Notes under the pieces: generated by a model
What the model was told of the DNA's origin: nothing
Database searches by the model: none
The model's input: only the letters and a program-made list of their open reading frames with translations
In this document: one piece after another, positions 1 through 37,884 of the stretch
How positions within the stretch are numbered: position 1 is the first letter of the stretch
How the letters are laid out: each line of letters opens with the position of its first letter
Position numbers and translations under genes: made by a program
Virus record (IMG/VR): IMGVR_UViG_2654587996_000006
DNA: 37,884 nt
Strand: one strand, 5' to 3'
Source of the DNA: a virus
Lineage: Duplodnaviria; Heunggongvirae; Uroviricota; Caudoviricetes

Positions 1-258
1 ATGCAAACCGTTATTTTTGGTCGTTCGGGTTGCCCTTACTGTGTGCGTGCAAAAGATCTGGCTGAGAAATTGAGCAATGAACGCGATGATTTTCAGTATC
101 AGTATGTAGATATTCGTGCGGAAGGGATCACTAAAGAAGATCTACAACAAAAGGCAGGTAAACCCGTAGAAACCGTGCCGCAGATTTTTGTCGATCAGCA
201 ACATATCGGCGGCTATACCGATTTTGCTGCATGGGTGAAAGAAAATCTGGACGCCTGA
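1..258 (+). CDS. grxA: glutaredoxin 1
   Basis: 85-aa ORF with the CPYC redox motif (GCPYCVRAKDLA); recognised as E. coli GrxA; lies next to ybjM/ybjL as in the E. coli chromosome. Confidence 0.9.
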   Translation: MQTVIFGRSGCPYCVRAKDLAEKLSNERDDFQYQYVDIRAEGITKEDLQQKAGKPVETVPQIFVDQQHIGGYTDFAAWVKENLDA

Positions 259-267
259 TCGTCTGAC

Positions 268-300
268 AAGCCCTCGCGTTGAGGGCTTTACTGATTTTTT
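268..300. terminator. hairpin aagccctc-gcgtt-gagggctt followed by a T-run; likely terminator between convergent grxA and ybjM
   Basis: 8-bp perfect stem, 5-nt loop, then tactgatttttt; overlaps the ybjM stop codon. Confidence 0.5.
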
Positions 301-665
301 CTGTGCTGTGGTTTAAACAAACTACTGATAAATAAGAAACACAGTGCCCCCAGCGCACACCAGAACACCGCGCTTAGTAACCATGCCAGCTCTTGCCAGA
401 ATGAGCGCGTCGGTGAAAAAAACAGCCGCATAATGAGCATCGAACAGGGTGCCGCCAGCATTGCGCCAAACAGAGGTTTCAGGACTTCTCTACGCTGTGA
501 AAAGAAGCTGGCCACTGCTCCAGGAAGAATGAAAAATAGCAAGCCGATTTCAGGATGCCCGGCAGCCCGAAAAGCGCCTTTCATGTGCGTCGCCAGAAAA
601 AGGCACACCACAATGAAGAGGACAAAACAGCAGATTGCCCCCGCCCAACGTTGTTTATGTTTCAC
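288..665 (-). CDS. ybjM: inner membrane protein YbjM
   Basis: 125-aa strongly hydrophobic ORF; position and size match E. coli ybjM between grxA and ybjL. Confidence 0.7.
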   Translation of the reverse strand: MKHKQRWAGAICCFVLFIVVCLFLATHMKGAFRAAGHPEIGLLFFILPGAVASFFSQRREVLKPLFGAMLAAPCSMLIMRLFFSPTRSFWQELAWLLSAVFWCALGALCFLFISSLFKPQHRKNQ

Positions 666-934
666 TCGTTCCTCCTGACACTGCGTCTATCGAACACATT
701 TTTCGCCAGTGTGGCGTTCAGTAAGATAAAGCCGCTTCGCATTCCATGCTAATATAGGCCAACGCAATTCATATAGCCGTTGATACCTAATGTGATTACA
801 CTAGTAAAATATATTGTTACTTTACTATCGTTTAGGTGCGCTGAATGAATCTGCGCCCTGAATTCTGGTAAAAAACATTATCGTAAATTACCATTTCTTT
901 CAACAGCTTACTAGTAAACAAGAAGTTAGCCTCC

Positions 935-2620
935 GTGAATATAAACGTCGCCGAATTGTTAAATGGGAATTACATTCTGTTATTATTTGTGGTCCTCGCG
1001 CTTGGGCTATGTCTCGGAAAGTTACGACTTGGTTCGATCCAACTGGGTAATTCCATTGGCGTTTTAGTCGTATCGCTGTTATTAGGCCAACAACATTTCA
1101 GCATTAACACCGATGCGCTTAATCTTGGCTTTATGCTGTTTATTTTCTGCGTCGGGGTCGAAGCCGGACCGAACTTTTTTTCCATTTTTTTTCGCGATGG
1201 GAAAAATTACCTAATGTTAGCACTGGTGATGGTTGGCAGTGCGCTGGTGATCGCCTTAGGGTTAGGTAAGCTGTTTGGCTGGGATATTGGCCTGACGGCC
1301 GGTATGTTAGCAGGCTCTATGACGTCGACACCGGTTCTGGTCGGTGCTGGCGATACACTGCGTCATTCCGGCATGGAAAGCAGGCAGCTCTCACTGGCAC
1401 TGGATAATCTGAGCCTCGGGTATGCCTTAACCTATTTAATCGGTCTGGTGAGTTTGATTGTTGGTGCGCGTTACTTGCCGAAATTGCAGCATCAGGACTT
1501 ACAGACCAGCGCCCAGCAAATCGCCCGCGAACGTGGCCTGGACACTGATGCCAACCGTAAGGTTTATTTACCGGTGATCCGCGCCTATCGCGTCGGCCCG
1601 GAGCTGGTGGCCTGGACCGACGGCAAAAATCTGCGTGAACTGGGTATTTATCGACAAACCGGCTGCTACATTGAACGTATTCGACGTAACGGGATTCTGG
1701 CAAATCCAGACGGTGATGCCGTGCTACAAATGGGCGATGAAATAGCGTTGGTAGGCTATCCCGACGCCCATGCCCGACTCGATCCCAGCTTCCGTAACGG
1801 TAAAGAAGTTTTCGATCGTGACCTTCTCGACATGCGTATCGTCACTGAAGAAGTGGTCGTTAAAAACCATAACGCTGTAGGTAAACGTCTCGCACAACTG
1901 AAGTTGACCGATCACGGTTGCTTCCTTAACCGCGTCATTCGTAGCCAGATTGAGATGCCGATAGATGACAACGTCGTGCTTAACAAAGGTGACGTTTTAC
2001 AAGTCAGCGGTGATGCCCGTCGCGTAAAAACCATCGCCGATCGCATCGGCTTTATCTCGATTCACAGCCAGGTCACTGACCTGCTGGCATTTTGCGCCTT
2101 CTTTGTTATTGGGCTGATGATCGGGATGATCACCTTCCAGTTCAGCACATTCAGTTTCGGCATGGGGAACGCTGCCGGGTTGTTATTCGCCGGAATTATG
2201 CTGGGCTTTATGCGTGCTAACCACCCGACCTTCGGTTACATTCCGCAAGGTGCATTAAGCATGGTGAAAGAGTTCGGCTTGATGGTGTTTATGGCAGGCG
2301 TTGGTCTGAGCGCCGGTAGCGGTATTAATAACGGCCTGGGCGCGATTGGCGGTCAGATGTTGATTGCCGGATTAATTGTCAGTCTTGTGCCCGTGGTTAT
2401 CTGTTTCTTGTTCGGTGCTTATGTATTGCGAATGAACCGCGCACTGTTGTTCGGCGCAATGATGGGCGCACGCACCTGCGCGCCGGCAATGGAGATCATC
2501 AGTGATACAGCTCGCAGTAACATCCCTGCGCTGGGCTATGCGGGCACCTACGCAATCGCCAACGTCCTGCTGACGCTGGCAGGGACAATCATCGTCATGG
2601 TATGGCCAGGATTAGGATAA
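935..2620 (+). CDS. ybjL: putative transporter YbjL (AAE family)
   Basis: 561-aa ORF with hydrophobic N- and C-terminal halves separated by a soluble central region; recognised as E. coli YbjL. Confidence 0.85.
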
Positions 2621-2732
2621 AACTGAAGTTGCCCTGAAAATGAAATTTTTTTGCACAACCGCAGAACTTTTCCGCAGGGCATCAGTCTTAATTAATGCCA
2701 CTGCTTTTCTTTGATGTCCCCATTTTGTGGAG

Positions 2733-2775
2733 CCCATCAACCCCGCCATTTCGGTTCAAGGTTGATGGGTTTTTT
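2733..2775 (+). terminator. rho-independent terminator-like hairpin plus T6 downstream of ybjL, near the prophage right boundary
   Basis: cccatcaacc ... ggttgatggg (10-bp stem) followed by tttttt; may overlap the attR core. Confidence 0.45.
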
Positions 2776-2855
2776 GTTGCCTGAAATTTATACCGTTTAA
2801 AATCATGATGTTAGAAGCACTGTTTTTTAACGATGGCGACAAAATGGCGGCAGCG

Positions 2856-3074
2856 TCAAAGAGAGAGCGCCACCTGTCCTGATTTCATTGGATGCGGCTG
2901 AACCGGATTTGACTCTTTTGGCGTTGCAATCGAACGAACAAAAGTTTCATGGGTAACAAAAGTATGGCTGCAGTTAATGTTCTGGCACTGGTTGTAACGC
3001 TCTTTGGTCAATGAAGATACCTGAAAACTGCTGCGAGTATGGGCGGCACTTCCACACAGTGGGCAAATCATCAT
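2856..3074 (-). CDS. ogr: late transcription activator Ogr (zinc-finger)
   Basis: ORF 2856-3107 trimmed to the internal start MMICPLCG; CPLC...CQNINC zinc-binding motif and the ~72-aa size match P2 Ogr/186 B; sits after gene D as in P2. Confidence 0.8.
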   Translation of the reverse strand: MMICPLCGSAAHTRSSFQVSSLTKERYNQCQNINCSHTFVTHETFVRSIATPKESNPVQPHPMKSGQVALSL

Positions 3075-3164
3075 TTTTCGAGTTCTCCCCATTTTTGCTA
3101 AATTCACAATAATGATACCGCATTATTCCATTTTGCAAACTTAAAAGTTCTCCATTGCGAAGAA

Positions 3165-4265
3165 TCATTCCATTTCGAAATCATCAATTCTCACTTCAAG
3201 CTCCAGACTGGTCGTAAAACCGTTATCCGGGCTGACGGTATGTGTCAGAGTCGTAATGGTCCATTCCGCATCATCTATCGGCTGTTTAAAACCACTGACC
3301 TTCACAGGCATTTCCGTGTAGAGATCTGCCCGCCCTTCCGCCAGTTGTAGCGAGAATGACGCAACTCCGCGTTGCAGGCGTTCCCACTGCATTTTCGCCG
3401 CTCGTTCGGCGTTGCTCCGATTGGCATAGGTGCGATTAAGTACCAGCACGTTTTCATCCGTACCCACCAGGTAATCGCCCTGCTTCGCTTCCGGCTCTTT
3501 CTTCTGCTTCTTAGTCCTGCGCTTACGCTTCACCATGGTGCTTTCTTTCTTCGCGGGTTCGCGGGTATGCAACCAACTGGCAATTACGCCCGTATAGGCT
3601 CCGCGATCTGCCAGGGTAAAGCGGTGACTGTCGCCGTCCTTACGTGTGATAGTGATCACCGGTAGTGGTTTACCGCTGGCACTTTTGCCCTGTCCCTGCC
3701 GGATGAATAACAGATTGCCATTTTTCACCGATGCAATGGCACCGTACTGGCGCGCCAGCCGCATCAAAAAACTGCCGTCACTCTCATTAGTCTGGTCTAT
3801 ATGATCCACGGGTTTCTCCGACAGGTCTTTACCCAGTGCCATCTTCAGTTTGTGACGCGCAGCTATTTCCTTCACCACTTCCCCGACAGTGGTCTTGTGC
3901 CACGATTTTTCACGGCGGGTATTCAGCGTTTCCCGAAAATCAGCACTTCGCGCCCGGATAGTCAGGCGATCCGGTGCGCCAGTGTGTTCAATCTCGTCCA
4001 CCGTGAATGCCCCTTTCGGGACAAGCGGCTGCCCTTTCCAGCCCAGCGCCAGCGTAATGACCGCACCACGGCGCGGCAGCACGATTTTTCCGTCGGCGTC
4101 GTCCAGCTCCAGATCAAGCTGGTCCGCTTCAAAGCCCCGGTTATCCGTCAGCGTAAGCCCCATCAGGCGGTTATCCAGCACAGTGGTGATATCCTTGCCT
4201 TCAATACTGATGCTGAATGCGGGAGTTTTGTTGCCTTTGTTAAGCAGTTCAGAGCTGAAATTCAC
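3165..4265 (-). CDS. D: tail protein D (late control gene D family)
   Basis: 366-aa ORF at the end of the tail operon; P2 gpD-like sequence and position. Confidence 0.85.
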   Translation of the reverse strand: MNFSSELLNKGNKTPAFSISIEGKDITTVLDNRLMGLTLTDNRGFEADQLDLELDDADGKIVLPRRGAVITLALGWKGQPLVPKGAFTVDEIEHTGAPDRLTIRARSADFRETLNTRREKSWHKTTVGEVVKEIAARHKLKMALGKDLSEKPVDHIDQTNESDGSFLMRLARQYGAIASVKNGNLLFIRQGQGKSASGKPLPVITITRKDGDSHRFTLADRGAYTGVIASWLHTREPAKKESTMVKRKRRTKKQKKEPEAKQGDYLVGTDENVLVLNRTYANRSNAERAAKMQWERLQRGVASFSLQLAEGRADLYTEMPVKVSGFKQPIDDAEWTITTLTHTVSPDNGFTTSLELEVRIDDFEME

Positions 4266-4747
4266 GACAGCAGCCCTCCCACCGTTTTACTGATATCGCT
4301 TAATGCAGATGTTGCCGTGTCCTGCAGATTATTCAGCTGCGAACTGAGATCACCGAACATATCGGACAGGGATTCATCCACCCGTTTGAGCGACAGGGTG
4401 AACTCAATCCGGCGCGGCATACCGTCGCGGAAAAACTCCGTTTTAGTCTGATTCAGTCCCTCAATCACATACATGCCGTAAATCGTGCCGCTACCTTCAA
4501 TCAGGGGCCATGCTTTCCCCTGTTCTGCCATCTGCTCCAGAGCCAGCAACGACAGCCTGCCGCCTGTTATCTCCGGCATAAGAACACCGGAAAGCGTCAG
4601 CATGTCGTTGTCCGGTCCCAGAAACTGCGTGGACGGACGACGGTTTACCCGACTGTTTGCCGCATGTCGCCAGCTACGTTGATACTGCAGTTCCTGATAC
4701 GGCACGGTGCGCAGCATAAACACGTACAATCCCAGCACCATCATCAT
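4262..4747 (-). CDS. U: tail protein U
   Basis: 161-aa ORF, 4-nt overlap with D, immediately downstream of the tape measure gene; P2 order T-U-D. Confidence 0.8.
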   Translation of the reverse strand: MMMVLGLYVFMLRTVPYQELQYQRSWRHAANSRVNRRPSTQFLGPDNDMLTLSGVLMPEITGGRLSLLALEQMAEQGKAWPLIEGSGTIYGMYVIEGLNQTKTEFFRDGMPRRIEFTLSLKRVDESLSDMFGDLSSQLNNLQDTATSALSDISKTVGGLLS

Positions 4748-7700
4748 GCGTCGTATCCCCCCTGATCGCTGTAGTTACTCCTGGCCTTTGCCTTCAGCCT
4801 GCGTTCACGTTCATCAAGCTGGCGGGCCACCTCCCGCGCAATATCCTGCGCACTTTGTCCTGGCTGCGTCTGAATGATGATCTGCGTCGGTGCCTCAATC
4901 CGTTGAACGGGCGGCACAATGGCTGCACGACTCACCATCGCTTCGCCGCCTTTCGCGGGAAGTGCCAAAGGATGCAACGGTGGAAGCTCTGCAGGCGCGG
5001 CAGCAACGCCCATCATTCCGGCAACAACGGCAGCCAGTGAAGCTGTATTTCTCCGGCTGGTCACGTTTGCCGGGCCGTTAACAATTTCCGGCCCGTTTTC
5101 ACCGACGATGCCAAACTGCCCGCGCGGGATATAGCCGCCGCTGTCATACATCCCCGCAAAGCCATATCCCCATGACGGAAAACCACCCGATGGCATCATC
5201 ACTTTACCGTCAGCATTCACCGTCGCAGGTTGCTGATGCGTCACGCTTTCCGGCAGTTTCGCCTTTGCAGCCTCTTTACTGACAATGCCGAGTTTATCCA
5301 GCAACCAGGAAACACCGGATTTCAGGGAGTCCAGCGGATGCATAACCATATTCAGACCTTCCGCCAGTGCCTCCCCGAATCGTCGTCCCATTGCCGCTGC
5401 GCTCTGCAGTTCGGCAGAGGTCGACTTAACGGGCGTCAGCAGATCAGTAAACCAGCCCCACAGCGCCTGCACTTTGTCGCCAATCCACTGGAACACGGGC
5501 TTAAGCGGTTCGAACGCTGCACTAACGGGACCTGCCGCCGCTTTGAATCCTTCCACCACGCCACCGAGAAATGCGGTGATGGGTTGCCAGTATTTCCAGA
5601 CAACCAGCGCCACACCCGTCAGTGCAGTAACCACAAGACCTATCGGACTGAGCAGAGCACCTAACAGACCAGATACGGCATACAGAGCAACGCGCAGCAT
5701 CGTCAGCGGACCGGATGCCAGCACTCGTAGCACCGCGCCTGCGGCAGCCAGTCCACCGCGCAGTACCGCCAGAGGATTCATAAACATCACAGCAACAGCA
5801 CGTAAAGCGGATAATCCAGACCGCAATAGTGCAACCGGCGCACCTGCTACAGTTTTCAGGACATTTCCCGTCAGTGATGCCGTACGGCGCAAAGACGACA
5901 ACGGCGCAGTAAGTAAACCCGCTGCGTTACCCGATGAAGCAAGCCCGCGTCGCAGCACTGCCAGTGGAGCGCCAGCCAGCCAGAACAACGCGCTGCTGGT
6001 TCGTGTTACTGCTGCCGTAACGGAAGGTAACGTTTTGATGCCCAGCACAGAGAATCCCAGACGGATGACTGCCAGCGGCCCCAGCACTGCAGCCAGCGCC
6101 ACAGCCAAGGTGCCGAGGCCTACGGTAACCGCAGCCACAATAGCGGCTACTTTCATCAGTGTGCCCGTCAGTTCCGGGTTAGCTTCCACCCAGCGACGCA
6201 ACGCTCCCGTAACGCTTTTCACCATGTACAGAATATCCATCAGCGGCTGGCGCAACGTTTCGCCCAGGCTGCTGAAGGTATTCTGCGCTCCGGTTTTAAC
6301 CAGCAACCACTGAGCAGAAAGTGAGTCCTTGTTGATGTCGGATTCTTTCTGCATGGAACCGAGCGCATCATTGCCCGCTGTCAGTTTTAGCTGGCGCTGT
6401 AGTTCCGGCAGGTTGTTTGCCAGTTTCGCCGCGTCATCGCCAAACTCTTTACCAAACAACATGGTCATGGCAGACAGACGCTTGTCCTGCGGCAGTGCGT
6501 TCACCTTCTCCAGTACACGCTGGATAGTTCCCATCGCATCCTTCGTCATCTGCTTTTCAATCACTTCAGGATTGAGTTTCAGCAGATTCATCCCTTCAAA
6601 GAAACTCTTGCTTTGCATGGTGGCAATGGACAATTCACGCACCATCGCGTTTGCTGCACTGGCTGCAACCTCCGGCGCAGCGCCCAGTGTCAGAAAGGTG
6701 GAACCCAGTGCCGCCGCTTTACGATAATCCAGACGGTCAGCCACACCGCCCAGACGTTGCATCACATCAATGATGTCCGCCCCTTTCGACATGGCGTTAT
6801 CATCCAGATAGTTCAGCGCATCGCCGAGCTGTTCAATATTGCGAGTAGGTATTTTGTAGAGCTGGGCGATTTTCCCCAGACTTTCTGACAGTTCATCCGC
6901 TGGCAGCTCAAAGGCTGTTGCCGCCTTTGCTGCCGTACTGGCGAAGGCCAGCAGGTCACGTTTCTGGTCTTCCCAGCTGTCGTCAGGGTTTGCGACGTTC
7001 ATGCGCGCACCACCTTCAACCAGTGCAGCGAAGTCCACCGCCCCGTTTTCCATCGGCAACTGTTCGCTGGCAGCCTTGATGGCATCCTGCATTTCATAAA
7101 AACGTGCAGTACGGTTTCCATTATCGTCACGCAGACCATTGACCTGCTTTGCCACACCTTTCATGGCATCTTCCATGCTGGTATAGCTTTTTACTGCCGC
7201 CATCACTGGCGTCCCCATTGCCAGCCCTGCAGCCGTGGTAGTGGCTCCGGCTCCTGCAATACGATCGCGCACCTCCAGCGAACGGGCATAACTGGCACGC
7301 GCCGCATTCATCCTGCGCTGAGCTTCACCCAGTCGCTTCAGCCGCGCCTCCTGTTTCGACAATTCCTGGTTATAACGTGATGTTTCACGGGCTAAACGGG
7401 CAGTTGCTCCCGCATCATCTTTCGCAGAAATTCCCGCCCGGTACAGTTCTGCACGCACAAGCGCCGTTTGCTTCTGCAAATATTTTTGCTGTTCTTCCAG
7501 GCGTTGGACTGCCAGCGTTTGCCGACCTAAAGCCACAAGGTGCCGTTGTGATGGTTGTTCCATCGCCTCCAGCTCAGAGCTAAGCAAATTAGCCTTCTGT
7601 CTGGCATAGTTCAGCCTGTCGCCTAACTTCTTGTTATCAGCCTGCAGCTTGCGAAATTTTTCCAGGCTATTACCCGCCTGATTGAGTTGCTTTAATGCGT

Positions 7701-7821
7701 CACGGGAGTTTCTGATTGCGCCAGCCAGCTCTTTCGAACTGGCCTGTGCAACACGGAATGGGCGGGTGAGTTTGTCAACCGCATTAAGAATGACCTGCAG
7801 CCGCAGGTTGTTATCACTCAT
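4744..7821 (-). CDS. T: tail tape measure protein
   Basis: 1025-aa ORF with a coiled-coil N-terminus and Ala/Gly-rich hydrophobic middle; located after E/E' as in P2. Confidence 0.9.
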   Translation of the reverse strand: MSDNNLRLQVILNAVDKLTRPFRVAQASSKELAGAIRNSRDALKQLNQAGNSLEKFRKLQADNKKLGDRLNYARQKANLLSSELEAMEQPSQRHLVALGRQTLAVQRLEEQQKYLQKQTALVRAELYRAGISAKDDAGATARLARETSRYNQELSKQEARLKRLGEAQRRMNAARASYARSLEVRDRIAGAGATTTAAGLAMGTPVMAAVKSYTSMEDAMKGVAKQVNGLRDDNGNRTARFYEMQDAIKAASEQLPMENGAVDFAALVEGGARMNVANPDDSWEDQKRDLLAFASTAAKAATAFELPADELSESLGKIAQLYKIPTRNIEQLGDALNYLDDNAMSKGADIIDVMQRLGGVADRLDYRKAAALGSTFLTLGAAPEVAASAANAMVRELSIATMQSKSFFEGMNLLKLNPEVIEKQMTKDAMGTIQRVLEKVNALPQDKRLSAMTMLFGKEFGDDAAKLANNLPELQRQLKLTAGNDALGSMQKESDINKDSLSAQWLLVKTGAQNTFSSLGETLRQPLMDILYMVKSVTGALRRWVEANPELTGTLMKVAAIVAAVTVGLGTLAVALAAVLGPLAVIRLGFSVLGIKTLPSVTAAVTRTSSALFWLAGAPLAVLRRGLASSGNAAGLLTAPLSSLRRTASLTGNVLKTVAGAPVALLRSGLSALRAVAVMFMNPLAVLRGGLAAAGAVLRVLASGPLTMLRVALYAVSGLLGALLSPIGLVVTALTGVALVVWKYWQPITAFLGGVVEGFKAAAGPVSAAFEPLKPVFQWIGDKVQALWGWFTDLLTPVKSTSAELQSAAAMGRRFGEALAEGLNMVMHPLDSLKSGVSWLLDKLGIVSKEAAKAKLPESVTHQQPATVNADGKVMMPSGGFPSWGYGFAGMYDSGGYIPRGQFGIVGENGPEIVNGPANVTSRRNTASLAAVVAGMMGVAAAPAELPPLHPLALPAKGGEAMVSRAAIVPPVQRIEAPTQIIIQTQPGQSAQDIAREVARQLDERERRLKAKARSNYSDQGGYDA

Positions 7822-8250
7822 CGTTGGCCCCGCTTCTCTGAATCGCTTTATACCGCCATTCCAGCACTTCGGTCAGCGGCATAACGTCAGTAACGGATGG
7901 CGGCCAGTGAAAAATGGTGGCGATGTCTGCCACCAGATCGTCAACCGTCAGGCTGTCGGTAAACCGGCAAGCACCGACTTCTTCAACAAAAAAGTGACAA
8001 CCTCAACCGACATAGCGGTGAGATCTGCCGGGTCCATCTCTGCGATTTCCTGTGCAGTCAGTACCGGACTGGAAATGCGGGGGATCACGGTCATCATCGC
8101 GTTCACATCCATATCCATAATGGCCTGCAGGCGCGTGCCGCGCAGCGCACCGGACTGCGGCTTACGCAGCACAATTTCGGTGATTTCCGTTTTACCGCGC
8201 TTGATAGGGGTATCCAGTTGAATGGTCTTTTCAGTCTGCTTATCGCTCAT
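7814..8250 (-). CDS. E+E': tail assembly chaperone E+E' produced by programmed -1 frameshift
   Basis: Slippery heptamer T TTT TTG (plus 7987-7993) sits 12 codons before the E stop; the -1 frame is open from there for about 57 codons to a TGA at 7814-7816 that overlaps the T start (ATGAGTGA). Predicted product about 143 aa, matching the P2 E+E' arrangement. Confidence 0.7.
7948..8250 (-). CDS. E: tail assembly chaperone E
   Basis: 100-aa ORF between FII and T; ends ...TFLLKKSVLAGLPTA with the T6G slippery site inside TFLL. Confidence 0.8.
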   Translation of the reverse strand: MSDKQTEKTIQLDTPIKRGKTEITEIVLRKPQSGALRGTRLQAIMDMDVNAMMTVIPRISSPVLTAQEIAEMDPADLTAMSVEVVTFLLKKSVLAGLPTA

Positions 8251-8304
8251 TTTGTTGTCCTGTAAATTGGGTTCTGGCGCGGTATCCCGCGCCGTTCAGA
8301 TACA

Positions 8305-8820
8305 TCAGAGGCCGAGGGCGTTGCGGTGCGCTTCCATCAGGTCCACACCGTCCACAATTTCCACCATGTTGATAAGGTCCACTTCATAGAGCACCTCACC
8401 ATTGATGGTCAGCTTCGCGTAGCTGTTGGTACTGGTCACTTTGGTGGTGTTGCTTTCGCCCGTCTTCCACTCGCCGGAATCCACTTCTTTGTGACGTCCA
8501 CGCACCACAAGCTCCACGGCCTGCACTTCCCCGGTATCGTCACGCTGGATAGAGCCGGTAAAGCGCAACTGGATGCCATCCACCGTGGATTTGCCCATCT
8601 GCTTAAACAGCAGCAGTTCGGTACCACCAATGGAAAATTCTGTATCCAGTGCACTGTCATCCAGTCCCAGATCCACATCCACCGCCCCCGGCATACCGCC
8701 GCCGCGATACTTCTCATATTTGCGGGTGAATTTCGGCAGCGTCAGCGACTCAACGATTCCCTGCCAGTTGTTCCCGTCGTTAAACAGGTTCAGATGTTTT
8801 AATTTGCGTGGTAAAGCCAT
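8305..8820 (-). CDS. FII: tail tube protein FII
   Basis: 171-aa ORF directly downstream of the sheath gene; P2 FII-like. Confidence 0.85.
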   Translation of the reverse strand: MALPRKLKHLNLFNDGNNWQGIVESLTLPKFTRKYEKYRGGGMPGAVDVDLGLDDSALDTEFSIGGTELLLFKQMGKSTVDGIQLRFTGSIQRDDTGEVQAVELVVRGRHKEVDSGEWKTGESNTTKVTSTNSYAKLTINGEVLYEVDLINMVEIVDGVDLMEAHRNALGL

Positions 8821-8829
8821 GTTGTCCCC

Positions 8830-10002
8830 TTACGCGCTGACCTGGCTGGCGAAATTCACCAGGTACTGATCGGTGATGCGCTGGCGCAGCATCAGATTTT
8901 CAAGTGGCGGCACTGGCGTGTAGTCGTAGTCGATGGTGAGTTTTCCGGCTTTAAGCGTGTCTTTGTCGTTCACCGACTCGTCCAGCCAGCAATCACCACC
9001 AATGAGATAGCCCTGACTGACCAGGCTGCGCATTTTGGCGCGGATACCTTCGATAATGTCGCGGGCCAGCGACGGGTTCAGCGGTTTGTCCACCGCCCAC
9101 ATGTGTGCTTCTGCCATCGTGTCCGTCAGCACCTGCGCCGTGCGGGTGTAGTTTTCGAAAGCAAAAAGCGGATCATCGCTCAGACAGCGGGAACCCCAGA
9201 AGCGGAAACCATCCTTGCGCACAAGCGTGGTGACGTCGTTCTGGTTCAGCAGACCTGCATCGGTTGCCGGGTCCTGCAGATCCCAGAACACATCAGCAGA
9301 AATTCCGGTGACACCGTTCACGCCCACGTTGGACAGGCTTTTGTGCCATCCGGTCTGCTCATCAATTTTGGCGCGCAGACCGAGCGCACGGGCGGTGGCA
9401 TAAGCCGTTGCTTCGGCATTCAGCACCGTGTCCCAGCCAGTAAAGTCGGGCCAGATCAGCATTCCTTCACGCTGACTGAAGTTTTCACGGTAAGTGATTG
9501 CTTCCTGCACCGTCTTGCAACCATACGCTGACAGGTAAGCAAACCCACGCAGGCTTTGCGCCACGCTCAGCAACTCAGTAGCTACCGCCTTCGTGTCGTG
9601 ACCTGGCACGCCGAGAATGCGCGGTTTAACGCCGAGCTGTGACTGGGCAGATAACAGGGCTTTCATGCCTGTTTTTTTACCTTCAGCAGTCACTGCGCCG
9701 ATGATATTGGTCGTGGTTTCTTCTTCCGTTTCACCCTGCGGCACACGCACAACAACGGTCACGGGTTTTGCCTGGTCAGCGATGGCGTCCAGCGAACGGG
9801 CCAGCGTACCGGACTCACCCGCTTTACCGCTGGCAGTCAGCACATCAGTGATCAGCACGGGTTTATTAAGAGGAAACATTTTTGCATCGGCATCATCGCC
9901 CGTGCAGACCATACCCACGATGGCGGTGCTCACCGTGGTAATGGATCGGGTGCCTTCGTTGACTTCAACAACGCGCACCCCGTGGTGGTAATCCTGAGCC
10001 AT
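8830..10002 (-). CDS. FI: contractile tail sheath protein FI
   Basis: 390-aa ORF, first gene of the F operon; P2 FI-like. Confidence 0.9.
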
Positions 10003-10078
10003 AGTGGCGAACCTCCTGATTGGATTAGGCTTCGCCCTATGTTGAAGTGATTGTGCCTGACAAACAGCTAAGCGCAGT

Positions 10079-10096
10079 TGTACCGTTATTCACACA
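10079..10096 (-). promoter_or_regulatory. Ogr-type late-promoter activator dyad (TGT-N12-ACA) upstream of FI
   Basis: TTGTACCgttattCACACAAAA, about 85 bp upstream of the FI start; nearly identical to the dyad upstream of P/O. Confidence 0.6.
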
Positions 10097-10143
10097 AAAT
10101 GACGGTATTTGTCTGCTGCAGGGATAATCAAAATAATGCTGAT

Positions 10144-10710
10144 TCAGGGAGATTCATTGCTCTTATTTGCCGGAAATTTTCTATAAATGGTAGAAACGCC
10201 TACATCAAAAATCAGTGCAATACGCTGTCTTGATTCTCCGGCCTCGAGTAAACGCCCAATCTGTGCCCACTGTTCGGTGGTCAACTTAGGACGGCGTCCA
10301 CCTACTCTGCCTTTGGCACGAGCTGCAGCCAGCCCTGCCCTGGTACGTTCAACTATCAGTTCGCGTTCCATTTCAGCCAGGGCACCCATGACATGAAAAA
10401 AGAAACGGCCCATTGGGGTGCTGGTATCAATACTGTCAGTCAGGCTTCGGAAATTCACGCCTCGCTGACGCAACTCTTCTATCAGCGTAACAAGATGCCG
10501 CATACTGCGCCCCAACCTGTCCAGCTTCCAGACAACCAGCGTGTCTCCTGCCGATAGTGTCCTGAGCAGTTTTTTCAACCCTGGTCTGTCGGACTTAGTG
10601 CCACTGATTTTATCCTCAAAAATCCGCTCACATCCCGCGCAGTTCAGTGCATTACGTTGCAAATCGGTGTTCTGGTCATTTGTTGACACGCGTACATAGC
10701 CAATAAGCAT
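10144..10710 (-). CDS. pin: serine DNA invertase (Pin/Gin/Cin/Hin family)
   Basis: MLIGYVRVSTNDQNTDLQRNAL... with the catalytic Ser in YVRVST and a C-terminal HTH; nearly identical over its length to enteric invertases (closest by memory to e14 Pin). The ORF as given starts 2 codons earlier at 10716. Confidence 0.9.
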   Translation of the reverse strand: MLIGYVRVSTNDQNTDLQRNALNCAGCERIFEDKISGTKSDRPGLKKLLRTLSAGDTLVVWKLDRLGRSMRHLVTLIEELRQRGVNFRSLTDSIDTSTPMGRFFFHVMGALAEMERELIVERTRAGLAAARAKGRVGGRRPKLTTEQWAQIGRLLEAGESRQRIALIFDVGVSTIYRKFPANKSNESP

Positions 10711-10777
10711 GATCATCCCCCTGAATAAAAACCGGGGATGATGCCAGTTAGCCGTAATCGCTGCATTTTCTTAAACG

Positions 10778-10792
10778 TTGGTTTGGGAGAAG
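10778..10792. repeat. left inversion crossover site (inverted repeat TTGGTTTGGGAGAAG)
   Basis: 15-bp perfect inverted copy of 12625-12639; both copies encode GLGE in frame. Confidence 0.7.
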
Positions 10793-11127
10793 CGGCAAAA
10801 CGAAATGTGGGAACAGGGGAAAATCAGATACCAGATATGTCTGCATTCCCATCTGGCAAAAACTGGTTTCAGTTACCAAGTGGTCATATTGTCCAAATGT
10901 TTTCGATGAATGTTTATGGGGCGGACACTAACGGAACTACTGGTAATTTCCCTATTGCATTTCCTTCAGGTGCACTTGCTGTTAGTGCCTTATGGTCTGA
11001 TGGCACATTAACGGCTGCTCCGACCTTTAAACTTATGGGGTACACGACAACAAGGACATCAGTAACCTTAAAAGTATCAACCGGAAATGGTTTGTATGGA
11101 ACTATGATTATTGCAATAGGAAGATAA
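10793..11127 (+). CDS. alternative tail-fibre C-terminal segment (silent in this orientation, no start of its own)
   Basis: The open frame continues in frame from the crossover site (...VGLGE|AAKRNVG...); after inversion it would fuse to the constant N-terminal part of H. Confidence 0.55.
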
Positions 11128-11128
11128 T

Positions 11129-11572
11129 ATGAATCAATATATTTATTCCCCTTCGGAAAATGCATTTTATGCTGTTAATTTAAAAAATACTTATGAAGTA
11201 AATGGAACATGGCCCGCTGATGCATTAGATATTCCTGATAACATTTCTGTAAAATATATGGCGAAACCGCCACAAGGGAAAATCCGAGTTGCAGGGGTAA
11301 ATGGTTTTCCCACATGGGCTGAAATACCTCAACCATCACATGAAGAACTTATTCAACAGGCAGAATCAGAAAGACAATTATTGCTTAATCAGGCCAACGA
11401 ACACATGAACAGTAAGCAATGGCCAGGTAAAGCCGCTATTGGTCGTCTGAAAGGTGAGGAACTGGCGCAATATAATTTGTGGTTGGATTATCTGGACGCA
11501 CTGGAACTGGTCGATACTTCCAGTGCTCCAGATATTGAATGGCCTACGCCTCCGGCAGTTCAGGCCAGATGA
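11129..11572 (+). CDS. alternative tail-fibre assembly chaperone (Tfa/U')
   Basis: 147 aa; C-terminal ...LWLDYLDALELVDTSSAPDIEWPTPP matches the conserved C-terminus of G (...LDYIDAVTVTDTSTAPDVIWPELP). Confidence 0.75.
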   Translation: MNQYIYSPSENAFYAVNLKNTYEVNGTWPADALDIPDNISVKYMAKPPQGKIRVAGVNGFPTWAEIPQPSHEELIQQAESERQLLLNQANEHMNSKQWPGKAAIGRLKGEELAQYNLWLDYLDALELVDTSSAPDIEWPTPPAVQAR

Positions 11573-12146
11573 CATCCGGCGCGGTGCTGGTATCTGTTAC
11601 CGTCACCGCGTCAATGTAATCCAGCACGGCGTTAAGTCGGGTTGTTTCTGCCTGCGTCAACTTCCGTCCGGCCTGCAATTTCAGTTGAATCAGACTAATG
11701 GAAGCCATTGCAGTATCAATCAGTGACTGACGTTGTGCTTCTGCCGCGTCTACTGCGGCGCTATGCTGTGCCTCGGTATCCGTCACCCATTTCTCACCAT
11801 CCCATTTATCGTATGGCGTTAACGGGGCGATAGTGGTTGTTTTTTCGGGGTAATCACCCGGAGTTGTGATTTCTTTGGCGTCTCCCGTTTCGGTGTTATA
11901 GACGATTTCACCGCGATGGTCTGGCACATATTCCCATGAGTTTAAATCCATCGAACGGCAGATAGCATAACCCGCCTTATGTGTGCCAGGGGCATCTAAA
12001 CAGGAATATGCAGGGATACCGACGCCAACAGCAAGATATTCATTTGAAGTGGAAATATATTCTCGAGTTTCACCATCATAGTTATAGACGGTAATATTCC
12101 CTGCTTTGGTGGCGATAATCTCGCTATTTAATATGGCGTTATCCAT
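11544..12146 (-). CDS. G: tail-fibre assembly protein G
   Basis: 200 aa, start overlaps the H stop (TAATG); conserved Tfa C-terminal motif. Confidence 0.85.
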   Translation of the reverse strand: MDNAILNSEIIATKAGNITVYNYDGETREYISTSNEYLAVGVGIPAYSCLDAPGTHKAGYAICRSMDLNSWEYVPDHRGEIVYNTETGDAKEITTPGDYPEKTTTIAPLTPYDKWDGEKWVTDTEAQHSAAVDAAEAQRQSLIDTAMASISLIQLKLQAGRKLTQAETTRLNAVLDYIDAVTVTDTSTAPDVIWPELPEA

Positions 12147-13687
12147 TATGCAGCCCTCACAATATAGTTAAATGCAATATTCCTTGGTCGAACCCTAAAA
12201 CCAGCCCCTGCGCCTGCTCCAGTTGGTGGCAATTCGATAGAGGGGTATGCTGTTGCAGGGGAATATAAACCTTCACGGGAATCATAATCAGTCGTCATAT
12301 AGTTAGACGTATTATCAGAAACAGTTTCTGTCGGTCTGGTAACCAGACGATAAGAGCCAGTGGTTGGTGACCTGACCAGACCAAAACTTTCAACCAGAGT
12401 GGCTTTTTGAAAGCTTAATAATCCCCGACCACTGTCAGCTCCACGCCCGTCATCCCAGCCACGAATAAACTCACCACGTAAATCAGGCAATTTATTTGTC
12501 GGATAAGCCTTTGCCAGTTCCGGGTATTCTTCAGCAGAAAAAGCTGCACCGTTGCATTTCAGCCAGCCTGTCGGCGGAGTGGCTGAAGGCCATGGAACAG
12601 GTACACCAACAGGTAATGCCGAACCTTCTCCCAAACCAAGGTATGCGAGAAGACCAGCTACATCCTTTCCACTCAAATTAGTCAGCGTATTGTCCAGCGG
12701 TTGTTTACCTGCCAGCGCATTAAGCATTGTCGTGGCAAAGTTCGGATCATTCCCCAGCGCCGCCGCCAGTTCGTTCAGTGTATCTAGGGCCGCAGGTGCA
12801 GAACCCACCATTCCTGCAATCGCCGATTTCACAAAAGCCGTAGTGGCAATCTGTGTATTGTTGACCGACTGCGCCGCCGTGGGGGCTGTTGGCGTTCCGG
12901 TGAGTGCCGGACTCGACAGCGGCGCTTTCAGTGCCAGCGCATTGTTAATGGTGGTACTGAATTTCGGATCATTGTTAATGGCTACGGCTATTTCTTTCAG
13001 CGTGTCCAGCGTGGCTGGCGCACCATTAATAAGAGCCGTCAGTGCCGCCTGAACAAATGCGGTGGTCGCAAGCTGCGTGGTATTATTCCCCGCCGCTGGC
13101 GTTGGCGCTTTGGGGGTTCCGGTAAACGTCGGACTTTCTTTGGGTGCATACTGTGAATGCGGGTCCGGTGCGGCAAGATGTTTTGCCATCAGGTCATCCA
13201 CGTACACCTTCAGCTCCAGTGCCTTGTCATCCACATACTTGCGGGTTGCCAGCACTACAGCAGGGTCGATTTTCAGGGTGATATTGTCCGTACTGCTGGT
13301 AATCAGCACCATGCGCACGGTCTGGGTGCGCCCGCTGCCTTCAGCCAGTTGCGGCTTATAGCTTTCCGGGCAGTTGCCCACGGCAATCAATGCCCCGGAC
13401 TCATCAAACAGGCCCACTTCACGTATCCACCAACCGCCCTCGTTTTCAGGGATCACCTGTTCAGCAATAATCTGGCTGCTGTTCTGCGGGTCGATATAAA
13501 GCATATTCAGCGCAGCCCGGCGTTTCTCATTTACCAGTGCCGTCTGCTTTGCGTCCGGCGTTGGCAATACTCCGCCGCCATCGCCCACCGCCATATGGGT
13601 AATTTTTAGCGGCACACCGAGCGCGGCGGCGCTGGCAAGTTTCGCCGCGCCAATATCCGTCAGCAGGGTATAAAATTTTGTGCTCAT
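12146..13687 (-). CDS. H: tail fibre protein H (constant N-terminus plus currently expressed variable C-terminus)
   Basis: 513 aa; Ala/Thr-rich repeats (TTAFVxxA, NDPxF) typical of tail fibres; the inversion crossover site lies inside the gene at 12625-12639. Confidence 0.9.
   Translation of the reverse strand: MSTKFYTLLTDIGAAKLASAAALGVPLKITHMAVGDGGGVLPTPDAKQTALVNEKRRAALNMLYIDPQNSSQIIAEQVIPENEGGWWIREVGLFDESGALIAVGNCPESYKPQLAEGSGRTQTVRMVLITSSTDNITLKIDPAVVLATRKYVDDKALELKVYVDDLMAKHLAAPDPHSQYAPKESPTFTGTPKAPTPAAGNNTTQLATTAFVQAALTALINGAPATLDTLKEIAVAINNDPKFSTTINNALALKAPLSSPALTGTPTAPTAAQSVNNTQIATTAFVKSAIAGMVGSAPAALDTLNELAAALGNDPNFATTMLNALAGKQPLDNTLTNLSGKDVAGLLAYLGLGEGSALPVGVPVPWPSATPPTGWLKCNGAAFSAEEYPELAKAYPTNKLPDLRGEFIRGWDDGRGADSGRGLLSFQKATLVESFGLVRSPTTGSYRLVTRPTETVSDNTSNYMTTDYDSREGLYSPATAYPSIELPPTGAGAGAGFRVRPRNIAFNYIVRAA
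12625..12639. repeat. right inversion crossover site inside H
   Basis: CTTCTCCCAAACCAA is the reverse complement of 10778-10792. Confidence 0.7.
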
Positions 13688-14289
13688 GGATTCACTCTCA
13701 TTGTGTCAATAACATGGACCGCCCCGCCTTCATGCGCGGTGCCACCGGAAATAATCGTTTCGTTGATATACGGATAGATCGTGATTTCTTCGCCAAGATA
13801 GCTGGCGGCTCCCACCCAATGCGGGCCGCTGGTCTGCAGATTGATGGACATGCCGATCATGTGGCGGCTACATGGTTTGGCATCGCTTATCAGTCGCTCA
13901 AGTTCCAGATAGGTATCTTCAGTGATGCCCTGGTCCTGCACGCCGATATCCAGGCGAAACGTGCCCGGTGCCTCTCCGGTCTGCCACCACTCAATAATGC
14001 GGATCAGAAAGCCGAACGGCTCCACCACCCGCCGCACGGCACTGGTGGTCCCTTTATGCTGATGAATATAAAAAGCATCCTTCACCACCTGGCGTTTGAC
14101 GCTTTCTGTCCAGCCCTCGTCCCAGCGATCCACAGAGAACGCCCAGGCGAGATAAGGCAGGAAACTGACCGGACAGGTTGCCGGATTCCACAAGTCACGC
14201 AGCGGCACCTGCAGATCAGAAATCCCGCTGCAGGTTTGCGCCAGTCGGCGCTCCAGTGGTGTTGAACCCGGTGGCAGCAGACTATTCAT
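13684..14289 (-). CDS. I: baseplate assembly protein I
   Basis: 201 aa; P2 gpI-like, between J and H. Confidence 0.8.
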   Translation of the reverse strand: MNSLLPPGSTPLERRLAQTCSGISDLQVPLRDLWNPATCPVSFLPYLAWAFSVDRWDEGWTESVKRQVVKDAFYIHQHKGTTSAVRRVVEPFGFLIRIIEWWQTGEAPGTFRLDIGVQDQGITEDTYLELERLISDAKPCSRHMIGMSINLQTSGPHWVGAASYLGEEITIYPYINETIISGGTAHEGGAVHVIDTMRVNP

Positions 14290-15190
14290 CCGTTCCTCCG
14301 TTGGTTACGCTCCACTGCGTACATGATGCCGCCTGTGTTTTGTTCAGGACCACATCCGCCAGAGGAGAAGCCAGCTCCACACGCTGCACACCCTCAACAT
14401 GCAGGGCGGCAAAGATGGCGCTACGGCGAATATCCCGACCAAGACGCGTCTGACTGGCGATGTACTTCTGCAGGCTGGCTTTTGCCGCTGCCATTACCGG
14501 CTCTGCTTCCGGTCCAGGATAGAGAAAAATGGTGGCTTCCACGCGATACGGGATGATTTCTGCGCTGCGAACCGTAAGACGGTCAGCCACCGGGCGGACG
14601 TTCTCACTGTTCAGAGCTTTTTCCACCACGTCCAGCAGGTCTTTTTCTGCAGTTCCATCGCCTTCGCGGCTAAGGACAGTCAGCACCACCTCTGCAGGTG
14701 CCGGGCTGGTTGCACTGGCATCCGCCACCCGACCGTCGGCGCTTCGGGCATGAAATTCATAAGCTGCAGTTGGCCCCGCAACTGAAAGCCCTTCAAAGGC
14801 TGCAGGCACACGCAGGCGTAACGCTTCATCGCTTTCCATCACAGCTGCAACGGGCGGCACAGCGTCATTATCAGCAGGCGTCACCGTCAGGCGTTTCACG
14901 TTGTAGTTGGCAGCGAGCTGGTCAAGATCGCTGCCCATCGCGTAAGCCACCATCACAGCCTGCGCGGCTTCGTTAATGCGCTGGCGCAGAAGCAACTCAC
15001 GGTAAGCGTTCTCCTGCAGCAATTTGGTGACGGGTTCAGATTCCAGTTCCAGAGTGCGGATCACTGCTTCCTGCTCATCTTTCGGATGAAGCGCAACAAA
15101 TTCGGCCTTGCGTTCGGCAAGCAGCGTCTCAAAGTCCGGCACATCGACAATCTGCGGCGCAGGCAACTGCGAAAGGTCAATCACTGCCAT
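14282..15190 (-). CDS. J: baseplate assembly protein J
   Basis: ORF 14282-15229; likely start at MAVIDLSQLP (15190), giving about 302 aa as in P2 J. Confidence 0.8.
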   Translation of the reverse strand: MAVIDLSQLPAPQIVDVPDFETLLAERKAEFVALHPKDEQEAVIRTLELESEPVTKLLQENAYRELLLRQRINEAAQAVMVAYAMGSDLDQLAANYNVKRLTVTPADNDAVPPVAAVMESDEALRLRVPAAFEGLSVAGPTAAYEFHARSADGRVADASATSPAPAEVVLTVLSREGDGTAEKDLLDVVEKALNSENVRPVADRLTVRSAEIIPYRVEATIFLYPGPEAEPVMAAAKASLQKYIASQTRLGRDIRRSAIFAALHVEGVQRVELASPLADVVLNKTQAASCTQWSVTNGGTDE

Positions 15191-15536
15191 TCTCTGCTCC
15201 TGTTGATACGGAAAGGGAAACAGGCACACCGTTATTACGCCGCCCGGTCAGCCCCACCACCATTGAACCGTCAAAATTGCTTTTAATGGTGATGGAATCC
15301 AGCGTCAGCCGTGGCTCCCAGCGACTCAGCGCCACATAAACTGCCGACATGACCTGCAGGCGTAATGCCGGATTTTGTGGCTGGTCTATCAGTGTCGACA
15401 GCAGGGAACCATATTCACGACGGGCAATGCGGCTACCCTGCGGTGTCAGTAGAATGTCCCGCACCGACTGACGCAGATGGTCAATATCAGTAATGGCTTT
15501 ACCGCTGGTATTGTTCATCCCGATATAAAGCGTCAT
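15177..15536 (-). CDS. W: baseplate protein W
   Basis: 119 aa; P2 gpW-like, between V and J. Confidence 0.8.
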   Translation of the reverse strand: MTLYIGMNNTSGKAITDIDHLRQSVRDILLTPQGSRIARREYGSLLSTLIDQPQNPALRLQVMSAVYVALSRWEPRLTLDSITIKSNFDGSMVVGLTGRRNNGVPVSLSVSTGAENGSD

Positions 15537-16111
15537 ACCGGGCCTCCGGTTGTATCGCCGCCTTTCAGGACGCCAGTATGCTGATGCGCATCAACCACGA
15601 TCCCGTTAGAACTCATCGCTCCGCCGCCCTGGGTAACGCCACCATTGATCACCACTTCGCTGTTAATGCGCGTGCGGTCAGCCTCCAGTACAAACTCACT
15701 GGTTTTCATGGTGATGTTGTCAGCGGCCTCAATGACCATTGATTTGATGCCCCTGACATACCAGCGCCCGGTGGCGGGTTCGTATTCAAACCAGCCACCG
15801 TCAGGATGTTCTGTCACGCAGGCGTCCGCCGACGTCGACGGTGGTGCGAACTGATTCGAATAGACAGCGGGCAGCGCAAAGGCGGTCTCCAGATTGCCGC
15901 CCAGACTCAGCAGCACCACCTGCTCACCTTCCGATGGTTTCCACCATGTGCGGGCATTACCCGCGCGCAGCGTCAGCCAGTTAATCCAGTTGGTTTCAAG
16001 GTCGCCCGTTTTCACCCGACAAAGCCAGTTTTCCCGGTCCACTTCGGTGACTACCCCAGTGCGGATCAGGTTGGTGATAAGGCGCATGATTTCGGTTAAT
16101 TGTGCGTTCAT
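15533..16111 (-). CDS. V: baseplate spike protein V
   Basis: 192 aa; first gene of the V-W-J-I-H-G operon. Confidence 0.8.
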   Translation of the reverse strand: MNAQLTEIMRLITNLIRTGVVTEVDRENWLCRVKTGDLETNWINWLTLRAGNARTWWKPSEGEQVVLLSLGGNLETAFALPAVYSNQFAPPSTSADACVTEHPDGGWFEYEPATGRWYVRGIKSMVIEAADNITMKTSEFVLEADRTRINSEVVINGGVTQGGGAMSSNGIVVDAHQHTGVLKGGDTTGGPV

Positions 16112-16157
16112 AGGGAAAGGTTGCCATCAGGGGAAGAAAGGCGGCAGTGCTGCAACT

Positions 16158-16175
16158 TGTATCAGTGCTGATACA
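16158..16175 (-). promoter_or_regulatory. Ogr-type late-promoter dyad upstream of V
   Basis: TTGTATCagtgctGATACAAAG centred about 55 bp upstream of the V start codon. Confidence 0.55.
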
Positions 16176-16179
16176 AAGA

Positions 16180-16626
16180 TCACCCCGCCAGCCATTGCAG
16201 AATCATGTCGCGGGTCATTGCCTCAACATCATCATTTACACCCAGCAGGCGGCGCTCTGCGTAACGGACCTCCGGTCCTTTGCGACTGACGCGATCACGC
16301 AGGCCGTAATGGTGAACACGGGCAATACGCTGCACCTTGCCTTCAAACTGTACGCTGGCAGAGTCGGCGCTGGCGGCAGTTTTCAGGTATTTTGTGGTGC
16401 GCAGCTTTGCAAACATCTGACGTTTGATGCGCCCCTTCTTGCTGCGTGCTGTTACCCTGCGCGGTTCATAACTGCTGCCATCAGGATTGCGCTGCATCCT
16501 GATATTCTGCTGCTGTGTCCGGCGCAGTTCCTGCGCCAGCTGGCGCATCATGCGGCTTCTGGCGGCTGGTTCCAGATTCGCCAGCAAGGCACTCAACCAG
16601 TCGTCCACCTTCTGCAATTCAGCCAC
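16180..16626 (-). CDS. S: tail completion protein S
   Basis: 148 aa; P2 gpS-like. Confidence 0.8.
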   Translation of the reverse strand: MAELQKVDDWLSALLANLEPAARSRMMRQLAQELRRTQQQNIRMQRNPDGSSYEPRRVTARSKKGRIKRQMFAKLRTTKYLKTAASADSASVQFEGKVQRIARVHHYGLRDRVSRKGPEVRYAERRLLGVNDDVEAMTRDMILQWLAG

Positions 16627-17071
16627 GTTTCACCGTCCACATTTCTTCAGGTTCATCAGGTTCCGCTACCGCTTCAACGTTCGACACACTGCCGTCAGTG
16701 CTGACCAGCACACGCTCTGTCAGTTGCAGGTTAAGGCTGATATCACAGACATCGTTGCGCAGAATATCCACCTCAAAGGTGAATAACTTTTCCCGTAACG
16801 CCGGGTTATTGATGGCATCGGGCTGGTTATCCCGCAACCACAGCAAAACCGGGGCCATCAGCAGATTCTGGTCGCCGCTGAAATCCTCAATCACTGCGTT
16901 CAGGGTGTAACGGTACTCCCATGACATGGAGCTGGCCCCCGTGGCAACCAGCGAACCGTTATCCACAAACAGATGCAGTTTGTCCGGGTTATTGCGGACA
17001 TAAGGCACCGCTTTATTGAGGGCGTGGCGCAGGGATTGTGGTTTGTTCACTGTTTCGCTCCTGACACGCAA
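16619..17071 (-). CDS. R: tail completion protein R
   Basis: 150 aa; P2 gpR-like; overlaps the lysC 3' end. Confidence 0.8.
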   Translation of the reverse strand: MRVRSETVNKPQSLRHALNKAVPYVRNNPDKLHLFVDNGSLVATGASSMSWEYRYTLNAVIEDFSGDQNLLMAPVLLWLRDNQPDAINNPALREKLFTFEVDILRNDVCDISLNLQLTERVLVSTDGSVSNVEAVAEPDEPEEMWTVKRG

Positions 17072-17303
17072 TAATCATGTCCACTTTGTCTGCACAGACC
17101 GCCCAGGCGGCCTCCGTTTCATCCAGCAATGCGTTCAGATCACCGTTAGTGCGCGGCGCTGTCTGATCCAGCCGACACGGCGTCACTCGCGGACAACCAC
17201 TGACGGTAAGCTGCACCTCCGGTGAGTGCCGGACGTTCCCGCAGCCGGATAATGTCAGCAGGCAAAGGAGTATCAGCCCAGCGGCGTAAATCCTCGTTCT
17301 CAC
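17013..17303 (-). CDS. lysC: outer-membrane spanin lipoprotein (LysC/Rz1-like)
   Basis: 96 aa; signal peptide with lipobox LTLSG-C; begins embedded out of frame in lysB, the classic Rz/Rz1 architecture. Confidence 0.7.
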   Translation of the reverse strand: MRTRIYAAGLILLCLLTLSGCGNVRHSPEVQLTVSGCPRVTPCRLDQTAPRTNGDLNALLDETEAAWAVCADKVDMIIACQERNSEQTTIPAPRPQ

Positions 17304-17574
17304 GTTTCAGTTCCTCGATCCGGCGTTGTCGTTGTCTCAGCTGTGCGCTGGTCTGTTCTGCTTCGGCATAGAGCCGCGCCTGCTCCCGGTTATTGGTTTC
17401 AGTCAGAATGGACAGGCTGATAAGCTGGCTGTTGCTCTTTGCCAGTGCCTGGCTTTTGCTCCGAAGCTCGTCTGCCTGCGTGCTGATGGTCTGGCTGGCA
17501 TCAGCCAGCCGCCACGTCTGCCAGCCCAGCGCCGCCAGTAATAACGCCAGCACAACCAGCAGCAACCGGTTCAT
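17146..17574 (-). CDS. lysB: inner-membrane spanin (LysB/Rz-like)
   Basis: 142 aa; N-terminal TM helix followed by a coiled coil rich in charged residues. Confidence 0.75.
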   Translation of the reverse strand: MNRLLLVVLALLLAALGWQTWRLADASQTISTQADELRSKSQALAKSNSQLISLSILTETNNREQARLYAEAEQTSAQLRQRQRRIEELKRENEDLRRWADTPLPADIIRLRERPALTGGAAYRQWLSASDAVSAGSDSAAH

Positions 17575-17948
17575 GCTGCTACCTGTTGCGCCATCTGATT
17601 ACGGGTGATCCAGAAGGCAATAACGGTCAGTAGATAAAAGACCAGGGTAATAGCCCACCCCGTCCAGGCGAGACTGACGACAATCAGCAATCGCATCATC
17701 CAGCTGATAAATACGTTTTCTTTTCGGGTAATTGTCTTCAGCAAAGATGCCCTCAACTCCTGCCAGAGCGGGCCATTCTTAATTAACGCAGCCAGTGCTA
17801 CCGGAATTACCGCCCATGTCAGCAAACAGGCTACCCAAACGCCGGACGCTGCCAGTACCGGAAAAATCCCCTGCGGATACACCATTGCGGCGATTAACAG
17901 CGCCATCCATAACATCAGAAACAGCCCGCTGATTAATTTCTTTTTCAT
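17571..17948 (-). CDS. lysA: LysA-like lysis-timing membrane protein
   Basis: ORF 17571-18020 trimmed to MKKKLISGL; about 4 TM helices; occupies the P2 lysA position after the endolysin gene. Confidence 0.6.
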   Translation of the reverse strand: MKKKLISGLFLMLWMALLIAAMVYPQGIFPVLAASGVWVACLLTWAVIPVALAALIKNGPLWQELRASLLKTITRKENVFISWMMRLLIVVSLAWTGWAITLVFYLLTVIAFWITRNQMAQQVAA

Positions 17949-17949
17949 T

Positions 17950-18462
17950 TCAGTTTGCTCCCTGTAAACACCAGGCCATCTCCCGCGCACGGCGGTTATC
18001 CAGCCCCTGATTAAACACACCTTTTACATAAACCCAGCGCGGCAACTGTCGGCACGCATCCGCCCAGCGCCGCTGATTGAGTAATTTCACCAGCGTGGAA
18101 CTGCAGGCATTGCCCGTACCCACGTTGAAGGCAAACGACACCGCAGCGTCATACACCTTCTGCGGCGGCTGTTGCTTCACACACCTTTCCAGCGCCCGCT
18201 CCACACGCAGCACGTTGGAGATCAGCCCTTCCGCTGCCTGTCGTTCCGTAATGGTTTTGCCTAGAATGACGCCAGATGTATTACCAATGCCGTCGGTCCA
18301 GACACCCGCGCTGCACTGATACGGCTGCAGACGACAGCCTTCGTAATCGGCAATCAGTTTCAGTCCCTCCACGGAGGTGTGAAGCTGCTGAAAACCCGGC
18401 AGCGTGGCAGCAATAGCCAGCACGGCCCCGACAAGGCAGCGTTTAACGATTGATGGATTCAT
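17950..18462 (-). CDS. K: endolysin (phage lysozyme, gpK)
   Basis: 170 aa with an N-terminal hydrophobic segment; P2 K-like. Confidence 0.8.
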   Translation of the reverse strand: MNPSIVKRCLVGAVLAIAATLPGFQQLHTSVEGLKLIADYEGCRLQPYQCSAGVWTDGIGNTSGVILGKTITERQAAEGLISNVLRVERALERCVKQQPPQKVYDAAVSFAFNVGTGNACSSTLVKLLNQRRWADACRQLPRWVYVKGVFNQGLDNRRAREMAWCLQGAN

Positions 18463-18658
18463 AGTCCTCCCGCGAGATCTGCCCGTCGCGCAGAAGCTGG
18501 TAGGCTTTGTGTTTGTAGTACCAGTTGATAGCCAGCATCAGCACACCAATCATCAGGCCGCCCAGCGTTGAGGCATCCTTGATGGACAAATCGCCCAGCC
18601 AGGCCAGCACAACGGCGATGCAGTACGTGATAAAGGCGCTGATTCGCTCAAGCGTCAT
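18443..18658 (-). CDS. Y: holin
   Basis: 71 aa, two TM helices and a charged C-terminus; directly upstream of the endolysin gene. Confidence 0.6.
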   Translation of the reverse strand: MTLERISAFITYCIAVVLAWLGDLSIKDASTLGGLMIGVLMLAINWYYKHKAYQLLRDGQISREDYESINR

Positions 18659-18661
18659 AAT

Positions 18662-18865
18662 TCAGTCCCATAGCTGGACGGTCTGCACGGTGGTGGTGGG
18701 CGGAATGTCCGGCAGCTCCACCGGCAGCCCGTGAGGTAAAAAGGGGCCATATTCGGCAAGCCCCGGATTTGCCTTCAGTACCTGCTCCGTGACCCCCTGC
18801 GTGCGCCCGTAATGACGCCAGCAAAGCGCGTCCACCGTGTCATACTGATGCGCACGCACTTTCAT
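18662..18865 (-). CDS. X: tail protein X
   Basis: 67 aa, same size as P2 gpX; between L and the holin. Confidence 0.8.
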   Translation of the reverse strand: MKVRAHQYDTVDALCWRHYGRTQGVTEQVLKANPGLAEYGPFLPHGLPVELPDIPPTTTVQTVQLWD

Positions 18866-19392
18866 CAGATAAGCTCCACTGTGCAGTGCGGCGCATCCTG
18901 CACCCGGCTGATGGCCCAGCGGGCGTCACGCCACAAATCACCGCTGGATTCCGCCAGTTCCTCGCCTCGCTTCACACCGGATGCCGTGGCGTCATAGTCC
19001 TGGTATCGTTCGTTGAGCATGGCGCGTGCCCAGCAGTAAACTGCGTTGAAATAGTGCTGAATGCGCTCACTTTTGCCGTCCAGCTGTTCCGCCGGAACCT
19101 CAGCCAGCGACGCATACCCCAGCATCTGCTGACGTCTGCGAAACTCATACAGCTCTGCGTTGACCTCCGAAATTGCCGACAGCGCAACCTGCTTTAAACG
19201 CGGCTGCGTCACCGTGCCGTCAGTGCGCATGACACTGCGAAACTCCGACAGGTCCACATCAGGCCAGAACGGCGTATTTCTGATGATTTCCGCCTGTTCC
19301 GGTGCCTGTTCTGGCGCAACAAACTTCATGCTGCTTTCTCCTGAAATAGAGGGCGGTGGACGGGGTTTTGATGTGGCAGTGCCTTTCGCCAC
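18865..19392 (-). CDS. L: head completion/stabilisation protein L
   Basis: 175 aa; P2 gpL-like; start could alternatively be the internal MKFVAPEQ. Confidence 0.75.
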   Translation of the reverse strand: MAKGTATSKPRPPPSISGESSMKFVAPEQAPEQAEIIRNTPFWPDVDLSEFRSVMRTDGTVTQPRLKQVALSAISEVNAELYEFRRRQQMLGYASLAEVPAEQLDGKSERIQHYFNAVYCWARAMLNERYQDYDATASGVKRGEELAESSGDLWRDARWAISRVQDAPHCTVELI

Positions 19393-19424
19393 CCCGTGCC
19401 GCCCGTGCGCGGGGGCACGTTCTG

Positions 19425-20075
19425 TCAGCGGCTGTCATTGCGCAGTCTGCGCTCCAGCTGCTGTTTGTCTTTTTTCACGCCACAGCGGGGATCGAGCTGT
19501 AACGCATGGTTGAGATGATTAAGGGCGGAAGCCGGGTTGCTTTCACTCAGGACAGCGCCAATCGCTTTATGCAGACGCGCCCGTGACTGGTCCGGCATAT
19601 CCATACCGTCTGTCAGCTCCAGGGTCTGCAGCAACAGATCGGCATCAAAGCCGGTGGCGGCAAGCATTGCGCTCTGGGCTGCATCTGCCATTTCCTCTGC
19701 CAGCACGGTCTGCACGTTGCGGTTACCTAACGGCATCACCCAGCCATGACGCAGGGCGTGACGCCCGATCTCCAGCGCCCCGGCATAATCTCCGGCATCA
19801 ATGCGCCACAGCATCACGTACATCAGCACGTCATCCTGCTGTGCGCCTCCGGCAGTCAGGACACCCTCTGCCCAGGCGGCGTACTTCGGCAGCAGTTCCA
19901 CCTTAATCTCCGCTTTTTTGACCGTGGACTGAACGCCCTTGAGACGGCGGCGGTCTTCCGCCAGTTGCAGCAGCATCAGGTCATAGCCCGACGCGTGGCG
20001 AACGCTGCCGCCCTCACGGGCGGCCTGTTCAGCCTGAACGCGCAGGCGATGCTGCCGTGCGGGACTCAGGCTCAT
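19425..20075 (-). CDS. M: terminase endonuclease (small) subunit M
   Basis: 216 aa; follows N in the P2 order O-N-M-L. Confidence 0.8.
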   Translation of the reverse strand: MSLSPARQHRLRVQAEQAAREGGSVRHASGYDLMLLQLAEDRRRLKGVQSTVKKAEIKVELLPKYAAWAEGVLTAGGAQQDDVLMYVMLWRIDAGDYAGALEIGRHALRHGWVMPLGNRNVQTVLAEEMADAAQSAMLAATGFDADLLLQTLELTDGMDMPDQSRARLHKAIGAVLSESNPASALNHLNHALQLDPRCGVKKDKQQLERRLRNDSR

Positions 20076-20078
20076 GGG

Positions 20079-21137
20079 TTACGCTCCGGCTTCTGCTGCA
20101 GCGGCGCTGAAATCGCCAATCTGGATGTTTTCCACCAGTGCGGCGCAGCGGTAGTCCTCAACCACATAGGCTTCGTTAACGGATTCAAAGTTTTCAATCC
20201 GGTCACGTTTCGGGTTGTCGATAACTGAACGGCGGCGGGTGTCTTCCTGCCAGTAGATGGACAGGTTATCCAGACGGGTGATCAGCAGCGCATTCGGCGG
20301 GAAGAACGGCGCACGCACGGCCTGCAGGCCACCCATGCGTTTCTGGCTGATGATCATATCGGCAGCCAGTTTTTCACTGTTTTCCTGCTCTTTGTTGACC
20401 AGCGGGAAATACTTGTCAGACAGCAGTTCACGACCGCAAATCACCACCAGATCGTCATCGTCCTGGTAGACCACGTCGATAAGCTCATTGACGGCATCCA
20501 TCACCACTGCGTCCAGGTTGGCATATTCGCCACCTTTACCGACTTTCACCGCACCCGGTGTGGTTTCACCGCCCGTGGTGGTGCTGCCCATGACGTGATC
20601 CGGTGCATCCTCACGGATTTTCTGCAGCCAGCCTTTGTTCACATCCTGCAGTAGCGGGTTTTCACTACGGTTGGAGGTTTTCGCACGCTTCACGCCGTTA
20701 AAGCCGATCATGATGCGGTCCAGTGCCTGACGTTTCACGATGGCGTCACGGATACGCACCTGGAAATCCTGAAACTTCGCCCACAGGTCCAGCTTCGCGT
20801 AGGTCAGCACCGTGTCAAAGTTGGTCTGCTCGCATTTATATTCCACATCGACCATCAGCGTCGGATCGACAGGTTCACGCTCTTTCGCGGTGGTGTCAGT
20901 GGTTCCGGCAATGGTGCTGCCAACACCCAGCCCCAGCAGCTGACCGGACTGCTCAGTCACTGGCGTGACGTTAATCAGCGTCAGGAAAGCGGCGGACTGC
21001 TGGATCTGGTCTTCCAGCGTCTGCTGTACAGACGGCTCCACGGTGAACTTGCTGGACAGTTCTTCAACTGCCACACCGTTCAGACGCGCCAGCTGCTGCA
21101 GGTAAGCGTTAAAAGCAAAGCGGGTATTCTTCTTCAT
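20079..21137 (-). CDS. N: major capsid protein N
   Basis: 352 aa; P2 gpN-like. Confidence 0.9.
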   Translation of the reverse strand: MKKNTRFAFNAYLQQLARLNGVAVEELSSKFTVEPSVQQTLEDQIQQSAAFLTLINVTPVTEQSGQLLGLGVGSTIAGTTDTTAKEREPVDPTLMVDVEYKCEQTNFDTVLTYAKLDLWAKFQDFQVRIRDAIVKRQALDRIMIGFNGVKRAKTSNRSENPLLQDVNKGWLQKIREDAPDHVMGSTTTGGETTPGAVKVGKGGEYANLDAVVMDAVNELIDVVYQDDDDLVVICGRELLSDKYFPLVNKEQENSEKLAADMIISQKRMGGLQAVRAPFFPPNALLITRLDNLSIYWQEDTRRRSVIDNPKRDRIENFESVNEAYVVEDYRCAALVENIQIGDFSAAAAEAGA

Positions 21138-21153
21138 CAGGTTTTGTGCTCCA

Positions 21154-21987
21154 TCAGCAATTGGTCAGAGTGTCAGCGGGGGCGTTACCGCCTGTTGCAC
21201 GCTGGCGGTAGTCCTGGCGGCTGTCTTCATGGCTCAGCTTGTCCACCAGTTCGTTAAAGGCGGTCTGCTGTGCCTGCAGGGCAGTCTCCAGCTCAGACAG
21301 GCGTTCTTCCTGCTCAGACAGGGATTTTTCGGTGCGCGCACTCAGGTTCTGCTGCTCAGTGGCGACCAGTTCCACGGCCTTATGCACATCAGAGAACCGG
21401 GCGTCATCGGACTGCTCTTTTTTGGTGAACAGCGCCGTGACACGGGCAAACAGGGACGGTTTGTCATCCTGGATTTCTTCCAGTTCGATCACCGTTTCCT
21501 CTGCAGCGGTAAAAAGATTGGCGGGATTCTGCTTGCGGTTTGCCAGCGGGTTATGGGCTGCACTGGCGCTGAATGTCAGCATTTCAGTGCCCAGACTGGC
21601 AGGGTCATCAGTGGCAGCCAGGCCGACCAGGTAGGCTTTGCCCGTATCAGCAAACTTCGGGCTGACTTCCATAGAGGTGAATAATTTCTGGCCTTTTTTC
21701 ACCAGTTCCACCAGGGACTCCGTTGGCTCAACGTCGGCATACAGCGCCATCTTGCCTGCCAGCGGACCTTCCGTGATTTCTTCAGCAAACAGCGCAGTCA
21801 CCTTGCCGTAGCGGTTAAAGGTGCTGTCCGGCAGATAAGACTTGATGTGCTCAAGGTTAATCAGCGCGGTATACACCGCCGGGTTGTAGCTGGCTGCCAT
21901 CTGTTCCAGCCATTCACGCTGGATTTCGCGTCCGTCGGTGGTGGCACCTTCCACCCCGATGCGAAAACGCTTTGCTTTCACTGTCAT
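21154..21987 (-). CDS. O: capsid scaffolding protein O
   Basis: 277 aa with an acidic coiled-coil C-terminal half; first gene of the O operon, divergent from P. Confidence 0.85.
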   Translation of the reverse strand: MTVKAKRFRIGVEGATTDGREIQREWLEQMAASYNPAVYTALINLEHIKSYLPDSTFNRYGKVTALFAEEITEGPLAGKMALYADVEPTESLVELVKKGQKLFTSMEVSPKFADTGKAYLVGLAATDDPASLGTEMLTFSASAAHNPLANRKQNPANLFTAAEETVIELEEIQDDKPSLFARVTALFTKKEQSDDARFSDVHKAVELVATEQQNLSARTEKSLSEQEERLSELETALQAQQTAFNELVDKLSHEDSRQDYRQRATGGNAPADTLTNC

Positions 21988-22065
21988 GAGCCGTGCTCCG
22001 TTAGAAAAAACTTACTGGAGCCTTATGGTTGCGGTGATGGGGGCAGTGAAACAATGCGCGGTATT

Positions 22066-22083
22066 TGTACCAACAACCACACA
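22066..22083. promoter_or_regulatory. Ogr-type late-promoter dyad in the divergent O/P control region
   Basis: TTTGTACCaacaaccaCACACAAAC within the 142-bp O-P intergenic region. Confidence 0.6.
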
Positions 22084-22129
22084 AACCGCAGGCGGGGAAA
22101 GCCTTCATTCAAGGCTGTAGGTTTGTGCC

Positions 22130-23896
22130 ATGAACACCACACTGACACCCGCAGATCTCGATCCCCGTCGGCAGGCCATGCTGCTGTACTTTCAGGGATA
22201 CCGCGTCGCCCGCATTGCTGAAATGCTGGGCGAGAAAGTTGCAACCGTTCACAGCTGGAAAAAACGCGACAAGTGGGGTGACTATGGGCCGCTGGATCAG
22301 ATGCAGCTCACCACCGCCGCACGCTACTGCCAGCTCATTATGAAGGAGCACAAAGAAGGGAAAGATTTCAAAGAAATTGACCTGCTGGCACGCCAGTCTG
22401 AGCGCCACGCGCGGATCGGCAAGTTTAACAATGGCGGCAACGAAGCCGACTTAAACCCTAACGTTGCCAACCGCAACAAAGGCCCACGTCGTCAGCCGGA
22501 AAAGAATGTTTTCACCGATGAACAGATTGAGAAACTGGAAGAAATCTTCCATTCCTCTATGTTCAACTACCAGCGCCACTGGTGGGAAGCCGGAAAAACC
22601 AACCGCATCCGCAACCTGCTGAAGTCACGCCAGATCGGCGCGACCTTTTACTTTGCCCGTGAAGCCCTGATTGACGCCCTGCTGACCGGGCGTAACCAGA
22701 TTTTCCTTTCTGCCAGCAAGGCTCAGGCCCACGTCTTTAAACAGTACATCATCGACTTTGCCAAAGAAGTGGAGGTGGAGCTGAAAGGCGATCCGATGGT
22801 GCTTCCTAACGGGGCCACGCTTTACTTCCTCGGCACCAATGCCCGCACGGCCCAGAGTTACCACGGCAACCTGTATCTGGATGAATATTTCTGGATACCG
22901 AAATTCCAGGAGCTGCGCAAAGTGGCTTCCGGTATGGCTATTCACAAAAAATGGCGACAAACCTATTTTTCCACGCCATCCAGTCTGACACACAGTGCTT
23001 ATCCGTTCTGGTCCGGTGCGCTGTTCAACCGTGGGCGCAACAAAGCCGATAAGGTGGACATCGACCTGTCCCACAGCAATCTGGCCCCCGGCCTGCTGTG
23101 CGCAGACGGGCAATACCGCCAGATAGTCACCGTGGAAGATGCGGTGCGCGGCGGCTGTAACCTGTTCGACCTCGACCAGCTACGCATGGAGTACAGCCCA
23201 GACGAATACCAGAACCTGCTGATGTGCGAGTTTGTGGACGATCTCGCGTCCGTGTTTCCGCTCAGCGAGCTGCAGGCGTGCATGGTGGACAGTTGGGAAG
23301 TCTGGACCGACTTTCATGCACTGGCGCTGCGCCCGTTTGGCTGGCGCGAAGTGTGGATCGGTTATGACCCGGCAAAAGGTACGCAAAACGGCGACAGCGC
23401 TGGATGCGTGGTGGTGGCACCGCCAGCCGTGCCGGGTGGTAAGTTCCGCATTCTTGAGCGTCACCAGTGGCGCGGGATGGACTTCCGCGCCCAGGCTGAC
23501 GCCATCAAAAAACTTACCGAACAGTACAACGTGACTTATATCGGTATCGACTCAACCGGCGTTGGTCACGGGGTTTACGAGAACGTGAAAGCGTTCTTTC
23601 CTGCCGTCCGGGAGTTTGTCTACAACCCCAACGTTAAAAACGCCCTGGTACTCAAGGCCTACGACATTATCAGCCACCGCCGTCTGGAGTTTGACGCCGG
23701 GCACACCGACATTGCGCAGTCATTCATGGCAATCCGTCGCGCAACCACCGCCAGTGGCAACCGCCCAACCTATGAAGCCAGCCGCAGCGAAGAAGCCAGC
23801 CACGCCGATCTGGCCTGGGCAACAATGCACGCACTGTTTAACGAACCACTGCAGGGCGAGTCCGCCAATACCAGTAATATTGTGGAGATTTTTTGA
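22130..23896 (+). CDS. P: terminase ATPase (large) subunit P
   Basis: 588 aa; P2 gpP-like; divergent from O. Confidence 0.9.
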   Translation: MNTTLTPADLDPRRQAMLLYFQGYRVARIAEMLGEKVATVHSWKKRDKWGDYGPLDQMQLTTAARYCQLIMKEHKEGKDFKEIDLLARQSERHARIGKFNNGGNEADLNPNVANRNKGPRRQPEKNVFTDEQIEKLEEIFHSSMFNYQRHWWEAGKTNRIRNLLKSRQIGATFYFAREALIDALLTGRNQIFLSASKAQAHVFKQYIIDFAKEVEVELKGDPMVLPNGATLYFLGTNARTAQSYHGNLYLDEYFWIPKFQELRKVASGMAIHKKWRQTYFSTPSSLTHSAYPFWSGALFNRGRNKADKVDIDLSHSNLAPGLLCADGQYRQIVTVEDAVRGGCNLFDLDQLRMEYSPDEYQNLLMCEFVDDLASVFPLSELQACMVDSWEVWTDFHALALRPFGWREVWIGYDPAKGTQNGDSAGCVVVAPPAVPGGKFRILERHQWRGMDFRAQADAIKKLTEQYNVTYIGIDSTGVGHGVYENVKAFFPAVREFVYNPNVKNALVLKAYDIISHRRLEFDAGHTDIAQSFMAIRRATTASGNRPTYEASRSEEASHADLAWATMHALFNEPLQGESANTSNIVEIF

Positions 23897-24924
23897 TGGG
23901 AAAGAGTAAGAAGAACCGCGCTGCGTCGACGAACCAGATCCAGCATAAAAGTCAAACTACAGCCGAAGCATTCAGCTTCGGTGATCCCGTTCCTGTTCTG
24001 GACCGCCGCGAACTACTGGACTATGTGGAATGCGTACAGACAGATCGCTGGTATGAGCCGCCAGTAAGCTTTGACGGACTGGCGCGCACCTTCCGCGCCG
24101 CCGTGCATCACAGTTCACCAATTGCGGTGAAATGCAACATTCTGACCAGTACCTACATCCCCCACCCGCTGCTCAGCCAGCAGGCTTTTTCACGTTTTGT
24201 GCAGGACTATCTGGTATTTGGTAACGCCTACCTGGAGAAACGCACGAACCGCTTCGGTGAAGTTATCGCCCTTGAGCCTGCTCTGGCAAAATACACCCGA
24301 CGCGGGTTAGACCTGGATACCTACTGGTTTGTGCAATACGGCATGACTACGCAGCCGTATCAGTTCACGAAAGGCAGCATCTTTCATCTGATGGAACCGG
24401 ATATCAACCAGGAGATCTACGGCCTGCCCGGTTATCTTTCTGCCATTCCGTCAGCCCTGCTCAACGAGTCCGCCACGTTGTTCCGCCGTAAGTATTACAT
24501 TAACGGCAGCCATGCAGGCTTCATCATGTACATGACCGATGCCGCGCAGAATCAGGAGGATGTGAACAACCTCCGCAACGCGATGAAAAGCGCCAAAGGT
24601 CCAGGCAACTTCCGCAACCTGTTTATGTACTCACCTAACGGCAAAAAAGACGGGCTTCAGATCATCCCATTGTCAGAAGTCGCGGCGAAGGATGAATTTC
24701 TGAATATCAAAAATGTCAGCCGCGATGACATGATGGCTGCGCACCGCGTACCGCCGCAAATGATGGGGCTTATGCCAAGTAATGTTGGGGGATTTGGGGA
24801 TGTGGAAAAAGCGAGTTTAGTGTTTGTTCGCAATGAGTTAATCCCCCTTCAAAAAAGATTTGAGGAGCTGAATGAATGGATAGAAGAAACAGTAATTAAG
24901 TTTAATGAATATAAATTAAATTGA
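23893..24924 (+). CDS. Q: portal protein Q
   Basis: 343 aa (P2 Q is about 344 aa); 4-nt overlap with P. Confidence 0.9.
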   Translation: MMGKSKKNRAASTNQIQHKSQTTAEAFSFGDPVPVLDRRELLDYVECVQTDRWYEPPVSFDGLARTFRAAVHHSSPIAVKCNILTSTYIPHPLLSQQAFSRFVQDYLVFGNAYLEKRTNRFGEVIALEPALAKYTRRGLDLDTYWFVQYGMTTQPYQFTKGSIFHLMEPDINQEIYGLPGYLSAIPSALLNESATLFRRKYYINGSHAGFIMYMTDAAQNQEDVNNLRNAMKSAKGPGNFRNLFMYSPNGKKDGLQIIPLSEVAAKDEFLNIKNVSRDDMMAAHRVPPQMMGLMPSNVGGFGDVEKASLVFVRNELIPLQKRFEELNEWIEETVIKFNEYKLN

Positions 24925-24930
24925 TTAATT

Positions 24931-24962
24931 CAGTAGTAGCAACTTTAAAGGCGCTACTACTG
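24931..24962. terminator. hairpin between convergent Q and the KAP NTPase gene
   Basis: cagtagtagc / gctactactg 10-bp stem in an AT-rich context. Confidence 0.4.
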
Positions 24963-24970
24963 AACAAACA

Positions 24971-26635
24971 CTATAAATTGAATTTATGCATTCTTAACTC
25001 ATTCAATTTACTCTCTCTAGAAATCTTCATTAAAGCAGCCTTAGCTTTTATAGAAACAGATCTCGTTTTCTCATTTACATTACCAATACGACTAAATTTG
25101 AGACAAGTAGCAACGTGGGATGTTAAATGATTCCCATGCAAACTTTTAAAATAATGATAATAATCATCTTCAGTAGCGCTACTTAATACTTCTATATCAT
25201 CATCATTCCAGCCATTTTTTCCACTGAGCGCATCCAACACCTCACCTAAAGTGCGCTTGGGTGAATCAGTTAGATACACACCTTTAAATTTCTCAATGAT
25301 TTCTGCATCTTTGATTGGTCTAAAAAGATAAAAATTATCCAGATCAAATAACTCTATTTCACTTCGTCTTTCTTGAATATAATACGTAATCATCTCAGAT
25401 GCCTTTGTATCTTCACCTAGTTCACGGAAGACCCCAACAAGGCTATCAAGATCATTAGGAGATACTTGAGTTACACAATCCATAAAGCACTTATAAAAAT
25501 GAGAAACAACTTCTTCTACATTATCATCAAAACTATTATGGAATAAATCCCATGCACTTCTAAATGAGTTTGACTTTTTATTTTCTAAAGCCTGTTTATT
25601 TATAATTTTTATTGCCTCATTAAACTCTGTCATATCTATATAACCATTCCTGACTAGCTTTGCTATTTTCCTATCCAGCTCATCAACCCTTGTAAAATTA
25701 TAGCTCAGTAAAATATCCTTCCATTTTTTTTCTTCTTCTGTTACATCCTTTTTGCCTATTGAGTAAATACTTTCCATAGATTCGAGGAAATCCAAAGAGG
25801 GAACATCCTTATCTGATTTAGAGCAATAATAGGCCCAATTCATTAATACAACCGTATGCAAAAATTGCATTTTAACTTCACTTTCGCACTCTTCAAAAGC
25901 TCGCCATGCATTTTCTACGTTTCGCTCTATTTTCTTTAAAACTCTAATATTTTTGATGCCTAACGAAATAGTATATTGTGCTAACGGCTTATGAAAATCC
26001 TTACTATTATCATATGCTATCTGTGCAGATTCACTGGGCGTAGGTGAAAAATGCAACTCAATGTCAATTACTTTTTCTTTAAACTTTTCATAATCAGCAA
26101 CTTCTTTAGTACCATCATTGAGTAAAAGTATAACCTTACATTTCTTTTGTTCTTTTAACAAAGAAATAAGACCTAATACATCTTTAAGTTCTAATGACGA
26201 TCCTTTACGCTCTAAATCATCTATGCAAATTAATGAATCTGACACAGACATAAATGACCATGCTTCTATTGCAGGAGCGGCAGACTTTATATACGGCAGC
26301 TCTTTCAATTTACTCCACGAACCTCGCCCCAATATTTCAAGCATACCTAATGTATTTTTTCTTAAACTATCTAAACTTGGCTCATGTCCTATGGAGTCTT
26401 TTGAAACTGCATTTTCAAAAATGGAATATTTTAATCTATCTAACGAAGATATACCGAAAAGAGAGACATAGGAATAATGCGAAGCAGAAATCATATTTTG
26501 ACACTTTGCTTCCAGAAGAAACTTATTCCAACTAAATGTCTTACCAACTCCCCACTCTCCTTTAATTGCCATAACCGAAGGGGCTGATTTAGAAACAAAG
26601 TTTAGAATTTGTTCTCGTACCAAGCTTAGCGACAT
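24971..26635 (-). CDS. KAP-family P-loop NTPase (cargo gene, candidate anti-phage factor)
   Basis: 554 aa; Walker A GEWGVGKTF matches the KAP signature GxWGxGKT; Walker B LICIDDLER; strong RBS AAGGAG; visibly AT-rich compared with the flanking phage genes. Confidence 0.8.
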   Translation of the reverse strand: MSLSLVREQILNFVSKSAPSVMAIKGEWGVGKTFSWNKFLLEAKCQNMISASHYSYVSLFGISSLDRLKYSIFENAVSKDSIGHEPSLDSLRKNTLGMLEILGRGSWSKLKELPYIKSAAPAIEAWSFMSVSDSLICIDDLERKGSSLELKDVLGLISLLKEQKKCKVILLLNDGTKEVADYEKFKEKVIDIELHFSPTPSESAQIAYDNSKDFHKPLAQYTISLGIKNIRVLKKIERNVENAWRAFEECESEVKMQFLHTVVLMNWAYYCSKSDKDVPSLDFLESMESIYSIGKKDVTEEEKKWKDILLSYNFTRVDELDRKIAKLVRNGYIDMTEFNEAIKIINKQALENKKSNSFRSAWDLFHNSFDDNVEEVVSHFYKCFMDCVTQVSPNDLDSLVGVFRELGEDTKASEMITYYIQERRSEIELFDLDNFYLFRPIKDAEIIEKFKGVYLTDSPKRTLGEVLDALSGKNGWNDDDIEVLSSATEDDYYHYFKSLHGNHLTSHVATCLKFSRIGNVNEKTRSVSIKAKAALMKISRESKLNELRMHKFNL

Positions 26636-26728
26636 AACTCACTCCTTGATTGCGAATGTTAATTATATATTTTACCAAAAATCTTAATCACCACCTATAG
26701 AAAGGTGAAAGATGGGTGCTGGCGCGCG

Positions 26729-26747
26729 CTCGTATCCCCGCCACGCC
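26729..26747 (-). other. candidate cos cohesive-end site
   Basis: Minus strand reads GGCGTGGCGGGGATACGAG; the first 13 nt match my recollection of the 186/P2 19-nt cohesive end (GGCGTGGCGGGGAAAGCAT); GC-rich island in an AT-rich region, in the expected place between Q and the replication genes. Confidence 0.4.
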
Positions 26748-26786
26748 TGCCCGCTTTGTGTAGTGGTTTTCATGCACCTGCATGAC

Positions 26787-26806
26787 ATAAGCAAAAGCCC
26801 GCCAGC
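26787..26806 (-). terminator. hairpin gcccgcca-gctc-tggcgggc with a short U-run on the minus strand
   Basis: 8-bp GC stem; minus-strand continuation is TTTTGCTTATG; lies between the HNH gene and the KAP gene. Confidence 0.4.
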
Positions 26807-26929
26807 TCTGGCGGGCATCAGCAAAAACGATCCTCAAACGATCATGCGATTTCATGCGGCATAGACATGCGTTGGCAAAAATGTACGAAATACTCAGCTT
26901 ACAGGAAATGGTCTTTTTCCAACCTCCAG

Positions 26930-27649
26930 TTAGCCAAAGCAGAAACCAATATTGCAATTTGAAACTCCACAGTTGTGAAATTGATGTGGACCGACTCTTA
27001 GCTTGTGTTCGTCTCCTACAATCCGAGTCCCCTTAACCAACATATCTAATCTTTCCACAATCAATCTTTCAGGCGCATCAACTTTAATAATTAAACGAGG
27101 ACCTTTCCTTTTTTCTATAATAGTTATTCTAGGACCAACAACCTGAACATCCCAATGCCTTGCACTACAAACCCACTCATTCTTAATTAATTCAAGATTA
27201 ACAATACCTTGACTATCGTAAAATTTACCCGAAATAAGAAAAGCATTATTTTCTTTTTCAATGGTTAACAATGGCTCATTTTGAAACATTATTGGTACAG
27301 TACAGGATTCAAATGTCGCACCACCAAATATTATTGTTGGATGCCTATCAGAAAAGTCCAATATATCGGCCACATTCCCTTTTTGTAAGGCTGCAGGAGA
27401 TTCCATTGCTTTAATTATTTTCTCTTTAGAGTAAAGACGTTTCGTTACTTTCGCATGGCACGTAGGACAAAGTAGTGCTATTGCATTTGGAGAGTGCTCC
27501 TTTGCATCAGCGTATGTGGGAATTACATGCTCATACTCAACAATGGGAGAAGCACAAACAACGCAACCAAAGCCACAGCGCTGCCTTACCTCCAGTTTTA
27601 CAGGTTCAGGAATTGTTCTAGATAACCCATGCTTGTTAATAGTTGTCAT
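26930..27649 (-). CDS. HNH endonuclease-motif protein (cargo gene)
   Basis: 239 aa; N-terminal CGFGCVVC ... EYEHVIP ... N ... CPTCH, the Cys4/His-Asn-His layout of HNH nucleases; AT-rich. Confidence 0.7.
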   Translation of the reverse strand: MTTINKHGLSRTIPEPVKLEVRQRCGFGCVVCASPIVEYEHVIPTYADAKEHSPNAIALLCPTCHAKVTKRLYSKEKIIKAMESPAALQKGNVADILDFSDRHPTIIFGGATFESCTVPIMFQNEPLLTIEKENNAFLISGKFYDSQGIVNLELIKNEWVCSARHWDVQVVGPRITIIEKRKGPRLIIKVDAPERLIVERLDMLVKGTRIVGDEHKLRVGPHQFHNCGVSNCNIGFCFG

Positions 27650-27771
27650 AACCTTACCTTAAAACTTCGAGAAACCTTTTATATATTGATACTATATCAA
27701 CTAACGCCTCGCACAGCTCGTTGTTCAACCTTGCTGACGCCAGAAGCAAGTTCAGACGCCAGCAACGTTTC

Positions 27772-28005
27772 TTAATGCAGCCAGCTGTCGTCTTCCCACA
27801 CCTTCTGCATAATTTTCATCACTTGTTTTCTTTCTTCGTCCAGTTGCAGTCCGGTCAGTTCCACACCGTTAGAGCTACCTTTACGGATACGAATTACCGT
27901 TTTGGGATACAAGGGGCGCAGATTGCGGTAAAGCTCGGATTCAAGGGCGTCCAGGGTAGACTGGCTAATCTTCTGCTCTTTATCGATCATTATTTCAATG
28001 CGCAT
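27772..28005 (-). CDS. DinI-like protein (Tum-type SOS antirepressor module?)
   Basis: ORF 27772-28077 trimmed to MRIEIMIDK (RBS AGGTGA); alignable with E. coli DinI (MRIEVTIAK...QETWE); downstream of a LexA box. Confidence 0.7.
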   Translation of the reverse strand: MRIEIMIDKEQKISQSTLDALESELYRNLRPLYPKTVIRIRKGSSNGVELTGLQLDEERKQVMKIMQKVWEDDSWLH

Positions 28006-28015
28006 AAAAGTCACC

Positions 28016-28204
28016 TCAACTGATGACATCCATTGAGCGGTTGTATTCGTGGGTTCTGATTTTTGCCATGAGTTCATCAGTCAATTCAGAAACCCACTGC
28101 AGAGCCAGCCCCTTCTCTTCATCACTACACTCACTAGCCGCGACAAGCTTAAGAAAAAAATCAATGCGCTGGAGCTTCAAAGACTCCAAAAAATAGTCCT
28201 GCAT
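28016..28204 (-). CDS. small protein (62 aa) co-transcribed with the DinI-like gene
   Basis: ORF 28016-28306 trimmed to MQDYFLESLK, which has the RBS GGAGGA; the LexA box lies about 40 bp upstream. Confidence 0.55.
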   Translation of the reverse strand: MQDYFLESLKLQRIDFFLKLVAASECSDEEKGLALQWVSELTDELMAKIRTHEYNRSMDVIS

Positions 28205-28245
28205 TTTTCCTCCTATGACACCACACACAATACTGTATGTATAAC

Positions 28246-28265
28246 CACTGTTTATATTTACAGTA
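28246..28265 (-). promoter_or_regulatory. LexA box (SOS operator) with promoter
   Basis: caCTGTttatatttACAGta, a perfect CTGT-N8-ACAG with an AT-rich spacer; on the minus strand it is preceded by TTTACA and TATACT promoter-like hexamers. Confidence 0.75.
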
Positions 28266-28357
28266 TATAATAATCTTACTGATGTAAAACGTTTTTTTAC
28301 GTTCATCAGCCTGATATGCCTGGTATTATTAAGAGCACGAATTGTTAACCCGCGTAA

Positions 28358-30772
28358 TTAATACAGGTTCCGCCACTTATCATCTTCCCGCAAACGCTGG
28401 TTCCGATAGAAGATACGCAGGCCTGCTCCTGACGGAATACTGCCGCCGCGAAGGAGTAAATCGACCTCTTTCTCGCTACCATCAAATCCTCTGGACTTCA
28501 GCTCATAGACGAGCTGCAGTCGCTGATGGTCTGTAATTCGCTGTTTGTAGTCTTTACGCCGTATCGGTTTAACCAGGCGTAGCCTTGCTGCCAGTTCCCG
28601 GCGCTCTTTTTTGCTCATACTGTGCAGGAAATCGTGCAACTCCTTGTCATCCATGCTGATAATATCCGTTCTGGGGTCCCCATCTGCTGATTTATCTTTC
28701 TCCTGTTGGTTCAAATTTTCAGCAAGGGGACAGTTATTGCCACGAGTCCAAGGGGCGCAAGCGCCCTGGTCGGCTACCGCCTCCTGAACGTCAACGGCTT
28801 TACGAACCATTTTCCACTTCACTGCATGAGTGCAGATCTTGCCCTCTGCAATGGGTGACCAGATGCCATAAATACGAATACCGTGATCGCCATAAGCGGT
28901 CGGCTCTTCGTTAATTTCATAAGCTGTTCTGATAAGGTGATATTTGCGGGGAACCAGTACGCCGCCCTGCTTCATGATGTAGGTGGCAAAACAGCCAGCA
29001 TCAGCGGCAGCCAGGATGGCATCAAGGCGCGGGTCATCCAGTACCGGCGCACCTGCTTTTTTGTCACCCTGTTGCCTTGCCGCCTGACCAGCCAGCAAGC
29101 GAAGTTCACGGTACGCCTGACGCCCCGGAATACCAAAGAAGCGGAACTGCTGAACACGATGCAGAGACGCCCAGGCATTAACGTATTCGGCGTTATCACG
29201 CAGGGATTTACCCGTTTCCTTGCTGATCTCGCCAGCCAGACCACGTCCGTCAATGTTCTTACTGATGTATTTCGCGATGTAGCTTGTCGGCGTTCCTTTG
29301 CGCGGGTTTATCAGCTCAGACTTAAAGCGTGGACCCGTGTTATTGCCCAGTTCCTCGCGGTCTTCACGGATGGCAAACTTACGCAACAATGCAGTAATGG
29401 CGCGGCGGTCTTTTTTGCGCATGAAACACATGAGATGCCAGTGCACAGTACCGTCATGGTGCGGCTCAGCCACCCGCACGCCATACCAGCGCAACCCGGC
29501 TTTGTGCATAGCCTTACGAAATGCAGCAAACATGCCGACCAGATAATCGCTGCTTTGTCTTACCGTCGCATTTGTCCAGGTTGGGTTTGGTCTGCCGTTA
29601 TTGAGCGTAGAATGGAAACGTGACGGACAGGTAATGGTGTAGAAAACGGCGCAGTCACCACGCATTTCCGCGATAAGCTCCAGACCTTTAACACAGGCCA
29701 TCATCTCATTGCGGCGGTGCGCCGGGTTGCTGCTGCTGGCGTTTACCACGTCTTCCATATCCAGCGTGTCGCCGTCTTCGTTCACCAGTTCATGAGAACG
29801 GAAAAACTCCAGCGACTTGCGGCGCTGCTCACGTTTATGCGTCACTGCTTCATAGCTGACATAGGGAGATGCTTTTTTGCTGACCAGGCAGACAGCACGC
29901 AACTGCTCTTCCCGCCATTCGCAACGTATCTTCCACAATTTTCGATACCACCAGTCGGCGCAAAGCATACGTGCCAGCGAACCCGGTATGAGTTCATAGG
30001 GCACGGGTTTGCGGCGGTTTCTTTTCCGACGGAGTTTCTCAAACGCAGGCGGGATAACATCCAGACGCAGGGTTTCCGCTGCCACCTTTTCCCATGTCTT
30101 GCGGATTTCTTCTGGCTTAACGTCATCGGAGGCATACAAATCACCACAAGCGGCCTCAAGACACATGCTCATATGCGCTGCTACCAGGGTGGACAGGCGT
30201 TTTACCTGATCCTGACTCATTTCAGGCAGGATCAGCAGGCCCTCAAGCCCTTGATGGCTTGCCATAAAACGGAAAGAAGCGGATAGCTGACTGTCGCGTA
30301 CATACTCCAGTCGCTCCAGACATGGCTTAATCGTCTCACGCAAATAGCGGGAATAAGCCTTTGGCCTGCCCAGGCTGCTGAAGTATTCGATACGTTGCAT
30401 CAGCGGCTTGCTGATGTGGGTGGGCTGGGCGCTGACGTCCGCCAGAATGACCATGTCCGGGTTAAAACGCTGCTGCTCATGCGCCAGCTTTGCCCGACTA
30501 ATGAGATTATCCTGCTCCATTTCGCGCTGGACAGGATCACGGGATTCATTAAAGAAATAACGCTCCCAGACCTGCTCACTCAGTGCATCGCGGCGCAGCT
30601 GTTCCTGCTCGTTATCGGCAGCGTACAGAGTGATCATGTTTGAAAGTGCAGACTCCGGCGCAACTTCCGCCGGGTCCAGATAAGGGTTAATGGCCTTTTT
30701 CGGGCCGTTCCATGAAAATGCTGCAGCGGCCTCGTTAAAGCCGCTAGAGTTGCTCATATCGTCATGACTCAT
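28358..30772 (-). CDS. A: replication initiation protein A (HUH rolling-circle endonuclease)
   Basis: 804 aa; HUH-type motif GTVHWHLM and tyrosine motif YIAKYISK; P2 gpA-like. Confidence 0.85.
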
Positions 30773-31626
30773 ACACGCACCTCGTACACAGCAGAACTAT
30801 CCACGCCACGCGAAGGATCAAATCCCACCCAGCAGCGCGCCCCGGAAACAGCAATGATTTCTGTTGCAGATTTACTCTCGCCAGCCGACACGCCGATGCT
30901 GCGTTTTGCCTTGATGTAGTGGTGAGTGAAATTGCGATACAGCGAACGAATCAGGGATGTGTCACTGTTAGAAACAATGACCGGATGACCTTCAGATGAT
31001 CGATGTTCAAGAACGGATGCCAGGTGATACTGGTCATCCTCAGTGAAGCCATCAGTGTGATAGCCGGAAAACGTACCGTCATAAGGCGGATCGCAATACA
31101 CCACATCCCCCGCCTTCAACATCGCCAGCGTTTCATCAAAGCTGGCGCAGATAAACGTTGCTCGCTGGGCTTTTTCTGCAAATTTGCGAATTTCTTTTTC
31201 AGGGAAATACGGATTTTTATAATTCCCGTAGGGAATGTTGAAATGCCCGCTCTTGTTATAGCGACATAACCCACGGTAACCATGACGATTGAGATACAGG
31301 AAATATACCGCTTTCATGAAATCAGTAATTTCAGTGGAGTAATTAAACTCCTGCCTTATGTTGTAATAAGCCACCTCCCTGTTTGCTTCCTCAAATAAAG
31401 CTCTGGCACGAGATATAAACGCCTCGCAATCAGCAGCAACCTTTTTATAGAGGTTGATTAAATCAGGATTAATATCCGCAACAAGATAGCTGGGGTAATC
31501 CGTCTCTATCATCACAGCACAAGAACCCGCGAAAGGTTCAACCAGTCGCGGGCCAGCAGGAAGGTATTTTTTCAGTTCCGGCATAATGGCGGTTTTATTA
31601 CCCGCCCATTTCAGGATGGTGCTCAT
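30769..31626 (-). CDS. dam: DNA adenine methyltransferase (Dam-like, orphan)
   Basis: ORF 30769-31740 trimmed to [11 protein letters not shown]; AdoMet motif EPFAGSCAV and catalytic DPPY; start overlaps the upstream stop (ATGA) and the 3' end overlaps the A start. Confidence 0.8.
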
Positions 31627-31850
31627 ACAGCACCTCCGTTGTAATGTTTGCCTTTCAGCTCTGCGATTTCCTGACAGGTAATGCAAAGCTGCACACCCGG
31701 AATGGCGCGACGTCGTGCTGGCGGAATTGGTGCTTCGCACTCAATGCAAAGCACGCGGGATACGCCCGGCGTTTTGGCGCGGGCAGCACGGATATGACGC
31801 TGGCGTTCTTCTTCAACGCGCTGCTGTACGAGATCCATTGCATCAGCCAT
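31623..31850 (-). CDS. TraR/DksA-family C4 zinc-finger protein
   Basis: 75 aa; CIECEAPIP...CITCQ four-Cys motif. Confidence 0.7.
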   Translation of the reverse strand: MADAMDLVQQRVEEERQRHIRAARAKTPGVSRVLCIECEAPIPPARRRAIPGVQLCITCQEIAELKGKHYNGGAV

Positions 31851-32089
31851 CAGTGGATCTCCTGCGCTTCGTTCTGGATTGCTTCAGCAGTCACACGCAG
31901 CAGTTCTGCCGCTTCGACGTGGTTTAGCTGGCGGGATGTGATATGACACGCCAGGCTATCAAGGCGAGCTGCCATTGCTTCAGCCCTTGCCCGGCGTTCT
32001 TCCAGACGAGCCTCTGTCAGTAAAATATTAAGCCCTGCATCATCCGGTCCGGTTTTAGTCGTGAGGGTTTCAATATTACGCATAATCAA
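31850..32089 (-). CDS. hypothetical early protein
   Basis: 79-aa ORF packed into the early operon with start/stop overlap. Confidence 0.5.
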   Translation of the reverse strand: MIMRNIETLTTKTGPDDAGLNILLTEARLEERRARAEAMAARLDSLACHITSRQLNHVEAAELLRVTAEAIQNEAQEIH

Positions 32090-32150
32090 TTCTCCTGAAT
32101 TTAGATAAAGGGATGCCTGGCGGGTTTACGCCATGAATTTCATTAGTTGG

Positions 32151-32492
32151 TTAATTCGGCATGGTTAGCCGTCTGGGAAATAAGCTCACCACTGCACGAA
32201 AATGATTCATTGCTTTAATCAGCTCCCGCTTTTCGTCAGTGGTCAGCTCATTAATGCTGATGCTATGACGTTCAGCTGGAATTTTTGCCATAAAGAATAT
32301 GGCAGCCAGTGCCCGTTTATTTTGTTCATTATTGATATCCCGTGGATCACGCATATCTTTAATAAACCGCTCAAGCTCTGACTCAATATTCAGGCCAAAA
32401 ACTTTCGCTCTTAATTCCGCAATGTGATTAAGTCCATTCAGGCGTTCACCGGGGCTTAATGGAACAGTCGCCGCAGCGCCATTAATTGCCAT
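32151..32492 (-). CDS. hypothetical early protein
   Basis: 113-aa ORF; a possible GGGGA RBS lies upstream. Confidence 0.5.
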   Translation of the reverse strand: MAINGAAATVPLSPGERLNGLNHIAELRAKVFGLNIESELERFIKDMRDPRDINNEQNKRALAAIFFMAKIPAERHSISINELTTDEKRELIKAMNHFRAVVSLFPRRLTMPN

Positions 32493-32514
32493 AATTCATA
32501 TCCCCAAAACGCAA

Positions 32515-32739
32515 CTATCGTTCTTTGTTCTTACGGTAACGCTCAAGGGGAGATACATTTTTTCGTACCGTCTCTTTAACCTGCTCTCCCCGTAAAAACG
32601 TCCCATCCTTTAGTGTGAAAAAGTAACTGCCATCGCCCGACAACGACGGATAACAACAGAGCAAATCATCTTCAGGTACTGAATAACTACCCCCTCTGTA
32701 ACGAAACTGATAAACCACTTCACTTTCTGCCGCATACAT
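32515..32739 (-). CDS. hypothetical early protein
   Basis: 74-aa ORF with a good RBS (GGAGAAA); the overlapping ORF 32610-32852 lacks an RBS. Confidence 0.45.
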   Translation of the reverse strand: MYAAESEVVYQFRYRGGSYSVPEDDLLCCYPSLSGDGSYFFTLKDGTFLRGEQVKETVRKNVSPLERYRKNKER

Positions 32740-32829
32740 TTGGACTTTCTCCGTTTCCTCGTGGTCACTTCAGACAGCAATTCATCTTGTGAATAACATG
32801 GATGCCAGCGTTTACCATCCTCACCCATG

Positions 32830-32889
32830 ATCCAGCCGTGACCGTAGTGCATTGCCGGGCTTTGTTTTACCAGCAGCGATGCAAATGAT
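32830..32889. repeat. 60-bp direct repeat, copy 1
   Basis: 59 of 60 nt identical to 33633-33692 (atccagccgtgaccgtagtgcattgccgg[g/a]ctttgttttaccagcagcgatgcaaatgat). Confidence 0.85.
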
Positions 32890-32979
32890 TGTGCCGGGAA
32901 TTTTTCTACACGCCCGGCGCGTGCCTCAGTGGTAGACTATTTGTGCTAACAATCATCTACCCCTCAAAGGAGAAAACTG

Positions 32980-33060
32980 ATGTCAGAAACAGACAACTTT
33001 CATGTACTCCCTCGCCCGGCTCCAGCACCTCAGCCTGAACCGGGGCAAGAGAAGAAATAG
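32980..33060 (+). CDS. 26-aa Pro-rich leader peptide (MSETDNFHVLPRPAPAPQPEPGQEKK)
   Basis: Strong RBS AAAGGAG 7 nt before the ATG; stops 9 nt before the next ORF. Confidence 0.4.
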   Translation: MSETDNFHVLPRPAPAPQPEPGQEKK

Positions 33061-33069
33061 GAATCCGGC

Positions 33070-33528
33070 ATGACTAAACAAAGCTCCGAATACTTCCAAT
33101 TACACTACTGTTATTACCTTGAACTAATGACAGCAACGTTCCATGGTCGAGCTGATAAATTAATGACAGCAATCCAACTTATAAGCGGAACAGCTGTATT
33201 TGCTAATACAGGTCTGGAATGGTTGTTCGCTTTTCCTGTTGTTGTAATCGCAACAATCCAACTTGTATGGCAACCAGCTATTATTGCGGAACGAGCAAGC
33301 GTACAAAGCCGACAATATGGTGAGTTGCTTTACGCCGAGGATGAATTGTCTCCACAGTTCATTGCACAAAAATTGAAAGCTTTGCATCACTCTGACTCCA
33401 CAACATTCGGATCTTTGTTAAACCCTGCCTACAAAAGAGCTGCTATTGCCTGTGGTCGGGTTGACGATGTAAACCTCAGCTTCCAAGAAAAACTTTTCGC
33501 TTGGTTCGCAGGTTGTTTGCCACGTTAA
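33070..33528 (+). CDS. small predicted 2-TM membrane protein (cassette gene, antisense to the early operon)
   Basis: 152 aa with two hydrophobic helices (LMTAIQLISGTAVF, LFAFPVVVIATIQLVW); the only plus-strand ORF in this minus-strand operon; bracketed by the 60-bp direct repeats. Confidence 0.5.
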   Translation: MTKQSSEYFQLHYCYYLELMTATFHGRADKLMTAIQLISGTAVFANTGLEWLFAFPVVVIATIQLVWQPAIIAERASVQSRQYGELLYAEDELSPQFIAQKLKALHHSDSTTFGSLLNPAYKRAAIACGRVDDVNLSFQEKLFAWFAGCLPR

Positions 33529-33709
33529 CCATAAATCTTTGTAGGAATCGCTTTTTATTTCTTCCCCGGTAAGCCTGTTGCCGGGGTTGTAATTCAAAAC
33601 TTGGATGCCACTTTTTCCCACAAGGTAAATAAATCCAGCCGTGACCGTAGTGCATTGCCGGACTTTGTTTTACCAGCAGCGATGCAAATGATGGTTCTTT
33701 CGTCAGCAT
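33476..33709 (-). CDS. small basic protein immediately downstream of cII
   Basis: 77 aa from MLTKEP with RBS GAGGTG; its coding sequence contains repeat copy 2. Confidence 0.4.
   Translation of the reverse strand: MLTKEPSFASLLVKQSPAMHYGHGWIYLPCGKKWHPSFELQPRQQAYRGRNKKRFLQRFMVNVANNLRTKRKVFLGS
33633..33692. repeat. 60-bp direct repeat, copy 2
   Basis: See copy 1; the copies are 803 bp apart. Confidence 0.85.
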
Positions 33710-33716
33710 AAGCACC

Positions 33717-34226
33717 TCACAGCAAACCGAATGAAGCACCGAGGCCAGTCACGGTATCAACTGCACTCGCCATCGCAGGATTAGCCTGTAAACGGGCCTG
33801 CAATGAAACAGCAGCCAGCGCCATCAGTCGTGTTACAGAGTTAATGCTGCTGATAGCATCACGACGACCTGCACTGGTTTTTACATCGCCAGATACCGCA
33901 CCTGCAGCAACACGTCCGATCTCTGCGGTTGCACTCATGACGTAATGTGGCAGTTTCTCTTTTGCTACCTCATTAATCGGTACACATGGCAGACAGTGAA
34001 TCTGAGCCAGAAAGCCATCTACCAGCGTCGAATCTTCAGTCAGATCGGTAAGCAGCCAAATTTCTGGTGCGGTTAATAAATGAGGTTGAGCAGGGTTCAA
34101 CTTGTTTCGCAGAATCTGCACATTCATTCCTGCACGTCCTGCCAGCTGCACCAGGTTGTGGCGCAGTGCGAATGCACGACAGGCTTCATCAAAATGTGGA
34201 TGTTTGGAAACTTGGTAATCAAACAT
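33717..34226 (-). CDS. cII: 186-type CII lysogeny-establishment transcription activator
   Basis: ORF 33717-34235 trimmed to [11 protein letters not shown]; about 169 aa; recognised as close to coliphage 186 CII; HTH around [13 protein letters not shown]. Confidence 0.7.
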
Positions 34227-34290
34227 GGTTTTCAATTCCGAACTTATCGCAAAATCGAACTCAGCGTCTTATTGCGAAAATAGACGTCTA

Positions 34291-34494
34291 TTAAGCAGAC
34301 AAAGCATCAACAGTCAGAGCAGCCAGGTTAATCATTACCTTTTCACGTTTTTTGTCTTTACGAAGACGATGACGAGGTAGTCGGCCATCAGCCAACATGT
34401 CGTTAATCGTATCAATAGAAAGGCCAGTCAGTTCGCTATAACGTTCGATTGTGACATGTGGTGTATTCAGAGTAATTGAAATGTTAGGTGTCAT
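34291..34494 (-). CDS. apl: Apl/Cox-like excisionase and lytic-promoter regulator
   Basis: 67-aa HTH protein ([29 protein letters not shown]), first gene of the early operon, facing cI. Confidence 0.6.
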
Positions 34495-34552
34495 AAGGCA
34501 ACATTCCTTCTAGATATGGCTTGTGGCGAGCCGTTGTTTGTCGTGATTAGTA

Positions 34553-35209
34553 GTGAAGGCTCCAAAAGAAGACTTCTGGTTCAACTTTAAGATCGCTTTT
34601 GGAATCTGTCAACGAATTTTGGATTTCTTTGGAGGATTTGTGGATTTCAATAGCGGCGGTAAGAAAGCCATAGAACGTTTGGTTGAAGCATACGGGTTCG
34701 GTACCCGTCAGGCTCTCTGTGATCATTTAGGTGTTTCTAAGAGCACCATGGCAACGCGTTATATGCGTGATATTTTTCCGGCAGATTGGGTAATCCAGTG
34801 CGCCCTTGAAACGGGTACCTCGCTTAATTGGCTAACAACAGGGCATGGTTCAAAGCAAGCATCAGCAAATACAAATACTATAGAAGTAGTAAAATATTTA
34901 TTGTCTGATGGAGCATTGCAGGAAGACGGTTTTTATATTTTTGATAAGGGATTTCTACCCTCTACGTTTAAAAAACCTTTTGTCATCACAGATAACAATT
35001 CTGAATTTATTTGTGATAAAGAATTTGATGATATACGTGATGGTAAATGGGTAATAAGTATTGATGGCGAAATAACAATCCGCGACATCACTCGTTTACC
35101 CGGTGGAAGAATTTTCGTTGAAGGTGGAAACAGAGCCTTCGAGTGCAAGATAGAAGATGTTGAAATAATTGGAAAAATTATAAGCTTAACAGTTAAGTAT
35201 GTTAGATAA
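34553..35209 (+). CDS. cI: CI immunity repressor (186 type)
   Basis: N-terminal HTH region (RLVEAYGF...ALETGTSLNWLTTGHG); the real start may be the in-frame GTG at 34640 (about 189 aa, preceded by GGAGG), which would leave a longer apl-cI switch region. Confidence 0.7.
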   Translation: MKAPKEDFWFNFKIAFGICQRILDFFGGFVDFNSGGKKAIERLVEAYGFGTRQALCDHLGVSKSTMATRYMRDIFPADWVIQCALETGTSLNWLTTGHGSKQASANTNTIEVVKYLLSDGALQEDGFYIFDKGFLPSTFKKPFVITDNNSEFICDKEFDDIRDGKWVISIDGEITIRDITRLPGGRIFVEGGNRAFECKIEDVEIIGKIISLTVKYVR

Positions 35210-35224
35210 TACCTGGAGGAAACT

Positions 35225-35407
35225 ATGCTTGGTAAGTTTTTTTTTGTGGTTTTATCATGCTCTTTGTTATTAAACCCACTAACTACCTATGCTAAAAATT
35301 ATCCTTGTTCTGGGAAAAAGGGAGGTGTCTCTCACTGTACCTCTGATGGAAAATTTGTTTGCAATGATGGAACCATCAGTAAATCCAAAAAAACATGCAT
35401 CAAATAA
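35225..35407 (+). CDS. small secreted Cys-rich protein (60 aa)
   Basis: Signal peptide [23 protein letters not shown] followed by a 37-residue mature part with 5 Cys; AT-rich; between cI and int. Confidence 0.5.
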
Positions 35408-35420
35408 TAAGGAAATATGA

Positions 35421-36752
35421 ATGAGCACAGATATAACTTTCGATATACGTGATGAATATAAAAGAAAAGCCATTGCAGAAAAAATAATAAGTTTGCTAGA
35501 GTCTAATATTCCTGTTTCACCTATGGTCATAGATGGGGACTGGGGGACTGGAAAAACAGAGTTTTCAAAAAAGTTAGCATCCTTAATTGAAATAAACTCG
35601 ACCAATCATAAAGTAGTTTATATAGATGCTTTTACTGAAGATCACAACGATGCTCCCATACTTACAATAATGGCCGCAATTGCAGCTCTATATAATAGCG
35701 ATGAAAAAAAGGAATTAATATCTAAGGCATTGCCAGCCCTCAGATTCGGACTTAAGACTGTACTCAAAGCTGGTGCTGGTTGGGTATTAAAACAAAATGC
35801 GGATGAAATTAATGAGGAATTTGAAGAGGTTATCAAAGACGCTGCAAATTCAGCTATCGATGGAACCATCGAGGCTCTGTTAGAAGATCATATCGAGGCA
35901 CAAAAGAACGTTCTTGCTCTAAAAGAAGTACTAACCAAATTAGCTGGAGAAAGTAAACTAACAATAATTATAGATGAGTTAGACAGATGTAAGCCTAGTT
36001 TTGCCATTTCTATTATTGAAAATATAAAACATGTTTTTGATATAAAAAACATTAACTTTTTATTAATTGCAAACACAACTCAACTAAAAGCATCCATAAA
36101 TCATATCTATGGCTCTTCTGTAGACTCCAACCGTTATCTTGACAAATTTATAAAATTTACATACAGCCTTCCTGTTACCTTTAAGGAAGATAATTATAAT
36201 GACACTTTAACTTCCAAAAATCATTGGATGATGCTATGTGAGCAATCTGAAAGGCTGACCGCTGCAGTAGAAGCCAGCGAAGATATTTTCTTACAGTTCA
36301 TTGAAAGTAGAAAATTATCATTACGTGAGGTTGAAACACTTGCTAGATATGTTGAAATATACCAACTACTATCAGGCGACAAAATTAGCAACAAATATAT
36401 TTATGGATATTGTTATTACAGGACTCTAGCGATAATAATCTACACTTTTAACCGAGAGTTAGCTCTCAACTTTCTTGAAGATAAAGTTGATGCTCAATCA
36501 ATCATGAAATTGTTTGGTTTATCTAAATTTTCATATCAAACAAGTGAATATAATGTAGATAATTATGAATATGCTATATTTGGAATAGTTTACAAATACT
36601 TATCTGAAAACTCATCTCTTTTACCTGCTGAGGAAAATATAAAAAGACAATGGGCAGAAATGAGTGAATACCATTTTTTAAAAGGTGGTGGCGGTATTGG
36701 TGAACCAACAAATATTGTGAAAGATGCTTTAAAAGTTTTTTTACTTCAGTGA
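35421..36752 (+). CDS. KAP-family P-loop NTPase, second copy (cargo gene, candidate anti-phage factor)
   Basis: 443 aa; Walker A IDGDWGTGKTEF matches the KAP signature; Walker B LTIIIDELDRCKP; AT-rich; lies between cI and int. Confidence 0.8.
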   Translation: MSTDITFDIRDEYKRKAIAEKIISLLESNIPVSPMVIDGDWGTGKTEFSKKLASLIEINSTNHKVVYIDAFTEDHNDAPILTIMAAIAALYNSDEKKELISKALPALRFGLKTVLKAGAGWVLKQNADEINEEFEEVIKDAANSAIDGTIEALLEDHIEAQKNVLALKEVLTKLAGESKLTIIIDELDRCKPSFAISIIENIKHVFDIKNINFLLIANTTQLKASINHIYGSSVDSNRYLDKFIKFTYSLPVTFKEDNYNDTLTSKNHWMMLCEQSERLTAAVEASEDIFLQFIESRKLSLREVETLARYVEIYQLLSGDKISNKYIYGYCYYRTLAIIIYTFNRELALNFLEDKVDAQSIMKLFGLSKFSYQTSEYNVDNYEYAIFGIVYKYLSENSSLLPAEENIKRQWAEMSEYHFLKGGGGIGEPTNIVKDALKVFLLQ

Positions 36753-36831
36753 TATGTATGGCTATACAAATTCATACATTGACACTGGTTATATATACAG
36801 TAAAAATGCTCTCCACTGGAGGGCATTTTTT

Positions 36832-37884
36832 ATGGCTGTACGAAAACTCACCACAGGAAAATGGCTTTGCGAATGTTACCCCGCCGGACGTAGTGGGCGT
36901 CGTGTGCGTAAACAATTCGCCACCAAAGGCGAAGCACTGGCTTTTGAGCGTCACACGATGGAAGAAACCGAAGCAAAGCCCTGGCTGGGTGAATCAGTGG
37001 ATCGTCGAACACTGAAAGACGTGGTTGAGCTATGGTTCAAACTACATGGTAAATCTCTGACTGCTGGGCAGCATGTCTATGACAAATTGCTGCTGATGGT
37101 TGACGCTCTGGGCAATCCCCTTGCAACTGATCTAACCTCTAAAATGTTTGCCCACTATCGAGATAAACGCCTGACAGGTGAGATCTACTTCAGCGAGAAA
37201 TGGAAGAAAGGAGCAAGCCCGGTCACCATTAACCTGGAGCAAAGCTATCTAAGTAGTGTTTTTAGCGAACTATCCCGCCTGGGCGAATGGTCGTATCCGA
37301 ACCCACTGGAGAACATGCGAAAATTCACCATCGCAGAAAAAGAGATGGCATGGCTTACCCATGAGCAGATTGTTGAATTACTGGCTGATTGCAAACGTCA
37401 GGACCCAATTCTGGCACTGGTAGTTAAGATATGCTTAAGCACAGGCGCACGCTGGCGAGAAGCCGTAAATCTTACCCGCTCACAGGTGACCAAATACCGA
37501 ATTACCTTTGTAAGAACGAAGGGGAAGAAAAACAGAAGCATCCCTATCAGTAAAGAGCTTTACGAAGAGATCATGGCGCTTGATGGGTTCAATTTCTTCA
37601 CAGACTGCTATTTTCAATTTTTATCCGTGATGGAAAAAACGTCTATCGTGCTCCCTCGCGGTCAACTCACACACGTTCTGCGCCATACGTTTGCGGCGCA
37701 CTTCATGATGTCGGGTGGAAACATTCTGGCCTTACAAAAAATTCTCGGACACCACGATATAAAAATGACTATGCGTTACGCACATCTGGCACCGGATCAT
37801 CTGGAAACGGCGCTCCGTTTCAATCCTCTGGCAACGCTGCCAAGTGGCGACAAAGTGGCGGCAGCGGTTGGCATTACCCCGTAA
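36832..37884 (+). CDS. int: tyrosine integrase
   Basis: ORF 36754-37884 trimmed to MAVRKLTTGKW (RBS GGAGGG); C-terminal catalytic region ...HVLRHTFAAHFMMSGG...HHDIKMTMRYAHL with the R/H/R/Y residues. Confidence 0.85.
   Translation: MAVRKLTTGKWLCECYPAGRSGRRVRKQFATKGEALAFERHTMEETEAKPWLGESVDRRTLKDVVELWFKLHGKSLTAGQHVYDKLLLMVDALGNPLATDLTSKMFAHYRDKRLTGEIYFSEKWKKGASPVTINLEQSYLSSVFSELSRLGEWSYPNPLENMRKFTIAEKEMAWLTHEQIVELLADCKRQDPILALVVKICLSTGARWREAVNLTRSQVTKYRITFVRTKGKKNRSIPISKELYEEIMALDGFNFFTDCYFQFLSVMEKTSIVLPRGQLTHVLRHTFAAHFMMSGGNILALQKILGHHDIKMTMRYAHLAPDHLETALRFNPLATLPSGDKVAAAVGITP

Follow-up and report, generated by a model that had tools for sequence, protein, structure and literature searches.

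A probable P2-type -1 frameshift between tail chaperone gene E and its E' extension in an Escherichia coli prophage

Does the tail assembly chaperone gene E of a P2-like prophage end in a programmed -1 ribosomal frameshift that would extend some of its product into a second reading frame? An earlier note, made from the letters alone, had proposed such a shift for a locus within a window of 37,884 nucleotides, the whole stretch of DNA analysed here. The window holds an E. coli chromosomal segment with ybjM, ybjL and the RybB sRNA, followed by a P2-like (Elveevirus-like) prophage that continues up to an integrase gene cut by the window end. Our analysis indicates that a programmed -1 frameshift of the P2 E/E+E' type is very likely, based on the geometry of the locus, its homology, the conservation of the slippery heptamer and the selection that acts on the -1 frame at the protein level.

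Gene E lies in a series of tail genes, all on the minus strand, in which tube, E, T, U and D follow one another:

10002..8830, minus strand: sheath gene, Phage_sheath (Pfam)
8305..8820, minus strand: tail tube gene (FII homologue), directly upstream of E; PF04985, E = 1e-59
7948..8250, minus strand: gene E, tail assembly chaperone, standard-decoding product of 100 aa from ATG 8250 to stop 7950..7948; PF10109 Phage_TAC_7
4744..7821, minus strand: gene T, tape measure protein, 1025 aa; PF10145 PhageMin_Tail, N-terminus aligning with P2 T residues 3-91
4747..4262, minus strand: gene U, Phage_P2_GpU (Pfam)
4265..3165, minus strand: gene D, Phage_GPD (Pfam)

Open reading frames and Pfam matches revealed an intact tail operon around E, with tube (PF04985) and tape measure (PF10145) genes on either side of the E/E' pair. 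The E product matched PF10109 Phage_TAC_7 in Pfam with E = 1.1e-18 (67.5 bits, the cutoff being 25) and PHROG 103, 'tail protein', with E = 1e-43. A PDB profile search yielded no relative, NCBIfam holds no model for E or E+E' and Rfam gave no match in this region; an AlphaFold2 single-sequence model of E reached a pLDDT of 45.

The putative shift site and the reading frames around it are arranged as follows:

7987..7993, minus strand: slippery heptamer T_TTT_TTG, the predicted -1 shift site; codons in frame 0 are ACT TTT TTG
7951..8002, minus strand: 0/-1 overlap zone of 52 nt, the sole stretch with both frames open, bounded upstream by the -1 frame TGA 8005..8003 and downstream by the E stop
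7814..7987, minus strand: E', a -1 frame stretch of 57 codons that extends E, lacks its own start and ends at TGA 7816..7814; PF06528
7814..8250, minus strand: E+E' fusion coding region, predicted 145 aa, with 88 codons in frame 0 (8250..7987) and 57 codons in frame -1 (7987..7817)

The heptamer that the earlier note had seen near the 3' end of E was confirmed at 7993..7987 (T7993-T7988 plus G7987), 12 codons ahead of the E stop, and it stands in X_XXY_YYZ phase because the E frame reads ACT TTT TTG. The -1 frame, described as open for about 57 codons, comprises exactly 57 sense codons from G7987 (VEEVGACRFTDSLTVDDLVADIATIFHWPPSVTDVMPLTEVLEWRYKAIQRSGANDE) followed by TGA 7816..7814, and the early -1 frame stop that the note had named as a possible refutation is absent throughout. 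Past the heptamer, frame 0 continues for 12 codons, the +1 frame for none and the -1 frame for 57. Upstream, TGA 8005..8003 blocks the -1 frame, which becomes open at 8002, 9 nt ahead of the heptamer. As it is open only from there, and the E stop ends frame 0, any shift must fall within 8002..7951, and the T_TTT_TTG heptamer is the only X_XXY_YYZ site in this 52-nt zone. The corresponding fusion would have the feature location join(8250..7987,7987..7814) on the minus strand, with ISSPVLTAQEIAEMDPADLTAMSVEVVTFLVEEVGACR as its predicted tryptic junction peptide and ISSPVLTAQEIAEMDPADLTAMSVEVVTFLLK as a predicted peptide of E.

One detail of the proposed layout had to be corrected: the TGA that ends E' does not overlap the ATG of T (7821..7819), but follows 2 nt after it (ATGAGTGA), so that the E' and T open reading frames overlap by 8 nt. 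The first 92 residues of T align with P2 T from residue 3-4, indicating that the T start is right and supporting the E'/T boundary.

To what extent might this layout be coincidental? TTTTTTG occurs 10 times on this strand of the window, compared to about 2 expected copies, and arithmetic from the copy count gives a chance of roughly 0.005 for an in-phase copy in the 52-nt zone. When the same bases were shuffled, a stop-free frame of 57 codons arose in 8% of cases. Taken alone, heptamer and open frame are mildly improbable and only suggestive; homology is decisive.

When aligned to the reconstructed P2 E+E' (142 aa), a comparison that the earlier note had called for, the fusion showed 49% identity over 139 aa with 0 gaps (BLASTP, E = 2e-51). 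The two proteins are colinear across the junction, with VVTFL/VEEVGA opposite P2 VVGFL/VAELGA (slash at the junction). In the P2 record (NC_001895), E+E' is annotated as a joined CDS (P2p26/P2p25) with a 'site of -1 translational frameshift' beside TTTTTTG, and both E and E+E' carry the label 'essential tail protein'. The P2 heptamer TTTTTTG, at 679-685 of the P2 locus with the annotated site at 686, falls into the same alignment column as the one in the window, and applying the same -1 rule to P2 returned 142 aa, the published length. According to Christie et al. (2002, J Bacteriol 184:6522), as given in PMC3091744, P2 frameshifts at TTTTTTG to produce E (91 aa) and E+E' (142 aa); PMC5009743 puts the efficiency in P2 and its relatives at 2-3 fold that of lambda G-T.

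The two loci are alike in the heptamer with its phase and alignment column, in a -1 extension of 57 codons, in an 8-nt E'/T overlap of the form ATGAGTRA (ATGAGTAA in P2) and in the position of the pair between tube and tape measure genes. They differ in the length of E (100 aa here, 91 aa in P2), of its 0-frame tail past the slip site (12 versus 6 codons), of the fusion (145 versus 142 aa) and of T (1025 versus 815 aa), as well as in the codon that provides the first T of the heptamer, ACT (Thr) here and GGT (Gly) in P2. By every criterion that sequence is able to test, the locus belongs to the P2 E/E+E' family. Phage 186 has the same TTTTTTG and a 57-codon -1 extension at orf51/orf52 (gene H), and its own record notes a probable frameshift; the N-terminal part is longer there (fusion of 162 aa), and the protein is about 43% identical to the window fusion.

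The earlier note had placed the locus with both P2 E/E+E' and lambda G/GT. Kinship with P2 was borne out by homology and by the shared heptamer column, whereas the parallel to lambda held for position and mechanism, but not for sequence family and heptamer. Lambda likewise has two overlapping open reading frames, joined by a -1 shift, between its major tail (tube) and tape measure genes. A Pfam scan (E <= 0.01) gave no match to the lambda gpG/gpT families for E or E+E'; as only PF10109 and PF06528 were returned, the pair is analogous to lambda G/GT in position and mechanism, but not a family member. The lambda slippery heptamer is G_GGA_AAG, in contrast to T_TTT_TTG here, and among the relatives only a Mannheimia phage has GGGAAAG; also, the lambda tail is non-contractile.

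A tblastn search with the fusion retrieved 425 phage records, 374 of which hold at least 80% of it. Nearly all matches listed break into two pieces, and at all 13 loci inspected, passing from the N-terminal piece to the C-terminal one requires a change to the -1 frame. E' is conserved at full length in hundreds of phages, plaque-forming ones included. We then surveyed the heptamer at 260 loci from annotated phages and IMG/VR, collected with four queries, and counted 259 sequences, that is, the window and the loci with a locatable E' motif. All 259 carry an in-phase heptamer, which is T6N in 258 and GGGAAAG in one (the Mannheimia phage). An automated pipeline, which resolved 250 of them, reported 232 TTTTTTG, 10 TTTTTTC, 7 TTTTTTA and 1 GGGAAAG, and direct inspection revealed in-phase TTTTTTG in the remaining 9, for which the pipeline had chosen the wrong stop. 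The T6 run is the same in all 70 distinct sequences of a set of close relatives (nucleotide identity 77-98%), as are the codons ACT and TTT with the wobble T of each, although 76 of the 85 third codon positions of E differ within this set. In more remote phages, the codon whose wobble position supplies the first T of the heptamer varies in the amino acid it encodes (ACT, GGT, TCT). With a wobble base as its first T and with ACT and TTT invariant, the alignments argue for selection on the heptamer beyond coding.

These data also bear on a different mechanism, in which RNA polymerase would slip on the T6/A6 run and add one U to some transcripts, so that standard translation of these would give E+E'. 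The slip site is a homopolymer run, and both mechanisms would result in nearly the same protein and are indistinguishable from DNA. Productive transcriptional slippage in bacteria, however, is described for stretches some 9 A or T long (PMC5009743), and the run here is 6. Moreover, the run is always phased X_XXY_YYZ, with the next base keeping a slippery A-site codon (UUG, UUA or UUC), and one relative has G_GGA_AAG, a classical ribosomal heptamer without a homopolymer. The P2 event, finally, is described as translational in NC_001895 and in PMC3091744. We therefore consider polymerase slippage highly unlikely and retain ribosomal frameshifting at the heptamer as the preferred reading.

Sequence variation within the E'-only stretch shows how this DNA is read. 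In the -1 frame, 31 of 43 third positions vary, compared to 8 of 43 second positions, and synonymous and nonsynonymous codon differences number 418 and 213, respectively, as opposed to 100 and 553 in frame 0. As variation is biased toward third positions, with a synonymous excess in the -1 frame only, we conclude that the -1 frame is translated and under purifying selection. The -1 open reading frame of this particular prophage could, in principle, be an untranslated relic, or its heptamer a coincidence, given that heptamer and open frame alone are only mildly improbable and that prophages can be defective. The purifying selection, a strong Pfam match of the -1 frame (PF06528 Phage_P2_GpE, E = 4e-19), its full-length conservation across hundreds of phages and the intact tail operon all speak against this, rendering it extremely improbable.

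A translated E' might also come from a gene of its own, a 39-aa reading frame from GTG 7933 to TGA 7814 that would need no frameshift. This is how databases present the region. Near-identical elements (96-97%) are found in Escherichia phage Cartapus, Klebsiella phage 4LV2017 and many E. coli chromosomes, and their public records list a 120-nt CDS, 'GpE family phage tail protein', at this position. In Cartapus and 4LV2017 the E-E'-T region is 96-97% identical at the nucleotide level, and the fusion protein of Salmonella phage SEN8 is 86% identical. These Elveevirus/Felsduovirus-like relatives share the slip-site context and geometry (88+57 codons, ATGAGTGA) and differ by few substitutions, with E' given as a separate 39-aa open reading frame in their records. 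The PF06528 model, too, begins exactly at the position of GTG 7933. Yet, this GTG lacks a Shine-Dalgarno (SD) sequence, the best anti-SD duplex being -4.5 kcal/mol, and the equivalent residue is I in the Mannheimia homologue and W in the Vibrio MAR homologue, where the position is no start codon because the genetic code allows none for W. In addition, the -1 frame protein is conserved upstream of the GTG all the way back to the heptamer (VEEVGACRFTDSLTVDDL versus VAELGAVTFPKNLSVDDL in P2), and the PHROG 1756 match spans fusion residues 85-145, starting right at the slip site, upstream of the GTG. The P2 homologue is a -1 fusion in NC_001895 and likewise in PMC3091744. An independent E' gene is thus very improbable, and E' is most plausibly translated as the C-terminal part of a frameshifted E+E'.

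With respect to stimulatory elements flanking the heptamer, two candidates were evaluated:

7956..7977, minus strand: small hairpin of 6 bp (UCGGUG/UACCGA), 9 nt past the heptamer, a weak candidate 3' element from folding
8000..8004, minus strand: SD-like GAGGT (codons E83-V84), 6 nt ahead of the heptamer, a candidate 5' stimulator from anti-SD duplex calculation

RNA folding over 57 and 87 nt past the heptamer was no better than for shuffles (z = -1.6 and -0.04, respectively), and an alignment fold of 18 relatives gave -5.9 kcal/mol (covariation term -0.4) and revealed no compensatory changes. The hairpin was rejected as a conserved 3' element, with its pairing broken in P2 and 186 and the fold scores insignificant. 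Hairpins are reported as absent in P2, KS5, KS14 and KL3 in PMC3091744.

The GAGGT motif forms the strongest anti-SD duplex in E/E', and its GAG is invariant in 70 of 70 close relatives. Across 21 lineages, the anti-SD affinity of 8-mers is highest 1-5 nt ahead of the heptamer, where it reaches -6 to -7 kcal/mol over a background of -1.3, and most P2-type E genes carry an SD-like sequence (GGAGGTGGTC, AAGGTGGTC or AGGTGATC) 1-7 nt upstream of U6N. As a null model, we used synonymous codons, with the peptide kept fixed and local codon usage taken into account. Recoding the six upstream codons in this way left the motif equally strong (P = 0.55 for the window, combined P = 0.13 for the 21 lineages), and a signal obtained in a 10-lineage version of the analysis (P = 0.011) was lost with 21 lineages. 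Since synonymous recodings are equally strong, the SD-like motif and the conserved [K/E]-V-[V/A]-G peptide are inseparable. That it acts as a conserved, rRNA-pairing 5' stimulator, perhaps raising P2-type frameshifting 2-3 fold above lambda without a 3' structure, is a tentative and rather doubtful suggestion; if true, the [K/E]-V-[V/A]-G peptide would be partly shaped by an RNA-level requirement.

The E. coli dnaX gene offers a comparison within the same host, as it also undergoes a -1 shift on an X_XXY_YYZ heptamer with an SD-like sequence shortly upstream. The dnaX heptamer is A_AAA_AAG, compared to U_UUU_UUG here, and the E/E' site has no supported 3' stem-loop or pseudoknot within 5-9 nt past the heptamer. 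In dnaX, the SD-like stimulator lies about 10 nt upstream of the heptamer, whereas the motif here is closer (about 6-7 nt) and is not enriched beyond amino-acid constraint. As 3' structure is not significant and the SD-like motif is inseparable from amino-acid constraint, the site appears to depend on the heptamer alone. A heptamer-only site agrees with P2 as reported in PMC3091744.

For this prophage, we infer the shift itself, its frequency, the junction residue and the respective roles of the two products along the following lines. Most ribosomes would finish E (100 aa) at the stop 7950..7948. In a minority, the P-site tRNA-Phe (on UUU) and the A-site tRNA-Leu (on UUG) would slip back by one base on U_UUU_UUG and both re-pair with UUU, assuming tandem slippage as in the canonical model and in P2. 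Decoding would then resume at GUU (7987) and proceed for 57 more codons in the -1 frame to UGA (7816..7814), resulting in a 145-aa fusion in which an N-terminal E chaperone domain is joined to a C-terminal GpE (E') domain. A functional model for lambda gpG/gpGT, in which the ratio of the two proteins matters for tail assembly, is summarised in a review (PMC5009743). By analogy, E and E+E' would both bind the tape measure protein T via their common E part, recruitment of the tube protein would fall to the rarer E' domain and the slip frequency would set a fixed, low ratio between the two. Following the lambda model, neither E nor E+E' would end up in the virion.

Overall, the P2-type tail chaperone frameshift found here is already known, and the locus opens no new question. 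The sole new point is that routine annotation misses the fusion, a shortcoming of annotation rather than new biology: RefSeq and GenBank list a free-standing 39-aa 'GpE family' gene, although the real second product is most likely the 145-aa E+E' fusion. For this E. coli prophage, the intact frameshift site supports a functional tail operon, in which the site would set the ratio of two tail-assembly chaperones, a textbook case of recoding in tailed phages.

At its host end, the window carries a small RNA gene:

2700-2778, plus strand: RybB sRNA (Rfam RF00110, 105 bits)

The prophage attachment site is probably at or adjoining rybB, and the host flank was found in 5418 of 5426 complete E. coli genomes. 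RybB directly adjoins the prophage end (ogr-like gene, gene D), preceded by the host genes ybjM and ybjL (288-2620). The element also holds three cargo genes foreign to P2, possibly defence or moron genes, at two places:

24971-27649, minus strand: a 554-aa protein resembling KAP NTPases and a 239-aa HNH endonuclease protein, between the packaging and replication genes
35421-36752, plus strand: a 443-aa protein strongly matching the KAP family of P-loop NTPases (E=1e-53), flanked by the CI-type repressor and integrase genes

In the tail-fibre region, a serine invertase gene adjoins a segment of about 1.9 kb:

10144-10716, minus strand: serine DNA invertase with Resolvase and HTH_7 domains
10766-10792 and 12625-12651: 27-nt inverted repeats at the ends of the segment

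The segment holds ORFs, on both strands, for alternative tail-fibre C-termini and for tail-fibre assembly. The whole region (10144-12651) looks like an invertible host-range switch of the Mu G or P1 C type, which P2 lacks. The tape measure protein T (4744-7821, minus strand) has 1025 aa versus 815 aa in P2, so a proportionally longer tail is predicted; Ala/Leu/Val/Gly repeats are abundant in its C-terminal half.

For phages and E. coli prophages that are nearly identical to this element, GenBank and RefSeq enter E', the -1 frame extension of the tail chaperone gene E, as a separate 39-aa 'GpE family phage tail protein':

7814-7933, minus strand: E' as an annotated free-standing ORF (counterparts at L001 1968-2087, L002 1968-2087, L005 718-837 and L261 344-463, all related loci)

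The annotated start of this ORF is a GTG lacking a Shine-Dalgarno (SD) sequence. None of these entries makes E' the C-terminus of a frameshift fusion; in the P2, KS14 and Midge records the E/E' join is annotated. Separately, the IMG/VR contig IMGVR_UViG_2695420821_000010 matches P2 E+E' twice: about 6 kb from the complete copy (L095) lies an incomplete one (L098, 11318-13031; residues 1-105, 100% identity). This extra match may reflect either duplication or an artefact of assembly.

Two elements flank the slippery heptamer:

8000-8004, minus strand: SD-like GAGGT, codons E83-V84 of E, 6 nt 5' of the heptamer
7956-7977, minus strand: 6-bp hairpin, UCGGUG...UACCGA, beginning 9 nt 3' of the heptamer

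GAGGT is the best anti-SD match anywhere in E/E', its GAG is kept in 70/70 relatives, and the anti-SD signal peaks clearly by position across the 21 P2-type lineages compared. Measured against synonymous recodings of the conserved peptide, the motif was no stronger than the recoded versions. The hairpin occurs throughout the close family and is missing in P2 and 186; in half of the sequences U-G stands in place of U-A, and there are no compensatory changes.

The heptamer itself varies. T_TTT_TTA occupies the slip site in seven close relatives (seven loci among L014-L093), T_TTT_TTC in the Vibrio MAR-like clade (L013/L253-L260) and others, and G_GGA_AAG, a lambda-type heptamer, in Mannheimia phage 1127AP1 (L012, 694-700). 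What the family conserves is a slippery site and not one fixed heptamer, with alternatives tolerated at the same place.

Follow-up and report, generated by a model that had tools for sequence, protein, structure and literature searches.

Organisation of the locus

The stretch of DNA analysed here, called the window (37,884 nucleotides), contains an intact gene for a Din-family serine DNA invertase of 188 amino acids (10144..10710, minus strand), which is transcribed away from a neighbouring invertible segment. Measured between the central dinucleotides of its two crossover sites, this segment covers 1858 bp (10780..12637). A sequence-only reading of this DNA had placed a near-canonical enteric serine invertase at 10144-10710, and the open reading frame, its Pfam domains (Resolvase, E=2.3e-53, and HTH_7, E=1.5e-15), its identity to e14 PinE (85%), P1 Cin (77%) and Mu Gin (74%) and the presence of Ser9 all bear this out. 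Like other members of the Din family, the protein is a small serine recombinase: its catalytic domain, at the N-terminus, bears the nucleophilic serine (Ser9/10), and a helix-turn-helix follows at the C-terminus. Ser9, the catalytic residue, is present, no position invariant among PinE, Gin and Cin has changed, and the motif MLIGYVRVSTNDQ is conserved. Its closest solved relative is Gin (PDB 3uj3, E=8e-93 over residues 1-184), the RefSeq protein WP_000905033.1 has the same coordinates, and the invertase of Klebsiella KP12 is 99.5% identical.

The invertase gene lies about 55 bp from the left crossover site. A consensus scan gave no convincing sigma-70 promoter upstream of position 10710 on the minus strand, so expression of the invertase is assumed. 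A terminator scan flagged a hairpin followed by a run of T on the minus strand between the left site and the invertase (10749-10730); its folding energy was no better than that of shuffled sequences (z=0.02), and we make no claim of a terminator insulating the gene against late read-through.

The tail fibre gene H (12146-13687, minus strand) encodes a protein of 513 amino acids in which GLGE, within the stretch ...AYLGLGEGS..., forms residues 351-354. The right crossover site falls within H at codons 350-354, and the right repeat encodes GLGE inside this gene, as had been proposed. The constant part of H (residues 1-350; 12638..13687, minus strand) carries the Phage_tail_fib N-terminal domain (Pfam, E=7e-65) and is the same in both orientations. 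The variable C-terminus that is active in the window orientation (residues 351-513; 12146..12637, minus strand) is of the Collar type (Pfam Collar at residues 361-408), matches the tip of T4 gp37 (2xgf, E=2.8e-14) and shows 95% DNA identity to e14 stfE over 12441-12642. It is accompanied by an active tail fibre chaperone gene of the P2 G/TfaE type (11544..12146, minus strand, 200 aa; Caudo_TAP, E=1.7e-31), whose product is 90% identical to e14 TfaE.

On the plus strand lies a silent alternative fibre C-terminus made of GLGE and 111 further residues (10780..11127; gp53-like_C, Pfam PF21882, E=6.2e-9), which lacks an N-terminal part of its own and is read in the frame ...NVGLGEAAKRNVG.... It is 31% identical to the C-terminus of e14 StfP, the likeness beginning at the same GLGE, and in RefSeq it appears as a 129-aa ORF that begins at 10738. 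The earlier description of a silent plus-strand C-terminus following GLGE of the left repeat was right as to the reading frame; the GLGE codons occupy 10780-10791, and the next codon begins at 10792 rather than at 10793. The proposed alternative assembly chaperone is indeed encoded downstream (11129..11572, plus strand, 147 aa; Caudo_TAP, E=1.4e-33); the C-terminal half of this silent chaperone is 67% identical to e14 TfaP, while its N-terminal half is unrelated. The two chaperone genes are convergent and overlap by 29 nt.

When the segment was inverted in silico, the silent C-terminus was joined in frame to codon 350 of H, giving an uninterrupted protein of 465 amino acids (H'). Together with the two Caudo_TAP cassettes, this fusion agrees with the predicted exchange of the H C-terminus and G for an alternative pair. 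The constant N-terminus of H can therefore be continued by one or the other of two C-termini, and each of these has its own chaperone gene. As one tip is of the Pfam family Collar and the other of gp53-like_C, virions of the two orientations are likely to differ in receptor specificity.

Crossover sites

A repeat finder recovered inverted arms of 27 nt at 10766-10792 and 12625-12651, which are 81% complementary and contain a perfect 15-nt core (10778-10792 and 12625-12639). The coordinates of this core are exactly those of the 15-bp perfect inverted repeats noted previously. As bounds of the segment, these repeats needed one amendment: the core is exact, but the functional sites measure 26 bp, not 15 bp. 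Of 300 shuffled versions of the 3.4-kb region, one contained a perfect inverted repeat of at least 15 nt with arms at least 100 nt apart (1/300); chance is not a serious explanation, because the 15-nt core is also the known repeat of the e14 P segment, TTGGTTTGGGAGAAGG, which inverts experimentally (PMC12529663).

The left, invertase-proximal site (10766..10791) reads TTTTCTTAAACG TT GGTTTGGGAGAA, with the central dinucleotide at 10778-10779, and is one base away from the pin-proximal site of e14, TTCTCCCAAACCAACGTTTATGAAAA. The right site, inside H (12626..12651), reads TTCTCCCAAACC AA GGTATGCGAGAA, with the central dinucleotide at 12638-12639, and was compared with P1 cixR, TTCTCTTAAACCAAGGTATTGGATAA, and the e14 stfP site. 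The window sites show one to three mismatches to those of e14 and follow the consensus common to cix and gix. The two 26-bp sites are in inverted orientation and their central dinucleotides match (TT/AA), as in Din-family systems. By analogy with these, the staggered cuts are expected at 10778-10779 and 12638-12639, which would place the GLGE codons, in the inner half-sites, within the invertible segment. A search with half-site or core patterns, allowing up to three mismatches, found no third crossover site in the 37.9-kb window; with two sites only, the locus does not qualify as a multiple-inversion system of the shufflon or p15B Min type.

A putative enhancer inside the invertase gene

The suggested search for a Fis-dependent enhancer in the 5' part of the invertase gene yielded a candidate at 10621..10692 (minus strand; nt 19-90 of the gene). 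Two Fis-like 15-mers (10674-10688 and 10626-10640, minus strand) are spaced exactly 48 bp apart, the spacing and position seen in Din-family enhancers, and some 98 bp separate the centre of the proximal one from that of the left crossover site. The motif KNNYRNNWNNYRNNM occurs at nt 23-37 and 71-85 of the window invertase gene, pinE, gin and cin. The P1 record annotates nt 19-90 of cin as the enhancer of C inversion, and the window interval aligns with it gap-free. These likenesses suggest that Fis binds there.

Comparison of third-codon identity between nt 19-90 and the rest of the gene showed a higher value in the interval against pinE (17/24 vs 73/150), a slightly lower one against gin (9/24 vs 62/150) and a slightly higher one against cin (12/24 vs 60/150). 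Third positions are thus suggestive of an enhancer-specific constraint in the comparison with pinE only, and such a constraint is not cleanly separable from conservation of the protein.

Both orientations in public genomes

The 2.8-kb module of the window is 100% identical to that of E. coli OkiPb01682, and its in-silico flip is 100% identical, with the predicted junctions, to that of the sister isolate OkiPb01698. The flanks of the two isolates are 100.000% identical over 20,176 + 10,792 nt (about 31 kb), so that they differ there only by the inversion; this identity means that crossover took place inside the 15-nt core. Each of the two fusion proteins has an annotation, that of the 465-aa H' in the flipped isolate being WP_097156331.1. 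Detection of only one orientation had been named as a finding that would speak against a switch; the flipped and otherwise identical module of OkiPb01698 contradicts it. The presence of both orientations in isolates identical over the flanks indirectly indicates that the segment inverts at these sites. Din invertases cross-complement, and the inversion between the isolates could stem from another resident invertase.

Among complete E. coli genomes, the 2.8-kb query was found in the window orientation in 11 and flipped in 7, each genome being counted at a query coverage of at least 80%. When the junctions were counted with 261-nt queries, the gp53-like cassette adjoined the invertase in 21 genomes and the Collar/StfE-type cassette adjoined an invertase in 912. 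The latter number is inflated by other invertase-linked modules with a StfE-like cassette and cannot be read against the former as an orientation ratio; the full-length comparison (11 vs 7 genomes) is the cleaner figure.

The phage and the position of the module

The window is identical to the OkiPb01682 prophage over the switch region and 96-99% identical over most of the remainder. It comes from neither of the two Okinawa strains, since identity outside the module reaches only 96-99% and the hotspot cargo differs. In RefSeq, the closely related OkiPb01682 prophage has the gene order V, W, J, I, H, G ... FI, FII, E, T, U, D, ogr, and it is also annotated with a P2-family capsid, cox/C-type regulators and an integrase. 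The P2 order at the fibre and tail genes and the presence of cargo in the G-FI (Z/fun) hotspot place the phage among the P2-like Peduoviridae.

Between the stop codon of the invertase and FI, a TGT-N12-ACA motif was read directly from the sequence (10079..10096). TGT-N12-ACA is the consensus of P2 late promoters, and we read the motif as the probable Ogr-type activator site of the late promoter of the F operon. The far limit of the Z/fun hotspot insertion lies at this motif. Upstream of FI, the P2 record (NC_001895) annotates an activator binding site in the corresponding position. P2 shares the order V-W-J-I-H-G ... FI-FII-E-T-U-D with the window; it lacks the invertase, has a single H/G pair and carries the fun(Z) moron in the G-FI interval (NC_001895). 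The assertion that P2 has Z/fun between FI and G proved accurate, fun(Z) lying immediately upstream of the FI promoter in that record.

Comparison with known inversion systems

The nearest likeness is to the P segment and PinE of e14, a cryptic prophage of E. coli K-12: besides the close invertase, both sites are nearly identical and the 15-nt core is the same. The layout is also shared, with a constant fibre part, a variable part and tfa, a convergent tfa', a silent variable part, a site and an invertase directed outward; tfaP and tfaE of e14 have the same 29-nt convergent overlap. The segment measures 1858 bp here and 1797 bp in e14. However, e14 is what remains of a defective lambdoid prophage, its fibre genes truncated and stfE a pseudogene, whereas the module described here has an intact P2-type H and resides in a Peduoviridae prophage that appears complete. 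The second cassette has only a remote relationship to that of e14: the tip is 31% identical to the StfP C-terminus, and tfa' has an unrelated N-terminal half.

Mu G/Gin and P1 C/Cin use enzymes of the same family (74% and 77% identity, respectively) and 26-bp sites (gix and cix) with the consensus of the window sites. Their enhancer, like the putative one of the window, lies within the 5' portion of the invertase gene, and they too have alternative fibre and chaperone pairs (S/U and S'/U') on a constant fibre N-terminus. Their segments are larger (about 3 kb in Mu and about 4.2 kb in P1), with long variable parts. The invertase faces the segment with its 3' end in P1 cin, but with its 5' end here, in Mu and in e14, and the central dinucleotide is TC/GA in Mu, but TT/AA here and in P1.

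Segments of this kind are also found in Fels-2 (fin, Salmonella), two prophages of EPEC E2348/69, Peduovirus magyaro, phage 500465-1 and Klebsiella KP12, which belong to the same phage family and have the segment at the same position, between the fibre and chaperone genes and the tail sheath gene. One of the EPEC prophages has three repeats and four variants, whereas the window has two sites only. The combination of cassettes varies among the P2-like relatives (68-72% coverage in phage records).

Interpretation

We conclude with high confidence that the window belongs to a P2-like (Peduoviridae) E. coli prophage with an active Din-family (Pin-like) site-specific inversion switch for its tail fibre. 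The mechanism is of the textbook kind, with known instances in the Mu G, P1 C and e14 P segments, Fels-2 fin and the EPEC prophages, and it has already been reported in P2-like prophages: inversion was demonstrated by sequencing in the EPEC P2-like prophages (PMC4272514) and inferred in Fels-2 (PMC7953296), and an invertase with inverted neighbouring genes was noted in the Z/fun hotspot of P2 (bioRxiv 10.1101/2024.10.15.618418). The arrangement of invertible segment and invertase is common, being annotated in P2-like phages of E. coli and Klebsiella.

We infer the mechanism of inversion largely by homology with Hin and Gin. Dimers of the invertase, presumably that encoded next to the segment, would bind the two 26-bp sites, and Fis, on the enhancer in the invertase's own 5' coding region, would bring about an invertasome on supercoiled DNA. 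Ser9 would cut both sites at the central dinucleotides (10778-9 and 12638-9), and rotation and religation would leave the 1858 bp inverted. The late V-W-J-I-H-G transcript would then yield H(1-350) with a 163-aa Collar-type tip and a TfaE-like chaperone in the window orientation, and H(1-350) with a 115-aa gp53-like tip and a TfaP-like chaperone in the flipped orientation. Switching in the lysogen, presumably slow, would lead to bursts that mix virions of two receptor specificities.

The absence of a clear promoter in the consensus scan could mean that the adjacent invertase is poorly expressed or inactive and that another resident Din invertase of a cryptic prophage, such as PinE, PinQ or PinR, inverts the segment in trans. 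A weak promoter is, however, to be expected, because Gin-type genes are weakly expressed, and the adjacent gene is full length, keeps all residues invariant among PinE, Gin and Cin, has enhancer-like motifs and belongs to a type that nearly always accompanies such segments in P2-like phages. We consider the trans-acting explanation very unlikely, even though the e14 P segment, with the same repeat core as the window, is inverted by the Qin enzyme PinQ (PMC12529663). The e14 system also suggests a role selected mainly for the host, in which the fibre or chimeric protein made after inversion hides receptors of the outer membrane and keeps out superinfecting phages, as has been described for StfE2: T2 adsorption was reportedly blocked when the e14 P segment inverted (PMC12529663), and the module has the crossover core of e14, a closely similar TfaE and the stretch of stfE near the junction (90% protein and 95% DNA identity, respectively). 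We find this less probable still, as H is full length in an apparently complete P2-like prophage (tail and head genes per the RefSeq annotation of the OkiPb01682 prophage), unlike the truncated fibre remnants of e14, and its fibre genes lie in an Ogr-dependent late operon, for which expression in the lysogen is not expected.

It is extremely improbable that the switch is a fossil and that the public orientations arose by rare RecA-mediated recombination at short repeats or by choices made in assembly rather than by programmed inversion. The evidence for this element comes from genome comparison only, and assemblies collapse mixed populations to a single orientation. But repeats of 15-27 nt are much too short for RecA to use efficiently, and still two isolates that match completely over 31 kb are told apart by exactly this inversion; both orientations recur among relatives (11 vs 7 genomes), every component is intact, and a mixed population that confuses an assembler is itself evidence of switching.

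A programmed switch of the tail fibre matters mainly for annotation. RefSeq labels are generic ('recombinase family protein', 'gp53-like domain-containing protein'), and the silent C-terminal cassette is treated as a free-standing 129-aa gene. The switch explains why near-identical isolates have different 'tail fibre' proteins (513 vs 465 aa) and why assemblies of such lysogens may disagree. For phage biology and engineering, the module would be one more natural dual-specificity P2-type fibre module. Since this segment shares its crossover core with the e14 P segment, and Din invertases are trans-acting, two-way cross-talk of the recombinases is conceivable, although we regard it as unlikely: acquisition of the prophage could drive e14-type inversion elsewhere in the host, resident PinE, PinQ or PinR could drive that of the prophage, and the host-range switch would be coupled to the anti-phage receptor masking reported for StfE2. 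If this were true, the prophage would modulate the phage resistance of its host through recombinase cross-talk.

Organization of the fibre region

The left end of the window carries the E. coli chromosomal genes grxA, ybjM and ybjL, beyond which lies a P2-like prophage whose late genes are on the minus strand. These include J (14282-15229), I (13684-14289), the tail-fibre gene H (12146-13687; 513 aa, with Pfam domains Phage_tail_fib at the N-terminus and Collar at residues 361-408), the chaperone gene G/tfa (11544-12146; 200 aa, Pfam Caudo_TAP), the invertase gene (10144-10710; 188 aa, Pfam Resolvase and HTH_7) and FI (8830-10002), with FII next. Between the invertase gene and G, the plus strand holds a fibre fragment, whose in-frame part starts at 10780 and encodes GLGE and 111 aa (Pfam gp53-like_C), and a silent chaperone gene (11129-11572; 147 aa, Pfam Caudo_TAP). 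The two chaperone genes are convergent, their 3' ends sharing 29 nt (11544-11572); in and beside this overlap, opposite strands encode the C-terminal peptides ...TSSAPDIEWPTPPAVQAR and ...TSTAPDVIWPELPEA. With 42% GC, versus 56% for the constant part of H, the silent cassette is AT-rich, which fits a mosaic origin.

In the P2 record, the interval between G and FI is occupied by fun(Z), as stated in the sequence-only reading. The 141-nt spacer between the invertase gene and FI holds a TGT-N12-ACA motif (10079-10096), which we take to be an Ogr/Delta-type late activator site; from its position, past the invertase stop codon and ahead of FI, the F-operon promoter seems to have been kept downstream of the inserted invertase gene. 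No convincing terminator was found between the H-G operon and the invertase gene, so that late transcription could possibly run on into the latter.

Crossover sites

A repeat finder returned inverted arms at 10766-10792 and 12625-12651 (27 nt, 81%) and, within them, the same perfect 15-nt core, at the same positions, as had been claimed earlier; among 300 shuffles, one gave a perfect inverted repeat as long as this with its arms apart. Judged by their sequence, both arms are 26-bp sites of the Din-invertase type, TTTTCTTAAACG-TT-GGTTTGGGAGAA on the left (10766-10791) and TTCTCCCAAACC-AA-GGTATGCGAGAA on the right, inside H (12626-12651). The perfect repeat is only 15 nt long because the inner half-sites are identical while the outer ones diverge. 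When all are read in one direction, the left site and the pin-proximal site of e14 differ at a single base, the right site and the one within stfP of e14 at three, and the ...AAACC-NN-GGTTT... core is shared with cixL/cixR of P1 and gixL/gixR of Mu. The experimentally measured inversion of e14 uses the repeats TTGGTTTGGGAGAAGG and its complement (PMC12529663), which have the same core as the sites described here. No third crossover site was found anywhere in the window.

Both orientations in E. coli genomes

In silico inversion of positions 10793-12624 joined H codon 350 (...LAYL) to GLGEAAKRNVGTGENQ...IAIGR and gave an open, in-frame 465-aa fibre, H', directly followed by the 147-aa chaperone gene, while the pair left silent beside the invertase gene became a Collar-type tip and a TfaE-like chaperone. 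These predicted products support the proposed exchange of the H C-terminus and G for the alternative pair.

The exact sequence is present both ways in public genomes rather than in a single orientation, since E. coli OkiPb01682 has the window form (100% identity to 10000-12800) and OkiPb01698 the flipped form (100% identity, in a single piece, to the in silico flip). Both isolates came from the same source, bovine faeces in Okinawa. Direct comparison of the two showed flanks that are 100.000% identical over 20,176 and 10,792 nt, with the segment inverted, and their RefSeq fibres are 513 aa long in one strain and 465 aa in the other. The outer half-sites did not move between these strains, which places the crossover within the 15-nt core, a position consistent with the central dinucleotide lying at the core's outer edge. 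Of the complete E. coli genomes that match at least 80% of the 2.8-kb query, 11 have the window form and 7 the flipped form.

The sequence-only observation is confirmed, and these results support a Din-type inversion exchanging the fibre tip and its chaperone, probably with the assistance of Fis. A fossil switch, or an inversion mediated by RecA, is difficult to square with a clean flip in two isolates whose sequences otherwise agree completely across 31 kb. Judged from the genomes alone, the adjacent invertase or another one could have catalysed it; action in trans by another Din invertase is biochemically plausible, as PinQ works on e14, but unnecessary, as the adjacent invertase gene is intact. 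A host-defence role of the kind described for e14 StfE2 might be imagined, although it is unlikely to be the primary one, given that the prophage is complete and its fibre genes are late genes.

The Din-type switch is a known device, and was correctly recognised as such. In EPEC E2348/69, sequencing revealed that two P2-like prophages undergo phase-variable inversion, one with two variants and the other with three repeats and four variants (PMC4272514), and the P2-like Salmonella prophage Fels-2 differs between LT2 and LT7 by inversion of a fibre segment beside fin (PMC7953296). Numerous records of P2-like phages from E. coli and Klebsiella carry annotations for the same gene set.

Invertase and putative Fis enhancer

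The invertase is 85%, 77% and 74% identical to PinE, Cin and Gin, respectively, its N-terminal MLIGYVRVSTNDQ is intact, including the nucleophilic serine, and the closest solved structure is that of Gin (3uj3, E=8e-93). The invertase of Klebsiella phage KP12 is 99.5% identical to it. The P2-like Klebsiella pneumoniae phages Kp48xx and KP12 have invertases 99-99.5% identical to that of the window and flanking DNA about 93% identical, so the invertase/fibre module is shared between genera. The invertase CDS of Peduovirus magyaro (NC_041848.1, 2371-2865) is annotated as 495 nt and 164 aa, versus 188 aa in the window; the gene there may be cut short or mis-started, which would leave the switch locked.

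The suggested search of the 5' part of the invertase gene yielded paired Fis-like motifs. The P1 record annotates nt 19-90 of cin as the enhancer of C inversion, and over this interval the window gene, pinE, gin and cin align without gaps. The Hin and Cin enhancers provide a degenerate Fis consensus and a 48-bp spacing rule; in all four genes, two 15-mers fitting this consensus (nt 23-37 and 71-85; window 10674-10688 and 10626-10640) are exactly 48 bp apart. About 98 bp separate the proximal motif from the middle of the left site. We only infer that inversion depends on Fis, because conservation of the enhancer is not fully separable from protein-coding constraint.

Relation to e14 and mosaic background

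In essence, the module is a P segment of the e14 type that has been grafted onto a fibre gene of the P2 type. The chaperone G and e14 TfaE are 90% identical, the DNA beside the right site matches stfE at 95% identity, and the 29-nt convergent overlap of the chaperone genes is the same in tfaP/tfaE. The silent chaperone shares 67% identity with TfaP in its C-terminal half; the gp53-like tip and the StfP C-terminus, aligned from the common GLGE, share only 31%. In the window, Mu and e14, the invertase gene is oriented with its 5' end towards the segment, unlike in P1.

Identity between the window and the Okinawa isolates is 99.3% over 1-17532 and about 95-96% in the head and replication genes; by these values, the source of the window is neither isolate. 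The module, 100% identical, is thus unchanged within a mosaic P2-like background.

Positions 24879-28028 are without counterpart in the related OkiPb01682 prophage, whose cargo there differs. In the old/tin hotspot beside the portal gene (24971-27649, minus strand) are a gene for a 554-aa P-loop protein that matches PADLOC PDC-S49 (E=1e-29) and a Cys-rich ORF of 239 aa. Between the C-type repressor (34553-35209) and integrase (36754-37884) genes lies a plus-strand gene (35421-36752) for a 443-aa KAP-like P-loop NTPase, which matches the PADLOC candidate defence family PDC-S20 (E=2e-171), with weak matches to PifA and QatA, and is cargo in the third P2-like hotspot, adjoining the repressor gene.

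Follow-up and report, generated by a model that had tools for sequence, protein, structure and literature searches.

The late genes of phage P2 form four operons, P-Q, O-S, V-G and FI-D, and its RefSeq record annotates a single activator binding site for the pO and pP promoters together, from the centre of which the P and O starts each lie 55.5 bp away, a pV site for which the start of the V operon is the first base of the V CDS, and a pF site with starts 56.5-58.5 bp from its centre. In phage 186, whose late promoters p12/pV, p32 and pJ work with the activator B, one B-protein site is recorded for the divergent pV/p12 and one for pJ, with starts 55.5-57.5 bp from the centres. Delta of the P4 satellite, which acts at the promoters Psid and PLL, is an Ogr homologue that works on sites of the TGT-N12-ACA class. 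The P2 late promoters have a weak -10 element and no -35 element, and the activator, a 72-aa protein with the pattern CX2CX22CX4C, is encoded after D. [quoted passage not shown]

Judged from its sequence, the window, i.e., the whole stretch of 37,884 nucleotides that we analysed (IMG/VR record IMGVR_UViG_2654587996_000006), is a complete P2-like prophage of the SopEPhi/Fels-2 group (Felsduovirus). A gene map built from tblastn searches with P2 proteins and from Pfam scans (Table 1) yielded the same set of operons as in P2, with the late genes on the minus strand and the orientation reversed relative to the P2 map. The genes that flank the sites described below encode the gpP terminase, the gpO scaffold, gpV, gpS and the FI sheath protein, and the identities that a sequence-only reading of this DNA had given to ogr, P, O, V and FI were borne out by both Pfam and tblastn. 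The closest sequence relatives are SopEPhi/Fels-2-type prophages and the Klebsiella Gegevirus. At the P/O junction, nucleotide identity is 99% to an E. coli prophage and 90% to Salmonella SopEPhi (Felsduovirus), the P protein of which is 97% identical to the window's. P2 and 186 are far more distant (39-68% identity of late proteins and 51-55% of Ogr); the immunity region is of the 186 type, with homologues of CI, CII and Fil.

Table 1. Positions of genes, dyads and predicted promoter elements in the window
Feature	Position	Strand	Remarks
ogr homologue, 72-aa C4 zinc-finger protein, presumed dyad binder	2856-3074	-	Pfam, tblastn
ogr	2859-3074	-	gene map
Candidate sigma-70 ogr promoter, TTTGCA-16-TATCAT	3112-3139	-	consensus scan of the D-ogr gap
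D to FI	3168-10002	-	gene map
FI -10-like hexamer, CAACAT	10039-10044	-	predicted start ~10032; leader ~30 nt
FI dyad, TTGTACCGTTATTCACACAA	10078-10097	.	centre 10087.5; FI operon FI FII E T U D, minus strand
Serine invertase	10144-10716	-	gene map; Resolvase + HTH_7
H to V	12146-16111	-	gene map
V -10-like hexamer, CAACCT	16118-16123	-	predicted start 16111, the A of the V ATG
V dyad, TTGTATCAGTGCTGATACAA	16157-16176	.	centre 16166.5; V operon V W J I H G, minus strand
S to O	16180-21987	-	gene map
O -10-like element, CAACCA, or AACCAT one base on	22025-22031	-	predicted start ~22018-22019; leader ~32 nt
O/P dyad, TTGTACCAACAACCACACAA	22065-22084	.	centre 22074.5; common to divergent O (leftward, -) and P (rightward, +)
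P -10-like hexamer, TAGGTT	22118-22123	+	predicted start 22130, the A of the P ATG
P	22130-23896	+	gene map
Q	23893-24924	+	gene map
A	28358-30772	-	gene map
186-type cI / cII / fil	33.5-35.2 kb		gene map
int	36754-37884	+	gene map

Several further features were seen while the map was drawn. Positions 1-2855, at the left end, come from the host and include an Asp-Al_Ex/TrkA_C transporter gene at 935-2620 (+); somewhere between 2620 and 2856, just past ogr, host sequence gives way to the prophage, and the window ends exactly at the stop codon of int. In the tail region, the serine invertase adjoins an opposite-strand ORF for a tail-fibre C-terminus (10738-11127, +), which is followed by a tail-fibre assembly ORF (11129-11572, +) and by a second assembly gene on the expressed strand (11544-12146, -), so arranged that the segment 10144-12146 looks like an invertible host-range segment of the Gin/Cin type. 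The stretch between cI and int (35421-36752) encodes a KAP-family P-loop NTPase, and between Q and the DinI/replication genes are a weakly KAP_NTPase-like protein of 554 aa (24971-26635) and an HNH-domain protein (26930-27649); these three cargo genes are possibly anti-phage defence genes. Finally, fil is split by an 803-bp AT-rich insertion (window 32830-33695), at the borders of which 63 nt of fil are directly repeated with 97% identity. The insertion encodes a 152-aa ORF at 33070-33528 (+) that has no Pfam match and is preceded by a small ORF at ~32961, and it looks like a moron.

The sequence-only reading had placed three conserved late-promoter activator dyads at 10079-10096, 16158-16175 and 22066-22083. 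All three are present there, with the TGT-N12-ACA cores TGTACCGTTATTCACACA, TGTATCAGTGCTGATACA and TGTACCAACAACCACACA, respectively, and, as it had also said, they share flanking bases: a T and an A border every core, so that all three sites are TTGT-N12-ACAA. Following TTGT, the six half-sites of the three dyads continue ACC, ATC or GTG. The fuller consensus that had been proposed, TTGTAyC-N-CAyACAAA, breaks down at the V site, the right half of which is GATACAAA and not CAyACAAA, while the dyads themselves stand. The sites, each an element of TGT-N12-ACA dyad symmetry, lie upstream of the P, O, V and F operons, and one of them is common to the divergent P and O. The V dyad begins 3 nt past the stop codon of S, and the FI dyad sits between the stop codon of the invertase and FI, just downstream of that stop. 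The one dyad of the O/P gap would serve both directions, as is annotated for P2 and 186, and three dyads therefore make up the full complement for four late promoters.

How often such motifs arise by chance bears on whether the three sites are nothing but chance matches to a loose motif, picked out where the reader expected them. It had been conceded from the start that the core alone would occur several times in a sequence of this length, and the count agrees: TGT-N12-ACA was found 11 times against 10.4 expected. Nor was TTGT-N12-ACAA enriched in the window when one mismatch was allowed (17 matches vs. 19.5 expected), and one of the exact matches, the fourth, falls in a coding region. These core-only and one-mismatch counts, which show no enrichment, cannot carry the claim. 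The exact TTGT-N12-ACAA occurs four times against 0.56-0.86 expected, a number that 10 out of 1000 first-order Markov simulations attained. When the half-sites are extended to TTGTRYS-N6-SRYACAA, a form that was defined after the sites had been seen, the motif is found at the three dyads only, with 0.01 expected. Occurrence of the extended motif at similar frequency inside coding regions had been named as the outcome that would count against the sites; none was found there, and the sole coding match is to the shorter pattern.

Position is a stronger argument than motif counts. Each of the gaps upstream of the late operons holds one exact dyad (O/P, 142 bp; S/V, 68 bp; invertase/FI, 141 bp), and the joint chance of an exact dyad in all three is ~2.4e-9. 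The dyads had been put at about 55-90 bp from the operon starts, in agreement with the centre-to-ATG distances measured here (FI, 85.5; V, 55.5; O, 87.5; P, 55.5). Considering that an exact dyad in three specific gaps has a joint probability of ~2e-9 and that the half-sites are invariant and their positions fixed over dozens of diverged or replaced upstream regions, we regard the probability of chance matches as negligible. Two further matches were set aside. The fourth exact TTGT-N12-ACAA (33415-33434), within ORF 33070-33528 of the AT-rich insertion in fil, was rejected as an activator site: its half-sites do not extend to RYS, no gene begins at a distance of 55-90 bp from it, and one such match does not exceed what chance would give. 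Across the start codon of P lies another TGT-N12-ACA core (22124-22141); since its TGT is changed to TGG in 18 of 46 distinct relatives, it is taken to be a chance match.

The dyads also stand in a fixed relation to the putative promoters. In all four, a -10-like hexamer (CAACCA for O, TAGGTT for P, CAACCT for V and CAACAT for FI) lies exactly 43.5-48.5 bp from the dyad centre; its second base is A in every case and its sixth is T in three cases. These -10 elements are weak, and no -35 element is recognisable. The same hexamer offset occurs at P2 P (+55.5), P2 O (+55.5), 186 P/p12 (+55.5) and 186 O/pV (+56.5), with TAGCCT in both P2 and 186 at the offset of the window's TAGGTT on the P side and GAAACT in both on the O side. 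From this geometry and from homology, the starts in the window are predicted at +55.5, and the annotated starts of P2 and 186 lie 55.5-58.5 bp from their dyad centres. In the predicted FI leader, AGGAGG precedes the FI ATG (10002). Neither in the O/P gap nor on the FI strand did a scan for the sigma-70 consensus detect a canonical promoter, as would fit activator-dependent promoters that have no -35 element. On the other strand of the FI gap, two overlapping sigma-70-like matches were seen at 10099-10137 (+), ATGACG-18-GATAAT and TTGTCT-17-AATAAT, which are directed not at FI but at the 3' end of the invertase gene, to which they are antisense; given the AT-richness of the stretch, they may be due to chance. 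A transcriptomics paper on Salmonella prophages (PMC7067206) gives no late-promoter start sites.

Conservation was assessed in 80 related loci each for P, V and FI taken from IMG/VR, from which we compared 46 distinct sequences for O/P, 26 upstream of V (25 in the alignment) and 62 upstream of FI. The relatives are phylogenetically non-independent, and counts of distinct sequences hence overstate the number of independent observations; replacements of the DNA upstream of V are the exception and come close to independent trials. In the O/P gap, TTGT, C, CCA and ACAAA are invariant in 46/46 distinct sequences, the 6-nt centre of the spacer being the most variable stretch of the entire gap. CCTTATG (plus strand), in the -10 region of the O promoter, is nearly invariant in the same relatives, and the P hexamer offset is occupied by TAGGTT, TATGTT or TAGGCT. 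Between the O/P dyad and the P hexamer, the inverted repeat AGCCTTcattcAAGGCT at 22100-22116 was considered as a hairpin and rejected, its z-score against shuffles being -0.07; the stem is not kept in SopEPhi-type relatives. The GGGGAAAGC block that flanks this repeat (~ -38 to -30 of P) is largely conserved.

Upstream of V, many prophages have exchanged the stretch between S and V for unrelated sequence, giving ~11 mutually unalignable versions. TGT-N12-ACA is nonetheless present in 26/26 distinct sequences, the unalignable replacements included, with its centre 54.5-57.5 nt before the V ATG and at exactly 55.5 nt in 19 of the 26. Indeed, no base upstream of the ATG is invariant other than those of TGT, those of the ACA at N12 spacing from it, and the final T of the hexamer; nAnnnT describes this hexamer in 22 of the 26, and the remaining four fit one base further. 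At FI, TTGT-N12-ACA is invariant in all 62 distinct sequences, and every one of them has a hexamer ending in AT at +43.5..48.5 (GAACAT, CAACAT, TACCAT and similar), while the distance from the dyad to the ATG varies from 78.5 to 85.5. Since the hexamer is fixed to the dyad and the distance to the ATG is variable, the constraint is on the dyad-to-promoter spacing and not on the dyad-to-gene spacing.

The relatives also bear on whether the inverted repeats might act as nucleic-acid hairpins, e.g., in terminating or processing the O-operon transcript just after S. The V dyad gives this idea its footing, as it is a perfect 9-bp palindrome 3 nt past the S stop codon and folds at -9.8 kcal/mol (z = -2.05). 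The FI dyad, however, does not fold (-2.5 kcal/mol, z = +1.3), no T-run follows the sites, and the same element also precedes a pair of divergent genes, a place at which transcripts would not be expected to terminate. Moreover, what the relatives keep is TGT and ACA only; their inner arms are not complementary (e.g., TTGTACCATCGATACCACAA upstream of V). We therefore consider a role as hairpins extremely unlikely. In comparison, the reading that a P2-family (Felsduovirus) prophage uses the three dyads as upstream activator sites for its four late promoters is supported by annotated P2 and 186 sites at homologous places, by the same geometry and by conservation in relatives, and we hold it to be very probably correct.

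A cognate Ogr/Delta zinc-finger gene is present in the same genome. The sequence-only reading had named an Ogr/B-type activator encoded at 2856-3074, and this was confirmed by a match of the ORF at 2856-3107 (-) to the Pfam family Ogr_Delta (PF04606) at 6.7e-22 and by the zinc-finger cysteines C4, C7, C30 and C35, which form CX2CX22CX4C. The 72-aa protein begins MMICPLCGSAAHTRSS and aligns over its full length with Ogr, B and Pag; identity is 51% to P2 Ogr over all 72 aa (55% over residues 1-67) and 54% to 186 B. The candidate sigma-70 promoter in the gap between D and ogr (Table 1) occupies the position that the ogr/B promoter has in P2 and 186, and it is weak, one match having been found where one is expected by chance. 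The analysis itself establishes where the sites lie, how they are conserved and spaced from the hexamers, and that an activator gene is present.

We also weighed whether the dyads might bind a factor other than the Ogr homologue, such as a host global regulator or another phage protein, e.g., a CI-type repressor or Apl/Cox. CRP-family proteins, too, use TGT/ACA half-sites, and the site of PpsR/CrtJ in phototrophs is TGT-N12-ACA. The CRP spacing, however, is TGTGA-N6-TCACA and not N12, and PpsR/CrtJ is not enterobacterial; that its site, too, is written TGT-N12-ACA is coincidental. At the homologous places, the records of P2 and 186 give Ogr/B sites with mapped starts, and the motif goes together with ogr homologues: SopEPhi, Gegevirus, P2, 186 and PSP3 have both, whereas in phiCTX no Ogr homologue was detected and different short repeats are annotated in the P/O gap and the gap upstream of FI (two of three). 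For want of a detected Ogr homologue, phiCTX is otherwise unusable for comparison. Taken together, we judge a different binder very unlikely and keep to the Ogr homologue as the protein that would act at the dyads.

Work on P2, 186 and P4 is the basis from which we infer binding by the Ogr homologue, its contact with the alpha C-terminal domain and the actual start sites, and it suggests the following circuit. Upon induction, the 72-aa protein of the Ogr/B/Delta family encoded at 2856-3074 would accumulate and, by analogy, would bind every TTGT-N12-ACAA dyad, probably as a symmetric oligomer. Bound ~55 bp upstream of a start, it may recruit the host sigma-70 RNA polymerase through the alpha C-terminal domain, as its P2 counterpart does, to promoters that would offer a weak -10-like hexamer only, without a -35 element. 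The O/P dyad would act both ways, driving the O operon (head, lysis) leftward and P-Q (terminase, portal) rightward; the dyad beginning at 16157 would drive the V operon (baseplate, fibre), and the one at 10078 the FI operon (sheath, tube, tail). Given that the dyads of the window are perfect, that the second half of the P2 and 186 sites is degenerate and that the Ogr homologue is 51-55% identical to its counterparts, stoichiometry and the use of half-sites may differ from those in P2 and 186.

The geometry makes a further prediction about translation. For both V (16111) and P (22130), the ATG is exactly 55.5 bp away from the dyad centre and the hexamer occupies -12..-7, and no conserved Shine-Dalgarno sequence was found before P or V in related sequences. 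Since the predicted starts fall on the A of these ATGs, both mRNAs are predicted to be leaderless. For V this agrees with the P2 annotation; for P it differs, as P2 has a 23-nt leader with a GAGG Shine-Dalgarno sequence before P, where the window has the P ATG at the predicted start. The P homologue of 186, orf12, likewise has a 23-nt leader, and the same arrangement, with GAGG, is seen in P2, 186, PSP3 and BIS20. On the other side, the window has TAGGTT or, in its relatives, TATGTT, then 6 nt, then ATG, and TAGnnT-N6-ATG recurs in SopEPhi, Gegevirus, a Yersinia Graikaemvirus and Ralstonia RSA1. On these patterns we lean, if only slightly, towards a P mRNA that is leaderless in this lineage, like that of V, with the O/P dyad giving two divergent starts at +/-55.5 bp. 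If this is true, leaderless first genes of two late operons would be common, and possibly ancestral, in P2-like phages, and P2 and 186 would be the exception for P.

The dyads are a new instance of a well-known regulatory element, i.e., textbook biology and no new biology; the sole mildly new point would be the leaderless translation of P, besides V, that sequence comparison suggests across much of the family. Their value lies in annotation, since they fix the four late promoters and the circuit (ogr to three dyads to four operons) of a type of prophage that is very common in E. coli, Klebsiella and Salmonella. They also provide a search rule for the late promoters of P2-like prophages: TTGT-N12-ACAA, then, starting 44 bp from the dyad centre, a hexamer whose second base is A and whose sixth is usually T. 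The exact N12 rule is not universal in Peduoviridae, as the P/O gap of Ralstonia RSA1 has TTGTGGAATCGCGCGCCACAA, i.e., TGT-N13-ACA and seemingly an N13 spacing, and no clear dyad was found in the P/O gap of Burkholderia phiE12-2.

Compared with the described systems, the window departs from P2 and 186 in the sites themselves. P2 sites have a degenerate second half (TTGTG-N10-GCCAa, with pV effectively N11) and those of 186 are TGT-N12-CCA, in contrast to the perfect TTGT-N12-ACAA found here. The neighbouring genes differ as well: P2 has orf30 between S and V and fun(Z) before FI, where the window has a 68-bp S/V gap and the invertase. Unlike P4, the window holds no P4-like element or delta gene. 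The agreement is closest with SopEPhi and Gegevirus, in which the gaps have the same lengths as in the window (142 and 68 bp), TTGT-N12-ACAA occurs at the same positions, and the ATGs of P and V lie 55.5 bp from the dyad centres (57.5 for V of Gegevirus), although the spacers and inner half-site bases differ, Ogr is 61-68% identical and the cargo genes are different. The V site illustrates this well: TTGTGCCA..TGGCACAA in SopEPhi stands where the window has TTGTATCAG..CTGATACAA, and both are palindromic.

Follow-up and report, generated by a model that had tools for sequence, protein, structure and literature searches.

A KAP-type NTPase gene and an HNH nuclease gene as candidate single-gene defence cassettes beside the cos site of a 186-like prophage

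Genes and sequence features of the locus

The window, meaning the whole stretch of 37,884 nucleotides that was analysed, derives from a Fels-2/186-like prophage of the P2 family in Escherichia coli CI5. Between its portal gene and gpA lie two intact minus-strand open reading frames, which encode a KAP-type P-loop NTPase and an HNH nuclease, referred to below as KAP and HNH, and whose lengths and motifs are exactly those described in the first-pass annotation (Table 1). The AT-richness on which that annotation had remarked was likewise found, with a GC content of 0.332 for the KAP gene and 0.381 for the HNH gene as opposed to 0.52-0.56 for the portal, terminase and gpA genes (backbone about 0.55). 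Chance reading frames are ruled out by conservation over the full length in more than 1300 KAP and 269 HNH homologues. Rfam and tRNA scans detected no RNA element within the locus.

The two genes are separated by a conserved cos segment, which is common to about 1255 of 5426 E. coli genomes. The cohesive end in this segment, which falls between the KAP gene and the HNH gene, was located by alignment and proved to be of the 186/SEN8 type: it has the same sequence as the first 19 bases at the left end of Salmonella phage SEN8 and agrees with phage 186 in 12 of the 12 leading bases, and the P2 cohesive-end sequence gave no match with up to three mismatches allowed. In virion DNA, the two cassettes lie at opposite ends, and they become neighbours only when the DNA is circular or integrated as a prophage. 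A hairpin between the genes had been reported at 26787-26806; it is present on the minus strand as reported, but its position is the one given in Table 1. It folds with -20.1 kcal/mol (z -4.0), its stem CGCCAGAGCTGGCG also occurs near the right end of 186, and it is part of the conserved cos segment and of neither cargo module. Another hairpin, between the convergent stop codons of the portal and KAP genes (-18.8 and -20.8 kcal/mol; z -6.7 and -6.1), is a probable bidirectional terminator, its position being analogous to that at which tQ of P2 and tW of 186 are annotated.

The ribosome binding site and the upstream TATAAT that had been ascribed to the KAP gene were both found, and the gene is probably expressed from its own promoter beside cos, which is missing from a consensus promoter scan because of its poor -35 region. 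For the HNH gene, a palindrome that contains an extended -10 candidate is a possible promoter or operator of its own. An SOS-type backbone operon with a LexA box and a DinI-like gene lies upstream, an arrangement matched in 186 by p95 with its LexA site, tum, orf97 and t95b. Neither the terminator scan nor folding revealed a U-tract terminator in the interval between the DinI-like gene and the HNH gene, and transcriptional read-through from the operon is possible. Transcription of the HNH gene may combine its own promoter with LexA-controlled read-through, as for 186 orf97.

Table 1. Genes and sequence features between the portal gene and gpA (positions in the window)
Feature	Position	Strand	Details
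Portal gene	23893-24924		
Left variable slot, portal to cos	24880-26720		GC 0.328; the portal ORF overlaps it by its final 45 nt
Hairpin with 12-bp stem	24929-24964		Arms 24929-24940 and 24953-24964
KAP-type P-loop NTPase gene	24971-26635	minus	554 aa, intact ORF
KAP ribosome binding site AAGGAG	26642-26647	minus	Sequence inspection
KAP -10 element TATAAT	26662-26667	minus	Perfect, with weak -35; sequence inspection
Conserved cos segment	26721-26870		150 bp, GC 0.567; parts left slot from right slot
Cohesive end GGCGTGGCGGGGATACGAG	26729-26747	minus-strand reading	19 nt; alignment with annotated 186 and SEN8 termini
GC-rich hairpin, then TTTTGCTT tail	26797-26816	minus	Terminator-like; terminator scan
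Right variable slot, cos to DinI-like gene	26871-27761		GC 0.387; position of P2 tin/old and 186 orf97
HNH nuclease gene	26930-27649	minus	239 aa, intact ORF
Palindrome TTGATATAGTATCAA	27686-27700	minus	Sequence inspection
Extended -10 candidate TGATATAGT	27691-27699	minus	Inside palindrome, 37 nt upstream of HNH start
SOS-type backbone operon	27772-28265	minus	Upstream of HNH gene
DinI-like gene	27772-28005	minus	Pfam DinI 1e-22; RefSeq annotation
62-aa ORF	28016-28204	minus	In the LexA-boxed operon
LexA box TACTGTAAATATAAACAGTG	28246-28265	minus	Sole CTGT-N8-ACAG site of the window
gpA gene	28358-30772		

Domain architecture of the two proteins

The profile searches that had been proposed as a check placed both proteins above the curated Pfam thresholds, while NCBIfam returned nothing useful for either and a profile search against PDB sequences returned no relatives. 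KAP belongs to the KAP_NTPase family (PF07693), which it matches with 23.9 bits (cutoff 20) over residues 10-208, with an intact Walker A motif (GEWGVGKT, residues 26-33) and Walker B motif (ICIDDLER, residues 136-143); in 50 homologues, residues G26, G29, G31, K32, T33, D139, D140, E142 and R143 are invariant. The N-terminal part, from residue 1 to about 290, is an ORC/Cdc6-like NTPase with a lid, and its best fold match is the ORC ATPase module. The remainder, from about residue 300 to 554, is all-helical, gave no fold match and contains neither a recognisable effector domain nor catalytic-looking invariant residues; its conservation is 49%, compared with 64% for the catalytic part. Classical KAP proteins reportedly have transmembrane helices within the P-loop domain or next to it. 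A Kyte-Doolittle scan found none in KAP, which is soluble (maximum 19-residue window 1.13), and the insert between the Walker motifs (residues 102-123) is a low-confidence soluble loop. The family has more than 1300 members across the Gammaproteobacteria, and homologues occupy the same slot in the same orientation in three other phages (42-44% identity) and in Pantoea prophage remnants (60%). KAP is probably a one-protein anti-phage factor. Its conserved Walker A/B NTPase would then act as a switch driven by nucleotide, and its more variable helical half would recognise the target or be the effector, as proposed for Reve, EF_KAP and Tmn.

HNH belongs to the Pfam family of that name (PF01844; 24.8 bits, cutoff 21.4) and has the motif CGFGCVVC...EYEH...CPTCH. 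The zinc-finger HNH domain, at about residues 14-85, has the beta-beta-alpha-metal core, the catalytic histidine and the CxxC...CxxC zinc ligands; H41, C29, C32 and C61 are invariant and C64 is nearly so, and the domain superposes on the HNH domains of GVE2, McrA and ZRANB3. The structures nearest to it are those of defence nucleases such as Cap5, McrA, TagI and VcaM4I, and homing endonucleases also occur among the neighbours. For the all-beta domain of residues 92-239, neither a fold match nor a structural analogue was obtained, and matches in the BFVD viral fold library are limited to the HNH core; conservation is 36% in the C-terminal part and 56% in the catalytic part. None of the PADLOC defence models matched significantly (mREase_IV, E 0.0095), and no recognisable modified-base reader domain, as would mark a type IV enzyme, is joined to this HNH domain. 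When the C-terminal domain alone was used as a query, a word-indexed search returned close relatives only, and an exhaustive HMMER search showed it essentially always behind an HNH domain, although proteins of 140-190 aa, possible stand-alone genes, matched the beta domain alone; the idea of a freely swapped sensor module was unsupported in the 10 proteins sampled. HNH is a member of an unnamed family with a catalytic HNH domain and a beta-rich C-terminal domain, which comprises 443 clusters at 50% identity and whose members are lone cargo of lambdoid prophages and plasmids; homologues are also present in chromosomal islands. Most likely it is a nuclease selective for phage DNA that either depends on modification, as type IV enzymes do, or is gated by a trigger, with target specificity supplied by the beta-rich domain; the mechanism of specificity is a guess, because this domain lacks a structural analogue and the matches to defence models are insignificant.

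Variable slots, number of systems and function

The boundaries of the left slot follow from prophage 23-AB02114, in which homology ends at 24879 and restarts at 26721, and those of the right slot from prophage EC100, in which it ends at 26870 and restarts at 27762. The left slot, the position of KAP, is unoccupied in P2 and 186 but always occupied in this lineage, where it measures 555-3557 bp across 75 related viral contigs (49 sequence clusters) and 74 of 76 cargo reading frames are oriented from cos to portal. The right slot is frequently empty (82 bp in 19 loci) and otherwise 737-3346 bp long, with 24 clusters and mixed cargo orientation. Left and right contents occur in 57 combinations at 66 loci among 80 related viral contigs, and HNH is absent from all 80 of these sister contigs, the portal genes of which are 93-96% identical. 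Alleles of the left slot include retron reverse transcriptases, AbiU, LmuB, AriA, AIPR, DprA, SieB, TIR, SIR2 and a Cap4 nuclease, and those of the right slot Septu, SIR2-HerA, Hp1-3, PD-T4-7, DarTG, a PifA-like protein and PDC-S49. Defence systems make up the great majority of the alleles that could be recognised in either slot.

Variable content between A and Q beside cos in a P2-like prophage is what characterises the gpA-gpQ cos-proximal hotspot with its anti-phage cargo (Rousset et al., 2022), and the locus is this hotspot, as the first-pass annotation had recognised; it is an ordinary if tidy example of something already known. The exact accessions of KAP and HNH are entries of the supplementary Table S5A of that study, and a search of the literature for them found none in a main text, both being present in the supplementary table alone. 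The assignment to the old/tin position is correct for the HNH gene but not for the KAP gene, which lies on the other side of cos. The comparison across relatives suggested at the time identifies both genes as variable cargo and not as core genes, since the KAP allele was found in 3 E. coli genomes and HNH in 21, out of 5426. The cos segment divides the hotspot into two slots that are exchanged independently of each other, which affects how systems are delimited computationally, and genes on different sides of cos should therefore stay unmerged in candidate operons.

Whether the two genes form one system or two had been left open, and the first of these options did not survive. A two-gene system, with KAP as the NTPase sensor and HNH as the nuclease effector, would fit their adjacent, co-oriented arrangement in CI5, the frequency of ATPase-plus-HNH pairs in defence, such as Septu, and the synergy of the KAP protein Tmn with nuclease-containing systems. 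However, the cos site and a terminator-like hairpin intervene, and among the 5426 genomes both genes are found together in CI5 alone: EC100 has KAP paired with a HEPN_LA2681 protein and lacks HNH, 23-AB02114 has HNH paired with different left-slot cargo, and Table S5A lists further, different partners for the two proteins (Rousset et al., 2022). Homologues in other taxa are never side by side, their neighbourhoods revealed no conserved partner for either protein, and no KAP-HNH neighbour pair was found outside CI5 in the genomes, the related contigs or the homologue neighbourhoods. Conserved co-occurrence is thus lacking, and on distribution the one-system reading is rejected; it is largely refuted and we consider it highly improbable. 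By the cos site between the genes, their independent assortment and the lack of a conserved partner, they are two independent modules. The explanation as a whole, in which the 2.8 kb comprise two single-gene cargo cassettes in cos-flanking slots, a KAP/ORC-like NTPase and an HNH nuclease, both with putative anti-phage roles, is on balance probable.

Location and family point to defence as the likely function of KAP and HNH, which makes them plausible candidate single-gene defence cassettes. Some HNH proteins are packaging-associated and assist the terminase, as known for HK97-like phages. That HNH is such a protein acting at cos, or a free-standing homing endonuclease, and hence a selfish or housekeeping phage nuclease, would agree with the 180 bp that separate the gene from cos, with the frequency of homing HNH endonucleases in phages and their presence among the structural neighbours, with the sporadic distribution over mobile elements, and with the constant attachment of the beta domain, as expected of a DNA-binding domain. 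Yet only 21 of the approximately 1255 E. coli prophages with the cos segment carry the gene, so HNH is not needed for packaging; it is not conserved wherever the terminase, portal and cos module are shared, and its homologues reside on plasmids and chromosomal islands with no terminase nearby. The packaging reading is rejected on this distribution. Against a selfish element speaks that the slot of the relatives holds unrelated defence cargo and does not merely alternate between presence and absence at one target site; taken together, we give the selfish or housekeeping explanation little credence. A non-defence role of one or both genes, for example an SOS-induced function during prophage induction, counter-defence or the modulation of lysogeny or host physiology, is somewhat less remote and still unlikely. 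It would be in line with the position of HNH downstream of the LexA-boxed operon with no strong terminator between, with the apparently non-catalytic C-terminal half of KAP, and with the partition systems and toxins that P2 hotspots also hold (Rousset et al., 2022). The defence systems that predominate among the recognisable alleles of both slots stand against it, as do the defence proteins that are the nearest characterised relatives of KAP, and 186 Orf97, encoded at the same position as HNH, which prevents infection by 186 if a plasmid supplies it.

A wider reading, which we regard as rather doubtful, treats the hotspot as two cassette sites with different rules and the 150-bp cos segment as recombination anchor, and the soluble KAP/ORC-like and HNH-beta families as distinct single-protein immunities. 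KAP would then stand for a one-protein immunity that is widespread, lacks an effector and differs from Reve, Tmn and PifA, and HNH for a new nuclease immunity that consists of one protein and reads DNA or a trigger through a fold not seen before. If both restrict phages, two compact one-gene immunity proteins would be added to the P2/P4 hotspot repertoire, one from the KAP-NTPase class, the mechanism of which is still opaque, and one with an uncharacterised beta domain. The practical value of the locus is that of a cloning target, and the conceptual surprise is small.

Comparison with known systems

The first-pass annotation had recognised no named system in the pair, and this holds insofar as KAP has no near full-length match to PDC-S49 or Reve, but homology to parts of both was found. 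Reve, a single-gene KAP P-loop protein from the P4 satellite hotspot, confers up to 10^5-10^6-fold protection against Drexlerviridae (bioRxiv 10.64898/2026.02.27.708500). Like KAP, it is encoded in a cos-adjacent P2/P4 hotspot, lacks transmembrane segments (586 aa compared with 554 aa), has the identical GEWGVGKT and IDDLER motifs and finds its best fold match in the ORC ATPase module. Homology extends over roughly the N-terminal 240-270 residues (BLASTP 5e-10; hhalign 97.6%, residues 6-270) at 23-27% identity, whereas the C-terminal halves cannot be aligned; with homology confined to residues 1-270, KAP is not a Reve protein, and the two are related at the level of a superfamily or clade. Reve is furthermore carried by a satellite and KAP by a helper phage, and the phenotype of Reve was measured (Drexlerviridae), whereas an anti-phage role of KAP is putative.

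The best and only PADLOC match of KAP is the candidate system PDC-S49 (1e-29), a low-scoring match over residues 23-387 of 554, and hhalign (96%) aligns residues 1-288 only, in contrast to a true member of PDC-S49 in the right slot of sister phage L087, which matches over its full length with 4e-160; KAP is thus not assigned to this system. The literature search returned no main-text mention of PDC-S49 and no experimental support for it. No PADLOC match of KAP to PifA, Tmn or QatA was obtained. EF_KAP, Tmn and PifA resemble KAP in that a region of unknown function comes after the KAP-type Walker A/B NTPase, but EF_KAP and Tmn have transmembrane helices, which KAP lacks. EF_KAP requires its Walker B motif and its behaviour is not abortive infection, and Tmn protects against T1.

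As had been stated, neither protein resembles Old or Tin, no PADLOC match to these being found for KAP or HNH. The HNH gene nevertheless occupies the slot of P2 tin/old and 186 orf97, which the replication/DinI genes bound on one side and cosR on the other, and like orf97 it reads in the same direction as the DinI/tum operon; despite the equal genomic position, HNH and Orf97 show no homology (BLASTP E >2). In structure, the HNH domain is closest to the type IV modification-dependent restriction enzymes EcoKMcrA, TagI, VcaM4I and ScoMcrA and to Cap5 of CBASS; like HNH, each of them joins an HNH domain, within one polypeptide, to a domain for specificity or sensing.

Location of cos between the two cargo genes

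Both minus-strand ORFs, one encoding a KAP-type P-loop NTPase (here KAP) and the other an HNH nuclease (here HNH), are present exactly as the first-pass annotation gave them, and the Pfam check upheld both family assignments. Their AT-richness was likewise borne out, with GC contents of 0.332 (KAP) and 0.381 (HNH) as opposed to 0.52-0.56 in the adjacent portal, terminase and replication genes. A P2-family prophage of E. coli strain CI5 (NZ_CP011018.1) matches the window at 100% identity; RefSeq labels the two products there “hypothetical protein” and “HNH endonuclease”, respectively. The nearest sequenced phages are of the Fels-2/RE2010 type from Salmonella, Klebsiella and Escherichia. Since ybjM, ybjL and RybB lie in the flank (288-2778), the integration site adjoins rybB/ybjL.

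The cos site was located by aligning the KAP-HNH intergenic region to the genome ends annotated for phage 186 and for Salmonella phage SEN8. Read on the minus strand across cos (...AAAGCGGGCA|GGCGTGGCGGGGATACGAG...), the AAAGCGGGCA side corresponds to the right ends of 186 and SEN8 and the GGCGTGGCGGGGATACGAG side to their left ends, which places the 19-nt cohesive end at 26729-26747. In virion DNA, KAP occupies the far left end, flanked by cosL and the portal gene, and HNH the far right end, flanked by the DinI-like gene and cosR. P2 and 186 carry no cargo in the left position (167-177 bp with the tQ/tW terminator alone); in the right position P2 has tin/old and 186 has orf97. The earlier proposal that the cargo occupies the old/tin position therefore holds for HNH, right of cos, but not for KAP, on its other side.

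Segment borders were set by comparison with two other E. coli prophages. The hairpin between the genes, previously placed at 26787-26806, lies 10 nt further on, inside the conserved cos segment, and is therefore a backbone feature belonging to neither cassette; its stem sequence is also found near the right end of 186, and it may act in termination, packaging or both. The 186-type cos flank likewise has a GC-rich hairpin, some 50-70 bp in from the right end, that shares this stem core, and a similar inverted repeat of different sequence was seen by eye in the P2/P4-type cos flanks of Dataset E1 of the Reve preprint (bioRxiv 10.64898/2026.02.27.708500). The recurring hairpin may be a packaging element, instead of or besides a terminator. 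The portal ORF ends in 45 nt (24880-24924) that are AT-rich and part of the exchangeable left module, so that the C-terminal tail of the portal varies with the cargo; the portal has 343 aa in the window and 344 aa in strain 23-AB02114.

The putative AAGGAG ribosome-binding site and the perfect TATAAT of KAP were confirmed in the sequence, the latter about 60 bp from the cohesive end. HNH is preceded by a backbone operon with the LexA-type box, a 62-aa ORF and the DinI-like gene, a layout that mirrors 186, in which tum and orf97 are transcribed from p95 as far as t95b and expression of Orf97 blocks infection. Terminator scan and folding found no U-tract terminator between the DinI-like gene and HNH; a G·U-containing hairpin is present there, and a palindrome with a candidate extended -10 lies 37 nt upstream of HNH.

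Table. Features of the prophage and its flank (window coordinates)
Feature	Position	Strand	Remarks
ybjM	288-665		host flank
ybjL	935-2620		host flank; aspartate:alanine antiporter gene
sRNA RybB	2700-2778		host flank; Rfam 105 bits
Hin/Gin-type resolvase-invertase	10144-10716	minus	
Gp53-like tail-fibre tip	10738-11127	plus	
Tail-fibre-assembly gene	11129-11572	plus	opposed to the next
Tail-fibre-assembly gene	11544-12146	minus	
Left slot (cos to portal)	24880-26720		takes in final 45 nt of portal ORF
Second strong hairpin	24929-24964		z about -6; between convergent portal and KAP stop codons, tQ/tW site of P2/186
KAP ORF	24971-26635	minus	554 aa; above curated Pfam threshold for KAP_NTPase
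Conserved cos segment	26721-26870		in ~1255/5426 complete E. coli genomes
Hairpin in cos segment	26797-26816		-20.1 kcal/mol, z -4.0
Right slot (DinI-like gene to cos)	26871-27761		
HNH ORF	26930-27649	minus	239 aa; above curated Pfam threshold for HNH
LexA-type box	28246-28265		sole one in window
CI repressor	34553-35209		
Second KAP NTPase	35421-36752	plus	443 aa; GC 0.327
Integrase	36754-37884		

Independent exchange of the two slots

KAP and HNH are two systems, not one, which settles a question left undecided before: they differ in distribution and partners and are never neighbours elsewhere. Of 5426 E. coli genomes, 3 have this KAP allele and 21 the HNH gene (the HNH copies all at least 99% identical), and CI5 alone has both. 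Strain EC100 carries the same KAP cassette with an LA2681-type HEPN protein in the right slot; in strain 23-AB02114 it is the HNH cassette that recurs, and two small unrelated genes fill the left slot. The supplementary catalogue of P2-hotspot arrangements already includes both exact proteins, WP_001518830 as “KAP_NTPase” beside HEPN_LA2681 and WP_000207842 as “hypothetical” with several differing partners, one of them TIR-like (Rousset et al., 2022). Among 80 sister IMG/VR contigs with portals 93-96% identical, the left slot spans 555-3557 bp in 49 sequence clusters. In 19 loci the right slot has no cargo (82 bp); elsewhere it measures 737-3346 bp and forms 24 clusters. Among the 66 loci having both slots there are 57 combinations. 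Beyond E. coli, KAP homologues stand alone in Pantoea prophage remnants, where they adjoin the portal gene, and in islands of Shewanella and Pseudomonas. HNH homologues likewise occur singly: in lambdoid prophages, where they follow the O/P replication genes, on plasmids of Acinetobacter and in the chromosome of a Rhizobacter. No adjacency of the two families was found at the inspected loci of these homologues.

A defence hotspot lies on either side of cos, and the suggestion of a variable anti-phage locus stood, as both slots hold varied known defence genes in the sister contigs. PADLOC and Pfam matches of left-slot ORF representatives comprise retron reverse transcriptases, AbiU, LmuB, AriA, AIPR, DprA, SieB, TIR, SIR2, Cap4 nuclease, GmrSD and KAP_NTPase; those of the right slot comprise Septu PtuAB, SIR2-HerA, Hp1-3, PD-T4-7, DarTG, bSEFIR, a PifA-like protein and a genuine PDC-S49 (a PADLOC candidate system). 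Three sister phages carry a KAP homologue (42-44% identical) in the same slot and orientation.

In this lineage the left slot is occupied throughout (555 bp or more), unlike in P2 and 186. Its ORFs of at least 90 aa run from cos towards the portal, convergent with it, in 74 of 76 cases (48 cluster representatives, IMG/VR loci L027-L106), and right-slot orientation is mixed (20 vs. 13). The ybjL site is also where a degraded P2-like prophage sits in about 128 E. coli genomes (L107; E. coli KBN10P04869, NZ_CP026473.1 3165997-3176643). Most of its structural genes are gone, but it retains the portal, gpA, a gene for an 883-aa HsdR-N-domain protein and one for a 614-aa “P-loop NTPase fold protein”. 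The 614-aa gene adjoins the portal and has about 64% nucleotide identity to part of the KAP gene. Together with the similar pattern in the Pantoea remnants, this suggests that hotspot cargo outlasts prophage decay.

The second KAP NTPase gene is AT-rich too, but its product is unrelated to the first, with likeness at the level of the Walker motifs only; it matches Pfam KAP_NTPase (1.4e-53) and, full-length, the PADLOC candidate PDC-S20 (2.4e-171), and more weakly PifA and QatA. Its place between CI and the integrase brings the cargo slots to three; this one is of the cI-int type, seen by Rousset in K139-like Vibrio phages. The segment 10144-12146 looks, from its gene content, like an invertible tail-fibre segment. 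A local GC dip is present there.

Protein families and their relation to known systems

The HNH family (239-260 aa, 269 matches in a word-indexed search) has invariant C29, C32, Y39, H41, H52 and C61, and C64 is almost so, which gives a CCCC zinc site and the catalytic histidine. In the structural model, of very high confidence (pLDDT 94.4), the HNH domain extends to about residue 90 and is followed by a domain of about 18 beta strands. Searched alone with exhaustive HMMER, the beta domain yielded 443 clusters at 50% identity; in nearly all it starts at about residue 93-110 and, where Pfam detects any domain, follows an HNH domain, and some members have added C-terminal TPR, CxxCxxCC or SEC-C modules. 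Proteins of 140-190 aa matching the beta domain only, from about residues 14-20 (e.g. P0243, P0245, P0251, P0256, P0259), may be stand-alone versions or truncated gene calls. Its obligate link to HNH and its lower conservation (36% vs. 56%) suggest that the beta domain is the part of a single-protein nuclease that confers specificity. Most simply, such an enzyme could spare the host by selectivity for modified or otherwise phage-specific DNA; alternatively, it could be gated by a phage trigger.

The family to which KAP belongs numbers over 1300 proteins, which are uniformly 554-560 aa long, occur throughout the Gammaproteobacteria and carry the annotation hypothetical or P-loop NTPase in every case. 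The Walker A residues (G26..K32, T33) are invariant, as are those of Walker B (D139, D140, E142, R143). The AlphaFold model (pLDDT 85) shows an N-terminal alpha/beta NTPase and is all-helical from about residue 200. No transmembrane segment was found in the sequence, whereas classical KAP proteins, Tmn and EF_KAP have them. The C-terminal part is less conserved than the NTPase (49% vs. 64%), and its invariant residues are mainly W, G, L, F, D and N without an evident catalytic set, which suggests a nucleotide switch coupled to a recognition module; no effector domain is recognisable in KAP.

The P2-family hotspot was already established, with both proteins catalogued there and their function putative, and KAP-type single-gene defence is described in recent preprints. 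The locus is a good cloning candidate but no surprise. The additions are as follows: cos is explicitly placed between KAP and HNH, which demonstrates that the “hotspot” is two independently exchanging slots; the HNH family is recognised as carrying a beta domain without structural match; and KAP is assigned to a large soluble family, distant kin of PDC-S49 and Reve. Reve is a single-gene KAP P-loop system of the P4 hotspot that protects against Drexlerviridae 10^2- to >10^5-fold (2026 preprint, bioRxiv 10.64898/2026.02.27.708500), and a 2025 preprint describes KAP NTPases with uncharacterised C-terminal fusions as anti-phage, with the Walker B motif required. The only PADLOC match of KAP is PDC-S49 (1e-29, residues 23-387). 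Reve, taken from the supplementary data of its preprint, shares GEWGVGKT and IDDLER with KAP and is alignable over residues 1-270 (BLASTP 5e-10; hhalign 97.6%), but the C-terminal halves do not align, and the same holds for a true PDC-S49 member. As this kinship is limited to the N-terminal part, KAP represents a new family in a recently recognised class.

Follow-up and report, generated by a model that had tools for sequence, protein, structure and literature searches.

The 149-bp island at positions 26722-26870 of the window (the whole 37.9-kb stretch of DNA that was analyzed) is, with high probability, the cos packaging site of an apparently intact, Fels-2-like prophage of the P2 family. 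We base this assignment on the homology of the island with the cos sites of P2, 186, P4 and SEN8, in conjunction with the intact M, P and Q genes of the prophage. The island parts two cargo slots, and the published gpA-gpQ hotspot of Fels-2-like phages thus resolves into two independently assorting slots; given this independence, genes located across cos from each other should not be merged by default into one defense system. The main value of the cos call, which would fix the virion chromosome ends of the prophage, lies in annotation. Both the cos sequence and the layout with cargo on both sides are already documented for this phage clade, and no open question is changed. The special significance that an earlier sequence-only reading of this DNA had proposed for the site does not hold; the feature itself is real and was correctly located, and its identity as cos is very likely.

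The window contains an almost complete P2-family prophage, in the orientation inverse to the standard P2 map, inserted at grxA-ybjM-ybjL-rybB, the same chromosomal site as that of a collinear prophage in Escherichia coli EC100; the integrase gene (36754-end) runs off the window. The backbone genes involved in packaging or bordering the cargo region are:

19425-20075, minus strand: terminase small subunit gene (P2 M homolog); Pfam Phage_term_smal, E = 3.5e-40.
22130-23896, plus strand: terminase large subunit gene (P2 P homolog); Pfam Terminase_5, Terminase_6N and Terminase_6C, all full length.
23893-24924, plus strand: portal gene (P2 Q homolog); Pfam Phage_portal, E = 2e-17; syntenic with P2, 186 and SEN8.
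27772-28077, minus strand: DinI/Tum-like gene, which forms the conserved boundary on the right of the right cargo slot; Pfam DinI, E = 1e-22.
28358-30772, minus strand: replication gene A homolog; Pfam Phage_GPA, E = 4e-128.

The M, P and Q homologs are intact, with both terminase subunits and the portal matching Pfam full length, and every packaging or morphogenesis gene that was checked is of full length and in its syntenic place. In the window, the order is A, DinI, HNH, cos, KAP, Q, P; the backbone order is common to P2, 186, SEN8 and Fels-2, with cos located between the A/tum/DinI side and Q. The DinI/Tum-like gene occupies the same place in 186, Fels-2, SopEPhi and SEN8; as the prophage also has a 186-type CI, its induction by the SOS response would be plausible. 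Replication gene A is the outer border of the gpA-gpQ hotspot as outlined in published accounts (Rousset et al. 2022; NAR 2026 gkag898).

The conserved island consists of the following elements:

26722-26870: whole conserved cos island, 149 bp, with sharp homology breaks on both sides.
26722-26776, minus strand: 55-bp cos core: the 19-nt overhang, preceded by 29 bp on the right-end side and followed by 7 bp (CGCGCGC) on the left-end side.
26729-26747, minus strand: predicted 19-nt 5' cohesive end (cosN), GGCGTGGCGGGGATACGAG, identical in SEN8 and in register with the ends of P2, 186, PSP3 and P4.
26866-26870, 26853-26857 and 26843-26847, minus strand: three GCATG repeats, with a fourth copy (TGCATG) at 26771-26776.
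26789-26816, minus strand: terminator-like hairpin GCCCGCCAGAGCTGGCGGGC (26816->26797) followed by TTTTGCTT, found by a terminator scan and by minimum-free-energy folding.

The 19-mer read on the minus strand from 26747 to 26729, GGCGTGGCGGGGATACGAG, is unique in the window. Its first 13 nucleotides coincide with those of the 186/PSP3 cohesive end GGCGTGGCGGGGAAAGCAT at all 13 positions and with those of the P2 end GGCGAGGCGGGGAAAGCAC at 12 of 13, which bears out the 13-nt match to P2/186 reported in the sequence-only reading. Over its whole length, the 19-mer matches 186 at 15, P2 at 14 and SEN8 at all 19 positions; six of the 19 overhang positions differ from, or are only partly shared with, the experimentally sequenced P2/186 ends. 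The 13-mer pattern GGCGWGGCGGGGA occurs once in the 37.9-kb window and in none of 100 dinucleotide-preserving shuffles, and when two mismatches are allowed, the other three matches in the window are at the chance level. The spacer between Q and the KAP gene was searched as well and yielded nothing cos-like, leaving 26729-26747 as the only cos-like match in the window; the region directly after Q (24930-24970), which had been named as the alternative location of the virion ends, contains a convergent hairpin only.

The similarity to the known ends extends beyond the overhang. When the cos sequences of P2, 186 and PSP3 are compared with the window, as had been suggested earlier, they and the P4 ends align in exact register with flanks included, in the form ...AAAACCnnnnnnnnAAGnGGGCn, 19-mer, yGCGCGC. 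In the P2 orientation, the window reads ...GTCATGCAGGTGCATGAAAACCACTACACAAAGCGGGCA, then GGCGTGGCGGGGATACGAG, then CGCGCGCCAG, and the counterpart in 186 is ...GTCATGCAACTGCATTAAAACCGACCCATAAAGTGGGCA, then GGCGTGGCGGGGAAAGCAT, then TGCGCGCCAG, with P2 and P4 in the same register. With P2, 186/PSP3 and P4, all of which have experimentally sequenced 19-nt 5' ends, the window shares the start of the overhang, GGCG(A/T)GGCGGGGA, the GCGCGC box just left of it and, on the right flank, the AAAACC...AAGnGGGC motif and the upstream GCATG repeats, as well as, in the case of 186, the CGCCAGAGCTGGCG palindrome. The last six bases of the overhang differ, being TACGAG in the window but AAGCAC or AAGCAT in the P2/186/P4 group. 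Across the core, identity in register is 54/55 with SEN8, 44/55 with P4, 43/55 with 186 and 41/55 with P2. A 55-bp core of P2-family cos sites has been attributed by later papers to Ziermann and Calendar (1990), and, given the limits of the homology with P2 and P4, 26722-26776 would appear to correspond to that core.

The most similar of the cos sites compared belongs to the Salmonella phage SEN8, a viable, Fels-2-like phage whose reported cos site (ggcgtggcggggatacgag) was assigned through annotation and sequence similarity. Bases 1-19 of the SEN8 record, labeled "putative cos site", coincide with the 19-mer at every position, and the homologous right-end sequence stops exactly at the last base of that record. 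Far from being absent from the cos of related phages, which would have counted against the earlier cos identification, the motif is present and, in SEN8, identical, and this identification is upheld by the homology with the P2, 186 and P4 sites. The record of Escherichia phage Cartapus breaks 32 nt upstream, inside the island, at what looks like an arbitrary assembly start and thus says nothing about the cut. Throughout the SEN8/Fels-2 group (Felsduovirus: Fels-2, SopEPhi and RE-2010), cos is likewise positioned between the DinI/gpA side and the Q side.

A blastn search identified the island in 91 phage records, including Fels-2, SopEPhi, RE-2010 and phages of Klebsiella, Yersinia and Escherichia, as well as in 1254 of 5426 complete E. 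coli genomes, irrespective of the genes next to it; an exact copy of the 30-mer spanning the cut is present at 34 loci in species-representative genomes from more than a dozen genera of Enterobacterales. In an alignment of 41 unique island variants, all in register, the core is invariant, and conservation begins sharply about 123 bp from the cut on the right-end side and ends 6-7 bp from it on the left-end side. Beyond these 6-7 bp, the left-slot cassettes are unrelated to one another in sequence, and P2 and P4 also lose similarity directly after GCGCGC. As noted in the earlier reading, the island is GC-rich amid AT-rich cargo (56% GC compared with 33% in the KAP gene and 38% in the HNH gene). 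The span given there, 26700-26810, places the site correctly but misjudges its extent, the conserved element being 26722-26870.

These observations bear on the possibility that the island is a relic or otherwise non-functional cos-like sequence in a defective prophage, or that packaging starts from another site. Many P2-like prophages in bacterial genomes are cryptic, and cleavage at the island is itself a prediction. Nevertheless, the window contains a single cos-like match, its core is identical at 54 of 55 positions to that of a viable phage and invariant among the 41 variants, and the genes checked for packaging and morphogenesis are all complete and in syntenic order, so that we give this possibility only a slim chance.

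If the island is the functional cos site, then, by homology with P2, 186 and P4, the terminase composed of gpM and gpP would recognize the circular phage genome at the island, probably via the palindrome and the GCATG repeats of the right-end side, and would nick the DNA on either side of GGCGTGGCGGGGATACGAG, with 19 bp between the two nicks; the linear molecule thus formed, with its 5' overhangs, would then be packaged via the Q portal. On the model of 186 and P2, the nicks are predicted at 26748/26747 on the minus strand and at 26729/26728 on the plus strand. In the P2 orientation, the elements of the island follow in the order three GCATG repeats, two GATC sites, hairpin, proximal TGCATG, the AAAACC...AAAGCGGGCA box, overhang and CGCGCGC. 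The GCATG repeats, which lie at matching places in P2, 186, P4, Fels-2, SopEPhi and MLG42, are candidate recognition repeats for the small subunit of the terminase. The pattern of conservation suggests that the right-end side holds the recognition determinants, with next to nothing required on the left; with only 7 bp conserved on the left-end side, foreign DNA could sit nearly flush with the left of cos without harm to packaging.

Two GATC (Dam) sites, 11 bp apart at 26829-26843, are kept in the island of most relatives. The prophage also encodes its own D12-class adenine methyltransferase (30769-31740).

The palindrome core of the hairpin is CGCCAGnnCTGGCG; at the same position, 186 has CGCCAGAGCTGGCG without the T run. 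For transcripts arriving from the HNH/DinI side, the hairpin is terminator-like and might act as a terminator. Among the relatives, the stem is largely preserved while the loop differs; in one sub-clade of island variants, the stem is shorter and the T run degenerate, much as in 186. The variant data fit a terminator and a protein-binding palindrome alike, and the two could not be separated. The hairpin was also considered as a structure conserved by covariation and rejected as such: the changes are mostly in the loop, and some weaken the stem, without clean compensatory pairs. The RNA fold of the whole region has no extra stability compared with shuffled sequences (z = -0.9), and the Rfam searches, of the whole window at the gathering threshold and of 26500-27100 at E <= 1, detected no family at the island.

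An 89-aa open reading frame (26688-26957, minus strand) extends over the entire cos island into the end of the HNH gene and probably reflects a false gene prediction at a cis-acting site. One could suppose that the island is maintained for the sake of this frame, or as a promoter/terminator module of the cargo, rather than for packaging: a hypothetical protein is indeed called over the island in some assemblies and phage records, and the terminator-like hairpin lies within it. We consider this hardly credible. The frame has no Pfam match and runs into the non-conserved left flank, and its called length changes with the neighboring cassette (89, 79 or 55 aa, or no call at all); the island itself has no Rfam match and shares homology with the ends of P2, 186 and P4, which were defined experimentally.

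With cos most probably at the island, the layout of the cargo follows:

24925-24970: Q/KAP spacer, with a 12-bp-stem hairpin TTCAGTAGTAGC...GCTACTACTGAA, likely a convergent terminator.
24971-26635, minus strand: left-slot cargo (cosL to Q), a 554-aa KAP-family P-loop NTPase; Pfam KAP_NTPase, 23.9 bits (cut-off 20).
26636-26721, minus strand: AT-rich KAP leader, 86 bp, with TGGTAAAAT (26677->26669), TATAAT (26667->26662) and AAGGAG (26647->26642).
26930-27649, minus strand: right-slot cargo (DinI to cos), a gene directed towards cos that encodes a 239-aa HNH-domain protein; Pfam HNH, 24.8 bits (cut-off 21.4).

The KAP gene (24971-26635) lies between the portal gene (23893-24924) and cos, and the HNH gene (26930-27649) lies beyond cos, in agreement with the sequence-only reading, and since the two cargo genes lie on either side of cos, they would come to opposite ends of the cos-cut virion chromosome. 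The KAP gene is read away from cos and is convergent with Q. In PADLOC, KAP matches the single-gene PDC-S49 (E = 1e-29), which is a candidate rather than a validated system, and HNH shows only a marginal match to mREase_IV (E = 0.0095). The KAP leader possibly comprises a promoter and a ribosome-binding site of its own, as judged from -10-like and Shine-Dalgarno motifs located by eye. A consensus sigma-70 scan of the spacer between cos and KAP called no promoter, and the promoter-like sites in the region are at the shuffle expectation; given this result, it is the motifs that point to a KAP promoter.

The KAP-cos-HNH layout is no oddity but the common one for this phage clade, and both the sequence and the arrangement have been described already. 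In P2 and 186, Q is about 170 bp from cos with no gene between, whereas in the window the KAP gene intervenes. Among the 25 species-representative loci with a measurable gap, the distance from cos to Q is 178-188 bp in four and 630-2990 bp in 21, and the right side is also expanded in about half of the loci; the corresponding distances in the window are approximately 1.8 kb left of cos and 1.0 kb right of it. The cargo of the relatives is different: the left slot of SEN8 is occupied by genes for a hypothetical protein and an HNH protein and its right slot by a gene for a DNA-binding protein, Fels-2 has STM2723.1 in the left and STM2726 in the right slot, and SopEPhi also has genes on both sides. 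The satellite P4 carries its gop-beta-cII cargo on the left side of cos. In phiCTX, where the order is cosL, promoter, ctx, terminators and then Q, an accessory gene likewise sits between cosL and the portal gene and, as in the window, is transcribed away from cos, converging with Q, and has a separate leader; in this case, however, the cargo is a pore-forming toxin rather than a KAP NTPase, and the annotated overhang is 21 nt long.

[quoted passage not shown] 1999, as quoted in PMC5694545), and in phiRSY1 it is described as carrying T6SS Vgr-like ORFs (PMC5694545). The cos-proximal gpA-gpQ interval is presented as the main defense hotspot of P2-like prophages (Rousset et al. 2022; NAR 2026 gkag898). 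The gpA-gpQ hotspot and the old/tin 'TO region' of P2 correspond to the same cos-adjacent interval, with highly variable, defense-type cargo between conserved flanks. As far as the two hotspot studies describe it, the hotspot is treated as one, whereas in the window, and in the clade generally, it is split by the cos island into two slots.

The contents of the two slots can be compared directly. The identical 239-aa HNH protein was found in the right slot of 26 contigs; their left slots are either empty or contain AIPR, PIN_12, a TIR-like gene or a three-gene set, and KAP is present in none of the 26. Conversely, where the identical KAP protein occupies the left slot (EC100 and 24 contigs), the right slot holds a HEPN_LA2681 gene, and in none of these is HNH present. 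HNH and KAP do not occur together in any of the 50 contigs or in any of the 5426 complete E. coli genomes. Across the relatives, the left slot contains AIPR, PIN_12, TIR-like, the three-gene set, KAP or no gene, and the right slot contains HNH, HEPN_LA2681, others or no gene. Thus, the left-slot and right-slot cassettes assort independently, and KAP and HNH would be independent cassettes, one per slot, brought together by recombination.

This result runs counter to the coupling of KAP and HNH that the sequence-only reading had implied, as do the hairpin with a T run on the transcribed strand between the HNH stop codon and cos (detected by both the terminator scan and the fold) and the KAP gene's own leader. 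Co-transcription or other coupling of the two genes is not supported, although leaky read-through may occur. That reading had further proposed that any co-transcription would be specific to the lysogen. In P2-type phages, however, the intracellular DNA that is replicated and serves as the packaging substrate is a closed circle, which is the form of the lytic cycle, too; the adjacency of KAP and HNH is therefore not confined to the lysogen.

ATPase-plus-nuclease pairs are common in defense systems, and the two genes lie on the same strand, 294 bp apart, in the order HNH, cos, KAP, as would fit a two-gene defense system that is split by cos, co-transcribed across the joined cos and for this reason active only in the circular or integrated state. 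We regard this as very improbable: HNH is accompanied by other left-slot genes or by none, KAP is accompanied by HEPN_LA2681, and the two never co-occur in the genomes compared; moreover, KAP matches a single-gene PADLOC candidate, a strong hairpin and T run separate HNH from cos, and the circular DNA is also the lytic-cycle form.

The window joins two lineages that are otherwise found separately. Compared with the HNH-type loci, it shows 100% identity from 26900 down to 26722, and compared with the KAP-type EC100 prophage, it has no mismatch from about 25100 up to 26757. From these limits, the HNH-type and KAP-type donor lineages meet within 26722-26757, a 36-bp interval that includes the overhang. 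The junction fits recombination that used the cos core as shared sequence and, more tentatively, a re-pairing of ends through the joining of cohesive ends, but ordinary homologous recombination would predict it just as well; with 36 bp making up about a quarter of the 149-bp island, the location of the junction is not statistically distinctive. It is conceivable, if rather doubtful, that the island is not a passive divider but causes the flanking slots to evolve as unlinked modules. The slots would be the extremes of the virion chromosome, and phages of the clade share an identical 19-nt overhang; joining of cohesive ends between different co-resident genomes, followed by one homologous crossover elsewhere, could then re-pair a left-end cassette with a foreign right-end cassette.

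Several other features of the prophage were observed. The RybB sRNA gene (2700-2778, plus strand; Rfam, 105 bits), the sole match in the whole-window Rfam scan, directly adjoins one end of the prophage (ogr, 2856-3107). The prophage is flanked by ybjL-rybB and, in EC100, by rcdA, the other end being beyond the window; this position probably puts the attachment site at the 3' end of rybB or immediately beside it. A second KAP-family P-loop NTPase gene, with a stronger Pfam match (35421-36752, plus strand; 443 aa; KAP_NTPase, E = 1.4e-53), is situated between the genes for the CI repressor (34553-35209) and the integrase, a different known cargo position of P2-like prophages, and is missing from the otherwise collinear EC100 prophage; with the KAP gene at 24971-26635, the prophage thus has two unrelated KAP-type genes in two hotspots. 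Finally, the tail-fiber C-terminal/assembly region (11266-12181 and 12435-12642, within 10144-12642 of the window) is in the opposite orientation relative to the EC100 prophage and adjoins a 190-aa ORF (10144-10716, minus strand), which carries the annotation of a recombinase family protein in EC100, so that this segment looks like an invertible host-range segment in the other orientation.

Follow-up and report, generated by a model that had tools for sequence, protein, structure and literature searches.

How is the prophage in this stretch of DNA roused from lysogeny, and what part is played by the two small genes that follow its replication gene A? The window (the whole stretch that was analysed, 37,884 nucleotides) runs from grxA through ybjL into a prophage whose insertion site lies between E. 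coli rcdA and ybjL. A first-pass annotation, made from the sequence alone, had read these genes as a LexA-controlled pair, one of 62 codons and one DinI-like, and had proposed that the prophage is induced through LexA and an antirepressor rather than by autocleavage of its repressor. We compared the locus with a set of 273 viral contigs that carry a TumA-family gene and fall into four types, with complete E. coli genomes, and with the published relatives of coliphage 186.

A two-gene module downstream of replication gene A

The SOS box and the two minus-strand genes with their ribosome-binding sites were all confirmed in the sequence, coordinates included. The features on which the argument depends are these:

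28358-30772, minus strand: replication gene A, on the same strand as the tum module and upstream of it
28288-28283, minus strand: putative −35 element TTTACA of the tum promoter, proposed from the sequence and from the layout of 186 p95
28265-28260, minus strand: putative −10 element TACTGT, within LexA box 1, proposed by analogy with 186 p95
28246-28265, minus strand: LexA (SOS) box 1, TACTGTAAATATAAACAGTG, with its core CTGT-N8-ACAG at 28248-28263, from sequence and conservation
28231-28250, minus strand: predicted LexA box 2, CAGTGGTTATACATACAGTA, with its core GTGG-N8-ACAG at 28233-28248, from alignment to colicin-type operators
28214-28209, minus strand: Shine-Dalgarno sequence AGGAGG of tumA, read from the sequence and invariant in relatives
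28204-28016, minus strand: tumA (ORF1), 62 codons, with its stop codon TGA at 28018-28016; homologue of the N-terminal half of 186 Tum
28017-28014, minus strand: Shine-Dalgarno sequence GAGG of tumB, overlapping the tumA stop codon
28005-27772, minus strand: tumB (ORF2), 77 codons; homologue of the C-terminal half of 186 Tum, DinI family
34553-35209, plus strand: cI, a 186-type immunity repressor by its Pfam domains and the presumed target of TumA
36779-36807, plus strand: putative int promoter TTGACA-17-AAAAAT, the spacer of which is a LexA-type box, ACTGGTTATATATACAGT, at 36784-36801

The module begins 153 nt downstream of the gene A stop codon, on the same minus strand, and the phage has a cI/apl/cII switch of the 186 type; the window carries CII (Pfam CP76) as well as CI, and its gene order is that of 186, Fels-2, PSP3 and DuoHS, the P2-like prophage of E. 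coli HS. In our view this region very probably serves as the SOS-induction operon of a 186-like prophage of the P2 family, one of the Fels-2/DuoHS type.

Only 10 nt separate tumA from tumB, and the GAGG of tumB lies within the tumA stop region; a gap this short suggests that the two genes are translationally coupled. A 96-aa upstream extension offered by the ORF finder was rejected as non-coding, the length of its internal A-run differing (6, 7 or 8 bases) among Fels-2, the window and E. coli HS. Elsewhere in the early region, between cII and fil, the opposite (plus) strand holds a 152-aa ORF (33070-33528) that is absent from nearly all related loci and has no Pfam match.

The tum promoter and its LexA operator

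Box 1, the 20-mer TACTGTAAATATAAACAGTG, agrees with the consensus TACTGTATATATATACAGTA at 17 of 20 positions and is the sole perfect CTGT-N8-ACAG across the whole window. A bare 16-mer of this kind is expected 0.55 times per window by chance and is not significant alone, which is what an account in which the match is fortuitous, and the operon not controlled by LexA, would have in its favor. Box 1 also fits the stricter pattern ACTGT-W8-ACAGT, which is expected by chance only 0.05 times and is significant. Its placement argues in the same direction. The −35 hexamer TTTACA is separated from TACTGT by a 17-nt spacer, matching the annotated layout of 186 p95, and TACTGT is also the annotated −10 of p95, which likewise overlaps a LexA site. 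The promoter-like hexamers that the first-pass annotation had seen under the box can therefore be named, as a putative tum promoter whose −10 is overlapped by the LexA box exactly as in 186. A generic promoter scan of the sequence did not call this promoter; the only 'terminator' that the scan returned was the tumA/tumB junction, which is not credible.

Conservation bears on the same point. Across 64 distinct window-type relatives the −35 is invariant and box 1 nearly so, whereas the sequences on either side vary: the mean minor-allele fraction is 0.007 from the −35 through box 1 (28295-28246), 0.032 in the upstream flank and 0.071 in the 5′ leader, which makes this stretch 4-10 times less variable than either flank. 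The box 1 core is perfect in 82 of the 87 loci of the same type. More broadly, a perfect LexA core lies no more than 150 nt upstream of the TumA-family gene in 266 of 273 loci, across four divergent types and irrespective of whether the DinI part is fused, split off or the TumA gene stands alone. The tum promoter and its whole operator are, moreover, identical in DuoHS, the induction of which is blocked by a lexA(Ind-) allele (PMC12055606). With these observations, and with a second box in the arrangement described next, a chance match upstream of an operon that ignores LexA is extremely improbable, and we take box 1 to be a LexA site.

The first-pass annotation was right about box 1 but incomplete in describing a single box. 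A second box, GTGG-TTATACAT-ACAG at 28248-28233, overlaps box 1 by one base; in the 64 window-type sequences its half-sites stay conserved around a variable centre. The order CTGT-N8-ACAG and then GTGG-N8-ACAG with a one-base overlap is that of the colicin-type double SOS operator, which we predict this to be. Specifically, over 42 nt the double site shares 83-86% identity with sequences preceding a pesticin gene and a colicin-like tRNase gene and with a site on a ColE1-like plasmid, among about 830 plasmid records matched. Of the 87 window-type loci, 73 have the double box; the other three types, 186 loci in all, never do, and carry a single box 19-30 nt ahead of the start codon. Operators of this colicin type are reported to bind two LexA dimers and to give very tight repression (PMC2994835), and from the sequence LexA would be expected to occupy both boxes here. 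A double box upstream of tumA was not mentioned in the literature that we reached.

In one same-type IMG/VR locus (among L006-L085), the −35 and box 1 have been replaced by unrelated GC-rich sequence, approximately 120 nt upstream of tumA, and similarity restarts inside box 2. This looks like a rearrangement, which would cut tumA off from its normal promoter.

The split between tumA and tumB

The first-pass annotation had drawn attention to the ORF junction as a place where a frameshift or sequencing error might have broken a single gene. The concern is reasonable in that 186 encodes one 146-aa Tum, and the state of the DinI part differs among the four types of TumA locus:

186-type TumA loci: DinI part fused in 79 of 81
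PSP3-type TumA loci: two genes 3 nt apart in 50; DinI gene missing in 30
Window/Fels-2-type TumA loci: two genes 10 nt apart in 81 of 87 (81 of the 83 that have a DinI-like gene)
Yersinia-type TumA loci: stand-alone in 24 of 24

The recurrence of the same 10-nt gap in 81 of 83 contigs argues strongly against an error, as does the distribution of the split beyond viral contigs: of 5,426 complete E. coli genomes, 1,124 contain the 901-bp region, which among the matches listed is annotated as two genes, a 'hypothetical protein' and a 'DinI-like family protein'. Fels-2, E. coli HS and many Klebsiella phages have the split as well. The two genes also lie in different reading frames, each with its own Shine-Dalgarno sequence, so that a mere stop codon does not account for the split and simple read-through cannot fuse them; 186 tum itself has an internal start equivalent to that of tumB. 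The probability that the split is an artefact is therefore practically negligible. It is a genuine feature of the lineage. Because a LexA core precedes nearly all TumA-family genes while the DinI part is fused, separate or missing, TumA appears as the constant LexA-controlled component of these loci, and the DinI part as optional.

The 62-aa product and the N-terminal half of Tum

Is the 62-aa protein related to Tum? Pairwise BLASTP gave no alignment between ORF1 and either residues 1-70 of 186 Tum or PSP3 TumA, and searches of Pfam, NCBIfam and the PDB with ORF1 returned no match; the homology thus rests on profiles and on an intermediate sequence. ORF1 matches phrog_698 (3.6e-38), phrog_8554 (2.4e-8) and phrog_1993 (2e-3), and residues 1-70 of 186 Tum match the same three profiles in the reverse order (phrog_1993, 2e-23; phrog_8554, 3e-12; phrog_698, 6.7e-6), with PSP3 TumA matching phrog_1993. 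A gene of Yersinia phage vB_YenM_06.16-2 that is annotated 'tum protein' is reached in tblastn from ORF1 and from 186 Tum alike. A multiple alignment reveals a common core, ERIDxIAxLxAxxxCxxxDxxxALxWIAEL. At the level of profiles, therefore, the first product is a homologue of the N-terminal half of 186 Tum, its antirepressor part, and this supports its identification as TumA, a predicted antirepressor.

The protein is 98% identical to Fels-2 STM2728 and identical at 61 of 62 positions to E. coli HS ECHS_RS04495, the gene that was deleted as 'tum' in a published study of DuoHS. That in-frame deletion abolishes mitomycin C induction of the prophage, and so does lexA(Ind-) (PMC12055606, the Phollow study, Nat Microbiol 2025). 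The deletion primers (…ATAGGAGGAAAG-ATG-TGA-GGTGACTTTT-ATGCGCATTG) show that exactly the 62-codon ORF was removed and the dinI-like gene kept (PMC12055606). Hence tumA and a cleavable LexA have both been shown in the literature to be required for induction, for a 98%-identical orthologue. Given the near-identity of the protein and the identity of the operator, the test of induction in a lexA(Ind-) background that the first-pass annotation had in mind has already been done, with a non-inducible outcome, on what is essentially the same element.

These genetics also bear on whether the DinI-like protein, and not the 62-aa protein, triggers induction, with ORF1 an unrelated small ORF. The lack of Pfam, NCBIfam and PDB matches for ORF1 and its public label of hypothetical protein would suit such a reading. 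Yet loss of the 62-aa ORF alone, with the dinI-like gene intact, is enough to abolish induction of DuoHS; in 30 PSP3-type loci and in every one of the 24 of Yersinia type, a LexA box precedes a TumA-type gene that has no DinI partner; and the profiles tie ORF1 to the N-terminus of Tum. We consider a DinI-type trigger very improbable and assign the inducing role to tumA.

RefSeq and nearly all other sources give tumA orthologues the label 'hypothetical protein'; now and then it is 'levan regulatory protein'. The 'hypothetical protein' label persists despite the PSP3 annotation and the DuoHS genetics.

TumB, a phage member of the DinI family

The DinI-like nature of the second product was readily established. 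TumB matches the Pfam DinI domain (PF06183) over its full length (profile positions 1-63 of 63; E 6.6e-23; 81.3 bits against a gathering cutoff of 24.2), which places it in the family. It is 41% identical to residues 71-145 of 186 Tum (E 3e-24), its start coincides exactly with the internal GTG start of 186 tum, and it is 78% identical to PSP3 TumB. It also aligns with E. coli DinI (1GHH; E 2.7e-6), including the acidic C-terminal motif WEDDSW. Against the NCBIfam DinI equivalog NF007893 it scores 42.7 bits, below the cutoff of 111; TumB is a phage paralogue and not the host DinI. Downstream, a hairpin at approximately 27730-27766 was considered as a terminator and rejected, having no U-tract and no significant stability (z = −1.56).

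The CI repressor and its pairing with TumA

The repressor encoded in the window is of the 186 type, as the first-pass annotation had held: it has the Pfam domains Phage_CI_repr and Phage_CI_C, the 186-type HTH and C-terminal domains. A Pfam search found no Peptidase_S24 or LexA-like domain in it. With an immunity repressor that has no RecA-stimulated autocleavage domain, induction must go through an antirepressor; together with the non-inducible DuoHS mutants, this upholds the earlier proposal of a route through LexA and an antirepressor. By alignment with the CI of E. coli HS, the true start of cI is probably the GTG at 34640; in the 218-aa ORF as listed, the N-terminal domain of CI occupies approximately residues 30-105.

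Which part of CI would TumA recognize? TumA identical to that of the window occurs in 71 loci. Clustered at 70% identity, the C-terminal domains of their CI proteins make up at least 16 classes, with pairwise identities down to 23%, whereas the CI HTH cores all stay within a single cluster of at least 60% identity (median 78%). HTH cores of the window type are at most 60% identical to those of the other types, and the 71 loci share an invariant HTH motif, SKS..A.R..RD.FP..W...C..ET, which differs from that of 186 CI. An antirepressor strictly matched to one CI allele is difficult to reconcile with identical TumA proteins that face C-terminal domains of down to 23% identity, and this pattern of one TumA for many CI proteins fits recognition of the CI DNA-binding domain by TumA. 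We treat it only as a lead: the conserved block that stretches from cII to tumB includes tumA and borders on the HTH-coding end of cI, which confounds the co-variation of TumA type with CI domain, and in a few loci an identical CI is paired with 186-type and with PSP3-type Tum.

The alternative is that TumA is required but does not contact the DNA-binding domain, either disrupting CI oligomers through the C-terminal domain or striking another regulator of lysogeny. A short motif, DG.W...I.G...R.L..LP, does persist in the C-terminal domains of all types, the HTH could be conserved simply through its linkage to adjacent operators, and in the literature reached the CI domain contacted by Tum was not found established. 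The partition of the 71 loci into many C-terminal classes and one HTH cluster speaks against it, as does the ability of 186 Tum to block operator binding (PMC3121763, citing Shearwin 1998). We regard this alternative as possible but rather unlikely. Recognition of the DNA-binding domain thus serves as our working lead, with the binding of TumA to this CI itself expected by analogy with 186.

cI itself is a mosaic. Its HTH-coding end is conserved with the neighbouring early region, and the linker and C-terminal domain occur in at least 16 classes; between cII and tumB the DNA of the same prophages (IMG/VR loci L006-L085) is otherwise 93-98% identical. Recombination inside cI may therefore be frequent.

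A LexA-type box in the int promoter, and cargo genes

A putative, near-consensus int promoter, TTGACA-17-AAAAAT, lies approximately 25 nt upstream of the int ATG at 36832 (MAVRKLTTGKW), and its whole 17-nt spacer is a LexA-type palindrome, ACTGGTTATATATACAGT, which has a CTGG half-site and as a 20-mer agrees with the consensus at 17 of 20 positions. The box is also found in E. coli HS DuoHS and in 36 viral contigs of the same type, a few of them with a perfect CTGT half-site, and it is absent from 186-, PSP3- and Yersinia-type loci. Since a box in this position is conserved within the lineage, the sequence suggests that the integrase may be under SOS control here.

The prophage also carries several genes that are rare among its relatives. 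Directly downstream of tumB lies an HNH endonuclease gene (26930-27649, minus strand), followed by a gene for a 554-aa KAP-family P-loop NTPase (24971-26635, minus strand). Each is present in no more than 3% of 71 related loci, and they occupy a variable cargo position that is the site of orf97 in 186. The two may form an anti-phage gene pair, and as there is no clear terminator after tumB they could be read through from the SOS promoter. Between cI and int, which abut in 186, an insert at 35225-36752 (plus strand) holds an ORF of 60 aa, hydrophobic at its N-terminus, and a gene for a 443-aa NTPase of the KAP family (Pfam E 1.4e-53), the second KAP NTPase in the same prophage. This insert is essentially unique among related loci.

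Proposed mechanism and significance

We propose that in the lysogen LexA would sit on the double overlapping SOS operator, covering the −10 and the early transcribed region and keeping the operon silent. Upon DNA damage, RecA would become active and LexA would cleave itself, leading to the translationally coupled expression of tumA and tumB. By analogy with 186 Tum, TumA would bind CI directly and prevent it from binding its operators, and loss of CI binding would derepress the lytic promoter. TumB may modulate the activity of the RecA filament as DinI does, tuning the SOS signal rather than causing induction; here the analogy is with DinI and with the short products of 186 tum. The anatomy of the locus, the homologies of its products, the conservation of the module and a CI with no cleavage domain are direct observations on which this scheme builds.

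A further idea is that the Fels-2/DuoHS lineage has rewired the 186 scheme, combining a double operator, an int-promoter box and a generalist TumA. As a joint proposal read from sequence it is tentative, and we regard it as possible but rather unlikely. If it is correct, the double operator behind tumA would give very tight repression and late induction, a functional int-promoter box would place the supply of integrase for excision under SOS control as well, and a generalist TumA could cross-induce heteroimmune relatives. We found no description of the double operator, the LexA-type box of the int promoter or the one-TumA-many-CI pattern in the literature reached.

The module decides whether a very common type of prophage in E. 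coli, Salmonella and Klebsiella wakes after DNA damage, including that caused by antibiotics such as fluoroquinolones. Its role in induction was already established for 186, PSP3, Fels-2 and DuoHS, and the practical value of the present analysis is one of annotation, in that the 62-aa 'hypothetical protein' is the induction gene tumA. The residual novelty, namely the double SOS operator, the LexA-type box in the int promoter and the pattern of a generalist TumA, amounts to modest leads that bear on the tightness of prophage repression and on possible cross-induction.

Comparison with known systems

A literature search on the names TumA and TumB returned nothing relevant, and the comparison draws on records and papers for individual phages. 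Outside the phage family there is a parallel in the operator: the double sites upstream of colicin and pesticin genes share the 42 nt at 83-86% identity with the same one-base overlap, but here the operator is that of a prophage antirepressor and not of a bacteriocin, and the flanking promoter sequences are unrelated. In function, GfoA and GftA of the Gifsy prophages and AntC of N15 are similar in being small LexA-repressed antirepressors that act against a non-cleavable repressor and are co-transcribed with a dinI homologue (PMC3121763); they differ in gene order, with dinI first, and in the repressor family, and no homology of these proteins to TumA was detected.

Phage 186 shares the overall plan. 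In its record p95 lies downstream of gene A, with the −10 TACTGT inside a LexA site, and is followed by tum; the phage thus has the same position after gene A, the same LexA box over TACTGT, antirepressor and DinI-like parts, and the CI/Apl/CII switch. In contrast to the locus described here, 186 has a single SOS box and fuses both parts in one 146-aa Tum, from which shorter in-frame products also arise through extra internal starts, the GTG-initiated one being the DinI-like half. It also has orf97 after tum, where this prophage has the HNH endonuclease and KAP-type NTPase genes after tumB. As cited in PMC3121763, 186 Tum blocks the binding of CI to its operators (Shearwin 1998) and is the only Tum for which CI binding has been demonstrated.

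That Fels-2 and PSP3 have tum split in two has been noted before (Lemire et al. 2011, PMC3121763). In the PSP3 record, tumA is described as 'similar to 5' end 186 tum; UV induction of prophage' and tumB as 'similar to dinI and 3' end of 186 tum', and PMC3121763, with reference to Bunny et al. 2002 and G. Christie, credits the upstream gene with the antirepressor activity. PSP3 resembles the present locus in its TumB and in having, after gene A, a LexA box followed by two neighbouring genes; it differs in that its TumA is related through profiles only, its two genes are in the same frame, 3 nt apart after the stop codon, and its SOS box is single. Fels-2 of Salmonella LT2 is much closer, with the same split, module DNA that is 97% identical, the near-identical STM2728 and a DinI gene, STM2726.1, that is annotated as similar to PSP3 TumB; its CI is only about 39% identical overall. 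A lexA null is lethal in LT2 because of Fels-2, as cited in PMC3121763 and PMC8072944.

The nearest relative is DuoHS. Beyond a TumA that differs at one position and an identical promoter and double operator, it has the same insertion site, and the RefSeq accession of its TumB is the same as in a strain 99.9% identical to the window. It differs in its CI, which is 86% identical to that of the window (14% of positions differ), and in its cargo, both downstream of tumB and between cI and int. The module is therefore already known: it is a member of the split Tum (tumA/tumB) family, nearly identical to a copy that has been characterized experimentally.

Follow-up and report, generated by a model that had tools for sequence, protein, structure and literature searches.

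Why should a prophage of Escherichia coli carry a Dam-type DNA methyltransferase directly ahead of its replication gene when its enterobacterial hosts already have Dam, and at what stage is such an enzyme made? This question is raised by a locus in a stretch of 37,884 nucleotides of viral DNA, the whole of which is called the window here. The answer that we consider very probable is that the region forms the distal portion of an early (lytic) operon in an E. coli prophage of the P2/186 family, and that its Dam methylates replicating phage DNA. The phages closest to the region are those of the genera Felsduovirus and Kapieceevirus, and the operon layout agrees with the early operons of P2 and 186.

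All genes of this block lie on the minus strand. It contains, in the direction of reading, a DUF5347 early-operon gene (32151..32492; PF17282, E = 3.7e-33), a DUF2732 gene (31850..32083; PF10809, E = 2.9e-29), which from its sequence and from annotations is the equivalent of P2 Orf80 and 186 Orf79, a gene for a 75-aa C4 zinc-finger protein of the TraR/DksA family (31623..31850), a gene for an orphan Dam-family (D12 class) N6-adenine DNA methyltransferase of 285 aa whose predicted target is GATC (30769..31626), and the replication gene A, which encodes a rolling-circle nickase of 804 aa (28358..30772). The assignment of gene A, made earlier from the letters only, was confirmed by PF05840 (E = 3.6e-128), and its product could be aligned with the A proteins of P2, 186, SEN5 and SI7.

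That sequence-only reading had also linked the TraR-like gene, a DPPY methyltransferase and gene A through overlapping ATGA stop/start codons, and all of its coordinates hold on the minus strand. At 31623..31626 the start ATG of Dam (31626-31624) is shared with the stop TGA of the TraR-like gene (31625-31623), and at 30769..30772 the start ATG of gene A (30772-30770) is shared with the stop TGA of Dam (30771-30769); from its sequence, its retention in relatives and the record of phage 186, the latter is a probable translational-coupling junction. Each start has a Shine-Dalgarno-like sequence inside the 3′ end of the gene before it, namely AGGAG 8 nt 5′ of the TraR ATG, GGAGG 6 nt 5′ of the Dam ATG and GAGG 7 nt 5′ of the A ATG. 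There is also a third junction, absent from the earlier list, at which the stop TGA of the DUF2732 gene overlaps the TraR ATG by 1 nt (TGATG). A mechanical list of open reading frames gives Dam as a 323-aa frame from GTG 31740; because the homology with E. coli Dam starts at residue 4 and all annotated relatives share the start, the comparison indicates that ATG 31626 (285 aa), not GTG 31740, is the true start.

The overlaps of the Dam region are real and conserved, but they are not distinctive, because at least 12 same-strand neighbouring gene pairs overlap in the prophage of E. coli NC101. The junction into A was counted in 77 non-truncated relatives whose gpA is 77–99% identical. The gene 5′ of A overlaps it by 4 nt in 55 of them, by 1 nt in 8 and by 14–20 nt in 5, so that the junction overlaps in 68/77, regardless of which gene stands upstream, and the same is true of 186 and P2. 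Judging from these sequences, a stop/start overlap ahead of A has been conserved as part of the design of this operon. In phages 186 (orf84 to A) and P2 (orf83 to A), the start of A is overlapped by 4 nt and 11 nt, respectively, whereas the overlapping gene is PAPS-reductase-like in 186 and encodes a DUF5405 protein in P2, neither being a methylase. According to the GenBank record of phage 186, A appears to be translated only if orf84 is translated to its end; a literature search for a paper on this orf84 coupling was without result. With a Shine-Dalgarno sequence ahead of every gene, independent translation of A is also possible.

For the small zinc-finger gene, the TraR/DksA-like call was borne out by PF01258 (E = 3.1e-11, 43.5 bits against a cutoff of 24.9) and by TIGR02419 (65.8 bits against 59.7), together with a phrog_54 match and a CxxC...CxxC pattern seen in the sequence. 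By BLASTP the protein is a homologue of P2 Orf82 with 47% identity. [quoted passage not shown] The window protein, whose closest known counterparts are P2 Orf82, lambda Orf73 and TraR of the F plasmid, would be a putative regulator of this kind; of the motif it has D3 and D6, but position 8 is a valine, A8 being missing as in Orf82.

As for the methyltransferase, a profile search had been named as the check on which the motif assignment should stand or fall, and the assignment passed it. Membership of the D12-class N6-adenine enzymes and of the Dam family was confirmed by PF02086 (E = 2.8e-77, 260 bits where the Pfam cutoff is 22, with all 253 profile positions covered) and by TIGR00571 "dam" (325 bits against 114.85); the top PADLOC model is "oMTase, orphan methyltransferase" (E = 3.8e-111), and the protein was also matched in the PHROGs search. 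The DPPY motif was found at residues 179–182 (catalytic motif IV, D179-P-P-Y182) and is kept in 109–110 of 111 homologues. Compared with E. coli housekeeping Dam (PDB 2G1P), the window protein belongs to the same fold family, is about 55% identical over the full length (E = 2e-73 against the crystal-structure sequences) and shares DPPY. It differs in being phage-borne, with expression probably in lytic growth only, and in a C-terminal tail of about 25 aa, which carries the ribosome-binding site of gene A. Because its score with the housekeeping Dam equivalog NF008152 (288.6 bits) is below the cutoff of 441 bits, the window Dam is assigned to a paralogous phage lineage and not regarded as an orthologue of host Dam.

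The roles of the residues by which EcoDam recognises GATC, N120 included, have been described (PMC4417163). Six of the seven contact residues (K9, Y119, L122, R124, P134 and Y138) are identical in the window protein and are also kept in the 111 homologues, and GATC is therefore predicted as the methylation target. The exception is N120, which is replaced by R both here and throughout the 111 homologues of the prophage clade; in addition, R137 is N or H across the homologues and N in the window protein, so that a modified sequence or substrate preference of this clade is possible. Since 62 of 69 homologous Dam copies are intact and dN/dS of the window Dam against these 62 is 0.10–0.25, the gene appears to be functional.

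Neither the gene nor its surroundings are rare. Over its 1.5 kb the block matches the E. coli NC101 prophage with 100% identity, and it occurs in 1244 of 5426 complete E. coli genomes, about a quarter; it is annotated alike in P2-like phages of Klebsiella and Salmonella, and the exact Dam protein is a "MULTISPECIES" Enterobacteriaceae protein in RefSeq. P2-like phages of the Felsduovirus/Kapieceevirus type (RE-2010 gp10 and SopEPhi orf8 of Salmonella, ST512-KPC3phi13.2 gp07 of Klebsiella and WP_000104133 of the NC101 prophage were compared) share this gene order (TraR-like gene, Dam, A) and its 4-nt overlaps at 95–100% DNA identity, and differ only in unrelated hotspot cargo elsewhere in the prophage. 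Another protein, to which the window Dam is 94% identical, bears the name "retron EC67 DNA adenine methylase" in its source record, and the retron Ec67 methylase is credited with "Dam methylase function" in the title of the 1990 paper of Hsu, Inouye and Inouye. An almost identical enzyme has been on record since 1990, public annotation of thousands of genomes already gives the gene with its family, orphan status and position, and the window Dam as such has little discovery value. More distant likenesses are P1 Dmt, T4 Dam, VT2-Sa Dam and M.EcoGV, which are likewise orphan D12-class methyltransferases of phage genomes; GATC is the tabulated specificity of the M.EcoGV and M.EcoVT2 homologues, and P1 and T4 Dam, too, have been described as methylating GATC. 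These enzymes differ from the window Dam in identity (35–45% where measured) and genomic context, and P1 Dmt serves in pac-site methylation, a defined role for which the window Dam has no known counterpart.

The time of expression depends on the control of the operon. A consensus scan predicted an early lytic promoter (TTGACA-17 nt-TAAAGT) at 34584..34612 on the minus strand, which would drive the operon that comprises Dam and its neighbours, the TraR-like gene and A; as in P2 and 186, it is situated in a 145-bp gap between an apl/cox-like gene and a divergent gene for a CI-type immunity repressor (34640..35209, plus strand; PF07022 and PF16452, with the start taken from the PGAP annotation of the NC101 prophage). 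The same scan gave no promoter-like site on the strand of Dam from 34500 to 30700, and within 30700-32100 there is no consensus site for an internal promoter or terminator that would uncouple Dam, nor for a 186-like tM1 terminator early in gene A. A weak hairpin just 3′ of the A start was considered as a terminator and dropped, as it is without a proper T-run. The CI repressor is expected to keep the early operon, hence Dam, silent in the lysogen. It has been reported that neither a transcript nor a methylation motif was obtained for a Dam homologue in a prophage of E. coli EC958 (PMC4659465). Because Dam lies in a repressor-controlled operon without a promoter of its own and GATC, its predicted target, is already methylated by host Dam, a methylome of the lysogen, which the sequence-only reading had proposed, would probably be uninformative.

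The course set out next is our inference as to the target site, the time of expression and the coupling. In the lysogen, the single upstream promoter would be shut by the CI repressor, so that Dam would not be made; on induction or infection, one transcript would carry the TraR-like gene, Dam and A. By analogy with P2 Orf82, the TraR-like protein may bind the secondary channel of host RNA polymerase and reprogram host transcription. By analogy with orf84 and A of phage 186, ribosomes ending Dam at UGA would restart at the overlapping AUG of A, and A would be made only if the upstream frame is translated. Dam would then methylate GATC on the fast-replicating phage DNA while host Dam, which has been described as limiting for high-copy DNA (preprint 10.1101/2020.06.22.160242), cannot keep pace, and the packaged genomes would exit fully methylated. 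Most likely, then, Dam is active in lytic growth on replicating phage DNA and silent in the lysogen. The benefit would most likely be self-modification of the exported DNA, which would shield it from restriction enzymes that GATC methylation blocks and/or let it escape host processes that depend on hemimethylation, such as MutH and SeqA. Any selective advantage of a further GATC methylase in enterobacterial hosts that bear Dam is hypothetical and unproven; the in vivo role of T4 Dam is likewise unclear according to an EcoSal review (PMC12707154).

Some light on this advantage comes from what else is found between the TraR-like gene and A. In close relatives this slot holds a C5 methyltransferase, a PAPS-reductase-like gene or a TGT/DpdA-like gene (phrog_887, E = 2.4e-96), in place of Dam or beside it, or it is empty; the variety of DNA-modifying genes therefore suggests an exchangeable cargo position for DNA modification. 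This collection of different DNA modifiers 5′ of gene A points to anti-restriction self-modification as the selected function. Dam itself is dispensable for the replication module, because TraR directly precedes A in the 7 relatives with an empty slot and P2 is without any methylase (PMC3091744). A bolder idea, which we hold to be doubtful, is that the slot is a dedicated hotspot of anti-restriction cargo, always translationally fused into the replication initiator, and that the preference of the N120R clade may differ from that of host Dam. If it were true, modification capacity would be made in step with replication. A literature search for an earlier description of such a DNA-modification slot (P2-like phages with DpdA) returned nothing relevant.

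Other roles for Dam have to be weighed against methylation of replicating phage DNA. It might supply the modification activity of a restriction-modification or methylation-dependent system, with cleavage left to an HNH protein at 26930-27649, the sole nuclease-like cargo, which lies 3 kb from Dam in a variable tin/old-type hotspot; the HNH domain is matched by PF01844 (E = 2.4e-5), and there is a marginal match (E = 0.0095) to a model of type IV methyl-directed restriction enzymes, though it spans the HNH motif only. However, Dam is flanked by the TraR-like gene and gpA, and gene A, a small ORF and a DinI-like gene lie between it and the HNH gene. The HNH gene is at least 30-fold rarer than Dam among complete E. 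coli genomes (at most about 38 of them, compared with 1244 for the Dam block), and it is missing from phages whose Dam block is 95–99% identical, Dam being accompanied by unrelated hotspot cargo in ST512-KPC3phi13.2 and RE-2010. This pairing is almost certainly wrong, and the HNH protein was dropped as a partner, being effectively refuted by the missing co-occurrence. No restriction enzyme was found in the scanned non-structural ORFs of the window (Pfam and PADLOC), in the full PGAP annotation of the NC101 prophage, which is identical in this block, or in the annotated relatives examined. These sources thus gave no paired endonuclease of the same specificity, which would define a type II system, and the orphan (solitary) status claimed for Dam at the outset, with which the top PADLOC model agrees, is supported. 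A role in lysogenic conversion, with Dam expressed from the prophage so as to alter host gene expression epigenetically, is also highly improbable, even though modulation of gene expression had been raised by the sequence-only reading and prophage methyltransferases can change host phenotypes. Against it stand the embedding of Dam between replication genes in a repressed early operon, the missing promoter-like site upstream on its strand between 34500 and 30700, the service of its predicted target by host Dam and the transcriptional silence of the EC958 homologue. What is clarified by these comparisons is that the gene is ordinary, that the nearby HNH gene is not its partner and that a lysogen methylome is expected to be uninformative.

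A further proposal accepts lytic action but gives Dam a specificity that is shifted or relaxed, or else a bias towards single-stranded or rolling-circle intermediates, and hence broader anti-restriction protection than that of host Dam. The clade-invariant N120R at a base-contacting position, the N or H at R137 and the sharing of the slot with other anti-restriction-type DNA modifiers speak for it, and semi-specific phage orphan methyltransferases that shield only exported DNA have been described (PMC12707154). Nevertheless, the discriminator R124 and the contacts L122/P134, K9/Y138 and Y119 are all kept, identity to E. coli Dam is about 55% over the full length, the much more divergent T4 Dam and DpnM match the same profile, and the close relative from retron Ec67 was described in 1990, in the title of the paper, as having "Dam methylase function". 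T4 Dam and DpnM both target GATC. On balance, such a shift is distinctly unlikely. Less easily set aside, but still rather unlikely, is the view that Dam mainly serves phage-internal regulation, with GATC methylation timing transcription, replication or packaging. For P1, Dam methylation of the pac site is needed, and many orphan methyltransferases may regulate viral cycles (PMC12707154). In the window, the predicted early promoter has a GATC (34591-34594) directly next to its -10 hexamer, and GATC sites at 28835 and 28885 lie 80–150 nt upstream of a sequence within gene A (28730..28753, minus strand; CCTTGGACTCGTGGCAATAACTGT against CCTCGGAGTCCTGTCAATAACTGT in P2) that alignment with the annotated origins of P2 and 186 shows to be homologous to their nick-site region and that occurs once in the window. 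But the two origin-near sites are not kept in P2 or 186, for which reason clustering at the origin was dropped, and there is no GATC cluster in the window; relatives of the same gpA lineage, and P2, function without any Dam, and the same mark is available from host Dam anyway. An Rfam scan of the whole window gave the host RybB only, with nothing in the TraR-Dam-A region. Overall, GATC is mildly depleted in the window (116 observed against 159 expected, a ratio of 0.73), but avoidance as a signal was dropped as unremarkable, the ratio being near that of CGCG (0.72) and milder than those of CTAG (0.49) and GGCC (0.52); GATC avoidance in prophages has already been reported (PMC4659465).

Four genes follow one another on the minus strand in both the ORF list and the raw sequence: a DUF2732 gene (32083-31850), a TraR/DksA-type zinc-finger gene of 75 aa (31850-31623), the Dam-family methyltransferase gene of 285 aa (31626-30769) and replication gene A of 804 aa (30772-28358). 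The first junction is TGATG, with a 1-nt overlap, while the stop/start overlaps that the sequence-only reading had claimed on either side of Dam are seen directly in the sequence as ATGA, at 31626-31623 for TraR-like/Dam and at 30772-30769 for Dam/A. A Shine-Dalgarno-like sequence stands before every start codon, inside the gene upstream. The mechanical list also offers a 323-aa ORF from GTG 31740, which is rejected as the Dam gene in favour of the start at ATG 31626, because similarity to the E. coli housekeeping enzyme (EcoDam) starts at residue 4 counted from that ATG and all annotated relatives use it. The 75-aa protein belongs to the TraR family (PF01258 match, TIGR02419 over cutoff, 47% identity to P2 Orf82), and gene A matches Phage_GPA (E 3.6e-128) and contains a homologue of the P2/186 origin nick site at 28730-28753.

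The earlier claim of an orphan Dam-like methyltransferase stands on both counts. As for its class, the protein matches Pfam MethyltransfD12 from end to end (E 2.8e-77), is well over the cutoff of NCBIfam TIGR00571 'dam' and matches PHROG 56 'DNA methyltransferase', and its top PADLOC model is 'oMTase, orphan methyltransferase' (E 3.8e-111). With the housekeeping-Dam equivalog model it scores 288.6 bits, under the 441-bit cutoff, which marks it as a phage paralogue and not the host enzyme. Among solved structures, E. coli Dam matches best (E 2e-73, about 55% identity), and the GATC-contacting residues described for EcoDam (PMC4417163) were mapped onto it. K9, Y119, L122, R124, P134 and Y138 are identical in the phage protein and nearly invariant across 111 homologues, and DPPY lies at residues 179-182; therefore, GATC is predicted as the target. 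A small caveat to this prediction is a clade-specific change at one base-contacting residue: the equivalent of N120 (residue 118, codon at about 31273-31275) is arginine in 111/111 prophage-clade homologues examined, a signature of this Dam clade, and the R137 equivalent is N or H. The full-length ORF is intact in 62 of 69 homologous copies on related viral contigs and pairwise dN/dS is 0.10-0.25, which argues clearly for a functional gene under purifying selection. In some database proteins (P0008, P0009, P0096, P0056 and P0060), the Dam domain is fused to another phage domain, either the phage late control D domain (PF05954; 456-496 aa, on long E. coli contigs) or a domain of the gene A product (gpA), and the 90% cluster containing this Dam is represented by an 804-aa gpA; such cases probably arose through deletions in prophages or frameshifts at the ATGA overlap, or are artefacts of clustering.

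As for the orphan status, no restriction enzyme was found among the non-structural ORFs of the window scanned with Pfam and PADLOC, and the full set of PGAP annotations for the E. coli NC101 prophage contains none either; that prophage has an identical copy of the roughly 1.5-kb TraR-like/Dam/A region (the Dam block). The sole nuclease-like gene encodes an HNH protein (26930-27649), adjoining the gene of a KAP-like P-loop protein in a variable hotspot between the DinI-like and portal genes. It is rejected as a partner of Dam, since unrelated cargo (Abi-alpha, AIPR) stands there in phages with a 95-99% identical Dam block, and since 1244 of 5426 complete E. coli genomes have the Dam block, whereas no more than about 38 have a high-identity match to either cargo gene. 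The cargo in this tin/old-type hotspot (24971-27649, minus strand) comprises the 554-aa KAP-like protein (PADLOC candidate PDC-S49) and the 239-aa HNH protein (phrog_6544). The two occur together in no complete E. coli genome, each half matching different genomes at 99% identity, and the cargo is therefore a mosaic, possibly two-gene, defence candidate. In addition, a 443-aa KAP-family NTPase (35421-36752, plus strand; PADLOC PDC-S20, E 2.4e-171, with weaker similarity to PifA and QatA) is encoded between the genes for CI repressor and integrase; the NC101 prophage has one too, and it is a probable second defence or moron locus.

The junction into gene A was surveyed in 80 viral contigs with gpA 77-99% identical to that of the window, and the 77 non-truncated ones were scored. 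The preceding gene overlaps the A start by 4 nt in 55/77, by 1 nt in 8 and by 14-20 nt in 5, while in 7 A follows TraR directly, after a gap of 16-25 nt; the 1-nt gap scored in the other 2 is probably an artefact, because an in-frame ATGA also lies upstream at those junctions. Of the 80 loci, 69 have Dam, which most commonly stands alone between TraR and A. In other loci Dam shares this slot with a PAPS-reductase-like protein (186 Orf84 homologue), a TGT/DpdA-like protein (phrog_887, E 2.4e-96) or a C5 cytosine methyltransferase; further contents are an IS1 insertion and, with TraR and Dam on either side, a DUF3850/ASCH protein or an RNase T-like exonuclease (cargo at L033:2946-3956, L040:3162-3992, L066:2826-4010, L078:2682-4001, L010:2848-3150 and L047:2533-3117 in contigs of relatives, equivalent to 30769-31626 here). 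In close relatives such genes occur beside Dam or in its place and, when immediately upstream of A, they overlap its start. Among more distant P2-like phages, SEN5 and SI7 have Dam and a C5 methylase upstream of A and another methylase downstream, whereas the P2 record has Orf83 (DUF5405) alone before A, P2 being without a methylase (PMC3091744). The overlap is thus conserved while the occupant varies, which points to the overlap as a conserved design of the operon, and to Dam as a member of an interchangeable set of cargo genes, most of them DNA-modifying, in what looks like a small hotspot for such cargo. Stop/start overlaps are also common in this phage, with at least 12 overlapping gene pairs annotated in the NC101 prophage. 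An experimental precedent for coupling into A may be seen by analogy in phage 186, whose GenBank record states that 'translation to end of orf84 appears necessary for translation of A protein' and places a terminator early in A, acting when A is untranslated.

A promoter-like site of the early operon, TTGACA-17-TAAAGT (34612-34584, minus strand), lies between the apl/cox-like gene and the divergent CI repressor, and the minus strand near the TraR-like gene and Dam showed neither a promoter-like nor a terminator-like site; Dam is thus expected to be transcribed only once CI repression is lifted. This agrees with the prophage Dam homologue of E. coli EC958, for which neither transcription nor a methylation motif was found (PMC4659465). 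The spacer of this predicted promoter contains one GATC (34591-34594), which immediately precedes the -10 hexamer (TTGACAgattccaaaagcGATCtTAAAGT).

Dam would accordingly be a product of lytic growth only, methylating GATC on fast-replicating phage DNA while host Dam, reported as limiting for high-copy DNA (10.1101/2020.06.22.160242), falls short; exported genomes would thereby be fully modified, and the end of Dam translation would pass ribosomes on to gene A. The genes that accompany Dam in the slot, for a C5 methylase and for DpdA-like and PAPS-reductase-like proteins, speak for self-modification and anti-restriction as the selected role. Dam could conceivably act instead through particular GATC sites in a specific regulatory circuit, as the site abutting the early -10 might suggest, but sites near the origin are not conserved, overall GATC depletion is just mild (0.73 of expectation), and the DNA-modifying neighbours argue against such a circuit.

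In E. coli, the prophages of NC101, NGF1 and others carry the 1.5-kb region with 100% identity, annotated as 'DNA adenine methylase | TraR/DksA family transcriptional regulator | replication endonuclease'; annotation and overlaps are the same in several Klebsiella phages (99% identity) and in Salmonella phage RE-2010 (95%). At least 1000 contigs carry the exact Dam protein, a 'MULTISPECIES' entry of Enterobacteriaceae, a 94% identical protein is named 'retron EC67 DNA adenine methylase', and the SopEPhi record also ties Dam to that retron. The name reportedly traces back to the work of Hsu, Inouye and Inouye (PNAS 1990); according to its title, and to a study citing it that describes a Fels-2-like prophage of Klebsiella with these genes (PMC7826664), a Dam methylase is encoded by the element. 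Therefore, the feature is already known, a routine, long-described part of a very common prophage family, and the sequence-only reading was correct in both observation and interpretation.

The window is a P2/186-family prophage with host genes (ybjM-like, a ybjL-like transporter and the sRNA RybB) at the left end and the integrase at the right. RybB (2700-2778, plus strand; Rfam RF00110, 105 bits) stands between the transporter gene and the late-gene end of the prophage (gene D, 3165-4265), so the attachment site may lie at or adjoining rybB. Inside the early operon, on the opposite strand, a 152-aa ORF (33070-33586, plus strand; phrog_6315), with no Pfam or NCBIfam match, has its own terminator-like hairpin (33564-33586) and a Fil-family gene copy on either side; it is missing from ST512-KPC3phi13.2 and RE-2010 and looks like a moron inserted in a duplicated fil gene. 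Within 10144-11572, a serine invertase gene on the minus strand (190 aa, Resolvase and HTH_7) has as neighbours two short ORFs on the plus strand as well as the genes for tail fibre and assembly, an arrangement that suggests a Gin/Cin-type switch of host range by tail-fibre inversion.

Follow-up and report, generated by a model that had tools for sequence, protein, structure and literature searches.

A micropeptide–membrane protein moron antisense to the early operon of a 186/Fels-2-like prophage, with a candidate SLATT-like effector

Introduction

How two plus-strand reading frames came to lie between near-identical direct repeats in an early operon that is read from the minus strand, and what they may do there, is the question raised by a 37,884-nt stretch of viral DNA (IMG/VR record IMGVR_UViG_2654587996_000006; here called the window, at its full length). 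This DNA is a 186/Fels-2-like prophage (Peduoviridae) whose host is E. coli. A ~700-bp autonomous moron sits on its plus strand within the minus-strand early lytic operon, between cII, the 186-type CP76 regulator and upstream gene of that operon (33717..34226, minus strand; Pfam PF06892, E 2e-41; RefSeq annotation), and an early gene for a DUF5347 protein (32151..32492, minus strand; Pfam PF17282, E 4e-33; RefSeq annotation), and it consists, in order, of a structured leader, a micropeptide ORF, a membrane-protein gene and a terminator-like hairpin. A sequence-only reading of this DNA had described a membrane-protein cassette antisense to early lytic transcription, which proved correct, and had placed the only plus-strand ORFs of the operon between the repeats. 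The latter is borne out by E. coli CI5, where the region is identical and the RefSeq annotation has the 152-aa gene as the sole plus-strand CDS from the replication genes to cI. We lean towards an account that combines an antisense moron, a history recorded in a fil scar and a SLATT-like abortive-infection mechanism, which we regard, taken as a whole, as modestly favoured.

The direct repeat and the history of the locus

The repeat search returned a single direct-repeat family, at 32830-32892 and 33633-33695 (63 nt with two mismatches, 803 nt from start to start); the 60-bp repeats with a single difference reported earlier are its 60-nt version, which has one mismatch. A near-perfect 60-nt repeat inside 3.5 kb far exceeds chance. 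Weaker similarity continues to the left in the same register (32795-32817 versus 33598-33620, 78%), so the duplicated homology amounts to ~98 nt. Each copy corresponds to nt 15-77 of fil, which encodes a cell-division inhibitor and lies downstream of cII, and both repeat-bearing frames exceed the 25-bit cut-off of the Fil HMM PF10893 (83.1 and 48.3 bits). The repeat is the best-conserved portion of two diverged fil alleles.

Copy 2 (33633..33695, minus strand; repeat search and per-segment identities) belongs to filS, a complete, cassette-linked allele of 77 aa (33476..33709, minus strand; Pfam Phage_186_Fil, E 1e-23; Fil alignment), and the small gene just downstream of cII in which this copy had been noticed is thus a member of the Fil family. 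It matches the fil genes of RE-2010, 813R9 and Fels-2 at 63/63, 62/63 and 55/63 positions, respectively. The first 26 residues of Fil are nearly invariant in 186, RE-2010, 813R9, Fels-2 and the window, whereas the C-terminus of filS, compared with 186 Fil, has been replaced and is encoded by the antisense of the cassette 3′ end: past codon ~36 the frame reads the opposite strand of the cassette hairpin and of the 3′ end of the SLATT-like gene. The Fil alignment and per-segment identities place a sharp mosaic breakpoint in filS at 33632/33633.

Copy 1 (32830..32892, minus strand; repeat search and comparison with 813R9 and Fels-2) is the corresponding segment of filL′, a long fil allele that runs from fil nt 15 to the stop codon (32610..32892, minus strand; Pfam Phage_186_Fil, E 8e-13; phrog_32377, E 2e-52). 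It lacks the first 14 nt of fil, start codon included, and in RefSeq appears as a CDS at 32610-32852 begun at the internal Met19. The earlier suggestion that copy 1 heads a decayed paralogous frame stands as regards a second Fil-family frame but not as regards decay: the allele is 5′-truncated, and over the segment 32400-32892 the window shares 96% identity with phage vB_EcoM-813R9, which has an intact long fil. Within the same segment lies the early gene orf74 (phrog_4312; 32515..32739, minus strand; full-length PHROG match, E 7e-52), which is found in the empty-site phage 813R9 and not in Fels-2, and which arrived with the long-fil parental segment.

Empty sites are seen in vB_EcoM-813R9 and RE-2010, and among E. 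coli genomes the full region occurs in 38 and the flanks alone in ~1,280, so that the unit, as expected of a moron, is present in some phages and precisely absent from close relatives. Fels-2 is colinear with the window from 32889 to 34227 and has no second fil. Across 67 cassette-bearing loci surveyed, the left boundary falls consistently at 32883-32894, the conserved cassette extends from ~32889 to just beyond the stop codon (33532) or to the terminator-like hairpin, and the repeat is confined to the E. coli clade (L033-37, L085, L007); ~54 other loci, Fels-2 among them, have one fil and no repeat. The view that the repeats bound the inserted unit consequently had to be given up, whereas the proposal of an insertion by recombination, with duplication of the 5′ part of a small early gene, was borne out, the gene being fil.

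The right end of copy 1 is an illegitimate junction to the cassette, with TTGT microhomology at 32889-32892. A single illegitimate crossover at this microhomology, in which the left end of the cassette from a Fels-2-type phage was joined to nt 15 of fil in a long-fil phage, would account for the arrangement, and we infer that the repeat is a recombination scar outside the mobile unit. A discrete mobile element that inserted site-specifically or by transposition and made a 60-bp target duplication would likewise leave two copies where the empty-site phage 813R9 has one 63-nt stretch matching both, and GC-rich hairpins do lie at both cassette ends. Such a duplication is nonetheless very improbable: the ~54 other cassette-bearing loci have none, the similarity runs past 63 nt at lower identity, as expected of two diverged alleles, and the microhomology at the left junction is just 4 nt. 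ORF and repeat searches found no transposase, integrase, other recombinase ORF or terminal inverted repeat within the segment. Target-site duplication and transposition were therefore rejected, the repeat being homology between diverged alleles that is missing from most cassette-bearing loci. The direct repeat in itself is ordinary: illegitimate recombination inside the conserved beginning of a gene has here produced a clear case of phage mosaicism.

The exact 152-aa sequence is present on at least 1,000 contigs, a scan of genome contigs with the single protein gave six loci, and hosts include E. coli NC101 and CI5, Salmonella LT2 (via Fels-2), Klebsiella, Enterobacter, Citrobacter, Yersinia and Hafnia. 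The DUF5347 gene is the left-hand neighbour of the cassette in nearly every related phage, with a spacer of ~38 nt in Fels-2-type loci, and across 12 lineages the neighbours are ordinary phage genes, the micropeptide ORF being the only conserved partner. The reference annotations of Fels-2 and of Yersinia phage vB_YenM_42.18 carry at this place what is probably a spurious ORF on the wrong strand. The cassette site, cII-fil-DUF5347 of 186-like phages, differs from the cos-adjacent hotspot known for P2-like phages and from the cI-int hotspot of a P2-related Vibrionaceae phage (PMC9122126).

Leader, hairpins and terminator

At the left edge of the cassette lies hairpin 1 (GTGCCGGG-N14-CCCGGCGC; 32891..32920, plus strand, although it may act on either strand), which is kept across lineages and found in P2-like, lambdoid and Mu-like loci; homology with other phages gives out on this side at 32888-32894. 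It shows three independent double compensatory changes and a loop of varying length; the compensatory changes were read from an anchored manual table, as MAFFT alignments put gaps inside the 5′ arm. The leader region that follows (32930..32972, plus strand) contains motifs conserved across lineages: an extended -10-like element, TGGTAGACT (32930-32938, plus strand), in which TGGTAnnnT is conserved and which falls among the conserved TGnTAnnnT motifs seen by eye; a conserved GGTAGA/TCTACC pairing (32931-32936 with 32956-32961, plus strand), whose stem shifts register to GTGGT/ACCAC in Yersinia and further lineages; and a Shine-Dalgarno sequence, AAGGAG (32967-32972, plus strand). An automated scan found no canonical sigma-70 promoter in the leader, and expression of the cassette in the lysogen is therefore an assumption. 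The leader showed no exceptional RNA fold that would hide the ribosome-binding site (z = -1.36, not significant), and an Rfam scan of leader and cassette returned no known RNA family, only two chance CRISPR-DR hits.

At the other end, the terminator scan identified a terminator-like hairpin (CCCCGG-N11-CCGGGG followed by TTGTAATTC; 33564..33586, plus strand), which lies within the 3′ part of filS on the opposite strand. Most other lineages compared likewise have a hairpin or canonical terminator on the 3′ side of their membrane-protein gene.

The micropeptide gene

The 26-codon proline-rich ORF with a strong ribosome-binding site noted earlier (MSETDNFHVLPRPAPAPQPEPGQEKK; 32980..33060, plus strand, unannotated) is present as described, with AAGGAG 8 nt ahead of its ATG. 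Its reading frame has a dN/dS of 0.06-0.10 as against >1.5 in the other two frames, a pattern that points to strong purifying selection on the ORF. In 11 of the 12 lineages examined, among which identity of the large protein falls to 25%, the membrane-protein gene has a Pro-rich micropeptide ORF ahead of it; across the family the peptides measure 26-48 aa, and the end of the upstream ORF lies between a 22-nt gap and a 1-nt overlap relative to the membrane-protein gene. Nearly all annotations miss the micropeptide, and the exact 26-aa peptide is absent from a collection of 15 billion proteins.

In the window both ORFs share one frame, and read-through fusion was considered and rejected: the gap is 4, 5, 10, 20 or 22 nt in other lineages, and these variable gaps make the shared frame here a coincidence. 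Among the longer family members there is likewise no fusion of a peptide to a SLATT-like protein of the Rosetta-stone kind.

The idea that the small ORF is a regulatory leader peptide is not borne out. Leader-peptide attenuation relies on alternative RNA structures or a terminator ahead of the regulated gene, and none of this is seen: the 9 nt between the ORFs leave no space for an attenuator, the fold is unexceptional and the Rfam scan was empty in this respect. What stands is a conserved coding partner, as its dN/dS and its presence in nearly all lineages attest. A different form of regulation in cis is that slowing or termination at the proline stretch sets translation of the membrane protein, with the peptide itself functionless. 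The stop codon of the micropeptide overlaps the Shine-Dalgarno sequence of the 152-aa gene, the spacing is close in all lineages, and several variants (L005, L013, L100, L101) contain PPP or PPPP, which are EF-P-dependent stall motifs; arrest peptides, too, are conserved in sequence. However, no two prolines are adjacent in the variants of the window, of Fels-2 and of Yersinia frederiksenii (L012), conservation extends to non-proline residues (D-N-F-H-V-L among them), dN/dS is ~0.1 over the whole peptide, the ORFs have no alternative RNA structure between them, and the leader fold is ordinary (z = -1.4). We consider an exclusively cis-acting uORF somewhat unlikely.

The membrane protein and its SLATT-like features

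Nine nucleotides past the small ORF begins the gene of a 152-aa, SLATT-like predicted inner-membrane protein (33070..33528, plus strand; phrog_6315). The two hydrophobic helices attributed to it were confirmed by hydropathy, which peaks at residues ~31-68, and by an AlphaFold2 model with a pLDDT of 95.4, in which helices span residues 6-45, 50-67, 69-88, 95-106, 114-128 and 138-146. The predicted layout is an N-terminal helix that runs into TM1 (~31-46), then TM2 (~49-68) and a cytoplasmic helical C-domain, so that nearly the whole protein would be cytoplasmic and the periplasmic loop would comprise ~3 residues. A dN/dS of 0.04-0.07 indicates strong purifying selection on this gene as well. 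The family comprises ~119 clusters at 50% identity, each of ~150-165 aa, and occurs in Enterobacterales prophages of the P2-like, lambdoid and Mu-like types, where its genes usually lie antisense in early or immunity regions.

[quoted passage not shown] They are encoded by conflict systems and mobile elements (PMC11381338; bioRxiv 10.64898/2026.04.29.721553). The fold, together with sub-threshold HMM matches, suggests that the membrane-protein family is a stand-alone, divergent relative of these effectors. The protein shares with SLATT effectors (SLATT_4/PF18186 of type I CBASS; SLATT_5 of DRT10/UG17) a size of ~150-190 aa and a long N-terminal helix that leads into a tight hairpin of two TMs with cytoplasmic helices after it, and by hydropathy and the AlphaFold2 model it has the layout of a SLATT domain of ~130-190 aa. 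NCBIfam models match its relatives in register across the N-helix and both TMs, all below threshold (SLATT_4 in 41/102, SLATT_1 in 12/102, SLATT_fungal in 2/102); on SLATT_4, whose curated cut-off is 55 bits, the relatives score 19-21. The CBASS ‘2TM effector’ model matches ten members and RT-associated SLATT models match five, likewise sub-threshold. The 152-aa protein itself has no SLATT, Pfam, NCBIfam or PADLOC match at E<=1, and neither it nor any family member exceeds the cut-off of a curated SLATT HMM. A Foldseek search of BFVD placed annotated SLATT proteins at 8 of the top 19 positions, as weak matches (E 0.17-1.0, prob 0.16-0.98, TM 0.24-0.55), the top-ranked match being an unnamed protein (E 0.02, prob 1.00); taken together, the fold matches are weak (E 0.02-1, TM 0.4-0.55). 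We found no solved SLATT structure for comparison.

The setting differs from that of known SLATT effectors, which have a signalling partner. None of the 12 lineages has an SMODS/CD-NTase, SLOG, TIR, RT or NAP neighbour; instead, a Pro-rich micropeptide of 26-48 aa accompanies what is a lone moron within temperate phages.

Proposed function

The cassette resembles known morons (HK97 gp15; P2 old, tin and fun) as an extra unit that faces against the flanking operon and is missing in close relatives, with a terminator-like hairpin of its own and, probably, its own promoter. Its position is that of an exclusion gene: the gene pair stands alone and antisense in the early-left or immunity regions of lambdoid phages (L005, L014-16, L100) and in one Mu-like prophage, and, as in the window, this is the antisense placement in a temperate phage's early or immunity region that marks sieB-type genes. 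In Rac-like prophages the cassette occupies the place held by sieB in Rac, and sieB of lambda is also antisense within the pL operon. SieB/Esc/sas of P22, lambda and Rac further shares with it a prophage membrane protein of ~160-190 aa with N-terminal hydrophobic helices, encoded antisense in the early operon, but sieB has no upstream micropeptide gene, nothing in the cassette points to an Esc-like product encoded internally in frame, and similarity of sequence or profile is absent. A SieB (PF14163) homologue was rejected, as there was no Pfam match, no BLASTP alignment and an hhalign probability close to nil (0.2%) against both Rac and lambda SieB. No description of the cassette, including under STM2734, Q8ZMR9 and phrog_6315, was found in the literature searched, and Fels-2 lies outside the coverage of the Salmonella prophage transcriptome paper.

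Of the roles first put forward (toxin or abortive-infection effector, or moron), ‘moron’ and ‘abortive-infection effector’ remain the best readings, and for function we go no further than to say that the cassette is likely a prophage-expressed abortive-infection or exclusion module. A mechanism is proposed in which pR lies under repression in the lysogen and a promoter belonging to the moron drives its transcription. Translation of the two cistrons would be coupled because the first stop codon overlaps the second Shine-Dalgarno sequence, and a cytoplasmic micropeptide would restrain the membrane protein or sense for it. A superinfecting phage would upset the balance between the two, whereupon the SLATT-like protein would permeabilise or depolarise the inner membrane and the infection would abort. 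When the resident phage turns lytic, convergent transcription from pR could silence the cassette through interference and antisense RNA. By analogy, this silencing would resemble P22 sieB with its sas RNA, sieB being under antisense RNA control (PMC7067206).

It is possible, and we put it forward tentatively, that peptide and orphan SLATT-like protein form an unrecognised, widespread two-gene anti-phage system in which the micropeptide acts in trans as the sensor for a minimal SLATT pore or as its gatekeeper; the peptide might be labile, be titrated by a phage factor or report on translation. A labile antitoxin ahead of a membrane toxin could also serve addiction, stabilising the prophage or host lineage with no anti-phage role, and the order of the genes (small ORF first, putative toxin second), their tight coupling, the purifying selection on both and the carriage of the unit by mobile elements would fit such a toxin-antitoxin-like pair. 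Integrated prophages scarcely need post-segregational killing, however, the unit is found repeatedly where classical exclusion genes lie (the sieB site of Rac-like phages, for one), and the protein resembles defence effectors, so we judge pure addiction to be quite unlikely. Toxin-antitoxin and abortive-infection roles can coexist.

Exclusion need not be suicidal. Small prophage proteins with two TMs, such as HK97 gp15, T4 Imm and P22 SieA, are able to prevent the injection of DNA. Exclusion by P22 SieA is the topic of PMC10883804. That the 152-aa protein is such a non-abortive exclusion or lytic-cycle factor (one that blocks DNA entry, for example, or that modulates lysis or the state of the membrane) would agree with the position of the cassette, which matches that of exclusion genes. 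The predicted topology, though, leaves the protein and its signal-less micropeptide almost wholly cytoplasmic, with a minimal periplasmic loop, the nearest relatives are suicide effectors, and the orientation runs against lytic transcription; we regard such a factor as improbable and retain abortive infection by a SLATT-like effector as the working mechanism.

Conclusions

If the proposed reading is right, many Enterobacterales lysogens hold an unannotated module of micropeptide and membrane effector that could affect phage susceptibility, with relevance to phage therapy and prophage competition, and cII-fil-DUF5347 would be a third accessory-gene site beside the hotspots already described in P2-like and related phages. 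Effector gating in SLATT systems is described as an open question in recent work on DRT10, and activation is unsettled in CBASS and DRT systems. The cassette would offer a two-component, 180-residue system in which to study how a SLATT two-TM protein is kept inactive and triggered and, should the micropeptide indeed act as gatekeeper, the simplest available model of SLATT effector gating.

Results and Discussion

Over 32400-34300 the window shows 100% identity with the E. coli CI5 chromosome; for about 30 further E. coli genomes, NC101 among them, the figure is 99.9%. RefSeq annotates on the minus strand a replication endonuclease, Dam methylase, TraR/DksA and DUF2732, a DUF5347 gene (32151-32492), a 'Fil family protein' (32610-32852), a second 'Fil family protein' (33476-33709), CII (33717-34226) and a small Apl/Cox-like gene (34291-34494). 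The plus strand carries a hypothetical protein (33070-33528) and CI (34640-35209), which is followed by a small ORF, a KAP NTPase and an integrase. This layout matches coliphage 186 and Salmonella phage Fels-2, and the cassette and its flanking repeats therefore belong to the part of the early lytic (pR) operon that separates cII from the replication genes. Both plus-strand ORFs of the cassette, a 26-codon Pro-rich micropeptide ORF (32980-33060) and a 152-aa gene (33070-33528), are present exactly as the sequence-only reading described them. The interval between cI and int, a type of accessory hotspot known from a P2-related Vibrionaceae phage (PMC9122126), holds a 60-aa ORF with a signal-peptide-like N-terminus (35225-35407, plus) upstream of the 443-aa KAP-family NTPase (35421-36752, plus). 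The latter matches the PADLOC candidate system PDC-S20 over its full length (E 2e-171) and, more weakly, PifA and QatA; these two genes are therefore likely to be a second defence cargo of the prophage.

A repeat search of the window revealed one strong direct-repeat family of 63 nt with two mismatches and a spacing of 803 (copy 1, 32830-32892; copy 2, 33633-33695), which bears out the repeat pair first noticed in the sequence, and weaker similarity extends in the same register (32795-32817 versus 33598-33620, 78%). The two copies had been placed in related small early genes, and both frames indeed match Pfam Phage_186_Fil (83 and 48 bits; cut-off 25), the family of the phage 186 cell-division inhibitor. 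Residues 1-26 of Fil (MLTKEPSFASLLVKQSPAMHYGHGWI) are nearly invariant in an alignment of 186, RE-2010, vB_EcoM-813R9, Fels-2 and the window; judged by alignment, the repeat is the most conserved part of fil and nothing more. Copy 1 starts at fil nt 15, so it lacks a start codon, and heads a copy, here named filL', that goes on as the long fil allele. Copy 2 is part of a complete 77-aa allele (filS), which past 'GWI' changes to other sequence, common to Fels-2, and past 'WHP' reads antisense across the cassette hairpin and the 3' end of the 152-aa gene. Per-segment identities give filS a sharp mosaic joint: nt 15-77 are identical to RE-2010 at 63/63 positions, to 813R9 at 62/63 and to Fels-2 at 55/63, and nt 78-114 to Fels-2 at 33/37 and to 813R9 at 18/37. 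The cassette-free relative 813R9 carries just one fil, of 98 aa. A 63-nt stretch within it (L003 2931-2993) aligns with both window copies; its flanks are colinear with the window (96% and 94% identity), which has 740 additional nt plus the duplicated 63.

Some fil gene calls deserve comment. The early gene orf74 (32515-32739, minus; full-length match to phrog_4312) shares 130 nt, read in another frame, with the C-terminal extension of long Fil (32610-32852, minus; phrog_32377). The Fil Pfam domain spans only 56 residues, and the Fil proteins of RE-2010 and 186 have 66-75 aa; on these grounds the call of a 98-aa 'long Fil' may extend too far. The 'PRQQA(Y/V/T)RG' segment of cassette-linked fil alleles (filS 3' part, 33476-33632) is the antisense of the terminator-like hairpin (33564-33586) and is kept even in the very divergent fil allele of locus L041; here the hairpin, rather than Fil, may be what is constrained.

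Among 67 related cassette-bearing loci, the fil duplication is confined to an E. coli clade (L033-37, L085, L007). About 54 loci, including Fels-2, have a single fil and the order cII-filS-cassette, a short spacer or one small ORF, then DUF5347, and in the remaining six (a Yersinia lineage, L012 and L086-L091) similarity is limited to the cassette. The earlier suggestion of recombination at, or duplication of, the 5' region of a small early gene holds insofar as that gene is fil and the simplest history, from these sequences, would be one illegitimate crossover that joined the cassette left end in a genome of Fels-2 type to fil nt 15 in a genome with a long fil. A target-site duplication is rejected, since some 54 of the 67 loci carry the cassette with one fil and no repeat; the repeat would instead be a recombination scar. 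The left junction TTGT (32889-32892), common to the cassette end in Fels-2, amounts to microhomology only, and repeat and ORF searches found neither a recombinase gene nor a terminal inverted repeat. The repeat that first drew notice is ordinary mosaicism.

Across the survey, the left limit of homology to other phages always falls at 32883-32894. In L041 homology stops at 33532, four bases past the stop codon, and in L040 orf74 and two more small ORFs separate the cassette from fil while the cassette still adjoins DUF5347; the conserved unit therefore runs from about 32889 to 33532-33590. L040 also carries a plus-strand small ORF (4740-4988, 82 aa, MLSQAEKERIEQLENEV...) between orf74 and the cassette, a hint that other antisense cargo may find a place between cII and DUF5347.

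A GC-rich hairpin (32891-32920) marks the left edge in P2-like, lambdoid and Mu-like loci; its loop varies in length and its stem shows three independent double compensatory changes, from GCCGGG/CCCGGC to ACCGGG/CCCGGT, GCCGAG/CTCGGC and GCCGGA/TCCGGC. It is followed by a TGGTAnnnT motif (32930-32938), which by its sequence could be an extended -10; an automated scan returned no canonical promoter. The motif region pairs with sequence just 5' of the Shine-Dalgarno (GGTAGA/TCTACC in the window, GTGGT/ACCAC elsewhere), and this second stem shifts register between lineages, overlapping the motif. In the Rac-like group TGnTAnnnT lies just upstream of the first hairpin, and one of several extra hairpins could sequester the Shine-Dalgarno sequence. 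The leader (32891-32961), conserved also in L002, L004, L012, L014, L018-L032, L091 and L098-L100, is non-coding, has no Rfam match and might act as 5' stabiliser, insulator or regulatory RNA. Most of the lineages compared have a hairpin or canonical terminator 3' of the large gene.

Comparison of the window, Fels-2, Enterobacter (L011) and Yersinia (L012) versions gave dN/dS values of 0.06-0.10 for the micropeptide frame, above 1.5 for the other two frames of that region, and 0.04-0.07 for the 152-aa gene; by this measure of coding constraint both ORFs are real genes. The micropeptide has no RefSeq annotation, and its exact sequence has no match among 15 billion proteins searched. Usable upstream sequence was available for 12 lineages (window/Fels-2, Yersinia L012, Yersinia phage 42.18, Providencia phage PSTNGR2lys, L013, Rac-like L014-L032, L016, L098, L099, L100, L101 and Mu-like L018). 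All except L018 have an ORF of 26-48 codons whose end lies anywhere from 22 nt before the large gene to a point where the two overlap by 1 nt. The encoded peptides (for example MADTEDFHVLHRPAPKPQPEPNEDKK, MLINQFGDSDRPMPDGQVPYRPAPSPRPPSKP and MADKKDSTSGSHRAVVHDHKTVFERTPAPTPAPAPAPTKKS) share a polar N-terminus, often a D-(H/N/F)-(F/H) motif, a basic residue, a P-x-P-x-P tract and a Lys/Gln-rich end, and the large proteins of these lineages are only 25-41% identical to that of the window. Such conservation points to a coupled partner of the large gene. Less probably, the pair may be an addiction-type toxin-antitoxin, or the small ORF a purely cis-acting uORF. By eye, none of the lineage peptides has a hydrophobic N-terminal stretch fit for a signal peptide, and a search for natural fusions between peptide and large protein gave none. 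Right after the SLATT-like gene stop in L016 (2181-2310), one frame is Pro-rich (..RPPSPKPK.., ..PRPKPVPAP..; CCG/CCT/CCA-rich).

The 152-aa protein itself has no match in Pfam, NCBIfam or PADLOC models, its sole match being phrog_6315 (function not known). An exhaustive HMMER search gave a family of 119 clusters at 50% identity, nearly all full-length (~150-165 aa). Scanned singly (n=102), members match NCBIfam SLATT_4 (41), SLATT_1 (12), SLATT_fungal (2) and SLATT_5 (1), Pfam SLATT_fungal, SLATT_4, DUF4231 and PycTM, and the PADLOC CBASS '2TM effector' (n=10) and RT-associated SLATT (n=5); unrelated membrane families are each matched by only 1-3 members. The SLATT matches span the N-terminal helix and both TMs in register but reach only 19-21 bits, where the cut-off is 55. 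AlphaFold2, run on the family alignment (pLDDT 95.4), predicts a long helix (6-45) including TM1, a turn of ~3 residues, TM2 (50-67) and four cytoplasmic helices, in agreement with the two hydrophobic helices originally noted. Annotated SLATT proteins make up 8 of the top 19 Foldseek matches among viral models, weakly (E 0.17-1.0, probability <=0.98); the best overall match is an unnamed protein (E 0.02, probability 1.00), and PDB fold searches gave generic helical matches only. By curated sequence thresholds the protein is outside SLATT; the model indicates a membrane topology with cytoplasmic bulk and a fold that is probably SLATT-like, and true homology, as a divergent, stand-alone SLATT-like protein, is likely.

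Reference annotations of Fels-2 and Yersinia phage vB_YenM_42.18 omit the gene pair and place long ORFs opposite the SLATT-like gene (STM2733.1, L002 2595-2999; gp008, L004 2812-3477). Selection analysis and family conservation favour the plus-strand genes, and the opposite-strand calls are therefore probably spurious. Within the 152-aa gene, a 43-nt direct repeat (33161-33203 versus 33245-33287; 72% identity, spacing 84) spans the two TM-coding segments (..MTAIQLI.. / ..IATIQLV..). In viral contig L085, precisely the 84 bp that separate these repeats appear to be lost; this would delete one TM helix and would be a natural knock-out through recombination.

In each setting examined the two genes stand alone and face the opposite way to those around them: in P2-like phages, in a Mu-like prophage, and in the early-left or immunity region of lambdoid prophages (L005, L014-16, L100). 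In Rac-like L014 and L015 the pair is flanked by the recE-side early genes and the repressor, at the site that sieB occupies in Rac; lambda sieB, too, is antisense within pL. By BLASTP and hhalign, SieB has no sequence relationship to the 152-aa protein, and homology is rejected. As a less likely alternative to an abortive role, the membrane protein may be a non-abortive exclusion factor.

Conclusion

The literature searched contains no mention of the 152-aa protein, its accessions or its PHROG, and no PADLOC v2 system contains it. Defence hotspots described for the P2 family are cos-adjacent or, for a P2-related Vibrionaceae phage, between cI and int, and do not include the cassette site (PMC9122126). 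A prophage moron with a two-TM, SLATT-like effector is of an already known kind; the architecture, an orphan SLATT-like protein with a Pro-rich micropeptide, is not described in the literature searched. Recent DRT10 work calls SLATT activation an open question (bioRxiv 10.64898/2026.04.29.721553). The unit appears autonomous in its architecture and is oriented convergently with pR. We propose abortive infection as its role: in a lysogen, pR would be silenced by CI and the cassette expressed, the micropeptide restraining the SLATT-like protein or sensing for it. Early transcription of the resident phage would silence the cassette through interference and antisense RNA, with a precedent in P22, where sas RNA is antisense to sieB (PMC7067206), and infection by another phage would release a membrane-permeabilising activity, leading to abortive infection.
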